A stretch of DNA of 64,000 bases, taken from NCBI GenBank assembly GCA_037379345.1, contig CM074513.1, positions 59,995,195-60,059,194 of the forward strand, written 5' to 3'. Under the pieces are notes generated by a model. That model saw nothing but the letters and a program-made list of their open reading frames with translations. It made no database searches and was not told the DNA's origin. The stretch is from Perna viridis. Lineage: Eukaryota. Of this stretch, positions 1-64,000 are shown piece by piece; within the stretch, counting starts at the first letter, position 1; each line of letters begins with the position of its first letter. A program made the translations under genes and the position numbers.

Positions 1-526
1 GGCAACATCCCTTCAGCACCTGCGTATGGAGTGTTCATATCAAAACTCATACGTTATGCCAGAGCTTGCCGAAACTACGCAGACTTTTTGTATCATGCTA
101 GAAGACAAATAGGCTTCTGAACAGGGTTATGTTGCTACAAGATTGACATCATCACCAAAGAAGTTGTATGGTCATCATGAACTCGTGGATCGTTATGATA
201 TATCCATCTGCACCATGAAAACTGATTTATTCAACAGGTCATTATTTTCCTTTCCTCATTTGTCTATCCCGGACTTGACTTTTTATGAGCAATTCGGCGG
301 GTGTTTCTAGAAAAGCAGAGGACGCTTACCCTACTGGTACACTTGGTCCATGCTCCTAGTTTTTGGTGTCCTAGTCCAAGTTGCTCATTTACTTTTGTTA
401 CTTTATATGTATGATTTTAGTTACTTTATGTTCTTTGTTGTGTATGTCTGTTTTCCATGTCTGGTCTTTGTCCCTGGATTACATTCTTTTGATTACCCCT
501 ATAACCTTGGTTCTCTTGATTACTCT
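1..526 (+). mobile_element. Penelope-like (Naiad-type, C-terminal RT) element, 3' fragment, copy A
   Basis: Encodes GNIPSAPAYGVFISKLIRYARAC...YGHHELVDRY, then a 3' UTR ending ccttgattactct; same family as 24109 and 52443. Confidence 0.8.
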
Positions 527-1083
527 TTAACCAGGTGAGCGATTCAGGCCTCTTGTTTCATTCAATTTTCTCATTTACAAATCTGTAGTGAAGATCTTTA
601 AGGAACCAATATTACATTGTCAGTACAGAAGGTTAATCTGGCAGATCTGCCTTCATCATTTTGTGTTTCCTTTGTAGCCAATAACTGTCCAAAAAATCTT
701 GATAGCTTTCATAGTTTTTTTCTTTAGGATTTTTATTTGAAATTATTACTTAATAATAATTCAAAATATTGCATGTGCAAACACTTTTGTTTAAAAAACT
801 GCTGTGTTGTTTGTTGTTTCCCTGCAAAGAACATAACATAAAAACATTGTTATAGCAGCCCTCCCTGTCCTCCTCCCATAAAAACAGTCACCCCATAACA
901 AGAAATGTACATCTACATATATTTGGCATATCCATGTATCTATTACTTTTGATATAATTTGATCAATTTAAAGCTTAAAGGCAGATCATCTGTTTAATGT
1001 GATCAAGTCCTGCCTGAGCGACCAGGTCCTCTTAGGTAGCAATTAAATTAGTTTCACCACAAGATTTCTTACAGAAGTTACCA

Positions 1084-1280
1084 AAAATAAGTATGACCTG
1101 CTCTGTGTACATATCAAATGGGAAACCGTAAGTTGCACTGTACACGGAAAATAAGTATGACCTGCTCTGTGTACATATCGAATGGGAAACCGTAAATTGC
1201 ACTGTACATGGAAAATAAGTATGACCTGCTCTGTGTACATATCAAATGGGAAACCGTAAGTTGCACTGTACACAGAAAAT
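1084..1280. repeat. 64-bp tandem repeat x3
   Basis: aaaataagtatgacctgctctgtgtacatatcaaatgggaaaccgtaagttgcactgtacacgg. Confidence 0.9.
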
Positions 1281-1430
1281 GATGAAATTACCACTGTTTT
1301 TAGTACCTTGGAGCATTGTCTCACCCCTACTTAAAAAGTTCTAAATTGTCTGAGGTCATCAACTGAGAAATTCTGATGGCATGCATTTTACAGATACTTC
1401 CTTTGACAGAAATTGCTGTTTATTTTTCAG

Positions 1431-1579
1431 AGGGAATTCCTAATGTGTATTATTTTGGACCATGTGGCAAATACAATGCATTAGTATTGGAGTTATTAGG
1501 ACCTAGTCTAGAGGATCTTTTTGATCTTTGTGATAGGAAATTCTCACTGAAAACTGTCTTAATGATAGCAATTCAGTTG
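1431..1579 (+). CDS. CSNK1G: CK1 gamma exon ([49 protein letters not shown])
   Basis: tttttcag acceptor; ttg|gtaagt donor; CK1 kinase subdomains IV-V. Confidence 0.96.
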
Positions 1580-4500
1580 GTAAGTTTGTTATTTTTTGCC
1601 ATTTCTGTTTTCTTTTCATTTGCACAGTTTTTAATGGTAAACAACAGAATTATTGGTTTAAATTTAGTGTTCACATCTTTGCAGTGAAATGCTGAGTTAG
1701 TGGTAGACTGTAGCCAAATCTTGTTGAGCTCGACATTTGAATGTGGGTAATCAAATCCCATTCAATTATGCTGTACATTAGCCACAAGTTTATCAATGCC
1801 TTTATTCCTTTACACATTTTTAAACAGTGTGGCTAATGCAAATTGCCTACTAATGCTAACAGTAAAGGTTAATAGACGTGTGGCCTATCATGTTTGTAAA
1901 ATCAAAATACATGTAATTCAAAAATCTACAATTGGTACATGTGCAGAGAAAGTTTCATTAAACTTCACAACACAACTTCTTCATTCAAAGTAAAATTTAA
2001 TACAATGCTGGTATCAACTAATTCAGCAATGACATGGAAGATAAATCACATAAATACATTGTACATTGTTGATTATGGTGTAGTTGTTGGAAGTGTATGA
2101 CCTAGTGAATGTTGTATGTATAATTACATTAATTATGTCATAAGGTTATATCATTGTCATTTCTAGTCTGATATCAAATATATTGTCATGGTTGGGTGAA
2201 TTTTATTTAGGTTTTGTTTTGACCCTGTTAGAGAAAGACAATTGAACAAACATGACAGAATTAAAAGTAATTTTATAAGGATTACATTTTTTCAATATGG
2301 AATGAAATGTTCATTAGATGGAACAGTACTGATATTGACATTTAAATTGAACTGATCTTTGTTTTTTTGGGGGTTTTTCATAAACTTTTCCTTCTTGCAC
2401 CTCTTTGATAAGAAAGTATTTATTTTTTATAAGGCCACAAAAATTCTGTGCTCATATAATGTTATTGGCACTGTTGACCATTCATTTTGAGGGCTGTGAG
2501 TTGAACCAGTTAGAAATTAGGGCCAGAAACAAACATTTTCCTGATGTCTATATGATAACTTGGGTGAAAGGGAAGGAATCTCTTTGGAGTTGTACCACAA
2601 TTTGATGAAGTTCTACACCCTCATTGGAAGGTTGTGATAGATTTTTTTAGGCTGTGACTTGAACCTAAATTATTGAGGAAACAATGATAATCTATTGGTT
2701 GTTTACTCTTTCAAATGAGTTATCCTACAAATTATTTGTGACTAGTCACTTAAACCCAGTTGACTGTGGTTACAGTATGTACATTGTATTCTCTGTCACT
2801 GATTGGCCAATATTGTATATTTGGTTATTCTGTGGTTAATAACCAAAATGACCTAAGATAACCTGTCTGTTGGCTATCAGTAATTATTGAAAGGTAATCT
2901 TCCTCAGGCAGGTGTATATCTGACCTGTTCATCTCCTAATTATAATAAATCATTGTCACAAGTCATATGTGGTCAGACTTCTGTTTTAACAGTTGAGATA
3001 TGTACTGTACACATCCTAACCAAATTAATGGTAAAATCACAACAAATCAGGAAGCATCTCAAATTTTAGGTTTCTTGTATTATGTGAAATATAATGAATT
3101 TGCATACATCACCAAAATTTTAAATTTTATATGTAACTGTGGTATGTTGGTTTGTTAAAATTGTGTGACTTATGTTTCCATCACAAATATCAACTTATTA
3201 ACAACGGGGTCATTTGAGTGTCATTTCATCTGACTTCATTTTTCAAAATTGTTTCAATTTTTTCAGTCATATTTAGGTAATGTCACCATACTGTCTTAAG
3301 ACACCATGTTTTGGTGTGATCATTTGAGTAATATCAGGTGGATAAATTTTATAGTAAAGTTCCAGGTTGGTATTGATACTTATACACTGTCACTTGAATT
3401 CGTGAGGTATTATGGGATACCTTCCGAAAAAATTGTATTTGATTGTTTGTTCATCAGTCCAGCATATCAGTTTTTTACACTTTTTTGTCATGCTTGCAGG
3501 TATCTGTGATATTTAGAACATTGCTTACCGATCAAGTTCAAATTTTTTTCTGGTCTGTTCATTTTTTGCTGAGTCATGAGCTTTGGATTTACAAAATAAA
3601 TTCAGAGTCAGTGTTATTACAGCAGTGAGTGAAACTTTTTTTTTCCACCATATTAGTGAGTACTTGACATTTCAATTCACAAAAATAATCTCACTTGCAT
3701 GGTATAAGTACCCTTGAACATGACATGTCAGGTCAACAGAAATGTTGAGGGATTTTTAAGATAAATAAATTTCCAGGATCATAACATACTAGTTGGGAAA
3801 TGAGCACTTGCCACCTTAGCGAATGTTCATACTGCTCAATAATTAGCACTAGCCAAAAGTAATTTTTAGTTGCCTTTTAGGAGTTGGCTAGTGGAGGTTT
3901 CACACACTGATAACTGTAGATATGCACATGTATGGTTGTATCCATTTCAGTAGATTTAAAAGAACCAGTGACAAAAAAAAATATTCAACTACTCACCTTT
4001 TAATTATAAAAGAAATACACATGAAAGTTTTGTAATATTAGCGTTCATATTTTGTGAAGTACCAGTATCACCTGTTATGCTTTGCATGTTATGATTTTAA
4101 TCTATGTATCCATAATATCTTTTCAGCTTACAAGGATGGAATTTGTGCATTCTAAACATTTAATTTATAGAGATGTTAAGCCAGAAAACTTCTGTATAGG
4201 AAGACAGTCTACAAAGAAACAGCATATAATACATATAATAGACTTTGGTTTAGCCAAGGAATATATAGACCCTGAAACACATAAACATATCCCGTATAGG
4301 GAGCACAAAAGTCTCACCGGAACAGCTAGATATATGAGTATTAATACTCACTTAGGAAAAGGTAGGCTCAAATAGATGCCGTCACTTGTTAGTTTTAACT
4401 GTTATGAAGTCCCCTCCAATGGAGAAATTATGTTGGAAACAGTTACACCATAATATACACATATTTATAGGTTACTTTAAACATGCTAATACCCTACACA

Positions 4501-7500
4501 AAATGAATTTTAGCATGCGGTAACAGGATAGCCAAGGGAGAAAACCATTTATCATTACTTACTATCACATCAGCATTGAGTGTCTTGCTAGGGAAAACCT
4601 ATATTTCAGATGCCACATTTTGTCCAAATGTATTCCAAGTTCAGCTCAGTAATTCCTTGTTTGAAGAATAACACTGTGAAGATATTTTATACCTGGGTAC
4701 CAATTTTCGTTGTTTCATGAAAAATTGTTCTAAACATTTTTATTGCTTTTACAAGTTGTTTAAATCAACACTAATTGCATTACTATTTATGATTACAACT
4801 GGTTTTAACCAGATCACCAACAAAGAAAAACTGACTAGCTTCTCAAGCTCTTCTACAGTAGTAACCCAGGTTAATAGTGCTGCAGACAAGTATGAAAAAA
4901 AGCGTTAGTTTTTGAGTTTAATGGGCCTAGAGAGTATACGGCTATATTATATGTCAATGGAAAGATAAATCAATGCAGTTTTTGAATATCCTTCCTTTTA
5001 AACTGAAAAGTGGTAGAGTTTTCTGCTATTTTGCATTAACTAGAGGTGAGGTCAAAGATCAATCGACCCCAATACCCTTTGATAAGTAATTTAAGTGAAA
5101 TAATTTATTGTAGATATGAGGAAACAAGTAACATGTAAAGGTCACATGTATAGAATTTCAAAAAATGTAAAAAGGAACTTTTTCTGTCGAAACTATTTAA
5201 TCACAGAATAAAATTGCCCCTAAAAATGGTTTTTGTATGTGCAAAAAAAAAGGTCTTTTCATCGAAACGTAAGGTAGACTTGATACTTTACATGTTCATA
5301 GAACAGTCTGGAAAGTAGACAAATTGTCCAGAAACAATTCTGTGTCGTACAATTTTAGTACAATTAATAGTTTATATATGTGAAAATATGCAACTTCAAA
5401 CTCATTTTGCAAAGCACATGTTGCAGATCGAATCGAGAAGGTTGTGTTTATTTTATTTGTAATTCAGTAAAGAATATTTAGATAAACATTGTAATATTCT
5501 ACGGTGTCTTATTATCTCTTAATCATTGAAAATGCACTAAAATGCAACCAATTTTAGGGACATTTTTGTTCTGTGATTAAATGGTCAACTTTTGACGGAA
5601 AAACTTCCTTTTTCACATTTTTGAAATTCTATACATATGATCTTTACATGTTACTTGTTTTCTGTTACTTACAATGAACGATTTCACTTCAATCACTCAT
5701 CAAAGTGTATTGGGGTCGATTGATCTTTGACCCCCTCCTTTAATTAATGCAAAATAGCAGAAAACACTAACACTTTTCAGTAAAAAAAGAATGATATTCA
5801 AAAATTACATTGATTTATCTTTCCATTGACATATGATACAGCCGTATACCCTCTAGGCCCAAAAAAGTTAGAAAAATCCTTAGCTGTGCGCAGCACTGTA
5901 ACTTAAGACTTTACTAAAAGAGCTTTTGATGTTACTCAGTGGTTATCGAAGGCCTTTAAATACAGACCAGATAGTTGGAACGGGAAATCACATGCAAAAG
6001 TAAACAACCCAGACCCTACTTGAAAATGAGATGACCTTTTTAGTACTTGTACAATTTAATTCAACTGGCATAAAATGAACACTTACAATTTACGGATGAC
6101 TTACACATAAAAAATTAAATATGTTTTAAGGGATTCACATTCATCTTTGAGAAATGCATGGTCATTTTGTTGGTCACCCTTTAGAAATATGTATGTCACA
6201 AAAACAAATCAACAGTGTCGGAGGTCAACATCCCATGGTCTGTAGGTTTTATTCATTGGATTCTTAAATTCATGGATTAGCCCACCAATGAAAGCAACAA
6301 AAATGTGTACCCAACGAACATTAATACTAGCCATGAGTGCTGGAGGTCATGGGTTCTATCCCCAACTGAGACTCACCAAAGACTTTAAAATTGGTAGTCC
6401 CTGCTTCTCCAACAAGCATGTGGTATTAATGGGGATAGACTGGTTTTGCATGCAGTTAATATAGTGTGCCGAATGGGATGGCATGCCTACCTACAACGTT
6501 TTTTAGCACAATAAAAATCCTGCTCAGCTTGTTGGACTAGTACTAAGTAGGGTCTGTTTGATTGGTTAATCATACTTCTCCTGAAATGCATGAAATATCT
6601 GCCAAAGTATGTTAAACAGCAATCAGTCAATCCTCAGATTTGACATATTTTTTCTTCTAATAATGTAGATTTAAATTCTCATGTAATATCAAGGTTTCAT
6701 GGATTTTTTTTTTTTTTTTTTTTTCAGAACAAAGTAGACGGGATGATTTAGAAGCATTAGGCCATATGTTTATGTATTTCCTTAGAGGAAGTTTACCATG
6801 GCAGGGTCTTAAAGCAGATACCTTAAAGGAAAGATATCAGAAAATAGGTGATACAAAAAGGGCTACACCTATTGAAGTTTTATGTGAAAACTTCCCAGGT
6901 ATTTATTATTGTGAACCACAGTTACATATTAAGCTGCTATGAGTACAGTTATAAGGAATCATTGTGGAAAACAAACGATCTCTTGAACTGTCAAATATGA
7001 TGGTAAAGACACTTTAAAAAATCATATAGTGTTCACAAATAATCAAATTAATACCATTAATAAGTTAGTGAATCTCTCTCTTAAATGTTTAGAAATTTGT
7101 CTAAAAAAATTTCATAATGACCAATTCAGAAACTTTCATCAAAGCAAAAAAGCTACATCTCTGTCAAATGTAGTAACACCTGCTAAACAGACCCACATGT
7201 TATTTGATTAGAATTCTTCTGACATTTTAAAAAAAAATCTACTTTTGGTAATGGTTAAACAAGGCATTCTTGGCCAATCCTGGAACTGTTTGAACGATAA
7301 AATTACTATGATTTAAAATAATGCTTGCCACAGATGAAATTATACTAAATAAAATTTAGCAAAAACAGTTAATGACATGAAAGGGAACCTACTCACACTA
7401 ACACCAGATGCCTTCCTCATATTACGACAAAAAATATCATACGATATCGTGTAGCTGAACTCTACTGAAGTCCAGCTACAGATATATATGATATTGTTTT

Positions 7501-10500
7501 ACCCAAACCAAACCATTTCATCACCCTTTCCATCAGTACATTTTTTTTGTCATTAAATGATCTCGGGTTGATCTCAAATGTGGCTTTGTATAGATCAGAT
7601 GGGGATGTGTAAGTTGTAAGCAGTTTTGGTTGCTGTTTGATATCAACTTCCTGTTTCATTGGACTTTCTCATGTTTCTTTCTATTAAAAAATAGAAAAAT
7701 TTAGTTATAAAAATCTCTCTCCCACAGATTGATTTCATATTTGGTATGTAGCTTTTACCACTCTATATTCTTGAATTTACTTAAGGACTTACATGGGTAT
7801 TTAGGTTCATTAGAAACTATTGTCTGGCTAGATTGGCATGCATTTAAATAATTTTGTAATTGCTTGAAATACATTAATTATTTTTACTCACAACAATAAA
7901 AATTCAAGGTTTGATTTATTTGTTTACATGCGTTGTGTTTGATTTCAGATGAACTTGCCACCTATCTGAGATATGTACGACGTTTAGATTTCTTTGAGAC
8001 CCCAGATTATGATTACTTAAGAAAACTCTTCACGGACCTGATAGATAAGATGAATTATGATTTGGACTGGGACTTTGATTGGACTGGTCGACAGGTGAAC
8101 ATTTATTTTGTATTGTTAGATATTTGCTCTTTAGATTTGAAATTCTTTTGCTTCTTAGTAATTCTCTAATAAATATAAAATAAGTAGTTACTTGAATTAA
8201 CTATTGAATATAGTTTATTGTACAGTGTCTACCAATAAGTCTTGTTATTGTTTCTAGGAAGCAAACAAAGAGGTATGGATAGGGCTATATTATAATAATC
8301 AGATCAAACCTTCTATATATACCAAAGACGTGTAATGTCAGTTCATACATAATGAATATTTCCATTTAATTACGTCTTTGATGATAATTTTTGTCAGCAT
8401 CTGTCATTACCTCATCATTCTAAGTTCTTCATGCACAACCTTGTTTACCAGTAGACAAATTAATGTTTGCTTGGCACATTTATTGGTATTGTTTGTTATA
8501 TATATTAACCCCATATGTCATTTCAGAATATGATACTTACAGTTGTTATATCCACCGAAAAATCTGAATAATAATCTCAAGTCATTGCATGATTACAAAT
8601 TAATAATTTAGTGTAAATATGCCTTACAGATTGAATTATTGTAGACTTTTGTTTGGAAAATAATTTTAGATATTAGAATAATAGAATAACCATTTCAATT
8701 TTTTAATACCTGGGTGTAAAATAATCTTTTTTAAAATGTATGAATACCTATTTAGGTCATTATATAACTGGGGTGTAATCAATTTTTGTCTACTGTATTT
8801 TGTTGAGTATAATGCACATATTTTTACATAGAAATCCAGAGCATAGGGGTGCATATTATGCATCAATATATTAGAATTGGCCACAAAATGAAAGATTTTC
8901 GTACAAGAAAAGAGATCGGCGGGAAAATGGTGGACTTGTCAAATTTTTTCTTAATTAATCAACTAATAAACGTATGAAAATTCTCCGAGTTACTTCAATT
9001 AATTCATATATGCAATGGGGCTCCATGTGTACTGTTAATTATGCAATCAACTAATCAGTTACAGGTAAATCACAGTCACAGGTAACTGCACATCTGCTAA
9101 AATTGACACACCTGTCAATTAATTTCCAATAAACAATTAGGAGACTAGTAGATGGGATGTTTATACAATAATAAACCATACATACTGTAATTTATAAAGG
9201 TTGACAATTTTTTATGTCTAATATTGGAAAATGGTCGTCGGTCATTTGCAAAATGTGTTGGTCAATGACCGGCATTTATTACAGTTTCTGGACCCTTTGG
9301 TTGCACCTATTTTCACAAAACTTGAAAAAAATAGTTTATTACTAATAATGTAAGCCTCTTTTTTGATGTTCATATATTGTATGTCCAATAATTTATCAAT
9401 CAAATCCTGAGCTGTATCAAGCTTGAACTTTGTGACCATATTTGCCTCATCTGTGTAGGGTTTGACCTCTCTAGGCATATCTACCTGTGCTCCATGGAGC
9501 ATTGTATTCAGTGTTTGTCATCATGGATGGAATCTCTGCTTTGTTTTTCATTGAGAAAGGAGAGTGGACATCATACATGCTCAACCACAGCTGTTGATGA
9601 AATTTGAAATAACTTAATTGTTTAAGTGAATTTGCTTTTCCAAATTGAAGAAATTATATTTGTAAAGCTCTTGCAAGGTGTTAATGTCCTGATTTTGTAT
9701 CTTGGTTATATTGCCTATCATTTCTTCAGGAATAGGGAATACTTCCATGTGTACATTTCTTTCATAAGATCAATGTGATGTTTGATAAAACTTGATTTAT
9801 CATTTTAGCCAACACCTTCAGAATCTTCAGCACCAAAGGAAGATGCAGCTCAGCCTGCAAAGGTGAGACAGCACAAGGTAAATACTGTTTGGTTCAGGTG
9901 ACACAGGTGTGTTATATAGGCAAATAATACACAGCCCTGGCATTAGTTAAATGAATTCTGCTTCAAATAAACAAATATAGTTTCCAATCAAATGGTGTTC
10001 TGGTTTTGGAAGTTTTGGGTAATCTAGTTCATTATCAGTTAAAAGTACAGGAATGTAAACTTGAGTGTTTGTACCATGATATTACACTGTTGACATACAT
10101 ATGTATGTTTCATCATCTGTTGACACCTTGAATTTCTTGTCAAACTGAAATATAAGTATTTGGATCTTATAACACTTTAAATGAGGTTCTATGTCATAAA
10201 AGGAATGTTGATTGTTATTTTTGTGGTTTGTGCTCAAATGTTAAGGTATTAGACTGAAAGGGGCGTATAAAAAAGCATTGTATACAAATTTAGCAGTAAA
10301 ACATGGGTACATGTGTATGGGTCTTTATGATACTGTACCACAAAGTTCAATACCACAAAGGTCAGACCTTAAACATGAAGGAATAAGGGCCCTTTTTCTA
10401 GTTCCAGAACAATATCTCGATAAAAAGTGTAGGAATCTCAATGTTATCTACAGCTATATTATGCTTGAATGTTATTGTCCAAACTGTTCTAGGTTCAACC

Positions 10501-13500
10501 ACTGCAGTTGTATTGAGCTGTGTGAAGCAATAGAATTAATTTACTTAGTGCCAGGGGTATCAACATCATATTGTTCCTGTTAGTAGGTGGAAGTTCTAGT
10601 CTATTTGAGAATGATTTATTGATCTTTTATTTATAATTTTTTTTTAATCATCTTTACAATTATTTTAAATTAGTTTGGTTGAAATCACTGTCAATTCTTT
10701 CTCAAACAGACTAGCACAGAAATTACTTGTATAATTTAGGGACATTGCTTCCAAGCTATTTTTTTTTTTTTCATTCTTTCATGATATCAGACATTTATTG
10801 ATCTTATCACATGATTGAAATATACTTGTCTTGTCCTGTCTGTGCCTTGTATCATTATCTTTCCATATCAAAGTTTATGGACTGGTTACTTTATGTATCC
10901 TAAGTATTGGAGATTGAAGAAGTGAAAAGATAATGAACCAAGACTTTGTTTTGACTAACATTATTTCTTTACTAATATATTTTAAGTAGAGAAAAGTCAT
11001 TCCTAAATCTTCACATAAAGTGGAATGAAATGAATCTATGAAATCATAGTTGTCTATAGCAGTCATCATTTATTACAACCAGTGATTTAGGAATGACTGT
11101 AGTTTCAGACTGTGTAATGTTAAAATTCCTGTTGTAAATCTTTCTCAGTTAGGTTCATGTAGGAAATGTTTGGTGACAAATGAGCCTTTTGTATTAGGTC
11201 CATTCTATAGTTAGCTGTGTTCCAGGAAAAGAAGCTGTCATCATTTTATGTCTTAAACAGTAACTGACATTCCATGACCTTTGCCCTGTCATATCGAATA
11301 CATGTAATTTATAAATATGGACGATAAGTTGTATAGTAGATTTCTGTAGCAATTTAATGTTGTTGCATATAAATTCCCCATATGTTAAACATCAACACAC
11401 TCTGCTTCTTACATATAGTATTGTTAACAGCTGTCAAATGATTCATCAATTTTAGATTTGTAGTTTTAATTATTTTGAGCATTGAAATGTTATGTATTAA
11501 AATATAAATTTAAATATGGACTTTTAATTGATGTTTAAGTTTGAAAAGTACAAGTGTAAGATACAGGCTATATTAGAAAAAAAAAGGGAAAGTAAATTGT
11601 AAATACCATGTGACGAGTGCCATATTGAACATCTTGTGATGCAAATATGGTATTTACGATGGCTAAGTTAATAATATTTGACAATTTACTGTGAGGTGCA
11701 ATATCAGTATGACACATTAATGTTGGACAGAAAGAAAATGTCTATTGAGGTGTGATAACAGTATGTCACATTAGTGTTGGACAGATAGACAATGTCTATT
11801 GAGGTGTGATTGGATAGATAGACAATGTCTACTGAGGTGTGATATCAGTATGACACATTAGTGTTTGACAGATAGACAATGTCTATTTAGGTGTGACATC
11901 AGTATGTCACATTAGTGTTGGACAGATAGACAATGTCTACTGAGGTGTGATATCAGTATGTCGCATTCGTGTATTTGAGGAATTCTTTAGTCTAAGTCAA
12001 TATTCATGACCTACTGACTTATTAATGTATGATGTATTATCTTTTAGTAACTTTGACTCATTATGGCCCAAAAAATAATAGTATCCACTTTGTTATGTCT
12101 AATACAGAAGACAGTGATGGCATTGAAATTCTGGAAATCCCAGAAATTGATCTTTTTTTCAATGTGGTCAAAATAACTTTAGGATCACCATAAAAAAGTC
12201 AGTTAGGTAACAGACATGATTTTCTTCTGGTTTAAAGCCGAATACCACTTTTTCAAATCTAAATTTAACCATTAAGGTCTTTTTTCTGCTGAACGCTTAC
12301 TTTGGATGGCAGCAATTTTTTTTTTTTTTTTTGGTTGGTTTTCTGAAATCATGTCTTGGGTAACAGGAAACAATGCTAATGTTTTAACATAGGTTTGCAA
12401 CTGTACACTGATGGTGTGTGTTACACTAACTCATTGGTTAGAATCTTCCACTGTTGGTGTGCTACACTGACTCGTAAGTTAACACCATCCAATGATAGTG
12501 TGCTACACTGACTCATTGGTTAGCTTCTTCCACTGTTGGTGTGCTACACTCACTCATTGGTTAGATTCTTCCACAGTTGGTGTGCTATACTGACTCATTG
12601 GTTAGATTCTTCCACAGTTGGTGTGCTACAATGACTCATTGGTTAGATTCTTCCACTGTTGGTGTGCTACACTGACTCATTGGTTAGATTCTTCCACAGT
12701 TGGTGTGCTACACTCACTCATTGGTTAGAATCTGCCACTGTTGGTGTGCTACACTGACTCATTGGTTAGATTCTTCCACAGTTGGTGTGCTACACTCACT
12801 CATTGGTTAGAATCTGCCACAGTTGGTGTACTACACTGACTCATTGATTAGAATCTGCCACAGTCATTGTGTTACACTAACTCATTGGTTAGCTTCTTCC
12901 ACTGTTGATGTGCTACACTGACTCATTGGTTAGATTCTTCCACAGTTGGTGTGCTACAATGACTCAATGGTTAGATTCTTCCACTGTTGGTGTGCGACGC
13001 TGACTCATTGCTTAGAATCTTCCACTGTTGGTGTGCTGCACTGACTCATACGTTAAAACCATCCATTGATAGTGTGCTACACTGACTCATTGGTTAGAAT
13101 CTTCCACAGTTGGCGTGCGATGCTGATTCATTGGTTAGAATCTTCCACAGGTGATATGCAACACTGGCTCATTGGTTAACATCTCCCATTGTTGGTGTTA
13201 GTGTGGCTGACACTTTTTGTAATTTGTTTTGTGAAGGGCAGTATTTGAAGACTATTAAGAAGCATGAGTGTTAATTAGGTCTAGGAATCATAGTAGGTAA
13301 CATAATATTTGACAGCTCTTACTTTCCCTGGGTTATGATGTAAACTGTTGTAACAAACCACTGAGATTGTCAACTAATTTGCCTTTCAGACAAGTACATA
13401 TCAATCAGGCAATGCATGGGGTGAGCCCCGGCACACGGGTAATTATCTGGGTGCCAACCTAGCTGCCGATAGACTTGGGGGATCTGTTCAGGTACGCATT

Positions 13501-16500
13501 TCGATAGTATTTGGTCATTGCCTTTTTTTTTGCTATTTTACTTTCCCCTTCTTGTTGAATGTACATAAGTTGCCTTGTTGTCTTTTAGTTGTGTAATAGA
13601 TCTTTAAATATTACATGATGTTGTCTGTCTAGTATTTATTGTTACCACCTAACATCTTCTTTCTCAAGTTATTTTTTATTTTAACATTCATTTTGGAGAA
13701 ATCATTTTCATATCATCATTGATTGATTTTCTATTTACTGTAAAATCTGCCATTAAAACTTGCTTTTCTTGCTACCTCTTTACCTTTTTTTGCAACCTGT
13801 AAACTTATAATTCACTACTGTGTCAAAAGGAATGTTATTATCGGTAATATTTTAAGATCTGACCTTGTCCCTTCTGTTGCATGATTACTCTGTGGTGTTA
13901 GGGTGTATTTGCTTGCTAAATGTGTTGCTACCTTATTAGATTCCAGACAAACGAGATTTACGCATGCGAGGACAGGTAAGGTCATTGTCTAATTGCACTT
14001 GCCAAAGACCACTCCCAATTCTGATCGACACAAAATTCTGTTGACAAATAATTGTAACGTTCCCATATCACTGGCACTAAGACTCTAGTTCATTCTGCAC
14101 TATTCTAAATGTTAAATTATAAAATTGATATGTATTTTTGTTTCAATTTAGTGACAACGTTGCCATTAGTATACTGGTTTTTACCATACAAAATATTCCA
14201 TTGTTCTTTTCAGTATTTTGAACTTCACTAGAAATTGTCTTAAAAACTGATGATTGTATTATTTCTACGCTCACCAAAATTTTTCATGGGTATCCCTCCT
14301 AGAATTGATACCTTGAACAGCAGTGTAAGCAGGTCTTGAAGCAATTCACTTAATCCTTCTGTCAGTCATGCTTAGGGGGGTATCTGCAACTCAAAAAGCA
14401 TTCAAACCTTGCGCACTGTTTATGTACATTTTGAAGATGTGCACCTGTTATTATGGAGAAATTTGATTATTTTTTATACAGTTACAAAAATTTGCAGTTG
14501 CATAATGGAATGCACTGTCAATTTCTTCTATGTAATCTGTTAATTTTCATGCCATAAGTTAAGAATTAATTGGTAATTCATTATAAAAATATACAAGATT
14601 TCAAACCACAGAATGGTGGTTGGTATTGAATTGAGGGGTTATGTCCCCAATCGTTTTGGAAATTAGGGACCAAACAAAACATTTCATATAATTAAGCTAT
14701 ATAACTGCAGTAAAAGGTTGTTAATAATAATATTCCACTATATATATTTCATTTAGGTCATACTGGTATTTAATTTTGGTGTCTAGTTTGAAGTGTCTAG
14801 GAGTGAGGGGTTAGAAACAAGCTTTTCTTCTGAAGTCCGGTCAATAAGTTGACTATAAGTGAATGGATTCTTAGGGATATTGTACAAAAGGGTGTCATAC
14901 CACATAAGTAAGGCTGGGACTCATTTTAGGTGTTGTGACTTGACCTATATCAGGAATTAGGGGCTTAAAAGTGTACTTGAATAACTTTAGTTAAATGGAA
15001 CGGATCTCTTTAGAACTGCACCACAATGTGCCATTCCCAGAAAGAAAGGTTATGATTATTTTTCAAGGGACTTGAACCTTATAGGAATTGTGGGCCAAAA
15101 AGTGGCCAATTCAATTCTGGTCAAATTCTTATTCTGTGTCAAATGTTTAATGGTAATCAAACTCTGAAGTTGTGTAAAGCTCGAATTGGGTGTCCTTGCT
15201 TGCTCCAGCTGTTCAGAGTTCCACCTCTGTAGTTGTATTAAGCTACACCCTTGGAAGTATTTTATTTTATTGGACATTATTGGCATGTTACACTTGGCCT
15301 TTTTTTGTCACCTTATGTTGCGGATGATTTGTGTTACCTGTATCTAAATTATTAAACTAATATTAGTCAAACATTGCATTGTGTTTTTGTTTTGTTATGA
15401 ATTAACATTTATATAATGAGAATAAAATGAAACAACCCCATGGGGATGAAAAATGTTAGCTTTAATGTACCACAAAGAAATGTATATTTCATTTTAGGAA
15501 ACAGATATTTACATATCTTAAGAGTTTTTCCTTTTAGTGTCACGTTTTGCTATCATTGTTGTTATTTCTGTGAATTAGTATTGTTATATTTATAGTTTAA
15601 ATCCAGATGTATTTTACTTCTACACCAAAAAATGCACATTTTGCTTTACGGCGTATTATATCAGGAAGGGTTCAATGCATGTACTGTGTGACATTGTTCT
15701 TGACTGCATCATTGCCTTTGAATTCAAACAGCATGATAATAATAGAGAGGTTTGCTTCAGATATCTGGATCTACTGCTCTGGTGTCTGCTCTAAGTGGCT
15801 TTTTCTGTTGTTAATTGTCTGAACTTTCTGATATTTAAGATATTATTGTTTTATCTATAAAAGAAAGTAAATTGTTATAGATTACATTTCTGAGAAACTC
15901 TGCATACTTTGGTTTTGTCTGCATTAAGTTGTTGTTGATCTGCTGAGCACAGACAGTGCTTAAAGTCATTCTTAAAGTTATTAAAACATTGACAGCATTC
16001 AGGAGCAGTATTTCTTTTATTTTTAGGTGGTGAACTCGACAAATGGAGACCTGAACCCTGATGATCCACAAGGTGCTCAATCTAATACACCTTTCAATAA
16101 CCAGGGACAGAGGGATGAGGATCAAAGTGAAACTAAGTAAGCAACATCGTTCTAATATTAGGTTTTATTTCAGGGACAGATACTATTATGGCTGTGGTTA
16201 TAGATTTGTTGTTGGTAGATAGAGTTTTATTTTAGCACCTTTAATCATGTTAATTTTAATTTACATTTTGATGAGAAATTGAATGAATAGATTGACCAAA
16301 CTACAAAAACTAAGAAAATTGTTACCCTTCAACGGTACATCAATATTATATAACAATTTCACACGTTACACATTTTATTAACCCATGTTCTTCAGTACCT
16401 TTATTATCTGCAGTTCATTACCTTCTAATTAAATTATTAAAATGAAATAATCTATCAATACTGTAGTTGTATAGTTGTACTACTTATATATTTAAATATA

Positions 16501-16641
16501 GGAGTTTTTACATTAGATTTAGTAAACAAAAAGGTCTTTGATAATCATGAAATTTGGCCAGCTGATACATTGCTTTGACCTGTTACTGCTTTCAGGTGCT
16601 GTTTCTTCCGACGCAGAAAGAAAAAGAAGAGTCGCCGATGA
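1431..16641 (+). CDS. CSNK1G: Casein kinase I gamma (gilgamesh-like), 5'-incomplete spliced gene: join(1431..1579,4127..4361,6728..6898,7949..8094,9809..9862,13390..13491,16027..16136,16596..16641)
   Basis: The spliced translation gives CK1 motifs [48 protein letters not shown] and [15 protein letters not shown]. Gamma-specific tail motifs [18 protein letters not shown] and [13 protein letters not shown] are present. All introns are GT-AG with consistent phases. Confidence 0.95.
4127..4361 (+). CDS. CSNK1G: CK1 gamma exon ([22 protein letters not shown]...DFGLAKEY...SINTHLGK)
   Basis: tctttttcag acceptor; g|gtaggc donor; catalytic loop and DFG motif. Confidence 0.97.
4875..5898. mobile_element. 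Foldback/Tc1-mariner-like MITE with ~350-bp inverted arms
   Basis: 4875-5232 is the imperfect reverse complement of 5548-5898 (e.g. ggtcaaagatcaatcgaccccaata / tattggggtcgattgatctttgacc); termini (c)agtgctgc...gcagcactg followed by TA. Confidence 0.85.
6330..6635 (+). mobile_element. tRNA-derived SINE with a Meta-like core
   Basis: B-box-like gggttctatccc, core accaaagactttaaaattggta..tgcttctcc, tail gttaaacagcaatcagtcaatc; related copies near 38515-38620 and 58965-59200. Confidence 0.7.
6728..6898 (+). CDS. CSNK1G: CK1 gamma exon ([57 protein letters not shown])
   Basis: Long poly-T tract then cag acceptor; g|gtattt donor; phases match the flanking exons; not in the ORF track. Confidence 0.96.
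7949..8094 (+). CDS. CSNK1G: CK1 gamma exon ([28 protein letters not shown]...DWTGRQ)
   Basis: tttcag acceptor; cag|gtgaac donor; end of the kinase domain. Confidence 0.95.
9809..9862 (+). CDS. CSNK1G: CK1 gamma tail exon ([18 protein letters not shown]); alternative in-frame donor at 9877 adds VRQHK
   Basis: cattttag acceptor; PTP follows DWxGRQ as in vertebrate CK1g; donors aag|gtgaga and aag|gtaaat. Confidence 0.75.
11692..11972. repeat. 54-bp tandem repeat x~5
   Basis: tgaggtgtgatatcagtatgacacattagtgttggacagatagacaatgtctat. Confidence 0.9.
12400..13200. repeat. 41-bp minisatellite x~19
   Basis: gtgtgctacactgactcattggttagattcttccacagttg. Confidence 0.95.
13390..13491 (+). CDS. CSNK1G: CK1 gamma tail exon ([34 protein letters not shown])
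   Basis: ctttcag acceptor; cag|gtacgc donor; 102 nt, phase 0/0; matches the vertebrate CK1g LAADRHGGSVQ motif. Confidence 0.88.
13940..13975 (+). CDS. CSNK1G: Candidate 36-nt cassette microexon of CK1 gamma ([12 protein letters not shown])
   Basis: ccttattag acceptor; strong cag|gtaagg donor; frame-preserving; no stop codon. Confidence 0.5.
16027..16136 (+). CDS. CSNK1G: CK1 gamma tail exon ([36 protein letters not shown])
   Basis: tttttag acceptor; aa|gtaagc donor; matches the CK1g VVSSTNGELN.DDP.G.HSN.P motif. Confidence 0.93.
16596..16641 (+). CDS. CSNK1G: CK1 gamma last coding exon ([15 protein letters not shown]), palmitoylation/polybasic membrane anchor
   Basis: ctgctttcag acceptor; the phase 2 join restores TK-CC-FF; TGA at 16639-16641. 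Confidence 0.92.
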
Positions 16642-18174
16642 AAGATAAATTTGAAACATGGCTACCCATGACTTATTTTAATACTGACAAGATCTGTATC
16701 ATGTGATCAAACTCAAGCTTTATTGTCATACAGCATTTACAGTGCTCTCCAGAAATATGTTGACCTGAACTCAAGGTCAAATTCAGATCTTATTTCATCT
16801 GTCGTTAGCATTATTTAGTGTTTGATGCTAACTACTGTTATGTGTATACAATTTTTTTCAAGAACTGCTTAAAATGCCTATGTAGATAACTTGCAAATCT
16901 AGCCATGTTCTGAAATTTGGTATATCTTTGTTTAGTTCACTGCAATAAAGCTTGGAGCCATTTATTGTAAGCTTGTTCATGTATGATCAAATATTTATAA
17001 GATTTTGGTGAAGCCTGCAGATTCTGGATGAATTTGTTCATTGTTTCCTTTAGAAAATGTAAAATTGAACCAAATCTGCTGTGTTTCTGTAGAATCTATG
17101 TACTGTAGAGACTTGCCTGCATTGTGAGTTATCTCTTTGATGTAGGTGCTGTTGTTTCACTAAAAAGAAAAAGGTTAAAAAGAGAACAGTAAAAAGTAGA
17201 AAATGATGGGCCAACCTGGACCAAGAAATTGATACAGTTCCATTGTACTTCTCAGGCACAGATGACACTGGACATCCTACTATTGTCGCCCGGCTAATTA
17301 TTCTTTCTTGTGAGAAAATCATGGAGTATTTTATGTTAAAGCTACCTGGGCTACCATGGTAATTTTATCAAACATTGTAGAAGTATCTTGAATCTTTCAT
17401 CAAACAATGATGAAATGTGTAAATGTCAAATGACTGGGTGAAATAGGGGGTATTCAAAAACCTATAGACCTTATTAATTTTTATTAAATAGCTTTATCCT
17501 TATATTGCTCGGTTAAAACACAAAAGAAGTGAATCTTGATCCAGGAATGACCACACGTAATAAGCCATTCCTATTTTTCTGTAATTATTTTTCATAAATT
17601 TTTCGGAGTTTTATCTCAATATTAAAATGTTGGTGACAAATAAGTAGATAACTGTATCACATCCTTATTTGTTAACAAGTGTTTGTCTTTTATAATAATT
17701 AAATCTTTATGTGTGAACACTGTTTTATAAAATGAATAATATAAAGTATGATGCTCAGAGTGAATCAGATGAATAGAGACAGTAAGTGATAGTTGGTATG
17801 GGTATTCAGTCAGAAATGCAGTCACTTTTCAATGTTTTTTAACCAAATTTCATATTTTTCTTATCAGATTTTCAGATGCTAGGTATAAGAATTTAACATT
17901 AGCATGATTCTGTGTGAAAGGAAAGCTGAGAGATTTTTTTGACAAGTATGAAAGCTGCCATTCTCTTCACCTCTTGGATCTCAGAATACATGTAATTTTT
18001 CATTTTCATTGCTATACCCACTGGTTTCATGAAATATTGTGGTATAATTTGATTTAAGTGATGTAGGGTTGATTTATTTATATATATATATATATTTTCC
18101 CATTAAAAGCTGATCTTCAGTTTTTGTTTTCGATGTCGATCAGTGAAGTGTTGATGATCAAATTTTGCACAGTA

Positions 18175-18292
18175 AGAGTAGCCTGGTCCATTATGATTGA
18201 GAGTAGCCCAGTTCGCTGTGATTGAGAGTAGCCTGGTTTGCTGTGATTGGGAGTAGCCTGGTGTATTATGATTTGGAGTATCCTGGTCCATT
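18175..18292. repeat. 25-bp tandem repeat x~4.7 in the probable CK1g 3' UTR
   Basis: agagtagcctggtccattatgattg and variants. Confidence 0.8.
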
Positions 18293-20443
18293 GTAATTTG
18301 TGGGAAGATTGATCAGTAGAATCTCTGTTTTCAGTATGGCACATTAAGGTGCACTGTTTGACAATAGGTAGAAATCATTTTATTATTGACATAATGTTTT
18401 AATGACCAGTTTTATGTGAAATAACAATTTTAACACTTGTTTTTGTGTTTTACCTGTAAAACCTAACATAAGAGTTTATAGGTCTCTCTGATACTGCCTT
18501 GTCTTTAAAAAGGTATAAATTTGAGCCTTTTAGAAAAAAAAATATTGATTATTGAGAGAGAAAAAAAACAATGTTTTGCATTATACTAAATATTATTTAT
18601 CTGAAATATCAGCAACTATATTATTCTGTCAACATTTGGATATAAGGAGATTAGTAGCTTAAAAAATTCTCCAAATATCTGTCTAGAATACAAGAATATC
18701 TGTTAAAAATCCCTCCAGAAATCTGAATATCTGTTTTGGAATGATTACTTTGACAGACAGAATCCGACCACCCATGCCAGAAGTACAGATAACAATACTG
18801 ATATTACAGCCTATGTTATATTTCTCTAGACTGCCTGTAATTATTTAATTTTTGTGAATATGTGTTTTTGATGAAATGTAATAATCAGGCATATGAAAGG
18901 GAAAATGTGTATTGTGTTTTTCTGTCAATTTATATTGCTTCACTGTTGATTGAATGGGTGAAAGTTTATTGTTATCTATTGTTAGTCACTTAGATAAAGA
19001 AGTATTATCTTTATTTTCATTATGTACAGTTGATGATTTGTGCATAAAAATAAAATATTCATTTTAGGATAATTCTTAGAGATGCTGTGCTCTTCATTGA
19101 ATAAAAGTCATATTTCTTATAAAACTAACATATCTTGTAGTGTTTTTATTGTATTACCGCGGTTGGTCGTATTATGGTATCAAGCTGTCGTCATCTAAGA
19201 CATTTGGTGTCCATACGATAACTTTATTATAAATGTGAAGATCTTTATGATACAAGATACCACACCACAAAGGATTTTGTGACTTGAAGCATTTAGGGTA
19301 AGGGGGCATTTTCCCAATGGCAAGATAATAAATTTCTTCTGCAATATCACAAAAGGAAGGCTTGGGTTGATTTTTGGGGTTGTGACTGGAATCATTCAGG
19401 ATTTAGGGGCTAATAAGAGGTCCTTCAGTTCTGGTCAATGTTATCCTGTGTCAAATACTTTATCACTGAATGATTAAAATTGAAATGTGTGCTACCCCAT
19501 TCCGGCAATCAACAGAGGGATCTAGAAAGACGAAGGGGCAACCTGTCCAATTAAGCAAATCACACCAAAACACAAGGTCATAGTAACTTAATTTGAGTAT
19601 TAGATGGTTGATCGATATAAAGAAAAATTAACAAGGTTTCAAACCACAAAGTGAAGGTTGGTGTTGATTATGGGGGTTAAGCATTTAGTGGGATTTAACT
19701 ATATAACGTCAATTAACGCATAGGAATTTCTATGATATTGTTCCACAATATTCTGTACCACAATGATCAGACTTGGATTGATTTTTTGGGGTAAAGACGA
19801 ACTTTTCAGAAATAAGAGACCAGAAACATGCGTTTTCCTTTTGTCCAGACAATAACTTGACTAGTAGTGAATGGATCTTTTGGAAATTGTATAACAAGGC
19901 GCCATACCACAGAAATAAGTATTTTTCTGATTTTTTTAAGATAGTTTATTTTAATATTGATTTTTTAATTTGTTATAAGATTCTTCATCTCCTACATTTT
20001 CAAGTTACAAAGGTTCTAATGGGACCGCACCTCCCAAAAATGGACTTTTTTATTGATGGTGCAATTTTTTTATTGGGATTCCTTATTAAAATCCTAGCCT
20101 AAATACAAGAGCTTAAAGAAGTATGCTTACCAAATTAGTCCTATCATTTACTGTTTTTGAGATAATGGGGTACCAAGCGATTTATGGATGCACCCTGAAG
20201 CAGACATTTATACTTCAATTAAATTTCAAAATATTGGGCAATATTGTGTCCATAATGAACTGTGAGTCCCCATGTTTAGTGTGTCAAAAACTACAAATGT
20301 AATATTGTGTCTACACTTGCCTCAAGTGAACAGAGTTCAACTGGTTGTAGTCGTATCATGCTGTGCACAGCGAAGCTTATTAATAAATATATGAAGAAAG
20401 GGGTCTGGTAAATTTGAGAACAAGGGGAAGTGGTTCTGTAATT

Positions 20444-20635
20444 GAGTAATCAAGGGAACCAAGATTCTAGCAGAATTTAAAAAAAAAAAACCCAGAGACA
20501 AAGACCAGACATGGAAAAAAGACACATGTGCACACAACAAAGATCATAAAATAACCACAATAATACATACAAAGTAGCTCGAATAAATGAGCAAATCGGA
20601 TCCCATTAAAAACTGGAGCATGGGCCAGGGGCACA
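20444..20635 (-). mobile_element. Penelope-like element 3' end, diverged copy B
   Basis: Reverse complement of the shared 3' terminus (gagtaatcaagggaaccaag...gacaaagaccagacatgg). Confidence 0.7.
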
Positions 20636-20689
20636 TCTTTCGAAACTGTTAACTTCCACACAACTGTAAAAGAGTCTTATGACGACACT

Positions 20690-21320
20690 TGTTATTCTTG
20701 TAGTAGTATAAATTCAAAGTGGATCCTGCAAAATTCAAGACATTCTGGAAACTTGTTTTTTATTTATAACATCAAGACCTTCAACTCTTTATACTACTAT
20801 TCTCCATACTTAGTTGAAATCCCGACTCAAAGGCATTTTACATCGTTGTTACTCCATAAAAGATGGAACACCTAAATACAAATATGTAGTACTTGATAGA
20901 GAGTCTCCATACTTAGTACAAAACGATTTCAACAAATCATCTTCGTAATACACAAAAAATGTACAGTGAAATGCCCGTTAATTGTGATGCACGTGTTTTT
21001 TTTAACAGGTGGTCGGCATTCCAATGGGAACAAATTGTGCTCCGCTTCTAGCTGACCAATTCCTTCACCCTTATGGTGCTAATTTAATAGTTGATCTTAT
21101 CCAAAAGAAGAAACATCGTTAAGCGGGATTCTTTGATCTATTTCGCTATACAAATGACATGTTGTCTTTAAACAATCATGGATTCTGGATTTTATGCATA
21201 GCGTCTAACATTAAAAACTTTAAATAAAGAACATTCAGCCTTATATCTTGACATACTCTAGGAGATACTGGTAGATCGAAAGGGAAAACTCATGACCAAA
21301 CTATACGACAAACGGGATGT
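20690..21320 (+). mobile_element. Degenerate Penelope-like reverse transcriptase core
   Basis: GIPMGTNCAPLLAD near 21015-21056; FRYTNDMLSLNN (decayed YIDD); LMTKLYDKRD; contains frameshifts. Confidence 0.8.
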
Positions 21321-21757
21321 GGGGGAATAAGAGAGAAACATGACATAGAGTGATACAGACAGGGAATTTATATCACTAGGTCCAGTATTATAATAATAAT
21401 ACGGAGGACAACTTTATGCCAGTATTGATTTCTACCCATGCTTAAATCTTCAATAAAATGTGGTCAGCCATATCTATCTTTGCTTTTCAAAATCATTTAA
21501 AATTGACATTTCAATTTACATTTAGGCCGTGAAAAGAAACTGATTATCTTCTCGCAATAAAAGATCTGGTTTCTCTGATTTTATTTGGAAACATTTCCAT
21601 AATTTAATTTCTAATAGATTCTAGTCTAGATTAAGATTTGACTCTTTATGAAAACTTTATTGGTATTTGAATAGCGGACAGTGGAGCAATCAATAATAGT
21701 GACGTCACGATTCCCAACTAACCTGGTTTATCGAGAATATATTAGAAATGGCTTTTA

Positions 21758-21910
21758 CAGACAGACAGACAGACAGAATAATTTACTTGAGTGATATGTA
21801 CCAATATACAATTGTACAACAGTTGATAAAAAAATATGTTAAAAAAGTAACATATACCATCATTCTAAAATTATTGGTACTCAGCCAATATTGACTTATG
21901 AGACACCTTG
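21758..21910 (-). mobile_element. Probable non-LTR element 3' end with a (CTGT)n tail
   Basis: (acag)5 microsatellite abutting a degenerate polyA-signal-like motif on the minus strand. Confidence 0.4.
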
Positions 21911-22601
21911 CATAAAGCACTTGTTTTTCATTATAAATCAAAATCAATAACTGGTATTGTTACATACTGTGTTTTGATTGTTCCTGTTTGTCCCCCTTTT
22001 TGTGCACCATATCATCAAGTTTGTCTAAGAACAAGAACAACCAAATTACATGTAATAGCACTGTTAACCAGTAGAAATTCAGTATAACAAGAAAATTATC
22101 CCCTCAAATAAAGAGTTGTATTACAAATAGTAAAATCAATTTTTTCATGCTCACTGAATATCTCAATACTTCTAATTCATAGAGAATTGTAACAAAAATA
22201 AAAGTAGGGAAAAGTTTTGTCGTGCTTGTTAACCTGCGTGTGTGTACAGTTATTATAACAAAAGCTGACCAATAATCCTGGGCTATTGTTTGGCTATAGA
22301 AATTACACTTGTTGTGAAGAGGTCTAAATACTTTATGTTTTCACGTCATTATGTCTATTTAAACAAAGGGAACAAAAATAAAATAATTATCAAAAACGTT
22401 ACCAAAAAACGAGATTGAGATTGCAAAAAGCAAAAAAGAATGAAGTGGGCAACTGAAAAAGCGCTCTGCTTGCGCTGGGTAAAAAAAAATACCATTGCTA
22501 TTTATTGATTTTGACCTTGATAATAATTATGATTTTAGATTTATATAAGGACTACAAGAATGTGTCCAATTTTGTAAATATACACTAAATGTATATTTAA
22601 A

Positions 22602-23215
22602 CCATCTAATTACAGGCCAGTATCTTTAACACCTATCTGCTGTAAATTACTAGAGCACATAATATTTAGCGTCGTTATGAAACACTTTGATGCCAATAAG
22701 ATCTTAATAGATACGCAACACAGATCCAGGAAATGTGAATTCATGTGAATCACAGCTCTTACTAACAGTCGACGACCTTGCTTCAAGCTTGAACAAAAAC
22801 CAACAGGTGATTGTGATACTTTTGGACTTTAGTAAAGCTTTTGATAAGGTCCCTCACCAACGATTATTGACAAAGATCCAGCACTACGGCATTAGAGATA
22901 ACATCAATGACTGGATAAGAGATTTCCTAGGTGGACGAAAACAAGAGGTTGTACTAGAGGGCAAACATTCAGCATCATCGGATGTCATCAGGATATGGAA
23001 TGCCTTGCCAGACAGACTAGTTGTTGTACCCACACTAAAGGCATTCAAAGTGGGAATCCTGACAGCAGAGTAGACGAACTTGAATTTTAACTGTATATAC
23101 AGATTCTTTTAAATGTGCAGTCCTTTGTCACCGTACGTAAATAGTGTACATAGCCGAGTTCGACAATACTCAGACATCTGAGGGATGAACATTATAGGAA
23201 GAAAAAGAAGAAGAA
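22602..23215 (+). mobile_element. CR1-type LINE relic, 5'-truncated with a large internal deletion, 3' hairpin and (GAA)n tail
   Basis: PSNYRPVSLT.ICCKLLEHII, SCESQL and LDFSKAFDKVPHQRLL jump directly to IRIWNALP; hairpin ctcag-acat-ctgag then gaagaaaaagaagaagaa. Confidence 0.85.
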
Positions 23216-24108
23216 TGTTGTTTCTAGAGTGTTTACAATTAAGGTAGGTACTTAGTGTAAACTTGATTTGATGACCTTTGACCTATATGACATTGAAAAT
23301 CAGAATGTTTTAGATTATTCCCAAGTGTTGATAAACATTACTATACTCTTACAACGTCTTCGTATTAAAAGGGTTTAAAATCTCGTGGAACAAACTAACT
23401 AAATGACTACTAGGAGGACGCACTCCATAAAACATTGAAGTAAATCGTGACGTGGTGTATAGGCTATAAAATAAAAGGTTTAAGTAACAAGTACTATTTT
23501 TGAAAAAGGATAGCCAACGCAATAAAACTTTACTTCTAAGTTTCTACATTTTTTTCAAGAAAATAACATATGGCAAGCAATTCAAATTTTCGATACGGTT
23601 TTTGAACGCTGTTTCAAGTTGTCGATATCGTTTTTTTTTTTAACGCCTCTAAGTTATCGCTATTTGCCAATCGGGAAACGGAATTGCAATCAGGTGACTT
23701 GCGTTTCCATAGAAGAGCGTCTTTAAGGTCAAAGGGTAAAAAGCGAAACTATAACGACTGCGTCGGAACAAGGTCACCAAATGCAATCTTTATTTTGCAC
23801 TTGGTTTTGAACTAAAAAAAAAAAACGACCAGTTCCATTTTATCATGACATTGATATATGAAATTTCACATAACAGTGATGGATCTAGATGGGGTGCAAG
23901 GGAGTGGCACCCCCTTTTAATGGACAATGACAAAAATGGCACATTTTGTCCTAACACCCCTTTTCCTGATGAAACCCGGCTGGTATCCATCCTATTCAAA
24001 GTGTCTGAAAGTTAGTAAGTAATTTATATTTCGAGTCGGCATAAAATATACAAAATAGAACATGAGTAACATGAGCTCTGTACCTTTAGAAGGTCAAGGT
24101 GAAATGAC

Positions 24109-24506
24109 TTATGTTGCTACAAGATTGAAGTCATCACTACAGAAGTTTTATGGTCGTTATCATGAACTCGTGGATCGTTATGGTGTATCCATCAGCACCA
24201 TGAAAACTGATTTATTCAACGGGTCATAGTTTTCCTTCCCTCGTTTGTCTATCCCGGACTTGACTTTTTATGAGCAACTCGGCGGGTGTTTCTAGAAAAG
24301 CAGAGGACGTTTACCCTACCGGTGCACCTGGTCCATGCTCCCAGTTTTTAGTGGAGTCCGAGTTGCTCATTTACTTTTGTTACTTTGTATGTATGATTTT
24401 AGTTACTTTATGTTCTTTGTTGTGTATGTCTGTTTCCATGTCTGGTCTTTGTCCCTGGATTACATTCTTTTGATTACCGCTATAACCTTGGTTCCCTTGA
24501 TTACTC
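24109..24506 (+). mobile_element. Penelope-like element 3' fragment, copy C (intergenic, best preserved)
   Basis: YVATRLKSSLQKFYGRYHELVDRYGVSISTMKTDLFNGS* followed by the shared 3' UTR. Confidence 0.8.
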
Positions 24507-25089
24507 CTTGACATTGACCTGTAATTGAAGGTCTTGAATTTATTGGTGTATTAGTCCCTTGTCTGTACGACTTGCGGCTCTTGAATTTTTACATACATAT
24601 TTTTAAAAATAGTTGAATGTAATTACGACCGTAAGATTCGTTAACAATTTTGAATGCTTTCGCAGTTTATCGTTATCGTTATTATTTTCATGTTAAAATG
24701 TTGATTGGGCCATTTTCCTCACCAGCTACACAAGCCTGGCTTGATGTCCTCAGAATAACTATTTTTGTATGTCAATTTATGTTTATTTTGGAAAATCATA
24801 TGAAAACCATACTCTTTTCGTAGGTGACATATAAATACCAAATGCCTTTTATTTAATTGTGTTTCGTGAATTACTTTGTTAGTTAGAAACATATGTTTTT
24901 CAGGTGATTCCAAACATACGAAAAACATATTTTGTAACTTTTCCTGTTTTTATGTATATTAACATTTATGAGCATCTTTTATGTAAATGGAATCGTTTTT
25001 CAGATTGGTTCTTCAAGATAAAGGCCAATGAAACAAATTGCAACAAGATGGCATATCTTCAAGTACATGTGAAATCCGTGTGTTCATGA

Positions 25090-26660
25090 GTTAGATCCAT
25101 TAAATGAGCAAAAATTGTACTAAAATGTTGTTTTACTATCCATGGCCTAAAAACAACAGATTAAAATCAACAGTGTACTGAGTAGTTGATATCCACAAAA
25201 GTGTCCTTAAAGGTCTCCTGTTATTTAACGTATTCATAAATGACATTTTTATTTTTGTAAAAACGATACGTTGTACAATTATGCAGATGAAAACACTATC
25301 ATTTTGTAGTTCTGGTTTTAATTTATTGATTTCAACCATAGAAACAGAGTCAAATATTCTTAAAGACTGGTTCAAATTTTATGAGATGCAAACGAATCCT
25401 GACAAATTTCGTAATCTGGCAATTGGTAAAAGAACTTTTGACATTAATCCTACCATTTATATTCAGACTTAACACTTATTTGTTAAGAAACTGTTAAATT
25501 GTTAGGCATTGAGATTAATTATACACATAAGTATCATTTGTTCACAGCAACTAAATGTTCGAAAGCTTTAAGTCTTTATTTTCCAGAAGCCGGGTTAGGG
25601 TCACAGGAAAAATATATATATGTCTTATAACTTACTGTTTTTCAAACCTTTAATCATAGTTAGTAATTTTAATGTTTGTCGTTATGCATGGCACATTTGT
25701 ATGGTAAAAAAATATACAAAATCTTGAAAAGATGCAAGATAGAACACTTCGTTTTGTGTATGATGATTTTGTTAGCTCGTATGGAAATCTTTTAGATGAA
25801 GCTGAAGTGCTTTCTTTACAAACCAGGAGGTTAAGGACTATGGTAATTAAAACTTATAAAATTGTAAACAAAGTAAAACCTGTTTGTCTACATAATTCAG
25901 TTCATTTAAAAGTTTTCAAGTATTCTTTCAGACATTCCAATATCTTGGACATACCAAGAGTTCACACTACAAAGTATGGTAAGAAATCTTTCAAATTTGC
26001 CGCAGCGACATTGTAGAACGACCTCCCGGACCATTTCTGGACTTAAAATAATTTTCAGCATTTAATAGTTTATGACTCAGTCCTGGAACGGATCGAAATA
26101 TTGCAAACAGCTTAGTTTATGTTTGGTTGCAGTTTCGTGCTAAATTAATTTTTGTTACCTTTTAGATTTTATTTAGCAGCTTATGATTCCTTACTCTTAG
26201 ATAGCTTTTTTCTGTAGTTTTAAACTCTTAGTGATTAATGCTATAATTTTTACAACTCTAGTGCTTAATTTATGTAATTTTGTGTGTGCTTTCTTTGCCT
26301 TCTTCTGTGCAGGTAAATGATTGCATGTTTGTGAATATTTAATATTTTTAAACACGAATATTAATAATGTAACTCCGGCATTTAGTAATATTAGTGATAA
26401 ATCTAAAAACAGAATTATATTTAATAGTAACTCTAAGCGTATCTGTCAGCAATATATGGTGCTGAAATGTATCTGGTGCGTAATATTACTGATAATATTG
26501 CATATTTTGTTTTTACTCATATTTCCCTCATTTTGATATTTTGATATAGAGTATGCTGTAACTGTTCATCTTTTGTGTTCATGTACATATTGCTCGATAA
26601 TCTTGTATATACTTACGCATGTTGTAATCTCCATTAGAGGAAATAAAGACATGAATGAAT
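25090..26660 (+). mobile_element. L2/CR1-group LINE 3' half, degenerate
   Basis: LLFNVFINDI, LYNYADEN, NPDKF, QDRTLRFVYDD, TTKYGKKSFKFAAATL*NDLP; AT-rich 3' UTR ending aataaa...atgaatgaat. Confidence 0.8.
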
Positions 26661-27049
26661 ATTCATAATATATATTTCTTGTACAAGTAAAAAGTGATTA
26701 TATTATAGATTGTATTAAGCTTGTAATTTCTTTGTACCACAACCAACCCTAACATACACTCCCTGACTGAAATGAGAATTTGAAGTCTTATATCCAGTAT
26801 TTTGGTGTTTTTTAGACATTTTTATTCAGATAGGGTACATCTACATCTACATTTATATCTATACAATTGATCTGCAACGGTAAATTCAATAACACAGATA
26901 CTGCATAACATCAACTTGGGTGCAAGGTATTTTTATGTACAAGTGCAAGTTAAAATCGTATAAAGACATTTGTTGCTCGTATGCCCTTATCTTGATATAA
27001 TTAATATAGAATCAATTGGTTAAAATGAGTAATAGGTGAAAAAGAATAA

Positions 27050-27470
27050 AGTTAAGCGGGTAGTAAAAGTGCTATTTAGCTCAAAACTCTAAAAAAAAAA
27101 GTCATTTGCGGAAATACCGTTTTGTTTTACCGTGTTTGTTCATTGACTATAAACGCCTTGAATCGGTTCTCTCGGAGTCTTTCGTTCATTTCGTGATAAT
27201 ATGGCAACTCAAATCGAAGAGTGGATGTGTCAAGAACTGCAAAATCTAGGCATCCCTGCTTCTCGTGAAAATGCACAGTATGTTATCTTTAAACGGCTGT
27301 TTTGTCATGTCAATATATTTAATGTCGAATTTTTCATTACATGCGTCAAACAGCTGGTTAACATGACTTTCTCTCATACATTAAAAATGATGATTGTGCA
27401 ATAATGCCAATATCCAACTTCCGTACAAAAAATCTGTTAATGACTGATAGTTACTAGCATCGTCTAAAAT
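27050..27470 (+). promoter_or_regulatory. Probable TRIP4 promoter/5' region
   Basis: Locally CpG-retaining sequence around the ATG; ETS-like gcggaaat near 27108 and acttccgt near 27417. Confidence 0.45.
27201..27277 (+). CDS. TRIP4: TRIP4 exon 1 (MATQIEEWMCQELQNLGIPASRENAQ)
   Basis: ATG in a CpG-richer region; ca|gtatgt donor; the phase 2 join gives QYILSIE. Confidence 0.85.
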
Positions 27471-30400
27471 GTTCACTTTGTCTTACTTTTTCCCTTTATC
27501 TTTATATGGTTGATTTATTTGGAGTTTTGAACAGGTAAAAAGTAACCAATAAGATTCTGAAAAAAAGGATTTTTGTAGTAGACAGGATTGGAGTCATGCT
27601 CTTTCTCCTTGTTTGTTGTGCAGCAAAATTTAATCAAACTTCTCACTTATAATATGAGGAAGGTGAAACCTTAAACACCCCCAAAGAAGCATATGAATCA
27701 AATCCTTTCATAATTTTTGTCAGCCCTGTTATTAACTTCCAAAAATGGTACAATTTGTTGTGATATACAGTTTTATTGTCCTTATGCATTCTTTTACTGT
27801 CATGGTCTGATACATGTATGGGCTAAAATGTTAGGATTTGGTAAGGAACTGTGTGTTGTCATGGTCCGAAATGTCTTTAGGTCAAATTGTCTGGTATTGC
27901 AGTGTGGGAAACCACCACTTGCCAGCTCGCCAAATACATGTATATGTGTAATTTGGCGAGTTCTCATTAGCTAACATTCATCAATTTGGCGACAGTCATT
28001 TGATTGGCGAGCTCCAAGGAAAGTTAACCAGCCAACAGGTTATTTAGTTAAACATCCCTTAACAACGTACATTAAAAACATGTTCCCTACATTTTAAGAA
28101 GTTTAGCTTTAAATCTAATATATCAAGTGAATTTTGGCATGATATGCACAATTTAATTGATGTAAAGCAGTGATGTCACTAAGTTTTTAAGTAGCTGGCT
28201 AATTAGATAAAGTAGGCGGCGAACCCGCCCATTACCGCAGGGGGTCCGGGGGCCGCTCAAGACCCCCGGAAGCTCAGGGGTAAATGGTGCAATATCCTGC
28301 ATTCTAGGGCTCTCCTGGGCCATTGTACAGGACAATAAGATTACAAATTATCTTGGTAATTTATAATATGTTACCTTAAATTATTTGTTTATTGTCGAAA
28401 TAAAAATGAACAAGAAGCAATGATAAACATTTTCTTGTTTCATAATGATGAATCTGTTGAAATATAATTTTATTTTTAAAATATGAGTTAGAAATGGAGT
28501 ACTTATTGTACATGAAAAACTTCAGTGGGAGGGAATATTCGTGAAAACAGATGATAGTACAGACAAAAAAACCAAAAAATTTGGCTAGTTGAATTTCTAT
28601 TTGGCTAGCAAGATCAATATTCCACTAGCCAGAATGGCAAATTGGGAATAAAAATTGTTTCCCATACTGTATTGATAAGCTAGTTACATCATTTTCATAA
28701 ATATTTGGATGTCATGTTTTGACCATCCCTATCTTGAAAAAAGCTAAGATTCGATTTGTATTTAATCATTGAAGCTAGCTAATGTTTCCTAGACTGGTGT
28801 GGTTCTCAATTGCATTTACCAAGTATTCTCTTTTCCGAACATCCGGGCACTTCGAGATCAAGGAGGTGTAGCGAAGTGAAGCTTCAAATGTGCCTTTGGT
28901 TAACATACGTAATACCTGAAAGCTAATTCAAATCCTTAGCAGCGATCTTCTTTGTTGGTAAAATTTCTTCTTTAAACGATCTTTTCAATTGACCAATCAA
29001 ATTAAAGTGTGACGTCACACCGAAAAAGAGAATACAAGAATAAAGCTGCCATGACACTATTTTTAAGCTCCCAATTTTACATGCACATACTGATGGATAC
29101 TGATGGTTTTTCTGGCTATAAGTATACTGAAGTCAGTTGAAAATACAACCATTAATGCTCCCGAAATTAATAAGAGTGTGGCCATTTGAAAGATGACAAT
29201 TCATGTTATATTTGTTACTCAGATAAGAGAAACAAAAGAACTCATTTAATTAGGGCCTTTTACAGCTTGCTGTACGGTATGGATTTTGCCCATCATTGAG
29301 GACAGTGTGGTGACCTGTAGAAGTTTGATTGTTCATTGCTTGACTTTTGTTGGATGACTGTCTCATACATGTAGGCAATCCCACAGCTGCTATTTGTATA
29401 TCATTAAACATACCTTAGGAGTTAACTCTCTCGCTTTCAGCAAGAGCTTCCCAAGTTTTCATCACAGAGTCATGAATCTCCATCTTCCATGCCCATCCCT
29501 CACCAAACCAGAACATAATGGTGTTTATCCAAACTTTCACAAATTCTAATTAAAACAATTCAAGTGAAAGGATCTAATTGGTCATGAAAAAATGGGTAAT
29601 CATGTCCATAAAAAATACCATTACTACAATTGTTGTGATACACAAAATTGACAGCTTCCTGTATAACATCTTCAATTCCATCAAGGTAAATAGTTTTTAA
29701 TTTTTAACATACAATGTAGCTTTCCAGTCAAAATACCTGTCATGCCTGTGTATTGAGGTTAATCCCGTTGTTTGAAACTTAAAATAAATAATTGTTGTAA
29801 AAACAAACCTGTTAACTATATAAACAAAATGTTAAGGTTAATTTGTTTTTTGACACTTTTGTGACTTAACTAATGTAAGAATACCTACATGTATACATTT
29901 GCCAATATTGGTCTGGTAAAACATAAAAATGATGATCACAGAAATTCAATTAAAGCTTGTGACTCTTTTATATATATAAATATTTCAGTTTCATGACAAG
30001 AAGGAAAAAAGTGCAAAAAAGAATGGTTTTTGTCTTGTTGAAAGGATTCAAATTCTTGGCCAAGCAACATGATGGCTTTCACTTAAAACCACTGTAATTA
30101 GAACCCTTCATCAATGAGGTTCTCTGAAAGTCACCAGTTCATAATGTGGAGAAAAAAAGGAATAAATCTCAGAGATAACATTAAAAGTAAATAGTTAAAA
30201 TTTCTAGTTTTATTGCAAAAAGGTTGAAAGCTTAAATGTGTTGTGCAAATGTTGCTAAGACAAATCTCCTTTTTGAAAACTTAGAGAGGGATGTTTCCCT
30301 CTGAGTTTTCAAAGGTTAACACCTACATGTATAGTAAAAAGGATTTTTTTTATATACATTGTTATATTTGTGTTAATTATAAAGATAAACATGGATGGTT

Positions 30401-33400
30401 AGTGAATTCTAAATATACCACCCCTACTTCTGTCTAGACAGGCTTAGTCTTGATACACATTGGTTTATAAACTCAATAAATTGGGATAAAGCACAAATGG
30501 TTTTCAGTAAAATCCCTTGATAAATTCTGAAAAAGTCTGATTCAAGTCAGTGTTTGGGAATGTAAGGAATAGAAAGATAGGTTCATTTAGATTGAATATC
30601 AACATACATTTGTACTATTACATTCACACATTATTAATACATTCACATCACAATATCAATACATTCGTATTATAACATAAATACACTCATACATTACTGA
30701 ATTCACATTTGTATTGATACTTAAAATATTAACTACCCAAAAATTTATGTAGGCCAATTGTTAAAAATCAAAGTTTTAGCCATAATAGTATGTAAAAAAG
30801 GTTGATATTTAACCTAGGGTATCCCATAAAACCTTTACTGCTTATTTCCAATGGGATCCTTTATAGCAATTCAGGCTAAAAAATAAAAATGAACAATGTG
30901 ACAGACACATAATTTAGGCAGGCTTAGTTAAATATAGAAAATAAATTTACATAGTGAGGTCACTAATAAAATTTTCCTTCATTTGATCAAAAAGATACTT
31001 TTTGACACCAGTTTTGAAATTATTAATATTTTTGACTTTTTCAAATTCCTGTGGCACAGTTTTCCAATCTCTTACAGCATTGTAGTAAAAAGTATTAGAT
31101 GAAGTACAAAACAAATGAGTTAATGAAGAAATTTTGTCCATTGTTTATATTACTGGCCTATATAATACAGTGTTCTAGCTAGGATTTGAAAATAGAGGAG
31201 GGGGGGGCAGGGAAGAGAGCACCTTATCATGTAGCATGCTTTTTTTAAACCAAAAAGGGACATTAATCTTAGTTTTTTAAGATTTATGTTTGCATTTAGT
31301 CAAAAATATCTTCATTCATTTTTTTCTTTTCTTGTATGTTTGTATTCTTATTACATACCTACCAACTTTTGAAAATGAAGGTGGGACAATGTGTGAATGG
31401 GCAGTGTTGCATCATATTTTGCTATTTTTCTCAACATAGGTACATTCATTTAGTCATGATTTTATTGTTATTCAAAGCACACTTAACATTAATACTCATT
31501 GCCATTCAGCGGATTTTTCTCTTTCATTTGATATTAAATTAATTTTAATAAATGCAGTAGTTATCACAAACATTCAATGACAAATCATACTTCATGAACC
31601 TTTAAAAAAGTGAATTTTTTGCTTACTTGTCTAAAAAGACCTACTGTAATTTTGAAATGGAAAATATTTATAATCCTCTTATTTTAAATAAATAAAAAAT
31701 ATATGTTGCCATTCTCCAGTCTTTTAGCTTTAATTTTGAATATCACTCATCAAAATCTGTCCAGTGGTTAAATACCCTTAGTAAAGTTATCCTATTTTCA
31801 ACAGAGAAATTTTAGAAAATTGGCTAATAAACAGCCAAATAGCAATGGCAGTGTTCTATATAGATTATTACCAGTAACTTCTCCCCAATCAGACCTACAT
31901 TGTAAATTATAGATTATTACCAGTAACTTCTCCCCAATCAGACCTACATTGTAAATTATAGATTATTACCAGTAACTTCTCCCCAATTACAATCAGACCT
32001 ACATTGTAAATTATAGAGGTAATCAGACCTACATTGTAAATTATAGATTATTACCAGTAACTTCTCCCCAATCACAATCAGACCTACATTGTAAATTATA
32101 GATTATTACCAGTAACTTCTCCCCATTCACAATCAGACCTACATTGTAAATTATAGATTATTACCAGTAACTTCTCCCCATTCACAATCAGACCTACATT
32201 GTAAATTATAGATTATTACCAGTAACTTCTCCCCAATCACAATCAGACCTGTAAATTATAGATTATTACCAGTAACTTCTCCCCAATCACAATCAGACCT
32301 GTAAATTATAGATTATTACCAGTAACTTCTCCCCAATCACAATCAGACCTACATTGTAAATTATAGATTATTACCAGTAACTTCTCCCCAATCACAATCA
32401 GACCTGTAAATAATAGATTATTACCAGTAACTTCTCTCCAATCACAATCAGACCTGTAAATTATAGATTATTACCAGTAACTTCTCCCCAATCACAATCA
32501 GACCTGTAAATTATAGATTATTACCAGTAACTTCTCCCCAATCAGACCTGTAAATTATAGAGGTAACCAGTAACTTCTCCCCAATCACAATCAGATCTGT
32601 AAATTATAGAGGTAACCAGTAACTTCTCCCCAATCACAATCAGACCTACATTGTAAATTATAGAGGTAACCAGTAACTTCTCCCCAATCACAATCAGACC
32701 TACATTGTAAATTATAGATTATTACCAGTAACTTCTCCCCAATCACAATCAGACCTACGTTGTAAATTATAGATTATTACCAGTAACTTCTTCCCAATCA
32801 CAATCAGACCTACATTGTAAATTATAGATTATTACCAGTAACTTCTCCCCAATTACAATCAGACCTACATTGTAAATTATAGAGGTAACCAGTAACTTCT
32901 CCCCAATCACAGTCAGACCTGTAAATTATAGAGGTAACCAGTAACTTCTCCCCAATCACAATCAGACCTGTAAATTATAGAGGTAACCAGTAACTTCTCC
33001 CCAATCAGACCTGTAAATTATAGAGGTAAACAGTAACTTCTCCCCAATCAGACCTGTAAATTATAGAGGTAACCAGTAACTTCTCCCCAATCAGACCTGT
33101 AAATTATAGAGGTAACCAGTAACTTCTCCCCTATCAGACCTGTAAATTATAGAGGTAACCAGTAACTTCTCCCCAATCAGACCTGTAAATTATAGATTAT
33201 TACCAGTAACTTCTCCCCAATCACAATCAGACCTGTAAATTATAGATTATTACCAGTAACTTCTCCCCAATCAGACCTGTAAATTATAGAGGTAACCAGT
33301 AACTTCTCCCCAATCACAATCAGATCTGTAAATTATAGAGGTAACCAGTAACATCTCCCCAATCACAATCAGACCTACATTGTAAATTATAGAGGTAACC

Positions 33401-36400
33401 AGTAACTTCTCCCCAATCACAATCAGACCTACATTGTAAATTATAGATTATTACCAGTAACTTCTCCCCAATCACAATCAGACCTACATTGTAAATTATA
33501 GATTATTACCAGTAACTTCTCCCCAATCACAATCAGACCTGTAAATTATAGATTATTACCAGTAACTTCTCCCCAATCACAATCAGACCTGTAAATTATA
33601 GATTATTACCAGTAACTTCTCCCCAATCACAATCAGACCTACATTGTAAATTATAGATTATTACCAGTAACTTCTCCCCAATCACAATCAGACCTGTAAA
33701 TAATAGATTATTACCAGTAACTTCTCTCCAATCACAATCAGACCTGTAAATTATAGATTATTACCAGTAACTTCTCCCCAATCACAATCAGACCTGTAAA
33801 TTATAGATTATTACCAGTAACTTCTCCCCAATCAGACCTGTAAATTATAGAGGTAACCAGTAACTTCTCCCCAATCACAATCAGATCTGTAAATTATAGA
33901 GGTAACCAGTAACTTCTCCCCAATCACAATCAGACCTACATTGTAAATTATAGAGGTAACCAGTAACTTCTCCCCAATCACAATCAGACCTACATTGTAA
34001 ATTATAGATTATTACCAGTAACTTCTCCCCAATCACAATCAGACCTACGTTGTAAATTATAGAGGTAACCAGTAACTTCTCCCCAATCACAATCAGACCT
34101 ACATTGTAAATTATAGATTATTACCAGTAACTTCTCCCCAATCACAATCAGACCTACGTTGTAAATTATAGATTATTACCAGTAACTTCTTCCCAATCAC
34201 AATCAGACCTACATTGTAAATTATAGATTATTACCAGTAACTTCTCCCCAATTACAATCAGACCTACATTGTAAATTATAGAGGTAACCAGTAACTTCTC
34301 CCCAATCACAGTCAGACCTGTAAATTATAGAGGTAACCAGTAACTTCTCCCCAATCACAATCAGACCTGTAAATTATAGAGGTAACCAGTAACTTCTCCC
34401 CAATCAGACCTGTAAATTATAGAGGTAAACAGTAACTTCTCCCCAATCAGACCTGTAAATTATAGAGGTAACCAGTAACTTCTCCCCAATCAGACCTGTA
34501 AATTATAGAGGTAACCAGTAACTTCTCCCCTATCAGACCTGTAAATTATAGAGGTAACCAGTAACTTCTCCCCAATCACAATCAGACCTGTAAATTATAG
34601 AGGTAACCAGTAACTTCTCCCCAATCAGACCTGTAAATTATAGAGGTAACCAGTAACTTCTCCCCAATCAGACCTGTAAATTATAGAGGTAACCAGTAAC
34701 TTCTCCCCAATCAGACCTGTAAATTATAGAGGTAACCAGTAACTTCTCCCCAATCAGACCTGTAAATTATAGAGGTAACCAGTAACTTCTCCCCAATCAG
34801 ACCTGTAAATTATAGATTATTACCATTAACTTCTCCCCAATCAGACCTGTAAATTATAGAGGTAACCAGTAACTTCTCCCCAATCAGACCTGTAAATTAT
34901 AGAGGTAACCAGTAACTTCTCCCCAATCACAATCAGATCTGTAAATTATAGAGGTAACCAGTAACATCTCCCCAATCACAATCAGACCTACATTGTAAAT
35001 TATAGAGGTAACCAGTAACTTCTCCCCAATCACAATCAGACCTACATTGTAAATTATAGATTATTACCAGTAACTTCTCCCCAATCACAATCAGACCTAC
35101 GTTGTAAATTATAGATTATTACCAGTAACTTCTTCCCAATCACAATCAGACCTACATTGTAAATTATAGATTATTACCAGTAACTTCTCCCCAATTACAA
35201 TCAGACCTACATTGTAAATTATAGAGGTAACCAGTAACTTCTCCCCAATCACAGTCAGACCTGTAAATTATAGAGGTAACCAGTAACTTCTCCCCAATCA
35301 CAATCAGACCTGTAAATTATAGAGATAACCAGTAACTTCTCCCCAATCAGACCTGTAAATTATAGAGGTAAACAGTAACTTCTCCCCAATCAGACCTGTA
35401 AATTATAGAGGTAACCAGTAACTTCTCCCCAATCAGACCTGTAAATTATAGAGGTAACCAGTAACTTCTCCCCTATCAGACCTGTAAATTATAGAGGTAA
35501 CCAGTAACTTCTCCCCAATCACAATCAGACCTGTAAATTATAGAGGTAACCAGTAACTTCTCCCCAATCAGACCTGTAAATTATAGAGGTAACCAGTAAC
35601 TTCTCCCCAATCAGACCTGTAAATTATAGAGGTAACCAGTAACTTCTCCCCAATCAGACCTGTAAATTATAGAGGTAACCAGTAACTTCTCCCCAATCAG
35701 ACCTGTAAATTATATAGGTAACCAGTAACTTCTCCCCAATCAGACCTGTAAATTATAGAGGTAACCAGTAACTTCTCCCCAATCAGACCTGTAAATTATA
35801 GAGGTAACCAGTAACTTCTCCCCAATCAGACCTGTAAATTATAGAGGTAAGTATTGATGTTTAATAGACCACCCCTTTTTCAGTCAATAAAATTCACAGA
35901 TAAAAACTGTATTATAAAATAAAATCAGGTTTATTATGGTGAAAATTCATTTTATTTATTTCTGAGTTATTGAACTGTAATACTCTAAAAAGGTAGGTAT
36001 TTTTCATGTCGCATCATGAAGTGAGAATGCCTTATTTGCTTAGTTGTTATCTTAAGGCCTGTATACTTTTTGATAAAAATCCTTATTTTGTTCACAAGTT
36101 ATGGAAGTTATACAGTTTGCTTCCTATTGAGATACAACAATGTAGGTGTATCATGTGTCGTTAATGTAGCTATTTATTGTTTACTATTATTTGTGAATGT
36201 ATTTGCCTTTTTCATATCACCGCAAAAAAAAATTTTTTTGTACCCTTCATAAACAAAGTTGTATATTGTTTCACCCTGTCTGTCCATCCGTCTTCGTCTG
36301 TTCGTTTGTCTGTCCACACTATTTTCTAAGCCCCTTGCAGCATTGTTATGAAACTTTGTGGGTTGTAATATAACCACATGAAGATGTGCATACTGTCAGG

Positions 36401-39400
36401 TATTTATTTTTGGACAAAAGTTGTAGAAATGACGGCTGTTGAACATTTTTCAGCAAAACTTGGTCTGATGTGTTGTCTGCAACTCCTCCTCAAAGACTTG
36501 TAGGACTATTATTGAACTTATTGGGGTGTTATATCATATTAGGATGTGCATATTGTCAGGAATATATGGGCAAACATTGTAGAAGTGACGGCTGTTGAAT
36601 TAAGGCATTTTTCATAACAACTTGGTCTAATGCCTTGTCAACTTGCATGATTAGTATGAAACTTAATAGGGTGTTATATTACAGTATTGGGGTGTACAGG
36701 AATTTATGTTAAAAGTAAATTTCCATTTATATTCTGTCATTGTGTTGTCAACAACAAAAAATAGTACTTAAATTGTGTGTCCACATTGGTCCAAAAATGT
36801 TGTGCAATATTGTGTTAAACCAGTCGTTGTGTCCATTATGAACTGTAAGCCACTATGCTTAAGTGTGTCAAAAAACTAATATTGTGTTTACACACTCCCC
36901 AAGTGAACAGAGTTCAATCTGTGGTCATATCATGCTGCACTCTACAAAGCCCTTTAGTATGATAAGTCATACAGAAAACCAAATTGTAATGTATTCCAAC
37001 ATATGTTACTAGGCTAAAACTAGGATGTATATATTATATACTACATGTACTGGCAATCAATACACTATCGCTTGACAATAAACAAAGTTATTTGCAGATG
37101 GGACAAAAACAGGACTTATTGCTTACTTCTTCCATACCGGTATATGAATATTTCCAGCTATGAAATTAACTTTCTGCTTTTTTATTGGAAATAGAATGAA
37201 AACAACTGACTACTATTTTCAATGGTAATGGCCAATAGCCAGAAATTCTAATATACAAATATATATTTCCTACTTTTGGACTTGATTGGTGAAAAAAGTA
37301 TTAAAGTATCACACTGTCAAGTACCCCATTACATTTGTATTTGTTTTAAAACAACTGTTTAGAGATTGAAGATTTAATAAATAGTGTCATCTTTTTATCT
37401 ATGACAGTTTAACCAGGGTAGGAAACTCACTCAAATTCTAGCCGGTCCTGAATACAATTTTTCAACATATTTTCTATATGACTATATAGATTTTTGCTTA
37501 AATTAACCACCCCTGCCAAAAAATAACCAGTCTCGGGGTGGCGGGCAGGCTACTATTTCTAACTTTGGCTTAACTGATCTTAATACTCCATACTTTTTGT
37601 AATAAGAACACTCTGATTTTGATCTTTGTTTTAGGTATATACTAAGTATTGAAACTGCTGAAGATTTAAAGGAATACATGTTAGAATTACTGGATGGCAC
37701 TAACCCACAGGTTCACAAGTTTATACATGAGTTATTAGAAAAGTGGGACCCACCAGAGAAAGGAAGTCAAAGAATATTCGAGGTATTAATGAAAAAAAAT
37801 GTGATCTACATCAGTGTTCTCCATGAGCTATGTTAGCATGGTGCGCCGCCATGAGTTTAAAAATCAGTGCCATGGTTAAATTGATGTCTGCCATTATTAA
37901 ATTTCAATTACCATTATCGGCCTACAGAGAACCCCATCAGTTACTGATTCAGAAGCCAATCTGAAGATAATTACGACATTGGTCGGAAAATAGAGAAGAA
38001 AATAGAAAGAAAAAATTCCCCAAGTTTAAATATAGTACCAATAGAATGATGAAGAAAACTGGACTTTTCAACTAGATGCACATGCTTTGACCCATATCTG
38101 TCCACATTCAATGACTGTACATGGGGTTTCTGTCAATAATGAACTTCTTGTTAAAATCCCTCCCCCATGTCAACTTCTCGGATTCATGCACATACATCAA
38201 TGTACTTTTGCACCTAAATGTATATGCTGGTTTCATTACAGTGACTTCCTGAAAATTATCAACAATTTCTGGCCAGAGTAATAGTCATTATAAATGCTAA
38301 AAAATGACAGTAACAACAACTAGAAAACATACGAGACAACAAAAATAAAAACATTTAAAATGATTTTATAGAGTTTAGTAAAAACAGTGAAGAATTTATT
38401 TAATATATTCAAAAATATATATATGCAAAAACTGAAAAATACAACTATAAAAATATGCAATTGTTTAATGTTACACATTGTCATTGTCAAGATGTCATCT
38501 TAGTAGACATTGCCAGCCTTGATGGTTTTGTCCTAGCATGCAGGCCTTTATCAGAAGAGGTCAAAGGTTTGATCTCCAGATGAGCGGTACGAAAGACTTA
38601 AAAATTGCTAGTCACTAATTTTCTCCTGTTACATGTCCAAGATTTATATTTCTCTATGCAGGTTGACAAAGTTTTGACCGGCCTAGTTTTCTAGTTGGAA
38701 AAACCTGGGTTTACTAGGGTTGGGCTAATGGGTAATGTGTTTTTCAAGCTTATTCAAACCACTAATGGATAAAACATTTTATTATTTCATTGTATTATCA
38801 CTTAATAAATACACTATATATACAGAAACATTAAATGTAACAAGTTCACCTGTCAATTTCATCTTTCCTCACAACATCCTGAAACAGAATACAAGTTTTG
38901 CACCTTTTTGTATGCTAGTTGTATATTCACTTCATTTCATTAATTAGGACCCTGTCTTGAAAACTGGCAGACACCTTATTGTAAACAGCCTGACTGTCAG
39001 TCCATCTGTCCATAACACACAAAGTTTTTGTTTTGATTTATTACCAGTCGGAAAATATCTGCCATTACTATTAATAGAACATATGGGTCAAACAGCAGTT
39101 TTTTGCATATATCTTCCAAACCATTAGATTTAGCCAAATTGTGACTGGATTAAAGTGTTCAGCATGGCTAGATCTATATGTGGTTAAATTTTCATGAAAT
39201 TCTGTTAAGCCATATTGGATTTGTTGCCTTTTTACACGACCCCAAAAACATATACAATATAATTGGTATATACCGGTAATTGTATGGCACTTTCGTCCAA
39301 TTTGTATTCATCCGTAGACACATGGTTTTTGTGTGACAACTACAATATTAATCAGTCGATCTTTATAAAATTTTATAACAAGGTTCAAAATCACTTAAGA

Positions 39401-42400
39401 AGGTTGTTATTTTGGAGGTTATGGCCCCAACCGTTTTTGAATTAGGACTCCTAAAGGGACCAAAAAGAAGCCTTTCATAGAATTTAACTATTGAGTTCCA
39501 GTAACAGTATAGGAATGTCTATGATATTGTTCCACAATTGTCAGACTGGTTTTGATTTTGGTGGTTAAGAGTGGAACATTTTAGAATAAGGGCCCAAAAG
39601 GAGAGCCAGAAACAAGCATTTTCCTTATGTTCTACCGATAACTTGACTAATAGTTAATGTATATCTTGGAAATTGTATTACAAAATGCCATACCATCAAA
39701 GAAAGATTGTGATTGATTTTGGGGGTTACGACTTGAACCTTCTTTGGATTAGGGGCCAAAAAGGGGCCTTGAAACAACTATTTTCTGTATGTCCAGACAA
39801 CAACTTGAGTAATAGTGAATGGATCTCTTTGATATTGTATTGCAATATACCATATTACAAATGGAAAACTGGAATTGATTTTAGGGGTTGTGATGACTGC
39901 AGTAAGAATAAGTAAGGGGCCACAAAGGGACCAAGGGCGAACTTCGGTAAAAGGGAATGGATCACTTCAAATTAGTACTACAAGATGCCATAGATTAAAG
40001 ATTGAAGTTTTGACTTGAACCATTAAAATAAGATAAGAAGACTTTATTTTGATTTGGCATGCCATAAATACAGACACAAGTTCTAAGGAGCTTTTGACGG
40101 AATATAAAACAACAACATAACATAAAACAAGGCAAGAACACATACACACAAAGCAATTCATATAATAAAGCATAAAATAAGCATAGCATGCAAATGTTAA
40201 AACATGATAATATAACAGAGAACTAAGCATAAGAATATATAAACATGCAGAAACTAAATTTAAAGCAGAGGTACTATTATTCAAGTAGAAGCCGAACAAA
40301 ACGTATGTGTAAAATAAGCATGATATATACCATTAAGGATCAAAGGGCTAAAAAGTAACCACTTTGGCTCTTGCCAGGTTTTTTACCTGTGTCAAATATC
40401 TAATCAACATTCAAAGCTGTATTAAATTTGACTCCCCCCAACTGTTCAGGGTTCAACCTCTGCAGTTGTATCAAGCTCTGTCTGCCAAGCATTTTATTTG
40501 GATGTTGTTTTTTTTGCTATTTCTGATGGTATTACTTTAAAAAATCTTCTCCTGTAAAACAACTGGACATAATTCAATGAAAGTTGGTACATGTATGATT
40601 GTTCTATCCTGCAGAAAGGTAATGTTTTGATTTTAGGTCCATGAAATAATTTACACATTTACAAAAAATAGAATGTAGCTTATTAAGCCATGAGATGGAC
40701 TAAAGCTCTTTAGAGCCTCTAGTTGAATTATGACTTTACAATACAAATATTACATTTACCCAGTATTGTCCATTGATGTCCAGTAAAACCAAGGTTTTTC
40801 CAGTATTGTCCATTGATGTCCAGTAAAACCAAGGTGTTTCCAGTATTGCCCATTGGCCTGGACAATACTCATAAAACCAGGGCTTGTGACTATGTCTCTA
40901 ATTGCACATATTCCAGGGTTCTTCCATTCTGTTACTCATCCCAGAGTGATTTTTATATGCTTGTCTTTCTTTATTTCTTGATTGGAACTATTGTTTGTTT
41001 GTCCACTGAATATTCACACATTGCACAAATTAAAACAATTCCAACATTTTTCATGACACTTTGGTGATTTGTTTCTTTCTATTGATCTTTCAATTATGAT
41101 TAAATCTGAAGTAATGGAACTTTATTCATAAAAAGAGGATGATTTCATCTTTGGAATATAACTCAAAAGTGCTTGCACCCATTTTAATTAAACTTTGGGA
41201 AGTAGTTTATTTCTATTGAATCAAGTTCCCTTATTTTACATTTTTTAAGGTTTAAAAGGTTTAATATACATGAACTTCAATTACTAGAAATGAAACTATT
41301 TAATGCTTTCTCACTTTTTCAGGTTTACAGAAAACCAGCTTTAGGAGAAGAAAATGAATCTCTTAAAAAAAGGGCAGAAAAATCTAGCAAAAAGTCAGAA
41401 CATCCCAAGAAAGTGCATGTAAATGGGAATGTAAATAATTCTGCTGTAAGTTGATATGGGTTACCTGTTATTGTTGATATGGGTTACCTATTATTGTTGA
41501 TATGGGTTAACTGTTATTGTTGATATGGGTTAACTGTTATTGTTGAAATAGGTTACCTTTTATAAGCTTCCCTGGCCTTTAGTGGTTTTCTGTCAACTTT
41601 TGTTAAAAAATCTTCTTCTTTGAAACTACTGGACACATTTTAATGAAAGTTTGCATGAATTTCCTGAGACTATTCTGCACAAAAACTGTGTTAGGATGTT
41701 TATCCTTTAAAAAAAGCATGGCTGTCATATCTTTATTATATGACCACAAAAAATTAGAGTTGTATATTGGTATAGTGCTGTTGTTGTTGTATTTGTTGTC
41801 CATGTTGTCCTCCGTAGACACTTGGTTTTCACACAGTAACTTTAGTTGTGATTGACAAAATTGTAATGAAATTTTGATATGATTTTACTAACCACTAAAG
41901 GAAGGTTCCTCTTTAATTTGGAGTTTTTGGCCCCTACCATTTTAGAATGAGGGGCCATCATCATCATCACTAACAATTTTTTAAAACGTTTCTCCTCTGA
42001 TGCTACTTGAATTGTTAGGCAGATGGGCGGGTAAAATATTTTTGTAACATTTTTCTCATCAGTTATAAATCACAGCCACTAGATATTTGGTTTGCATCTT
42101 TAGTATGGAGTCCCATATCTTGGGATGTGATTTCAGGTCTTTTGTACTTTTACTTCCTGTTTTATGACTGTGTTATTTTTTCAACATTTCTTGTCAGATG
42201 CAAAGTTGGCAACCTGTTCATTTCTGTATATGACACATTCTTAGAGTAATTGTCCTTAAAAGGCAAAAATCTACGTTTTTTTTTGTAGTTTTAACCAATG
42301 TCTTGAAGTCACAATAGATAGAAAAATACTTTCAATTGATGAAATGATTTTTAAGAGTATGTATGGGTTGAAGTTGTTGGACAAATCCTTGTTGAGTTAT

Positions 42401-45400
42401 GCCCTTGAAAGGAGAAAAATGATGTTTTTTTGCAGATTTGATTTTGCTATTGTAAAGTGGTAAAATACTGTTGGTGCTTGGATTGATTCTTGGTGTTGTA
42501 ACTCAACTGATAGTGAATGATGGGCTAAAAAGGGCACAAGCATTTTCCTTGATGTACTGATAATTACTTAAGTGAAAATGAATAGATTCCTTTGAAATTG
42601 TACTAAAGGTGCCATACCAAAAAGGGGGCTAGGATTGATTTCAGGAATTGTGGTTATTTAGGAATGAGGGGTTCACTGCGGTTCTTGTCAAATTCTTTTC
42701 CTGTGTCAAATATTTAATCACAATCAAAATTCAGAGCTGTATGAAGCTTGAATGGTGTGTCCATACTTGTCCCAACTGTTCAGGGTTCAACCTCTGCGGT
42801 TGAATCAAGCTGTGCCCTGCAAAGCATTTTATTGACTGAATTATGGTGCATTAAGTTTTACTGTAGTCCCTACATGTAATTCCATCCCATAAACTTTCAT
42901 CACAAAGTTCTTAGCAACCCCTCAGAATTTGGTGTCCAGTTTCAGCTTCATGGATTGTACTGTGTGTAAGCCTTTAACTCATTCACACATCTGTTCCCTG
43001 TTTGCTGATAAGGAGTAAATAATATTATTTTGACATTATACTACATTGTATGTTTTAGGATTCTCACCATGTAGCCAAACCGCAGACTTCACACTTATCT
43101 TCTAAAGATCAAAAGAAGAAAAATAAATTTGTACCACTCTTTAGTCAGGAGGGACAAGAAAGAACTGTTGTCAGATTACAAGGTACAGTTTTGAATGATT
43201 TTTAAAGGAATTAATCTTGTACATGTATTTATACCTCATGTAAACGAGGTTTGGGGGGTTATATAGGAATCACCCCATCTGTCTATATGTTTGTCTACAT
43301 TTCTTGTAAGCACAAGTCCTTCTAAACCAATCAAGGGCTTTTGAAGAAATGTTTGTAGGAAAATTTGGGTATTATATGAAGATATGCTTTGAGGTATATA
43401 ATTGCTGTTGGATGGCTCCAAAAGGAGATCATCTTACAAGTATTTTACATTTAAGTCCATTTGAAGTTGGGGGGGGGGGGGGGCAGGGCAGGTATTCTCT
43501 TAGTGAGGTTGCTCACAGTTTTCTAGTTATTTACTAAATTTTTCAAGTTGAATTGACCTAACACTTAATACCCTGATATATACATATTTATCATACCACT
43601 AAGTAGAAACGATATTACTCCATGTGATGCTAACAACTTTTGTTCACCCCATTGTTGATATGTCTGATCATGTCCTAAGTTTACAACTAGTAATATAGTA
43701 TGATTTAAACAAAATGTCAGGCTCTGACAGACATCACTTACAGGTCAGCTTCTTGTGACGTTTCAATTGTCCAGTCAATCACTGAAGTTCAGGATAGATT
43801 ACTCCATGCCTTTCATGTTTAAATTTGTTCACAGTTCCATATTTAGGACGGTACAGGTAATAAACTCTCTTATTTTAAAGCAAATAAAATGTAAGATGGT
43901 GACCCAGAAGAAATGCCTGTTAGATCCCAATGACATGAATTTTGATCCCTGCTACAGCACAAATGGATAAAACTCATATGAAAGGTTGCTACCAAGAATC
44001 TTTCTGACATATTTAAAAATAAAAAAAAAAATTTTAATATGTATGCCCTGCTTGCTTTCAAAACAGAAAAGCTTTATGAACATAGAACACTATTTTGAGG
44101 TAAAGGTGGTGGACAATAATTTGCTATCTGTTATTTTGCCAGGTAGACATGTTTGTGAATGCCAAGCAGCAAAACATAAATTAATTAACAACTGCACAAG
44201 ATGTGGACGAGTTGTGTGTGATCAAGAAGGGTCAGGACCTTGTCTTTTCTGTGGTCATTTGGTAAAAATTAACACTGTTGTAATAATTCATTAAATTTCA
44301 TTAGTACAAGCAGATGTTTGCCTTTATTTTCATTCATAACTGTCACTGGGGTAGGTCAACTCGTAGTTTTTAATGCCTTTTTTAATTTGAACTTAAACTC
44401 TTAAATTGTGTTAAATTTAAGCAAAATAGTTTTATGCCAACTGTAGTACATGTATTAGGTTATAGAAAGCTATAATAATGATAATGTCTGAACAACAAAC
44501 TACTCAGGGTTCTCCATTGGATGTTTTACCGTGATGGGCTGCCATGGTAAAAAATCAGCGCCACGGTTAAATTGTCGTCTGCCATGATTAACTTTTACCA
44601 TTATCGGTCTTTAATTATTTTATGTTTGAGAAACCAATTACTGACTATAAGGACACGTTAATCAATTACACAGGCAAATATTTTTCACATGAAATTCATG
44701 TTAATCGAGCTTCACATGAAATTCATGTGAAATTCACATGAAATTAACATGATTTTCATGAGAAATTCACTAAACACGAATTTCATGTGAACATTTCGTG
44801 TGAATTTCACTTGAAGGCCCCTTTCACTTGAATTTCACGTGAACTCTGTCACTTAGTTTATTTGCTCAATTCAGGTGAAAATCATGTGAAATTTGTGTGA
44901 AAATCATGTGAAATAATTTTGCCTGTGTAATCATGACAAATTTATGACTGAAGCCAGTCTGAAGATAATCATGTAATAATTGCCAATAATAAGTTACCCC
45001 ACAAATTAACTTTAAAGAAGTGTCAATCAGAAGAAAATATTTAGTGAGCCAATCAAAACTGACAATTGTCAACTCAACCTCTGCGAAAAGTATGTGGCCA
45101 TTTTCATATGTAAAATTGAAGGAAGGTGTAAATTAAAACATTTTCAACATAAAGAAACGGATTTACCTAATAAAGGAACATATAAAAAATCCCCCTAAAA
45201 TTGTTAATTCCATCTGATATTTGCTATTACAATTTCAATTGAAAATAAAATGGCTGACTTTTGTTTACACTTTTGTTCTGTGTCTTCCTCCAGTGACTGG
45301 AGCACACCTGTGTTAGGCAGGAAAATAGAGACTAAATAGAGAGCAAAATTACCCAAGTCTTAATACAGTATCAATATCAGGATTAAGAAATTAATATGCT

Positions 45401-48400
45401 AATTCTTTGGATCCATATAAGTCCTGATTTGATGAATGTAGATAAGGAATGAACTTCCTCTGTGTCAACTTCTTTAATCACGTGTTTTTGCATCTACTGT
45501 TATATGCTGATTTCATTATGATTGGTTCTGGAAACATATTTTTACGGCCAGAGTAATACAGATATATGATATTACTATTAGTTACAATGAATAGAAAACA
45601 ACAATTATTGGAAGAATAAAATCATTGAAATAAATATCATATTCTTAAAAAAAATGGCTTTGTTAGAATATTATATTCATTTCATTTATTGCATTCTGCC
45701 CTAACTTTTTTTTCTAGTCATTGTCATATCTTGATTCTTGAGTGCTTCCGTGTCAGCAAAAATTGTGCCGTAAAATTTTCTTTACTTTTAAATTTCATCT
45801 GTGGAGAACCCTGCCACTATTCTGGTATTATATTGTGAAAGTGATTCATTCTTAAACAAATGTTTTTGTAAAAGGTTTTATGTTAATGTAATAATAGGTA
45901 TGTACCCCAGAAGAAGTAGAAATATTATCCCGAGGTTCAAAAAAAAGTGAACAGTTACGCCACAGATTAATGAAAGATTCAGACAGAGTGCAATATATGA
46001 GTGATAACTTACCTAGTGCTAATGTTAATGAAGGTTATGAACGAGCTGTTAAACATAAAGACAAGCTGCTGGATTATGATAAAACAAGGTCAGATTTATA
46101 CTATTGTTAAAATCTCTACTTCATGGTAGAGTCAGAATAAATCATTTTACCTTGAGGAAATTTCACATTTTTTTTTAAATGACTGCCAAAAATTTGTAGT
46201 CATATAATATATGAAACTGTCATCATCTGTACACACATGGTTTTCATGTAATAACTTATGTATTGGTTGGTTGAACTTGAAAGAAATTGACAACAAGGGT
46301 CCAAACCATAGAAGAAAGGTTGATATGCATTTGGGGCCCTACCTGTTTGAAACCAATATTCATAGAATTTAACTACATCAAGTATGATTATGTGGATCTC
46401 TGTGATACTGTAATAAGATATTCTACACTGTAAATAATTATTCAGGGTTTTGACCTACACTGTTTAGGGGCTGGAAACGGCAATGGAGAAGAGTTTTAAT
46501 TGTTTCCAAACAATAGCTTGAGTAAAAGTATTATGGATCTTTATGATATTGTGCCATAAGGTATCATATCACAGGGTTCTGATTGATGTTTTTTTTTTAA
46601 TTTATTTTAACTGTTTTTGGTTATGAATAAATTTAAAAAGGGGTCCAAAATGAAATATTTAAATCTAATTATATAGATAGCAGTGATTTATCGAATGTTC
46701 CCAGTATAAAAATATAAAAAATTTTCACTGTCTGACTTTCTCCTGCCAAAATGTAATGAAATGTCACAACATGAATATCAATCTGCTGTTCACAAAATTT
46801 AAAATTCATGTTGAAAATAGCAATGAATAATGGATCAAAGTGCCAATGACATTGAAACTCGGAAGTCCTGAGGTATTTATAGGTATTTTAAAAACTTTAT
46901 AATCCACTGATGGTAATTTGTTCCAGAAAGATTAATTATTTACTAAGAGTTCAGTACTTTCACCACTACTAGAACTACACATCCACACAATACTGATCAT
47001 TCAAAATTTCAATTTGAATTTTGTTTCCTATTTTAAATTTTTTTGGTTATGTTTCATTTCGTTTGTATTTTGTTTCTCAATGTGTAGTCTTGACAACCTA
47101 TTTTTAGCTTTAAATGTAGTCAATCACGTGAAATCCATATATGGATATCAAAGGCATCAATAAAATATAGTTCAAACTTCTATATATGGATTTGATTTTT
47201 TCTTTTGTGTATGGAGCTGCACTCAATGAAGCATTTTTTTATGTTCTCTGCTCAATTTTTTTATTTTTTTTTGGATAAGTCCTAACAAAAACAACAAATG
47301 TAACCAATGCAATGTAGAAAAAACAAAAAATCAAAACAAACTGAATTAAGAAAGAGATAAAGTAATGCTGTTGTCTCATTCAGTTTATTCAATTTTGTTT
47401 ACAGTGCAAGAAGGACACAAGTGATAGATGATGAATCTGATTATTTTGCAACAGACAGTAACAGATGGTTAAGTAAAAAAGAACGAGAAAAATTACGTAA
47501 AAGAGAAGATGAATTACGATCCCAGAGATTTGCCTCAAGAAAAGACAGAAAAATTACATTAGATTTTGCTGGACGACAAGTGATAGAAGAAAATAATTCT
47601 GTTGATATGTATAATATGAATGATGACGTGATACAGGAAGTACATTACGGTGCTAAACCTAAAACTAATGACTTCATACATAAGGAGGATGATTTTGATT
47701 CACTTGATGGCATTGTCAATCCTAACATAAAACAGCATGCTCCACAGGTAGGTCTTAATGACATTGTCAGTCCTAACATAAAACAGCATGCTCCTCAGGT
47801 AGGTCTTAAAAATATTGTCAGTCCTATGATAAAACAGCATGCTCCTCAGGTACGTCTTAAAGATATTGTCTGTCCTGACATAAAACATCATGCTCCACAG
47901 GTAGGTTTTAATGACATTGTCAGTCCTAACATAAAATAGCATGCTCCTCAGTTAGGTCTTAAAGACATTGTCAGTCCTGACATAAAACAGCATGCTCCAC
48001 AGGTAGGTCTTAAAAAATATTGTCAGTCCTGACATAAAACAGCATGCTCCATAGGTAGATCTTAAAAATATCGTCAGTCCTGACATAAAACAACATGCTC
48101 CACAGGTAGGTGTCAAAGACATTGTCAGTCCTAACATAAAACAACATGCTTCTAAAGGTAGGTCTTGTCAGTCCTGACATAAAACAACATGCTCCACAGG
48201 TAGGTGTCAAAGACATTGTCAGTCCTGACATAAAACAACATGCTTCTAAAGGTAGGTTTTGTCAGTCCTGACATAAAACAGCATGCTCCAGGTAGGTCTT
48301 AAAGACATTGTCAGTCGTGACATAAAACAGCATGCTCCTCAGGTAGGTCTTAAAGACATTGTCAATCCTGACATAAAACAGCATGCTCCATAGGTAGGTC

Positions 48401-51400
48401 TTAGTGACATTGTAAATAGTGAAATTAAACAGCTTGCTACACAGGTATATCTTAACGGCATTGTCAATCCTGACATAAAACAGCATGCTCCACAGGTAGG
48501 TCTAAAAAACATTGTCAGTCCTGACATAAAACAGCATGCTCCACATGTAGGTCTTAAAGACATTGTCAGTCGTGACATAAAACAGCATGCTCCTCAGGTA
48601 GGTGTCAAAAATATTGTCAATTCTAACATAAAACAGCATGCTTCTCAGGTAGGTGTTAAAGACTGTCAATCCTGACATAAAACAGTTTTCTATTTTAGTG
48701 GGTCAGATTAATTTGTACAGATACCAGAAATATTACAGTTCTCTGCTAGTGGTGGGAATATTTTGCACATATCATGTAACGTAAACAATATTCAGATGCA
48801 ACTGACAGCTGCAAAAAGAAAATGATTGCCTTTCCTATCTTGGAAAAGCTATGCTTTGATTTGGATAATACAATCAGAGGTATATTTTTTCCAAGGTGGG
48901 TTAGGTTTTTGACAGCAGCAACAGTGGAACAGCAGAGATACATGTACATACATCCACGTTTTTTTTCCGAACTTTTTAAAAACACATTATATTCACTTCT
49001 TTTAATAAGTAAAACATAGTAGAAAAGACTCAAAAACAGAAAAGATGAAGTTATTTTTACTGTAATATTAACCTATATATTATTGTTTGTTTAGCTTAAG
49101 GAAGTGGTGAATTTTCTCCTCATGGACAGTCACTTTTTGTTACTTCCGGGACATGACTTTTTTTTTCCGTTAGCATATTGGGGAATCTTAAGGAAAATTA
49201 AGATAGTACATGTAATAACTGTACAGCTCACACTGCTTTGCAGTGCTCGCTGTTATCATAAAGATAATGGTAAAATATCTAATATCTGAGATTTAATGAG
49301 TTTCAATATTTCACAGGTACATTGTATGTTTTCTCTCTCAGTCATAATTCTAAAATCTATTTTGATGTGTATATTATTTTGACATCACTTTTTATGCATT
49401 TATTAAAAATGAATTATCCCTTTAAAACTTTATGAAATCTTAAAAAAAAGGTAATTTTCTATGTAGATTATTTCATTTTGTCTTGCAGTTTGTTGAGAAA
49501 CCAGTTGATGGTAAACATTCATCGGCAAATGTGACAGGACCAGATAAAAAGAAACAGGGATCCAGAATACAGGACCGTGATTTATTAATAATGTCTGATG
49601 ATGGACAGTGTCTCAGTATGCACCAACCCTGGGCTTTACTTTTAGTTAAGGGAATCAAAATGTAGGTATTGACCCTGACCTTTATTACCTCACTTCGAAC
49701 TGACCCAGGCCTTTATTGCCTCACCTTGAACTGACCCTTGCCTTTATTACCTCACCTTGAACTGACCCAGGCCTTTATCATCTCACCTTGAACTGACCCT
49801 TGCCTTTATCACCTCACTTTGTACTGACCCAGACTATTATTTCTTCTCCTTGAACTTAGGTCTTACTAACCACTTCTAACGTTTCCATTACTTTGCATGT
49901 TAAAAAAGTAATTTTCAAAGTTTCACTGTGAATTCCCAGGACAAATGACATCTTAAAGTTGCATACCATTGCGAATTTGGAAAATAAGGTTCCAAATTCA
50001 TTATGCTAATGGTACGATGATTGTAGAAATTCTTCACAAAATTTACTGAAATAAAAAATACTGAAAATCCACATTTTTACCTTTTCTGCTAAATGACAGC
50101 ATGGAGGCAAATTACTCACACATGTAAACAATATTCATACATTTTTGTAGTTAATTACATATATGATTTTAAAGTACACAGTCTCAGCTTTATTTTGACT
50201 ACTTTTAATCATAATACACACAAATAATGCGCTTACAATGCATATGTCTAGGTTCAGTGTGTTTTTGATACTACATTGTGGGGGGGGTGGCCATTTGACA
50301 AGGAAGTGGTTAGTGAGACCTTACTCTGGCCGTTATTACCTTACCTTGAACTGACTCAGGCCTTTATTACCTCTCCTTGAACTGATCTTAGCCTTTATAA
50401 CCTCTTTTTGAACTGACTGGCCATTATCATCTCATCTCAATTGAGGGTCAATGTCACCACTTAGTACTTGTTGTTGTAGCCTTTTCATATGACTTCAAAA
50501 AAAAAATATTTGCAGTCATATAATAATATTATGCTTATGGCAGCAGTGTCCTGCATAGACATATGGCTTCCGGACAATTACTTGAGTATTAGTGTATTGA
50601 TCTCTGAAATTGTGCAACAAGGTTTCATACCACTTAAAGTAGGATTAAATCGATTTTGTTGGATTGTGGTTTGAGCATTTAAGGAATTAGGTACTAGAAA
50701 CTAAAGTTTTTGTCAGGACTTAAAAAAAGTGCTGTAACATTTTGTTTATATCTGAACAATAACTTGAGTAAACTTAAAAATTTTACCAACATGTCTGACA
50801 CCACAAAAGGAAGGTTGGGATTAATTTTTTTAGGTTATGGCATTAACTTTTTAGGAATTTGGGGCCAAAAAGGGGCATATAACACTCAAAATCCTTGTTT
50901 TTAGGCAACAACTGGATCTGTGTGAAATATTACTACAATATTTTATACCATAAAGGAAGGTTATGTATGATTGTTTCAAGCTTTTAATCAAAACCCAAAT
51001 TAAAAGCTGTATCAAGGTCAAAGGTCAAATGTATCCATATTTGTCTCAACTGTTCACGGTTTGACCTCTGTGGTCATATCAACCTGTGCCCTGGGAAGCT
51101 TTGGATTGTTATTAGTCTATTATTTTTGTTTACTGATAAGAAGTAAAACATTGTCTGCCATTTTATTTTTAAAACACAATGATTAAATTGAAAATTTCTA
51201 CTTACATATCTCCATGACCATAAGAACTACCCAAAAAATAAATGTTAATATCTGTCTTAAACTTGTAAAGCTTTATATATGTTTCTAAGAGTCGAAGTTG
51301 TATGACAATTGTTAATACTGCTCAAACTGTAACACACTGATAGGTGTATATAGGCTCGTTGTCATCACTTGTACAAGTAGTTAAATACATTTATAATGAT

Positions 51401-54400
51401 CTAGCTCAATATCATATCCTAGGTTGTCTAGACTATTCTCTTTCTGTTTCATGAAACTTTATTGAATTGTTTCTATCTATTGATGTGAATTCCCTCTCCA
51501 TTTTTACAGATTTTTGATTTTTCAGTTTTGAGTTGTAGGACTTAATTTATACAAAAATTGGTTGATTTTCTGTTTTTAGGTATTCAATGTCCATGATAAT
51601 TAAATTGATTATTTGTTTGTAATGACATAAGCTCCAATTTAAATATTGAGGTATGGGACTTTTATTCATACTAAAAATGGGGTATTTTTTCAGACAATAA
51701 CTCAAACCACTGATAACTATTTGTGAATTGTTTATTTTTTTTTACTTTTTATTTATCCTCCTGAAGCAAATCTTTGGGGTATTTAGAAATCACATTGTCC
51801 ATCCATCTGTTTGTCCATCATTTATTCTCATGTTTATTTCAGTCATGAAGGAAGATCATGGTATACACCCCACCGAGGTCGGTTGTGGATAGCAGCCACT
51901 GCCAAGGCACCAGCTCTACAAGAAACAGCTGATGTAGAACATCAATACAGATATTTACTAAATGGTAACATAAGGTTCTTCTAGCAAGAGAAAAGTGAAA
52001 GACAGTTGCATATTGGAATCACCCTTTATTCATATTTCCCTATTTGCACTATACCTTGAAAATGCTTTTAGGTATTAATAAAGTAAATATTCATGACGTC
52101 ACAAGGATCGCTCCTTTTGGGAAGAACAATCTATCAATAAGTCAAGGCCAGTGGCCATGGGATTGAATAATTTTTTTTTTTCAATTTAATATTGGGGCTA
52201 GGGTAAAAAATGTCGCATGACACTATATTTTGAAAGTTACAAAAAATTACTTGGCTTATGAACCTTTAAATGAGTAACTTCTTGATTTCTTAAGGTTTAT
52301 TCACAAGGCACATAACTTAAAACATGGGTTTGTATTGGAAGCAATGGAAGTTTTTAACTGAATTTTTATGAAACTGTGACAAATTATTTATTTTTGTTGA
52401 TGTTTTTTTTAAAATTCTGATTATACATATTATAATTATACAAGAGTAATCAAGGGAATCAAGGTTATAGTGGTAATCAAAGAGTAATCAAGGGAACCAA
52501 GGTTATAGCAGTAATCAAAGAGTAATCAAGGGAACCAAGGTTATTATGGTAATCAGAGAGTAATCAAGGGAACCAAGGTTATAGCAGTAATCAAAAGAAT
52601 GTAATCCAGGGACAAAGACCAGACATGGATAACAGATATATGCAACAAAGAATATAAAGTAATTAAAATCATACATACAAAGTAACAAAAGCAAATGAGC
52701 AACTCGGACTCCACTAAAAACTGGGAGCATGGACCAGGTGCACTGGTAGGGTAAGCATCCTTTGCTTTTCTAAAAACACCCGCCGAGTTGCTCATAAAAA
52801 GTCAAGTCCGGGGTAGACAAACGAGGAAAGGAAAACTATGAGTTGAATAAATCAGTTTTCATGGTGCAGATGGATACACCATAATGATCCATGAGTTCAT
52901 GATGATGACCATAAAACTTCTGTAGTGATGACTTCAATCTTGTAGCAACATAACCCTGTTCCAGAAGCTTATTTGTTAGAGTTCTAGGGCGATACAAAAA
53001 GTCTGCATAGTTTCGCAAGCTCTGACATAAAGTATGAGTTGTGATATGAAAACTAAATACACAGGAGCTGAAGGGATGTTGCCACAGATGAAAGGAAAAC
53101 TGACAATGCTGAATGAAAAGTCATCACAAAAATTGGATGATTTCCTTTTGAGCTCACCTGGCCATAGGCAATGTGAGCTATTGCCATCACTTGGCATCTG
53201 TCACAGTCTTCTTCATTAACAATTTTTCAGAATTCTTCTTCTCTGAAACTACTAGCCGAATAAGAACCAAACTTAGTATGTATGTTTTTTGGTGTTTTCT
53301 GCATAGAACTGATGTGGGGACTCTTGATCTGTAAAAAAACATGGCTGCTATTACTAAAAATAGAACATAGGGATCACATATCTCCAAAACCGTTATGTTT
53401 AGTCAAATTCTGACATTGCAGAAGTGTTTAGCATGATGAGATCTATATGAGGTCAAATTTTGGTTTTAATCTGTAAAGTCATGTTGGAGCCTCTTTTCAA
53501 CTTTTTTTGCTATTTTAAATGTTATTTCTTTCAAAAATCTTCTCCTCTGACACTACTTGACCAATTAAAATCAAACTTGGTATGATGTTTCTTAGAGTAT
53601 TCTGCATAGAATTGGTATGGGGATTTTAGACCCGGGGAAAAACATAGCTGCCAGTACGAAAAATAGAACAAAGGGTTCAAACAGAAGTTTTTTGCATATA
53701 TCTCCATAACTGTTGGGTTTAGTCAAATTCTTTCAATTGCCGAAAGTCTGCATTGGATCAAAGATGTTGGAAACTCCTTGTTAGAGTTGTTACCCTTGAA
53801 AGGCAAAAAATGATGTGTTTTTTTTTCTTTTTTCATTTTTTATCCAATATCTTGGTAACTATGATAGATAGAAAGAAACTTTCAAATGCTGAAATGATCC
53901 TTATGAAAAGGCCTACAAAAGTCTGCATTGGATCAAAGTCATTGGTAGAACATTTAATCACAATCCAAAGTTAGAGCTGTATCAAGCTTGAATGTTGTGA
54001 TCATAAATTCCCAACTGTTCAAGGTTTGACTTCTATGGATGTACTCTACAAATGGATGGTATATTTGAATCATCTTGTCCATCTGTCTGTTCAAATAATA
54101 TTGCAATTTTCTTGGCTCCCATTGAATAGATTGATTTCAAATTAGGCATATGGCTTTATATAGATTCAGCATACCTGTGGTAAGAAATTGTCTATGCTGG
54201 CCATTACCAACTTCCTATTGGTGGGACTTCATCATTTTTCACTATATGATGGAATATACATTGTAAATAATTTGGGATGCTGGTTAATATCAACTTCCTG
54301 TTTCATTGGATTTTGCCATTTTCACTTTATGGAGTGATAGAGAAAATTTTCATCACAAAAATCTTGGCTGCCACCAAACAGATTAATTTCAAATGTGGTA

Positions 54401-57128
54401 TTTGGATTTATATAGATGGAGCTTATGTTGTAAGCAATTTGGTTGCTGTATATAGTATTTACTGGTATGATAGTCCAAGTTTCCTCTGACCCTGCAACCC
54501 TCCTCTTTTTTATTTGGATATTGATGTGTCAGGTTGGGGTCAGAATGATATGCCACACAAAAAGTTGGAGATTCAGCGATACCGCGGATTACCACCTTTC
54601 AATGGCTTGTTACGACTTTCAAGTTGAAATTGTGCATGACACACCTACCTAGTTTGATTCTGGAACCATTTTCCTGTATGCTGATACCAAATTTGCTACA
54701 AAAATTACATTTTTGGTTGCAGGGTCAGAGGAAATTCGGACTACTGGTATGAGTTAGGTTATACCTAGCATGACAACACATGCAACTTCATGTTTTTATT
54801 GTTAGACAAATACAATTGCTCCTCCATCAAGAGATAATGTCTGATATGTCTGATAACATTAAAGTTGTTATTTTACAGACCAGAAGCTTACATTCCCTAC
54901 ACATTACCCTGTGGCATGTTTGTTAGGTTGTGTAGATTTGGTGGAATGTTTACCACAGGATCAATATAGACAACAGGTATACTTACTTTGAGTAAGACGT
55001 GTAGTAGTGATTCAACTTGATGTTTAAAGTTTCACCGCAGTTATTTGTGGGATAAAAACAATGATATACTAAGTTAATTGAGGTGACCTTGGACATGAAA
55101 CAAGATCAGTAGTAGTTTACTGAGGCAACCTATGGAATAAAAACTTAATCATTAAAATTTAACCATTTTGGTGTCTCTGTAGAAAACCAGAAACAACATT
55201 CAGTAATCTTAAATTAGGTGGAGAATTAAAGTTCACCTAAACTAAAGAAATGACAATTTTAATGAAACACATGTGCATTATCTACAATGTAATTTTTATT
55301 TTACAGTTTCCAGATGGGGAGTCTATATCCCCGTATGTTTTTATATGTGAAAATCCACAAGAGCTAGTCGTCAAGTTTCCAATCAAAGGCCAACATAAAA
55401 TATGTAAGTTTTCTTCTTCATGCAATACCTAAAAAATTGTAATGGAAAATATTACAAACATTTCTGTTCTTTTAATACAGCCTAAAAATATTAGCAATTA
55501 TATAATGGTATCATGCTGTCATCCAGTATGGTGGACAGTTTACAGGCAATAATATAATGGTGTCATTCTGTCATCCAGCATGGTAGACAGTTTCCGGGCA
55601 ATTATATAATGGTGTCATGCTGTCATCCACCATGGTAGACAGTTTGCAGGCAATAACTTAAGTAATAGTGAATGAATTGCTATGAAATTATAACATGAGG
55701 TGCAATAACACAAAAGGAAGGCTGGGATTAATATTGACGATCGTGACTTGTTTATATACGACATCAAAAATTTGGTATGCTGTCAATATTGTCGTCCTTT
55801 AAACACTTCCACATCCGTTCAATAACTTATGTATAACTGTATAGATCTTTTTGAAATTTTACCACAAGATGTCATACCATTAATGAAAGCCTGGGATTGC
55901 TTTTAGGGGTAGTGACTTGAATTGTTTAGGAATTAGGGGACATAAAAGGGCATTTTCATGATACACAGACAATTACTTGAGTAGATGTGAATAGAGCTAT
56001 TTGAAATTCATATGCACATGAAATTAGTTCTAGAAGAACTAGACAGGATGTTTATAATTTGTTATTTACACCAAGATCTTGTATTGAATATTATAAAGTT
56101 TTGTATATACTGTAAAAGTACTTTAATTTGTGAATACAAATTTTCATGGATTACGGTATTAACGCATGTTCGTGGATTCTTGAATTCATGGTTTTGAGGT
56201 TTGCAGGATACGTATCAAGGAAAATCCTCATTTCGTTGGGAACTAAATTTCGTGGTTTGGTCTATCCACGAAAACCACGAAAATTGGTACCCCATGAATA
56301 ATAATAATTCTTTCACAGTATATGTATATGTACATATTATAATACAGGACCACTATGTGAACTAATATATCTTACTAATATGTGTTTATCCTGTCTAGAT
56401 AAAGGCTATAATTATTAAATTATATCAGAAGGTGTCCTACCACAAAATGAATGCTGGGATGTATTTTTGGGGTTGTGACTTGACCCATTTATGAATTAGG
56501 GGCCATAAAAGGGACCATTTTCCTGATATCTGGACAATAACTTAACCTCAAATTAAAGAATCCCTTTGATATTGTATCACAAGGTGCCATACCATCAAAG
56601 AAAGGCTTAGATAAATTTATTTGGGTTGTGACATAACTGTTTTGGAATGAGGGGGTCAAAAGGGTGAGTAAAATTTTTTTTTTATGTTCAAACAATAACT
56701 TGAGTAAATGTGAATGGATCTGTATAAAATTTTACCACAATGTGTTATGCCACAAAAAGAGAGTTGGGATTAAATTTGGGGGTCATGCCTTGAACTGTTA
56801 AAGAACGAAGGCGTAAAATGGGCCAGAAACCAAGCATTTTTAAGTCTGACCCTCTACAGTAATCTTTAATTGCAATATTTAATGCAAATCATAAAATAGG
56901 ATAAGTATACACTTTACCATTGTATGAATCATTTTTTTAAGGTATGAACAATGGCAAATTCCACATGTTCACTCCTCAAGTGTTAGAAAAGAAATTAACA
57001 CCCCTAAACAATGCCATGGTGTATTTGGTATAAGCTTTTAAATTTAGTTTTGCTTTTTTTATTTTGTAGATAAATTAGAAGGTCATATACACCAAGCTGC
57101 CAAGAAAGGATTGCGCAGTCCAGAGTGA
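27201..57128 (+). CDS. TRIP4: Activating signal cointegrator 1 (ASC-1/TRIP4), 557 aa: join(27201..27277,37635..37782,41323..41445,43059..43182,44143..44261,45898..46088,47405..47747,49489..49661,51843..51964,54879..54976,55307..55403,57070..57128)
   Basis: The translation has N-terminal W..Q.L...QYILSIE, a C2HC5 zinc finger (CECQAAKHKLINNCTRCGRVVCDQEGSGPCLFCG), RTQVIDDESDYF, KITLDFAGR and a C-terminal ASCH domain (CLSMHQPWA..LVKGIK.HEGRSWYTPHRGRLWIAA...KFPIKGQHKIYKL). Exon lengths sum to 1674 nt, in frame. Confidence 0.95.
27900..28669. mobile_element. Non-autonomous DNA transposon (hAT5-like), 13-bp TIR, 5-bp TSD
   Basis: TIRs cagtgtgggaaac / gtttcccatactg; TATTG duplicated on both sides. 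Confidence 0.75.
30765..31150 (-). mobile_element. L2/CR1-group LINE 3' end
   Basis: Minus-strand TFYYNAVRDWKTVPQ..K...NFKTGVKKYL, followed by a LINE-like 3' UTR. Confidence 0.65.
31859..35850. repeat. 4-kb modular satellite (43-55-bp units, roughly 80 copies) in TRIP4 intron 1
   Basis: gtaaattataga[ggta|ttatt]accagtaacttctccccaatc[acaatc]agacct[acatt]. Confidence 0.97.
37635..37782 (+). CDS. TRIP4: TRIP4 exon 2 (YILSIETAEDLKEYMLELLDG...FIHELLEKW...IFE)
   Basis: ttgttttag acceptor; gag|gtatta donor; similar to the ASC-1 N-terminus. Confidence 0.92.
39230..40497 (+). mobile_element. Helentron-type element with ~160-bp internal repeats; other copies at ~14520-15265, 19150-19940, 41750-42832, 50460-51105, 55745-56830 and 57975-58760
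   Basis: Recurrent modules gacaataacttgagt..gaatggatc..ccataccac..ggttgggattgattttggg..gaattaggggccaaaaaggg and a shared 3' box gagctgtatcaagcttgaa...gttcagggttcaacctctg. Confidence 0.65.
40026..40320 (-). mobile_element. LINE 3' UTR fragment with a (CTTAT)n tail, nested in another repeat
   Basis: The minus strand ends aaaataaagtcttcttatcttatttt. Confidence 0.45.
41323..41445 (+). CDS. TRIP4: TRIP4 exon 3 (VYRKPALGEENESLKKRAEKSSKKSEHPKKVHVNGNVNNSA)
   Basis: ctttttcag acceptor; gct|gtaagt donor; open Lys-rich frame, phase 0/0. Confidence 0.8.
41450..41557. repeat. 23-bp tandem repeat x~4.7 starting in the exon 3 donor
   Basis: gttgatatgggttacctgttatt. Confidence 0.9.
43059..43182 (+). CDS. 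TRIP4: TRIP4 exon 4 (DSHHVAKPQ...KKKNKFVPLFSQEGQERTVVRLQ)
   Basis: tgttttag acceptor; g|gtacag donor; conserved KKK.KFV.L...EGQ. Confidence 0.9.
43229..43528 (+). mobile_element. Short Helentron-type element
   Basis: ttatacc..ggggggttatataggaatcacc..ctgtc 5' end; gtgaggttgctcacagttttctagtt 3' hairpin. Confidence 0.5.
44143..44261 (+). CDS. TRIP4: TRIP4 exon 5, C2HC5 zinc finger
   Basis: GRHVCECQAAKHKLINNCTRCGRVVCDQEGSGPCLFCGHL; ttttgccag acceptor; ttg|gtaaaa donor. Confidence 0.96.
44505..45813. mobile_element. hAT-like MITE; a partial relative lies at 37812-~38400
   Basis: Perfect 12-bp TIR cagggttctcca / tggagaaccctg; decayed 8-bp TSD aaactact / ccactatt. Confidence 0.75.
44667..44929. 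mobile_element. Nested small MITE with many TTCACATGAAA subterminal repeats (CACTA/EnSpm-like)
   Basis: TIR tacacaggcaaa / tttgcctgtgta; interior built of ~11-bp repeats in both orientations. Confidence 0.75.
45898..46088 (+). CDS. TRIP4: TRIP4 exon 6 (VCTPEEVEILSRGSKKSEQLRHRLM...AVKHKDKLLDYDKT)
   Basis: Weak aatag acceptor; ag|gtcaga donor; conserved AVKHKDKLL.YD.TS. Confidence 0.92.
47405..47747 (+). CDS. TRIP4: TRIP4 exon 7 (ARRTQVIDDESDYF...KITLDFAGRQ...NPNIKQHAPQ)
   Basis: tttgtttacag acceptor; first cag|gtaggt donor at 47747/8, with alternative donors in the downstream array. Confidence 0.92.
47706..48685 (+). repeat. 51-bp tandem array x~19.5 of the TRIP4 exon 7 end plus 5' splice site
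   Basis: gtaggtcttaaagacattgtcagtcctgacataaaacagcatgctccacag. Confidence 0.97.
49489..49661 (+). CDS. TRIP4: TRIP4 exon 8 (FVEKP...RIQDRDLLIMSDDGQCLSMHQPWALLLVKGIK), start of ASCH domain
   Basis: tcttgcag acceptor; at|gtaggt donor. Confidence 0.95.
49670..50440. repeat. 31-bp minisatellite (6 + ~3.5 copies) split by a MITE
   Basis: tgacccaggcctttattacctcaccttgaac. Confidence 0.88.
49858..50321. mobile_element. MITE (Kolobok-like termini) splitting a 31-bp minisatellite
   Basis: TIR aggtcttactaaccacttc / gaagtggttagtgagacct (18/19 match). Confidence 0.7.
51843..51964 (+). CDS. TRIP4: TRIP4 exon 9 (HEGRSWYTPHRGRLWIAATAKAP...YRYLLN)
   Basis: tatttcag acceptor; g|gtaaca donor; ASCH GxKxxExR motif. 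Confidence 0.96.
52443..53127 (-). mobile_element. Penelope-like element 3' fragment, copy D, with a 4x38-bp reiterated 3' terminus
   Basis: DDFSFSIVSFPFICGNIPSAP...LLEQGYVATRLKSSLQKFYGHHHEL on the minus strand. Confidence 0.82.
53145..54040 (+). mobile_element. Helentron-type non-autonomous element (GCTCACCT family) with internal repeats
   Basis: 5' hairpin gagctcacctgg...gtgagc; relatives at 59979-60497; a matching 3' end caggtgagcgat..ggcctcttgtt at 531-557. Confidence 0.6.
54471..54743. mobile_element. Academ(H)-like MITE, 273 bp
   Basis: 29-bp TIR (27/29) with TAG...CTA termini; perfect 9-bp TSD CTGGTATGA at 54462-54470 and 54744-54752. Confidence 0.85.
54879..54976 (+). CDS. TRIP4: TRIP4 exon 10 (DQKLTFPTHYPVACLLGCVDLVECLPQDQYRQQ)
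   Basis: ttttacag acceptor; cag|gtatac donor; conserved FP..YP..CLLGCVDL..CL. Confidence 0.95.
55307..55403 (+). CDS. TRIP4: TRIP4 exon 11 (FPDGESISPYVFICENPQELVVKFPIKGQHKI)
   Basis: ttttacag acceptor; t|gtaagt donor. Confidence 0.95.
55494..55655. repeat. 52-bp tandem repeat x3
   Basis: gcaattatataatggtgtcatgctgtcatccagcatggtagacagtttacag. Confidence 0.85.
56108..56320. mobile_element. Short TA-flanked MITE (tactgt...acagta) with ttcgtgg internal repeats
   Basis: Inverted termini; related pieces near 4672-4740 and 6240-6325. Confidence 0.7.
57070..57128 (+). CDS. TRIP4: TRIP4 last coding exon (YKLEGHIHQAAKKGLRSPE*)
   Basis: ttttgtag acceptor; conserved KL...IHQ.AKKGL; TGA at 57126-57128. 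Confidence 0.93.
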
Positions 57129-57256
57129 TCTGTGATAAAGACAAGAGTTATCTTTCCTATGTGATCATAATACAAATATTCTGTTTTAACTGACAAAAGT
57201 TCTATTATTGTGCAACAAATCAAAACTGCATGGTTCCCATTAGTTAAGATTAATAG

Positions 57257-57566
57257 GGTCCATAGAAACTGCCGAACTTCTTAGATATGGTAAAAACTGG
57301 TCCATAGAAACTATCAAACTTCTTAGTTACGGTAAATACTGGTCCATAGAAACTATCAAACTTCTTAGTTACGGTAAAAACTGGTCCATAGAAACTATCA
57401 AACTTCTTAGATATGGTGAAAACTGGTCCATAGAAACTATCAATCTTCTTAGTTACGATAAAAACTGGTCCATAGAAACTATCAAACTTCTTAGATATGG
57501 TAAAAACTGGTCCATAGCTGTCAGAATTCTTAGTTATGGTTAATTTGGTCCATAGAAACTGTCAAA
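57257..57566. repeat. 42-bp tandem repeat x~7.5 in the probable TRIP4 3' UTR
   Basis: ggtccatagaaactatcaaacttcttagttacggtaaaaact. Confidence 0.92.
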
Positions 57567-58964
57567 ATGTTAAAATCTCTTATTTTCTCTGCTTATGTGT
57601 CTTCTTGTTCAATAATCTTTGCAGTTATTACACTAATATTGCTTATTGCCTTCACTATTTACATCTTGTGGCTTATGGACTCAAACAATGAAGAACGATT
57701 CATGTTATTAGACATATGCTGACTGGATTTTTCAGAAACAATAGATGCACTCAATTTTAAAAGTGATCAATATGTTATATTTTACAAGTGTTTTATTTCA
57801 TCTGTATGATCAAATGTGTATATTCCAATGCTCAGAAGTTAAATCCCAACAGACAAACAAATCCAACCTAAATATAGGTTATATAGACATAGTGATAATA
57901 ATCAACACCTTGGGACGAACTGATTCAACAGTTACCTCCAACTTTGTGAATATTTTTATACACCTTAAAAACTGGCTGTTTTATGATTGTATCATACTGT
58001 CTTTGTCGTTGTCTGTAAACATTTGATATCTGTACTGTAACTTGAGTATAAGTGTATGGATTTCTTTTAAGTTGTACCATAAGGTTCCATACCAAGAGAG
58101 GAAGATGTGCAGATAGACACTTGATTTTCATGTGATAACTTGAATATTAGTTGGTAGATCTTTATAAAATTTTATAAATTTTATAACCCTAACCACAAAA
58201 GGAAGGTTTGTATTGATTTAAGGGGTTATGGCCCCAATTATTTTAGATTTAGGTGCCAAAAAGGGGCTAAAAACAAGCATTTTATAGAATTTAACTATAT
58301 AGCTCCAGACTTGAGCATTTTAGAAATTAGGGACCAGGAACGTGTATTTTCATTGATATCTAGACAATAACTTTACTTTTATTGAAATTGTACTACAAGG
58401 TGCAGTGCCACCAAAGGGAGGTTGGGATTGATTTTAGAGGTTAAGACAAGTCAAGTAAGAATAAGGAGCCACAAAGGGGCAAGAAAAATGTCTTTTTTTA
58501 TTTATTTCTGGATAATGATATGAGTAAAAGGGAATTAATTGCTTTGAAATTGTACTGCAAGTGCCATACCCCAAGAGGAAAGTTTGGATTGATTTTGTAG
58601 GTGTAGACTACAACCATTAAGGGGCAAAAAAATTACTGCTTCAATTTAAATATCTAAACATAATCAGAATTCAGAGCTGTATCAAGTTTGAATAGTGTGT
58701 CCATGTTCAGGGTTCGACTTCTGTGGTCATATTTAGCAGTGCTGTGCAGAGCATTTTATTGGGAAATGATTTAAATAGTTCAGGGATTATCGGTTTAAAA
58801 GGGGCAAAAACAATCATTTTGCACAGTAATCAAAGTAGAAGTGTATGGATCTGCATAAAATTTTATCACAGTTAAATTTCTTAAAAGAAATGATTTCTTT
58901 TATCCTTAGGGACCATTAATATATATTTTCCTTTACCATAATTCGATAGCTAATTTCATGATCT

Positions 58965-59200
58965 TTTTCACCACCTCAGTGGTGTGGTCGTGAGGTTAAC
59001 CTGGGGGTTAATGGTTGGATGCTAAGGCAAAACTAACGCGGTAAAAATGGCAGTCACTGCTTCTCAGCTGGGCACGTATTATTTGAATAAGGACTGGTTG
59101 GAGTCAGAATAATATGCCCCAGGACAGTGACATATGTACCTGCGTGATTTTGCCTCTGTATGCTAACATATCAAAGACCCGCAAAGTGTTGGTACACAGG
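58965..59200 (+). mobile_element. Degenerate SINE of the same type
   Basis: gtaaaaatggcagtcactgcttctc...ggactggttggagtcagaataat, similar to the 6330 copy. Confidence 0.55.
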
Positions 59201-59978
59201 GTCAACTCAATGGGTCATTTTTCACACGGTATGAACGCTACTTATTAACAATATATCAGACTTGAAGAGGTTTAAAAAGTGAATACTGAGTAAGATGGAT
59301 ATGATGCACACCAATCCAATGACTAATACGCACGGCAATCAGTGAAAATTGTACACACCACTATCAATGTAAATTGTACACATCACAATGACAACCAATT
59401 CCAAAATACACTATGAATAATGAAAACGTTACACATCATAAATGTCTAATTGCAGGTTTTTAAGTTCTGTTACCACTTTCATTATGGTTGATTCTGTGCC
59501 AGATATTTTTCACAACCAAAATTCAGAGTTGTTTCAAGTTCGAATGTCTTGCCCTAACTGCTTATGATTTGTTCTTGGCGGTCGTGTCCTGCTCCACAAA
59601 GCATTATATTCGTCTGGCTTTATATCAGGTTGTTTGACTGATTGGAAATACATACATACATGTGTTTGATATGATAGGCATGATACGTACATGTATTTGA
59701 TATGATAGGCATGATACATACATGTATTTGATATTGATGTTGCCTGAAAGACTTGTTTTGCTTTTGACACATTTTTTTTTCAAAAAAAGGAATACAGTAC
59801 CACGTCTTCATACTTGAAACAGAACTGACTAATAAAGAAAAGACACACACCATGACTTTAATTCTAATACATAACTGGCAAATGAAGGAAAGACATAAAA
59901 ATCAAATGGTTGCTCCCTTTTTAGACAGAGTGTATTACCAAAGGTCCATATGAGCTTATGCCCGTCTTTGTGTTTACA

Positions 59979-60497
59979 TTTTAGCTCACCTAGCCGAAGG
60001 CCATGTGAGCTATTGCCATCGTCGTCCGTTAACAATTTTTCAAAAATATTCTTCTCTAAAACTGCTGAGCGGAATTATATGAAACTTTGCACAGATGTTC
60101 CATATAAGGGTATCTTGCCCAAAAGATGTGTTCTAATTTTTTATCCGTTCAAAAAAATTGGTCGCCAATACTGAAAATAGAACATAGGGGTCAGACAGTA
60201 GTTTTTCGCAAATATCTCCAAAACCGTTACGTTTAGCCAAACTCTTTCAATTGCTGAAATGATCCTTATTATAAGGCCTTCAAAAGTGTTCGGGGATCAA
60301 AGTTGTCTGGCGACTCCTTGTAAGATTATTGCCTTTGAAAGATGAAAAATGACGGGTTTTTTTTACAGTTTTCAGTCAATACTAATATCTGGAAAACTAT
60401 GATAGAAAGAAAGAAACTTTCAAGTGCAGAAATGATCCTTATGATAAGTCCTACCAAAGTCTTCTTGAGCCAATATTGTTGGACAACTCCTTGTTCA
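59979..60497 (+). mobile_element. Helentron-type non-autonomous element (GCTCACCT family), interrupted
   Basis: ttttagctcacctagccgaaggccatgtgagctattgccatcgtcgtccg. Confidence 0.65.
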
Positions 60498-60603
60498 AGA
60501 GTAATCAAGGGAACCAAGGTTATAGCAGTAATCAAAAGAATGAAATCCAGGGACAAAGACCAGAATTGGAAAACAGACATACACAACAAAGAACAAAGTA
60601 ATC
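60498..60603 (-). mobile_element. Penelope-like element extreme 3' end, copy E
   Basis: agagtaatcaagggaaccaaggttatagcagtaatcaaaagaa, identical to the copy D terminus. Confidence 0.75.
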
Positions 60604-60604
60604 G

Positions 60605-61300
60605 ATTCAAGATTAAATGCTTCAAAAGTATCAAGTCTTTATTGAACAATACTGGTCTTGGGTACATATTTTCGAACCGAACAGACATGATCCATAAGAA
60701 AGTATATTTGAAACCAATTTTATCAGATCAGTTTATTTCAAATCGGAACATGTCTGTCTATGATTCCTCTAGGGGACAATTTTGTGGCACATTTAAATGG
60801 AAATTGGAAAAATACTTACTCCGATTAAATTTGAATGATAGGATATGGTTAACCAAATTTAGAGTTTACAATTTATGTATACCTATATAGGAGGGTGAAA
60901 AAATATCCCAAATCAAAACAGTTTGTCGCTTATGTGAAAACTGTATTGGTGATGAATTTCATTTGCTATTTGTCAGCATGTAGTCATCGTGAATAATAGG
61001 AATAAGCTATTACCAAATTAAATAAAAAACCCAAATTTGTCTAAAATGCAAGGTCTGTTGTCAATTTGTAATGTGGAGGTTTATAAATGACTTACAATTT
61101 TTATTAAGAAAGTTGCTATTATGTTTTGATAACTGCTGTGTATTTGAATATTTAAATGTATTGATATCATTTTATTTATTGATTTATTTAGCATTATTTT
61201 ATATCACCATTTCTTTTCTTTAATGATTCCAGTGTGTTATCATTATATTTATATATCCATGTTACATATATAATATGTCTGAGTTAAATTGAATTAATCT
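60605..61300 (+). mobile_element. RTE-X/L2-like LINE ORF2 C-terminus with CCHC knuckle and 3' UTR
   Basis: IKSLLNNTGLGYIF, LSDQF, LEKYL, LTKFR..N..IPI, LC.NCIGDEFHLLFV. Confidence 0.75.
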
Positions 61301-61334
61301 TGAGTCACAATCAATGACCAAATGCACATCACAA

Positions 61335-62385
61335 TCAATGTACGGCGAGTGATCTTTACTCCTTTCCTATTTTCGATATTTTTGAATGACATTAAGGGTT
61401 ATTTTATAAGATTAGAAGGGTTACCTTTAGAAACCATAAAGGGAAGTTTCATCAAGAACTTAATAAATATTTTGATTTATTTGTTTTAGTGTATACATAT
61501 GACACAGTTATATTGTCTGTATTCGTGTATACATATGACACAGTTATATCGTCTGTATTAGTGTACGCAGGCGACACAGTTATATCGTCTGTATTGGTGT
61601 ATGCAGGTGACACAGTTATATTGTCTGTATTAGTGTATGCAGGTGACGCAGTTATATTGTCTGTATTAGTGTATGCGGGTGACACAGTTATATTGTTTGG
61701 ATGACATAGTAATATTGTCTGTATTAGTGTATGTAGGTGACACAGTTATATTGTCTGTATTAGTGTATGCGGGTGACACAGTTATATTGTCTGTATTAGT
61801 GTATGCGGGTGACACAGTTATATTGCTTGGATGACATAGTAATATTGTCTGTATTAGTGTATGCAGGTGACACAGTTATATTGTCTGTATTGGTGTATGC
61901 AGGTGACACAGCTACATTGTCTGTATTGGTATATGCAGGTGACACAGTTATATTGTCTGTATTAGTGTATGCGGGTGACACATATTGTTTGGATGACATA
62001 GTAATATTGTCTGTATTAGTGTATGCAGGTGACACAGTTATATTGTCTGGATGATACAGTTATATTGTCTGTATTAGTGTATGCAGGTGACACAGTTATA
62101 TTGTCTGTATTAGTGTATGCAGATGACACAGATATATTGTCAGAAACAAAAGAAGGCATGCAAACGATTTTAAACATTTTTCATGCCTTCAGCAATACAT
62201 GGAAATTTTAGATCAATGTCAAGAAAACAAATGTCATGATATTTAGTAAAAAGAAAAATGAATAAAATACAGTATTCACTTTTCAATGATTTACCTTTAG
62301 ATATTGTAGAAAAATGGTCTCGATCGGTGTAGTTTTCAAGTGCAATCATCTGAATGGTAAATTTCTAGACACGAAAAAAGTTAAT
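61335..62385 (+). mobile_element. LINE RT fragment whose YADD motif is expanded into a minisatellite
   Basis: TPFLFSIFLND upstream of the array; VYADDTDILSETKEGMQ..LN.F..F...WKF.INVKKTNVMIFSK downstream. Confidence 0.85.
61488..62140. repeat. 36-bp minisatellite x~16 derived from the RT YADD motif
   Basis: gtgtatgcaggtgacacagttatattgtctgtatta (VYAGDTVILSVL). Confidence 0.95.
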
Positions 62386-62389
62386 CAAT

Positions 62390-63740
62390 CAATCTATAAA
62401 ATCACTTCATTTCATATATAAATGATAATTATCTTAATCATTCTAAATATATACTTTAAACCTATGTAGAAACATTGGTATACAGATAAACATGCATATT
62501 TTACAATATTAATGTACAGTTGCTGAGGAACAAAGATTAAAGTACAAATAGCCAACAGACAAAAAAGTAAGAGAGATAAATACAAAGTAGCATATAAAAA
62601 GATGTGGGTTTATGTGTGGTGGGTAAAATCAGGGTGATGAGTAAATGACTAAATGAGAGAATCCATTTTCTTATTGATAATTCTGATAAATTGACACAAC
62701 TTGCGGAGTTCAGACTTTTTTGTGGTATTCATTCATTTATTGAACTTTAAAACTTTGCAATTCACTAAAAACTTATCTGTATATATTTTTCTCTCTATCA
62801 TGATGGAACTGCATTTTAGTATATAATGATATTCATCACCTATATCGCCATCCCAGCAAAAAAGGGCAGATTCTGTTACATATATCTCTTGATATGATTT
62901 CCATCTCCCACTTTCAACAGAAAGTTTGATTTATAAGTCGAACTTTACATACCTTTATCATGAAGTACATCAAAATATTTTTCGATACCATGATCTTTTT
63001 TCAATAGTTGGTAATTCAATGTTTCAGCGCCATTTTCAATACTTGAATTTTTTCAACAGTGCTTTTTAGCCATTTACCATTGTATACACATTGATAGCGC
63101 CATATGTATTGCAGGCCACATTCATTCAAAATGTTTTCAATACCTTTAAGCCAAGATGACGAAAAAGATGTCGTGTTTGTTAGGTTGATTATCAGCTTAT
63201 AATGGTACTTAATTTTTGCTCTGGACCGTTTTAGAATTTCGCCCCAAAAGAAATCATTCTTACTTTAATATCTAAGACTAATGGACATATTCCTAATTCC
63301 TCATAAACCATGGAGCTAGGCGTTGTTGATTTAACTTGGAGTAGAAGTTTACAAAACTTCAAATGGATTTTTTCTATAATTTCATATTACCAAAGCCTCA
63401 TATTTCACAACCATACAGTAAGATTGGCTTGACAAGTTTATCAAACAGATCCAGCTGGCATTTAACTGAAAGATTATGTACTCGCCTTTTTTTCAGTAGA
63501 CTATACATGGCTTTATTTACCTTTTCAGCTAATTGATGTTTGCAGGTTTTAAAGTTTCCACTCTTCCCAAAATGTACATCCAAGTTGTCATTTACGATTT
63601 CTACAGCAGAATTGTTGTAGACAAAATTCATATTCTTTATTTGTCTTTTTCGACATTAACACTTGATTGCCATGCGTTACAGTACTCTTTAAATTTGTTC
63701 AATGAGTATTGCAGATTACTTACCGATTCATCATTGTATT
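62390..63740 (-). mobile_element. RTE-X/L2-like LINE 3' half, degenerate
   Basis: Minus strand NLQYSLNKFKEYCNAW, KAMYSLLKK, QLDLFDKLVKPILLYGCEI, IEKIHLKFCK, GDIGDEYHYILKC. Confidence 0.85.
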
Positions 63741-64000
63741 AAAATGTCCTGGATTGATCTGTATAATGGGAGCTTTGATTAACAAATTGCATTTTCGTTA
63801 CATAGAGTTATCCTTCTTAGAACATGCATTTGTTTTTGTCCAAAACTCAATGCATCGGTTGATGTGGTTGGTTCCAGATTGGGTCGTCAATTTAATAGAA
63901 GTACTATTTTTAGCGTGTATGACGATTATAGGCATAATTGATCAGATTACTCTCCTACAATTGTTAAAACTGGTGTAGTATTTTACTTTTTGGATACTTT

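Follow-up and report, generated by a model that had tools for sequence, protein, structure and literature searches.

What occupies, in Naiad Penelope-like elements, the place in which Penelope elements carry a hammerhead ribozyme? The question is raised by a compact RNA motif at positions 24270-24370 of the window, i.e., the whole stretch of 64,000 nucleotides of Perna viridis DNA analysed here, in which an earlier note had recognised a three-way junction with a pseudoknot and a possible functional replacement for the hammerhead. The study that defined Naiads (PMC8557442) searched for hammerheads and SECIS only; its available text reports no canonical hammerhead in these elements and describes no other 3' structure.

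The motif and its host element

The host is a Naiad Penelope-like element, as the earlier note had proposed, and the motif is located in its 3' UTR/pseudo-LTR. Naiads are defined by an N-terminal GIY-YIG domain, CxC, GxKF/Y and DKA in place of DKG (PMC8557442, available text), and the N-terminal GIY-YIG, CxC and DKA are all present in long copies. In the frame of L058, residues 38-126, lying N-terminal to the RT, match GIY-YIG in Pfam (E 0.0012; 19.6 bits for a cut-off of 22.6), while the 5' end of L063 encodes a CxxC finger and a GIY-YIG motif, and the 759-aa ORF of L055 holds CxC, the GxKF/Y motif (as GPKY) and DKA for DKG. By eye, the N-terminus of the host is closely like that of Naiad_Tgra. 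The marks of insertion are also of Naiad type, with 5' truncation, partial tandems bearing a pseudo-LTR, inverted 5' pieces and a tail of 30-40 nt. Tail repeats of 38 nt are found in copy D of the window, at whose end (52442-52595, minus strand) the final 36-38 nt of the element are repeated about four times in succession. In L063, a pseudo-LTR, a full ORF and a second pseudo-LTR follow each other, with the motif in both repeats. A 31-base word taken from the 3' end of the element has 11,211 exact matches in a 723-Mb animal genome (G000).

The Naiad copy that contains the motif (copy B) is truncated at its 5' end at about 24109, and P1 begins 41 nt past the TAG stop of its ORF (24227-24229). 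The features of this copy and the other copies of the window are as follows, with pairing values taken from the alignment of 13 rows presented in the next section.

24109-24229, + strand: end of the ORF of the Naiad, coding for the RT thumb; its C-terminus is that of the 759-aa ORF of L055
24270-24282, + strand: P1 5' arm; 10 of 13 pairs change on both sides, 70.6% of cells paired
24283-24288, + strand: P2 5' arm, near-invariant; 98.7% of cells paired, four of six pairs never vary
24289-24298, + strand: palindrome 1, 10 nt, self-complementary up to the centre and predicted to form a helix between two molecules; 100% paired in the 13 chosen rows, with compensatory changes in all 5 of its pairs
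24299-24303, + strand: junction with CAG (24301-24303) in invariant alignment columns, these letters being fixed in the pattern with which most rows were found
24304-24308, + strand: pseudoknot 5' strand; 93.8% paired, 5 of 5 pairs compensatory
24309-24316, + strand: core GCUYACYC, defined by its conservation; candidate catalytic or protein-binding nucleotides
24318-24323, + strand: palindrome 2, 6 nt long here and 6-8 nt in relatives, predicted to form the second helix between molecules; 89.7% paired
24325-24330, + strand: P2 3' arm, from base pairing
24331-24335, + strand: pseudoknot 3' strand, directly 3' of P2, from complementarity
24337-24357, + strand: P3 hairpin (24337-41 with 24353-57) with a variable loop and compensatory pairs; 64-77% paired, the automatic alignment being out of register at P3
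24358-24370, + strand: P1 3' arm, from base pairing
24371-24511, + strand: remaining 3' UTR up to the fixed end of the element, about 140 nt past P1
285-388, + strand: second full motif copy (A), more decayed, within an element copy spanning 1-527; 63.8 bits
52695-52795, - strand: third full motif copy (D), within an element copy at about 52442-53083; 91.5 bits
20444-20634, - strand: partial old copy, about 80% identical, beginning inside the motif
60495-60601, - strand: partial short copy, truncated 3' of the motif

The stems drawn in the earlier note hold in this copy. All 13 pairs of P1 (24270-82/24358-70) are Watson-Crick, P2 as then delimited (24283-89/24324-30) pairs at 7/7 positions with two G-U, and P3 pairs at 5/5 positions with one G-U; the seventh pair of P2 is in competition with palindrome 1. 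The proposed pseudoknot is borne out by the complementarity of GGAC (24305-08) to GTCC (24331-34) and by compensatory changes among families, its length being 4 bp in the window family and 5 bp in most families. The motif had also been said to recur at 285-388 and 52695-52795, where full copies are indeed present, and the gctt reported in copies A and D reflects a deviation of copy B itself, in which position 24310 is T, in contrast to the C of 60 of 62 young copies (0.97). The inner aagc/gctt hairpin stood as far as pairing goes (94%), but it changes on one side only, without compensatory change. The C of CAG (24301) is predicted to pair with G24309.

Folding of single copies gives moderate support only, and the case rests on the comparison across families. 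The minimum-energy fold of copy B contains P1 and P3 without the proposed P2, that of copy D contains P1, P2, P3 and the small hairpin, and the z values against 200 shuffles are -2.8 for copy B (4/200 as good), -1.6 for copy A (15/200) and -4.6 for copy D (0/200).

Several other features were observed in the window. A non-LTR RT fragment, CR1/L2-type by eye, lies just upstream of the Naiad copy (22711-23073, plus strand), and a host exon-like frame, zinc-finger/coiled-coil-like by eye, leads into a 51-bp coding-frame tandem repeat (47361-47939, plus strand; 47550-48801). A diverged repeat of about 150-170 bp forms scattered arrays, as is typical of satellite-bearing mobile elements, at 14835-15114, 19209-19934, 39337-39995, 50568-50975, 55644-56832 and 58028-58883. 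Minisatellite arrays (units of 41, 43-55, 31, 42 and 36 bp) occur with a palindromic micro-repeat, which gives spurious microRNA matches in Rfam, at 12293-13289, 31859-35947, 44684-44911, 49666-50448, 57215-57550 and 61427-62202. Finally, a MITE-like inverted repeat with arms of about 320 bp each is present at 4909-5874.

Covariation across families and the two palindromes

An older family of G000 displays the same fold with different stem sequences; the flanks of its members (L065-L094) are mostly devoid of ORF remnants, and poly(T) expansions are seen in the P3 loop. A scan of metagenome contigs with a pattern fixing P2 and the core only returned at least 124 loci, and the 124 matches listed were split by flank GC into 91 animal-like and 33 GC-rich ones, the former coming mostly from one assembly and few families and thus not being independent. 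A Naiad thumb is found upstream in 22 of the 124 matches listed, none of these 22 being GC-rich. At least four of the five pseudoknot pairs can form in 74 of the 91 animal-like matches listed, versus two of the 33 GC-rich ones and none of the 70 pattern matches in prokaryote genomes, which equally lack CAG in place and score at best 18 bits with the motif model; these matches served as negative controls and give no sign of a bacterial homologue. The six pattern matches in viral contigs are all chance-like by eye, and a Naiad protein relative was not found in these contigs. The GAAC/GTTC variant mentioned in the earlier note does exist, since GAACT/AGTTC is present in 33 of the 91 animal-like matches listed. 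A recurring motif copy with a changed pseudoknot strand (L428:1479-1604 and L435:1479-1604) is cut after the P3 5' arm and fused to other sequence; with about ten near-identical matches, it is probably carried by another repeat.

Published consensus sequences extend this distribution. In File S5 of PMC8557442, at least 11 of 54 Naiad sequences carry the motif in their 3' UTR by eye, which is a lower bound because the exact-word search is blind to variants and line breaks. As far as the available part of this file allows, with names taken partly from file order, the carriers comprise two elements of Clytia, five of bivalves, three of hemichordates and one of a fish; all 11 keep both palindromes and 10 of them have a 5/5 pseudoknot, again by eye. 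Two further blocks were seen in the available part of the same file: the two Clytia records share a GC-rich block upstream of the motif, with apparent stems and possibly a structured RNA, and a nematode record has a further GC-rich 3' block.

Covariation was evaluated on an alignment of 13 rows for different families or subfamilies, all found with patterns fixing P2 and the core, and partly hand-picked after the palindromes were noticed. Across the full structure, 27 of the 39 pairs change on both sides, and the structure score amounts to 0.465 versus 0.199 for shuffles (0/500 as high, a result that relatedness of the rows may inflate) and 0.07-0.14 for slid partners. Of the helices for which the earlier note had made covariation the criterion, P3 and the pseudoknot show compensatory changes, as does P1; P2 is paired almost throughout but is nearly invariant. 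The strongest covarying feature, absent from that first reading, consists of two conserved palindromes inside P2.

Palindrome 1 is formed by the 10 nt following the P2 5' arm and is palindromic in every family examined, with sequences that are unrelated among families (e.g., CCACTAGTGG, TGACCGGTCA and TTGCATGCAA). Eight different central 4-mers occur in the 13 rows, and pairing is maintained through the two innermost pairs. It is fully paired in 55 of the 91 animal-like matches listed versus 0/33 and 0/33 chance matches, and 2.9% of the time when shuffled. Palindrome 2 is formed by the 6-8 nt before the P2 3' arm (e.g., TCCGGA, CCATGG or GTCGAC) and is paired in 64 of the 91 animal-like matches listed versus 2/33 and 5/33 chance matches. 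On the plus strand, G-U pairs outnumber A-C mismatches 16 to 3, and this excess on the sense strand argues for a structure of RNA, not DNA. Dyad sites acting at the DNA level, or a chance structure copied along with the repeat, are very improbable and may be regarded as largely refuted. Palindromes can be protein-binding sites in DNA and copies within one young family are not independent; however, the palindrome sequences are wholly different between families and tolerate G-U, the pseudoknot and P1 covary across phyla, and chance matches to the core pattern come without these features.

Since both palindromes are self-complementary to the centre, which would be needless in a hairpin, and the two innermost pairs of palindrome 1 are impossible in one, the motif RNA likely pairs as a dimer, i.e., with a second copy through the two palindromes. 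Predicted energies for palindrome 1 range from -8 to -19 kcal/mol for the self-duplex versus 0 to -1.2 kcal/mol for the hairpin, these values applying to single helices only, as the dimer helices cross and place the whole dimer outside folding. A parallel for this two-copy pairing is offered by Penelope hammerheads, reported to be dimeric, whose palindromic helix III is too short for a monomer and extends between tandem copies (PMC4209133 and PMC6765202, available text).

From these comparisons, the motif is a real, deeply conserved and apparently undescribed RNA fold in the slot that holds ribozymes in other Penelope elements. In agreement with the earlier note, which had taken the motif for a candidate undescribed one, no Rfam 15 family is found at the motif in the window with E up to 5, and a search of copy D with E up to 10 gave only two irrelevant weak matches. 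The fold is not described in the literature covered by a full-text search (with few subscription journals and outside Repbase and Dfam notes), nor in the available text of PMC5737381, PMC10085705, PMC7761336 and the retrozyme preprint 10.64898/2026.07.22.740005.

The slot before the fixed 3' end

Where the motif lies with respect to the ends of the element was examined in 106 copies from 90 loci, selected by the 3' word alone. Ninety-five of them end between +239 and +246 from the P1 start, 41 at +241, and their 5' ends show no peak, cleavage-linked or other, within the motif (24 of 99 measurable ends fall inside, with at most two per position). With a fixed 3' end downstream and scattered 5' ends, the motif is neither the end of the element nor a preferred truncation point. 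In three presumed-RNA contig sets, relative depth is higher 3' of the motif, a difference that carries no weight because contigs are devoid of end, strand or level information. In Poseidon, the sole Penelope element for which in vitro work exists, the hammerhead is cut 26 nt inside the ORF, and the start sites of reverse transcription lie at 111-118, followed by the tail, i.e., about 85 nt or more after the cut site (PMC11167929, available text). The Naiad motif precedes its fixed 3' end by about 140 nt, a distance like that of the Poseidon hammerhead. The earlier suggestion that the motif fills the place of the hammerhead is upheld by this like position, and also by the presence, at the same place in a sister clade, of a twister-like fold.

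Among the published Naiads, four from mussels and clams (Mgal, Bpla, Mphi and Scon, as far as their available sequences go) lack the motif by eye and have a twister-like fold in the slot. A second Naiad family with this fold was found in G000 through 653 exact matches of a 16-base word.

L446:1416-1540, L460:1416-1540, L483 and others (653 places in G000): examples of the twister-like fold

A Naiad thumb lies within 400 nt upstream in 18 of 39 of these loci, and a common 3' end is found about 131 nt past the word in 20 of 30. Compared feature by feature with the twister consensus (PMC5408937, available text) and with a canonical twister in G000, the sister fold would be a type-P5 twister-like RNA with two palindrome-like segments in place of P1. 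Between the published families, compensatory changes are seen by eye in the T2 and P4 pairs of the available sequences. When loci were selected by the loop only, 16 of 25 had the N/AA-P2-T2 strand versus a background of 0.7%, about half of the loci being duplicates. The crude counts for the palindrome (12/25 versus 40%) and P5 (15/25 versus 57%) are not above background, and the sister fold is not detected by Rfam models. Twisters in Naiads are not described in the literature covered by the full-text search (same scope as above). A canonical-looking type-P1 twister was also observed at L470:1510-1570 (G000:C3:2746868-2746916), which is the best match of the Twister-P5 model with 22.1 bits, below the cut-off.

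The two folds are mutually exclusive in six UTRs, two of family I with the motif only and four of family II with the twister-like fold only. In a tree rooted at midpoint, the proteins linked to the two folds by best hit fall in separate clades, the six motif-linked ones grouping together with a support of 96/92, and the RTs lying over the motif and over the twister-like fold are 54% identical. This exchange suggests that the pairing or the cutting of two pseudo-LTRs is under selection. It also bears on the main alternative, which we consider unlikely although worth serious attention and in which the motif would be a non-catalytic element for dimerisation and RT docking. The palindromes would then pair two pseudo-LTRs or two transcripts like a retroviral dimer-initiation site, and the core would bind the telomerase-like RT, determining where reverse transcription invariably begins as well as the template jumps behind partial tandems. 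The covariation and the palindromes speak for such a role too, and the 3' end fixed about 140 nt downstream and the lack of cleavage-linked ends among genomic copies are also in line with it. Moreover, the Poseidon protein is a predicted dimer that needs the RNA region containing the hammerhead and is required for its cleavage, and this cleavage is dispensable for insertion in vitro (PMC11167929, available text), so that the slot may be kept for another reason. However, related RTs over unrelated folds in one slot are hard to square with a sequence-specific dock and would be expected of exchangeable ribozymes; in addition, some Naiads appear to have neither fold.

A candidate dimeric ribozyme and its comparison with known RNA classes

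We place slightly below an even chance the reading that we favour, namely that the motif is a dimer-dependent self-cleaving ribozyme of an undescribed class in the Naiad pseudo-LTR/3' UTR. Counted in its favour are the covariation, the palindromes, the L063 tandem, the position before the fixed end and the twister-like fold in the slot. Since Naiads insert as partial tandems, a transcript that begins in the upstream pseudo-LTR, crosses the ORF and reaches the downstream pseudo-LTR would carry the motif twice. The palindromes of the two copies would form helices of 10 bp and 6-8 bp, by which a junction of four helices would be completed at the distal end of P2. The CAG-pseudoknot-GCUYAC strand would dock against P2 and P3, possibly those of the partner copy, the invariant letters would form the active site, and the assembled core would cut both copies. 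The product would be an RNA of unit length or one able to circularise, and the cutting may require the protein of the element. No known catalytic core is matched in full by the motif, and there are earlier candidates, taken from locations rich in ribozymes, that did not cleave (PMC6765202, available text).

Somewhat more tentatively still, the motif may be an obligate strand-swapped dimer ribozyme, forming a new class with tens of thousands of copies from cnidarians to fish. If this is true, Naiads would not be ribozyme-free and would exchange at least two non-hammerhead ribozymes, cutting only when two pseudo-LTRs meet. To our knowledge, only about ten classes of natural self-cleaving RNA have been found so far, and the addition of one from animal genomes would be a rare event. 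Even without cutting, the motif would be a cis-acting RNA of deep conservation that partners the RTs most closely related to that of telomerase.

Other roles or origins were considered. We regard as quite improbable a translation or stability element, IRES-like or exonuclease-blocking, which would act in the 5' leader of tandems about 240 nt before the AUG. A three-way junction with a pseudoknot is the outline of exonuclease-resistant viral RNAs, and L063 does have a motif upstream of the next ORF. An IRES-like role has also been proposed for the HDV-like ribozymes of R2 and L1Tc (PMC6765202, available text). Nevertheless, this role would leave unexplained two obligatory palindromes and the exchange with a twister-like fold.

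A rearranged or reduced known ribozyme, most plausibly a twister-sister-like one cut at GCUY/AC (24312/24313), is improbable too, if a shade less so. The (G)CAG and GCUYA letters of the motif resemble loop L1 of twister-sister (G5 C6 A7 A8 G9 and G59 C60 U61 C62 A63 U64), where the cut takes place at C62/A63 and C62U is tolerated (PMC5660989 and PMC11620745, available text), and seven conserved letters match once A7, missing in the motif, is dropped; the order of helices also resembles type-P1 twister. However, twister-sister needs helix P2 between the L1 strands as well as SL4 and has no pseudoknot, whereas in the motif both are absent and the two strands are joined instead by the 5-nt strand of a covarying pseudoknot. 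Furthermore, three of the 13 rows have A or C at the equivalent of G5, a nucleotide without which twister-sister is inactive, the geometry of the pseudoknot would favour the C24301-G24309 register, and no Rfam ribozyme model scored.

Twister of type P5 shares with the motif a similar helix order and a P2 that encloses a hairpin whose loop pairs past P2; the motif differs in being devoid of the N/AA strand and of the P4/L4 signature and in having one pseudoknot instead of the two, T1 and T2, of twister (PMC5408937, available text). A twister descriptor remained empty in both family-I UTRs, with no Rfam twister match. A SECIS element, whose marks are a non-canonical AUGA/GA quartet, an apical AA and a UGA in frame within the ORF, was rejected as the AUGA at 24270 is unconserved and pairs by Watson-Crick with UCAU, the 759-aa frame of L055 runs without a stop and Rfam gave no match. 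The pistol ribozyme has a similar AG-pseudoknot-GC order, but its G/U cut site has no consistent counterpart in the motif. Neither hatchet nor a template like that of telomerase RNA, both considered, found further support, and an alternative pairing of GGGUG with YACYC is possible by letters, with no covariation by which to judge it. In HDV-like ribozymes two pseudoknots are nested, and the fold includes P1.1, P4 and a joiner holding the catalytic C, while in the motif the pseudoknot 3' strand comes right after P2, the position where P1.1 would lie varies, and P1.1, P4, the catalytic-C joiner and an Rfam match are all absent. With the HDV-like ribozymes of R2 and L1Tc (PMC6765202, available text), the motif shares a retroelement UTR, a compact pseudoknot and a GGGUG helix that starts with G-U.

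The hammerhead itself was set aside on either strand, as the CUGANGA/GAAA core is unmatched in the two family-I UTRs (2/2) and no Rfam match was obtained. The motif is unlike the Penelope hammerhead in having a pseudoknot and two palindromes instead of one. It shares with it the place in the pseudo-LTR, a palindromic segment that lengthens into an inter-copy helix and the tandem arrangement. The novelty would thus reside in the fold, its likely job being already known from the hammerheads of Penelope elements.
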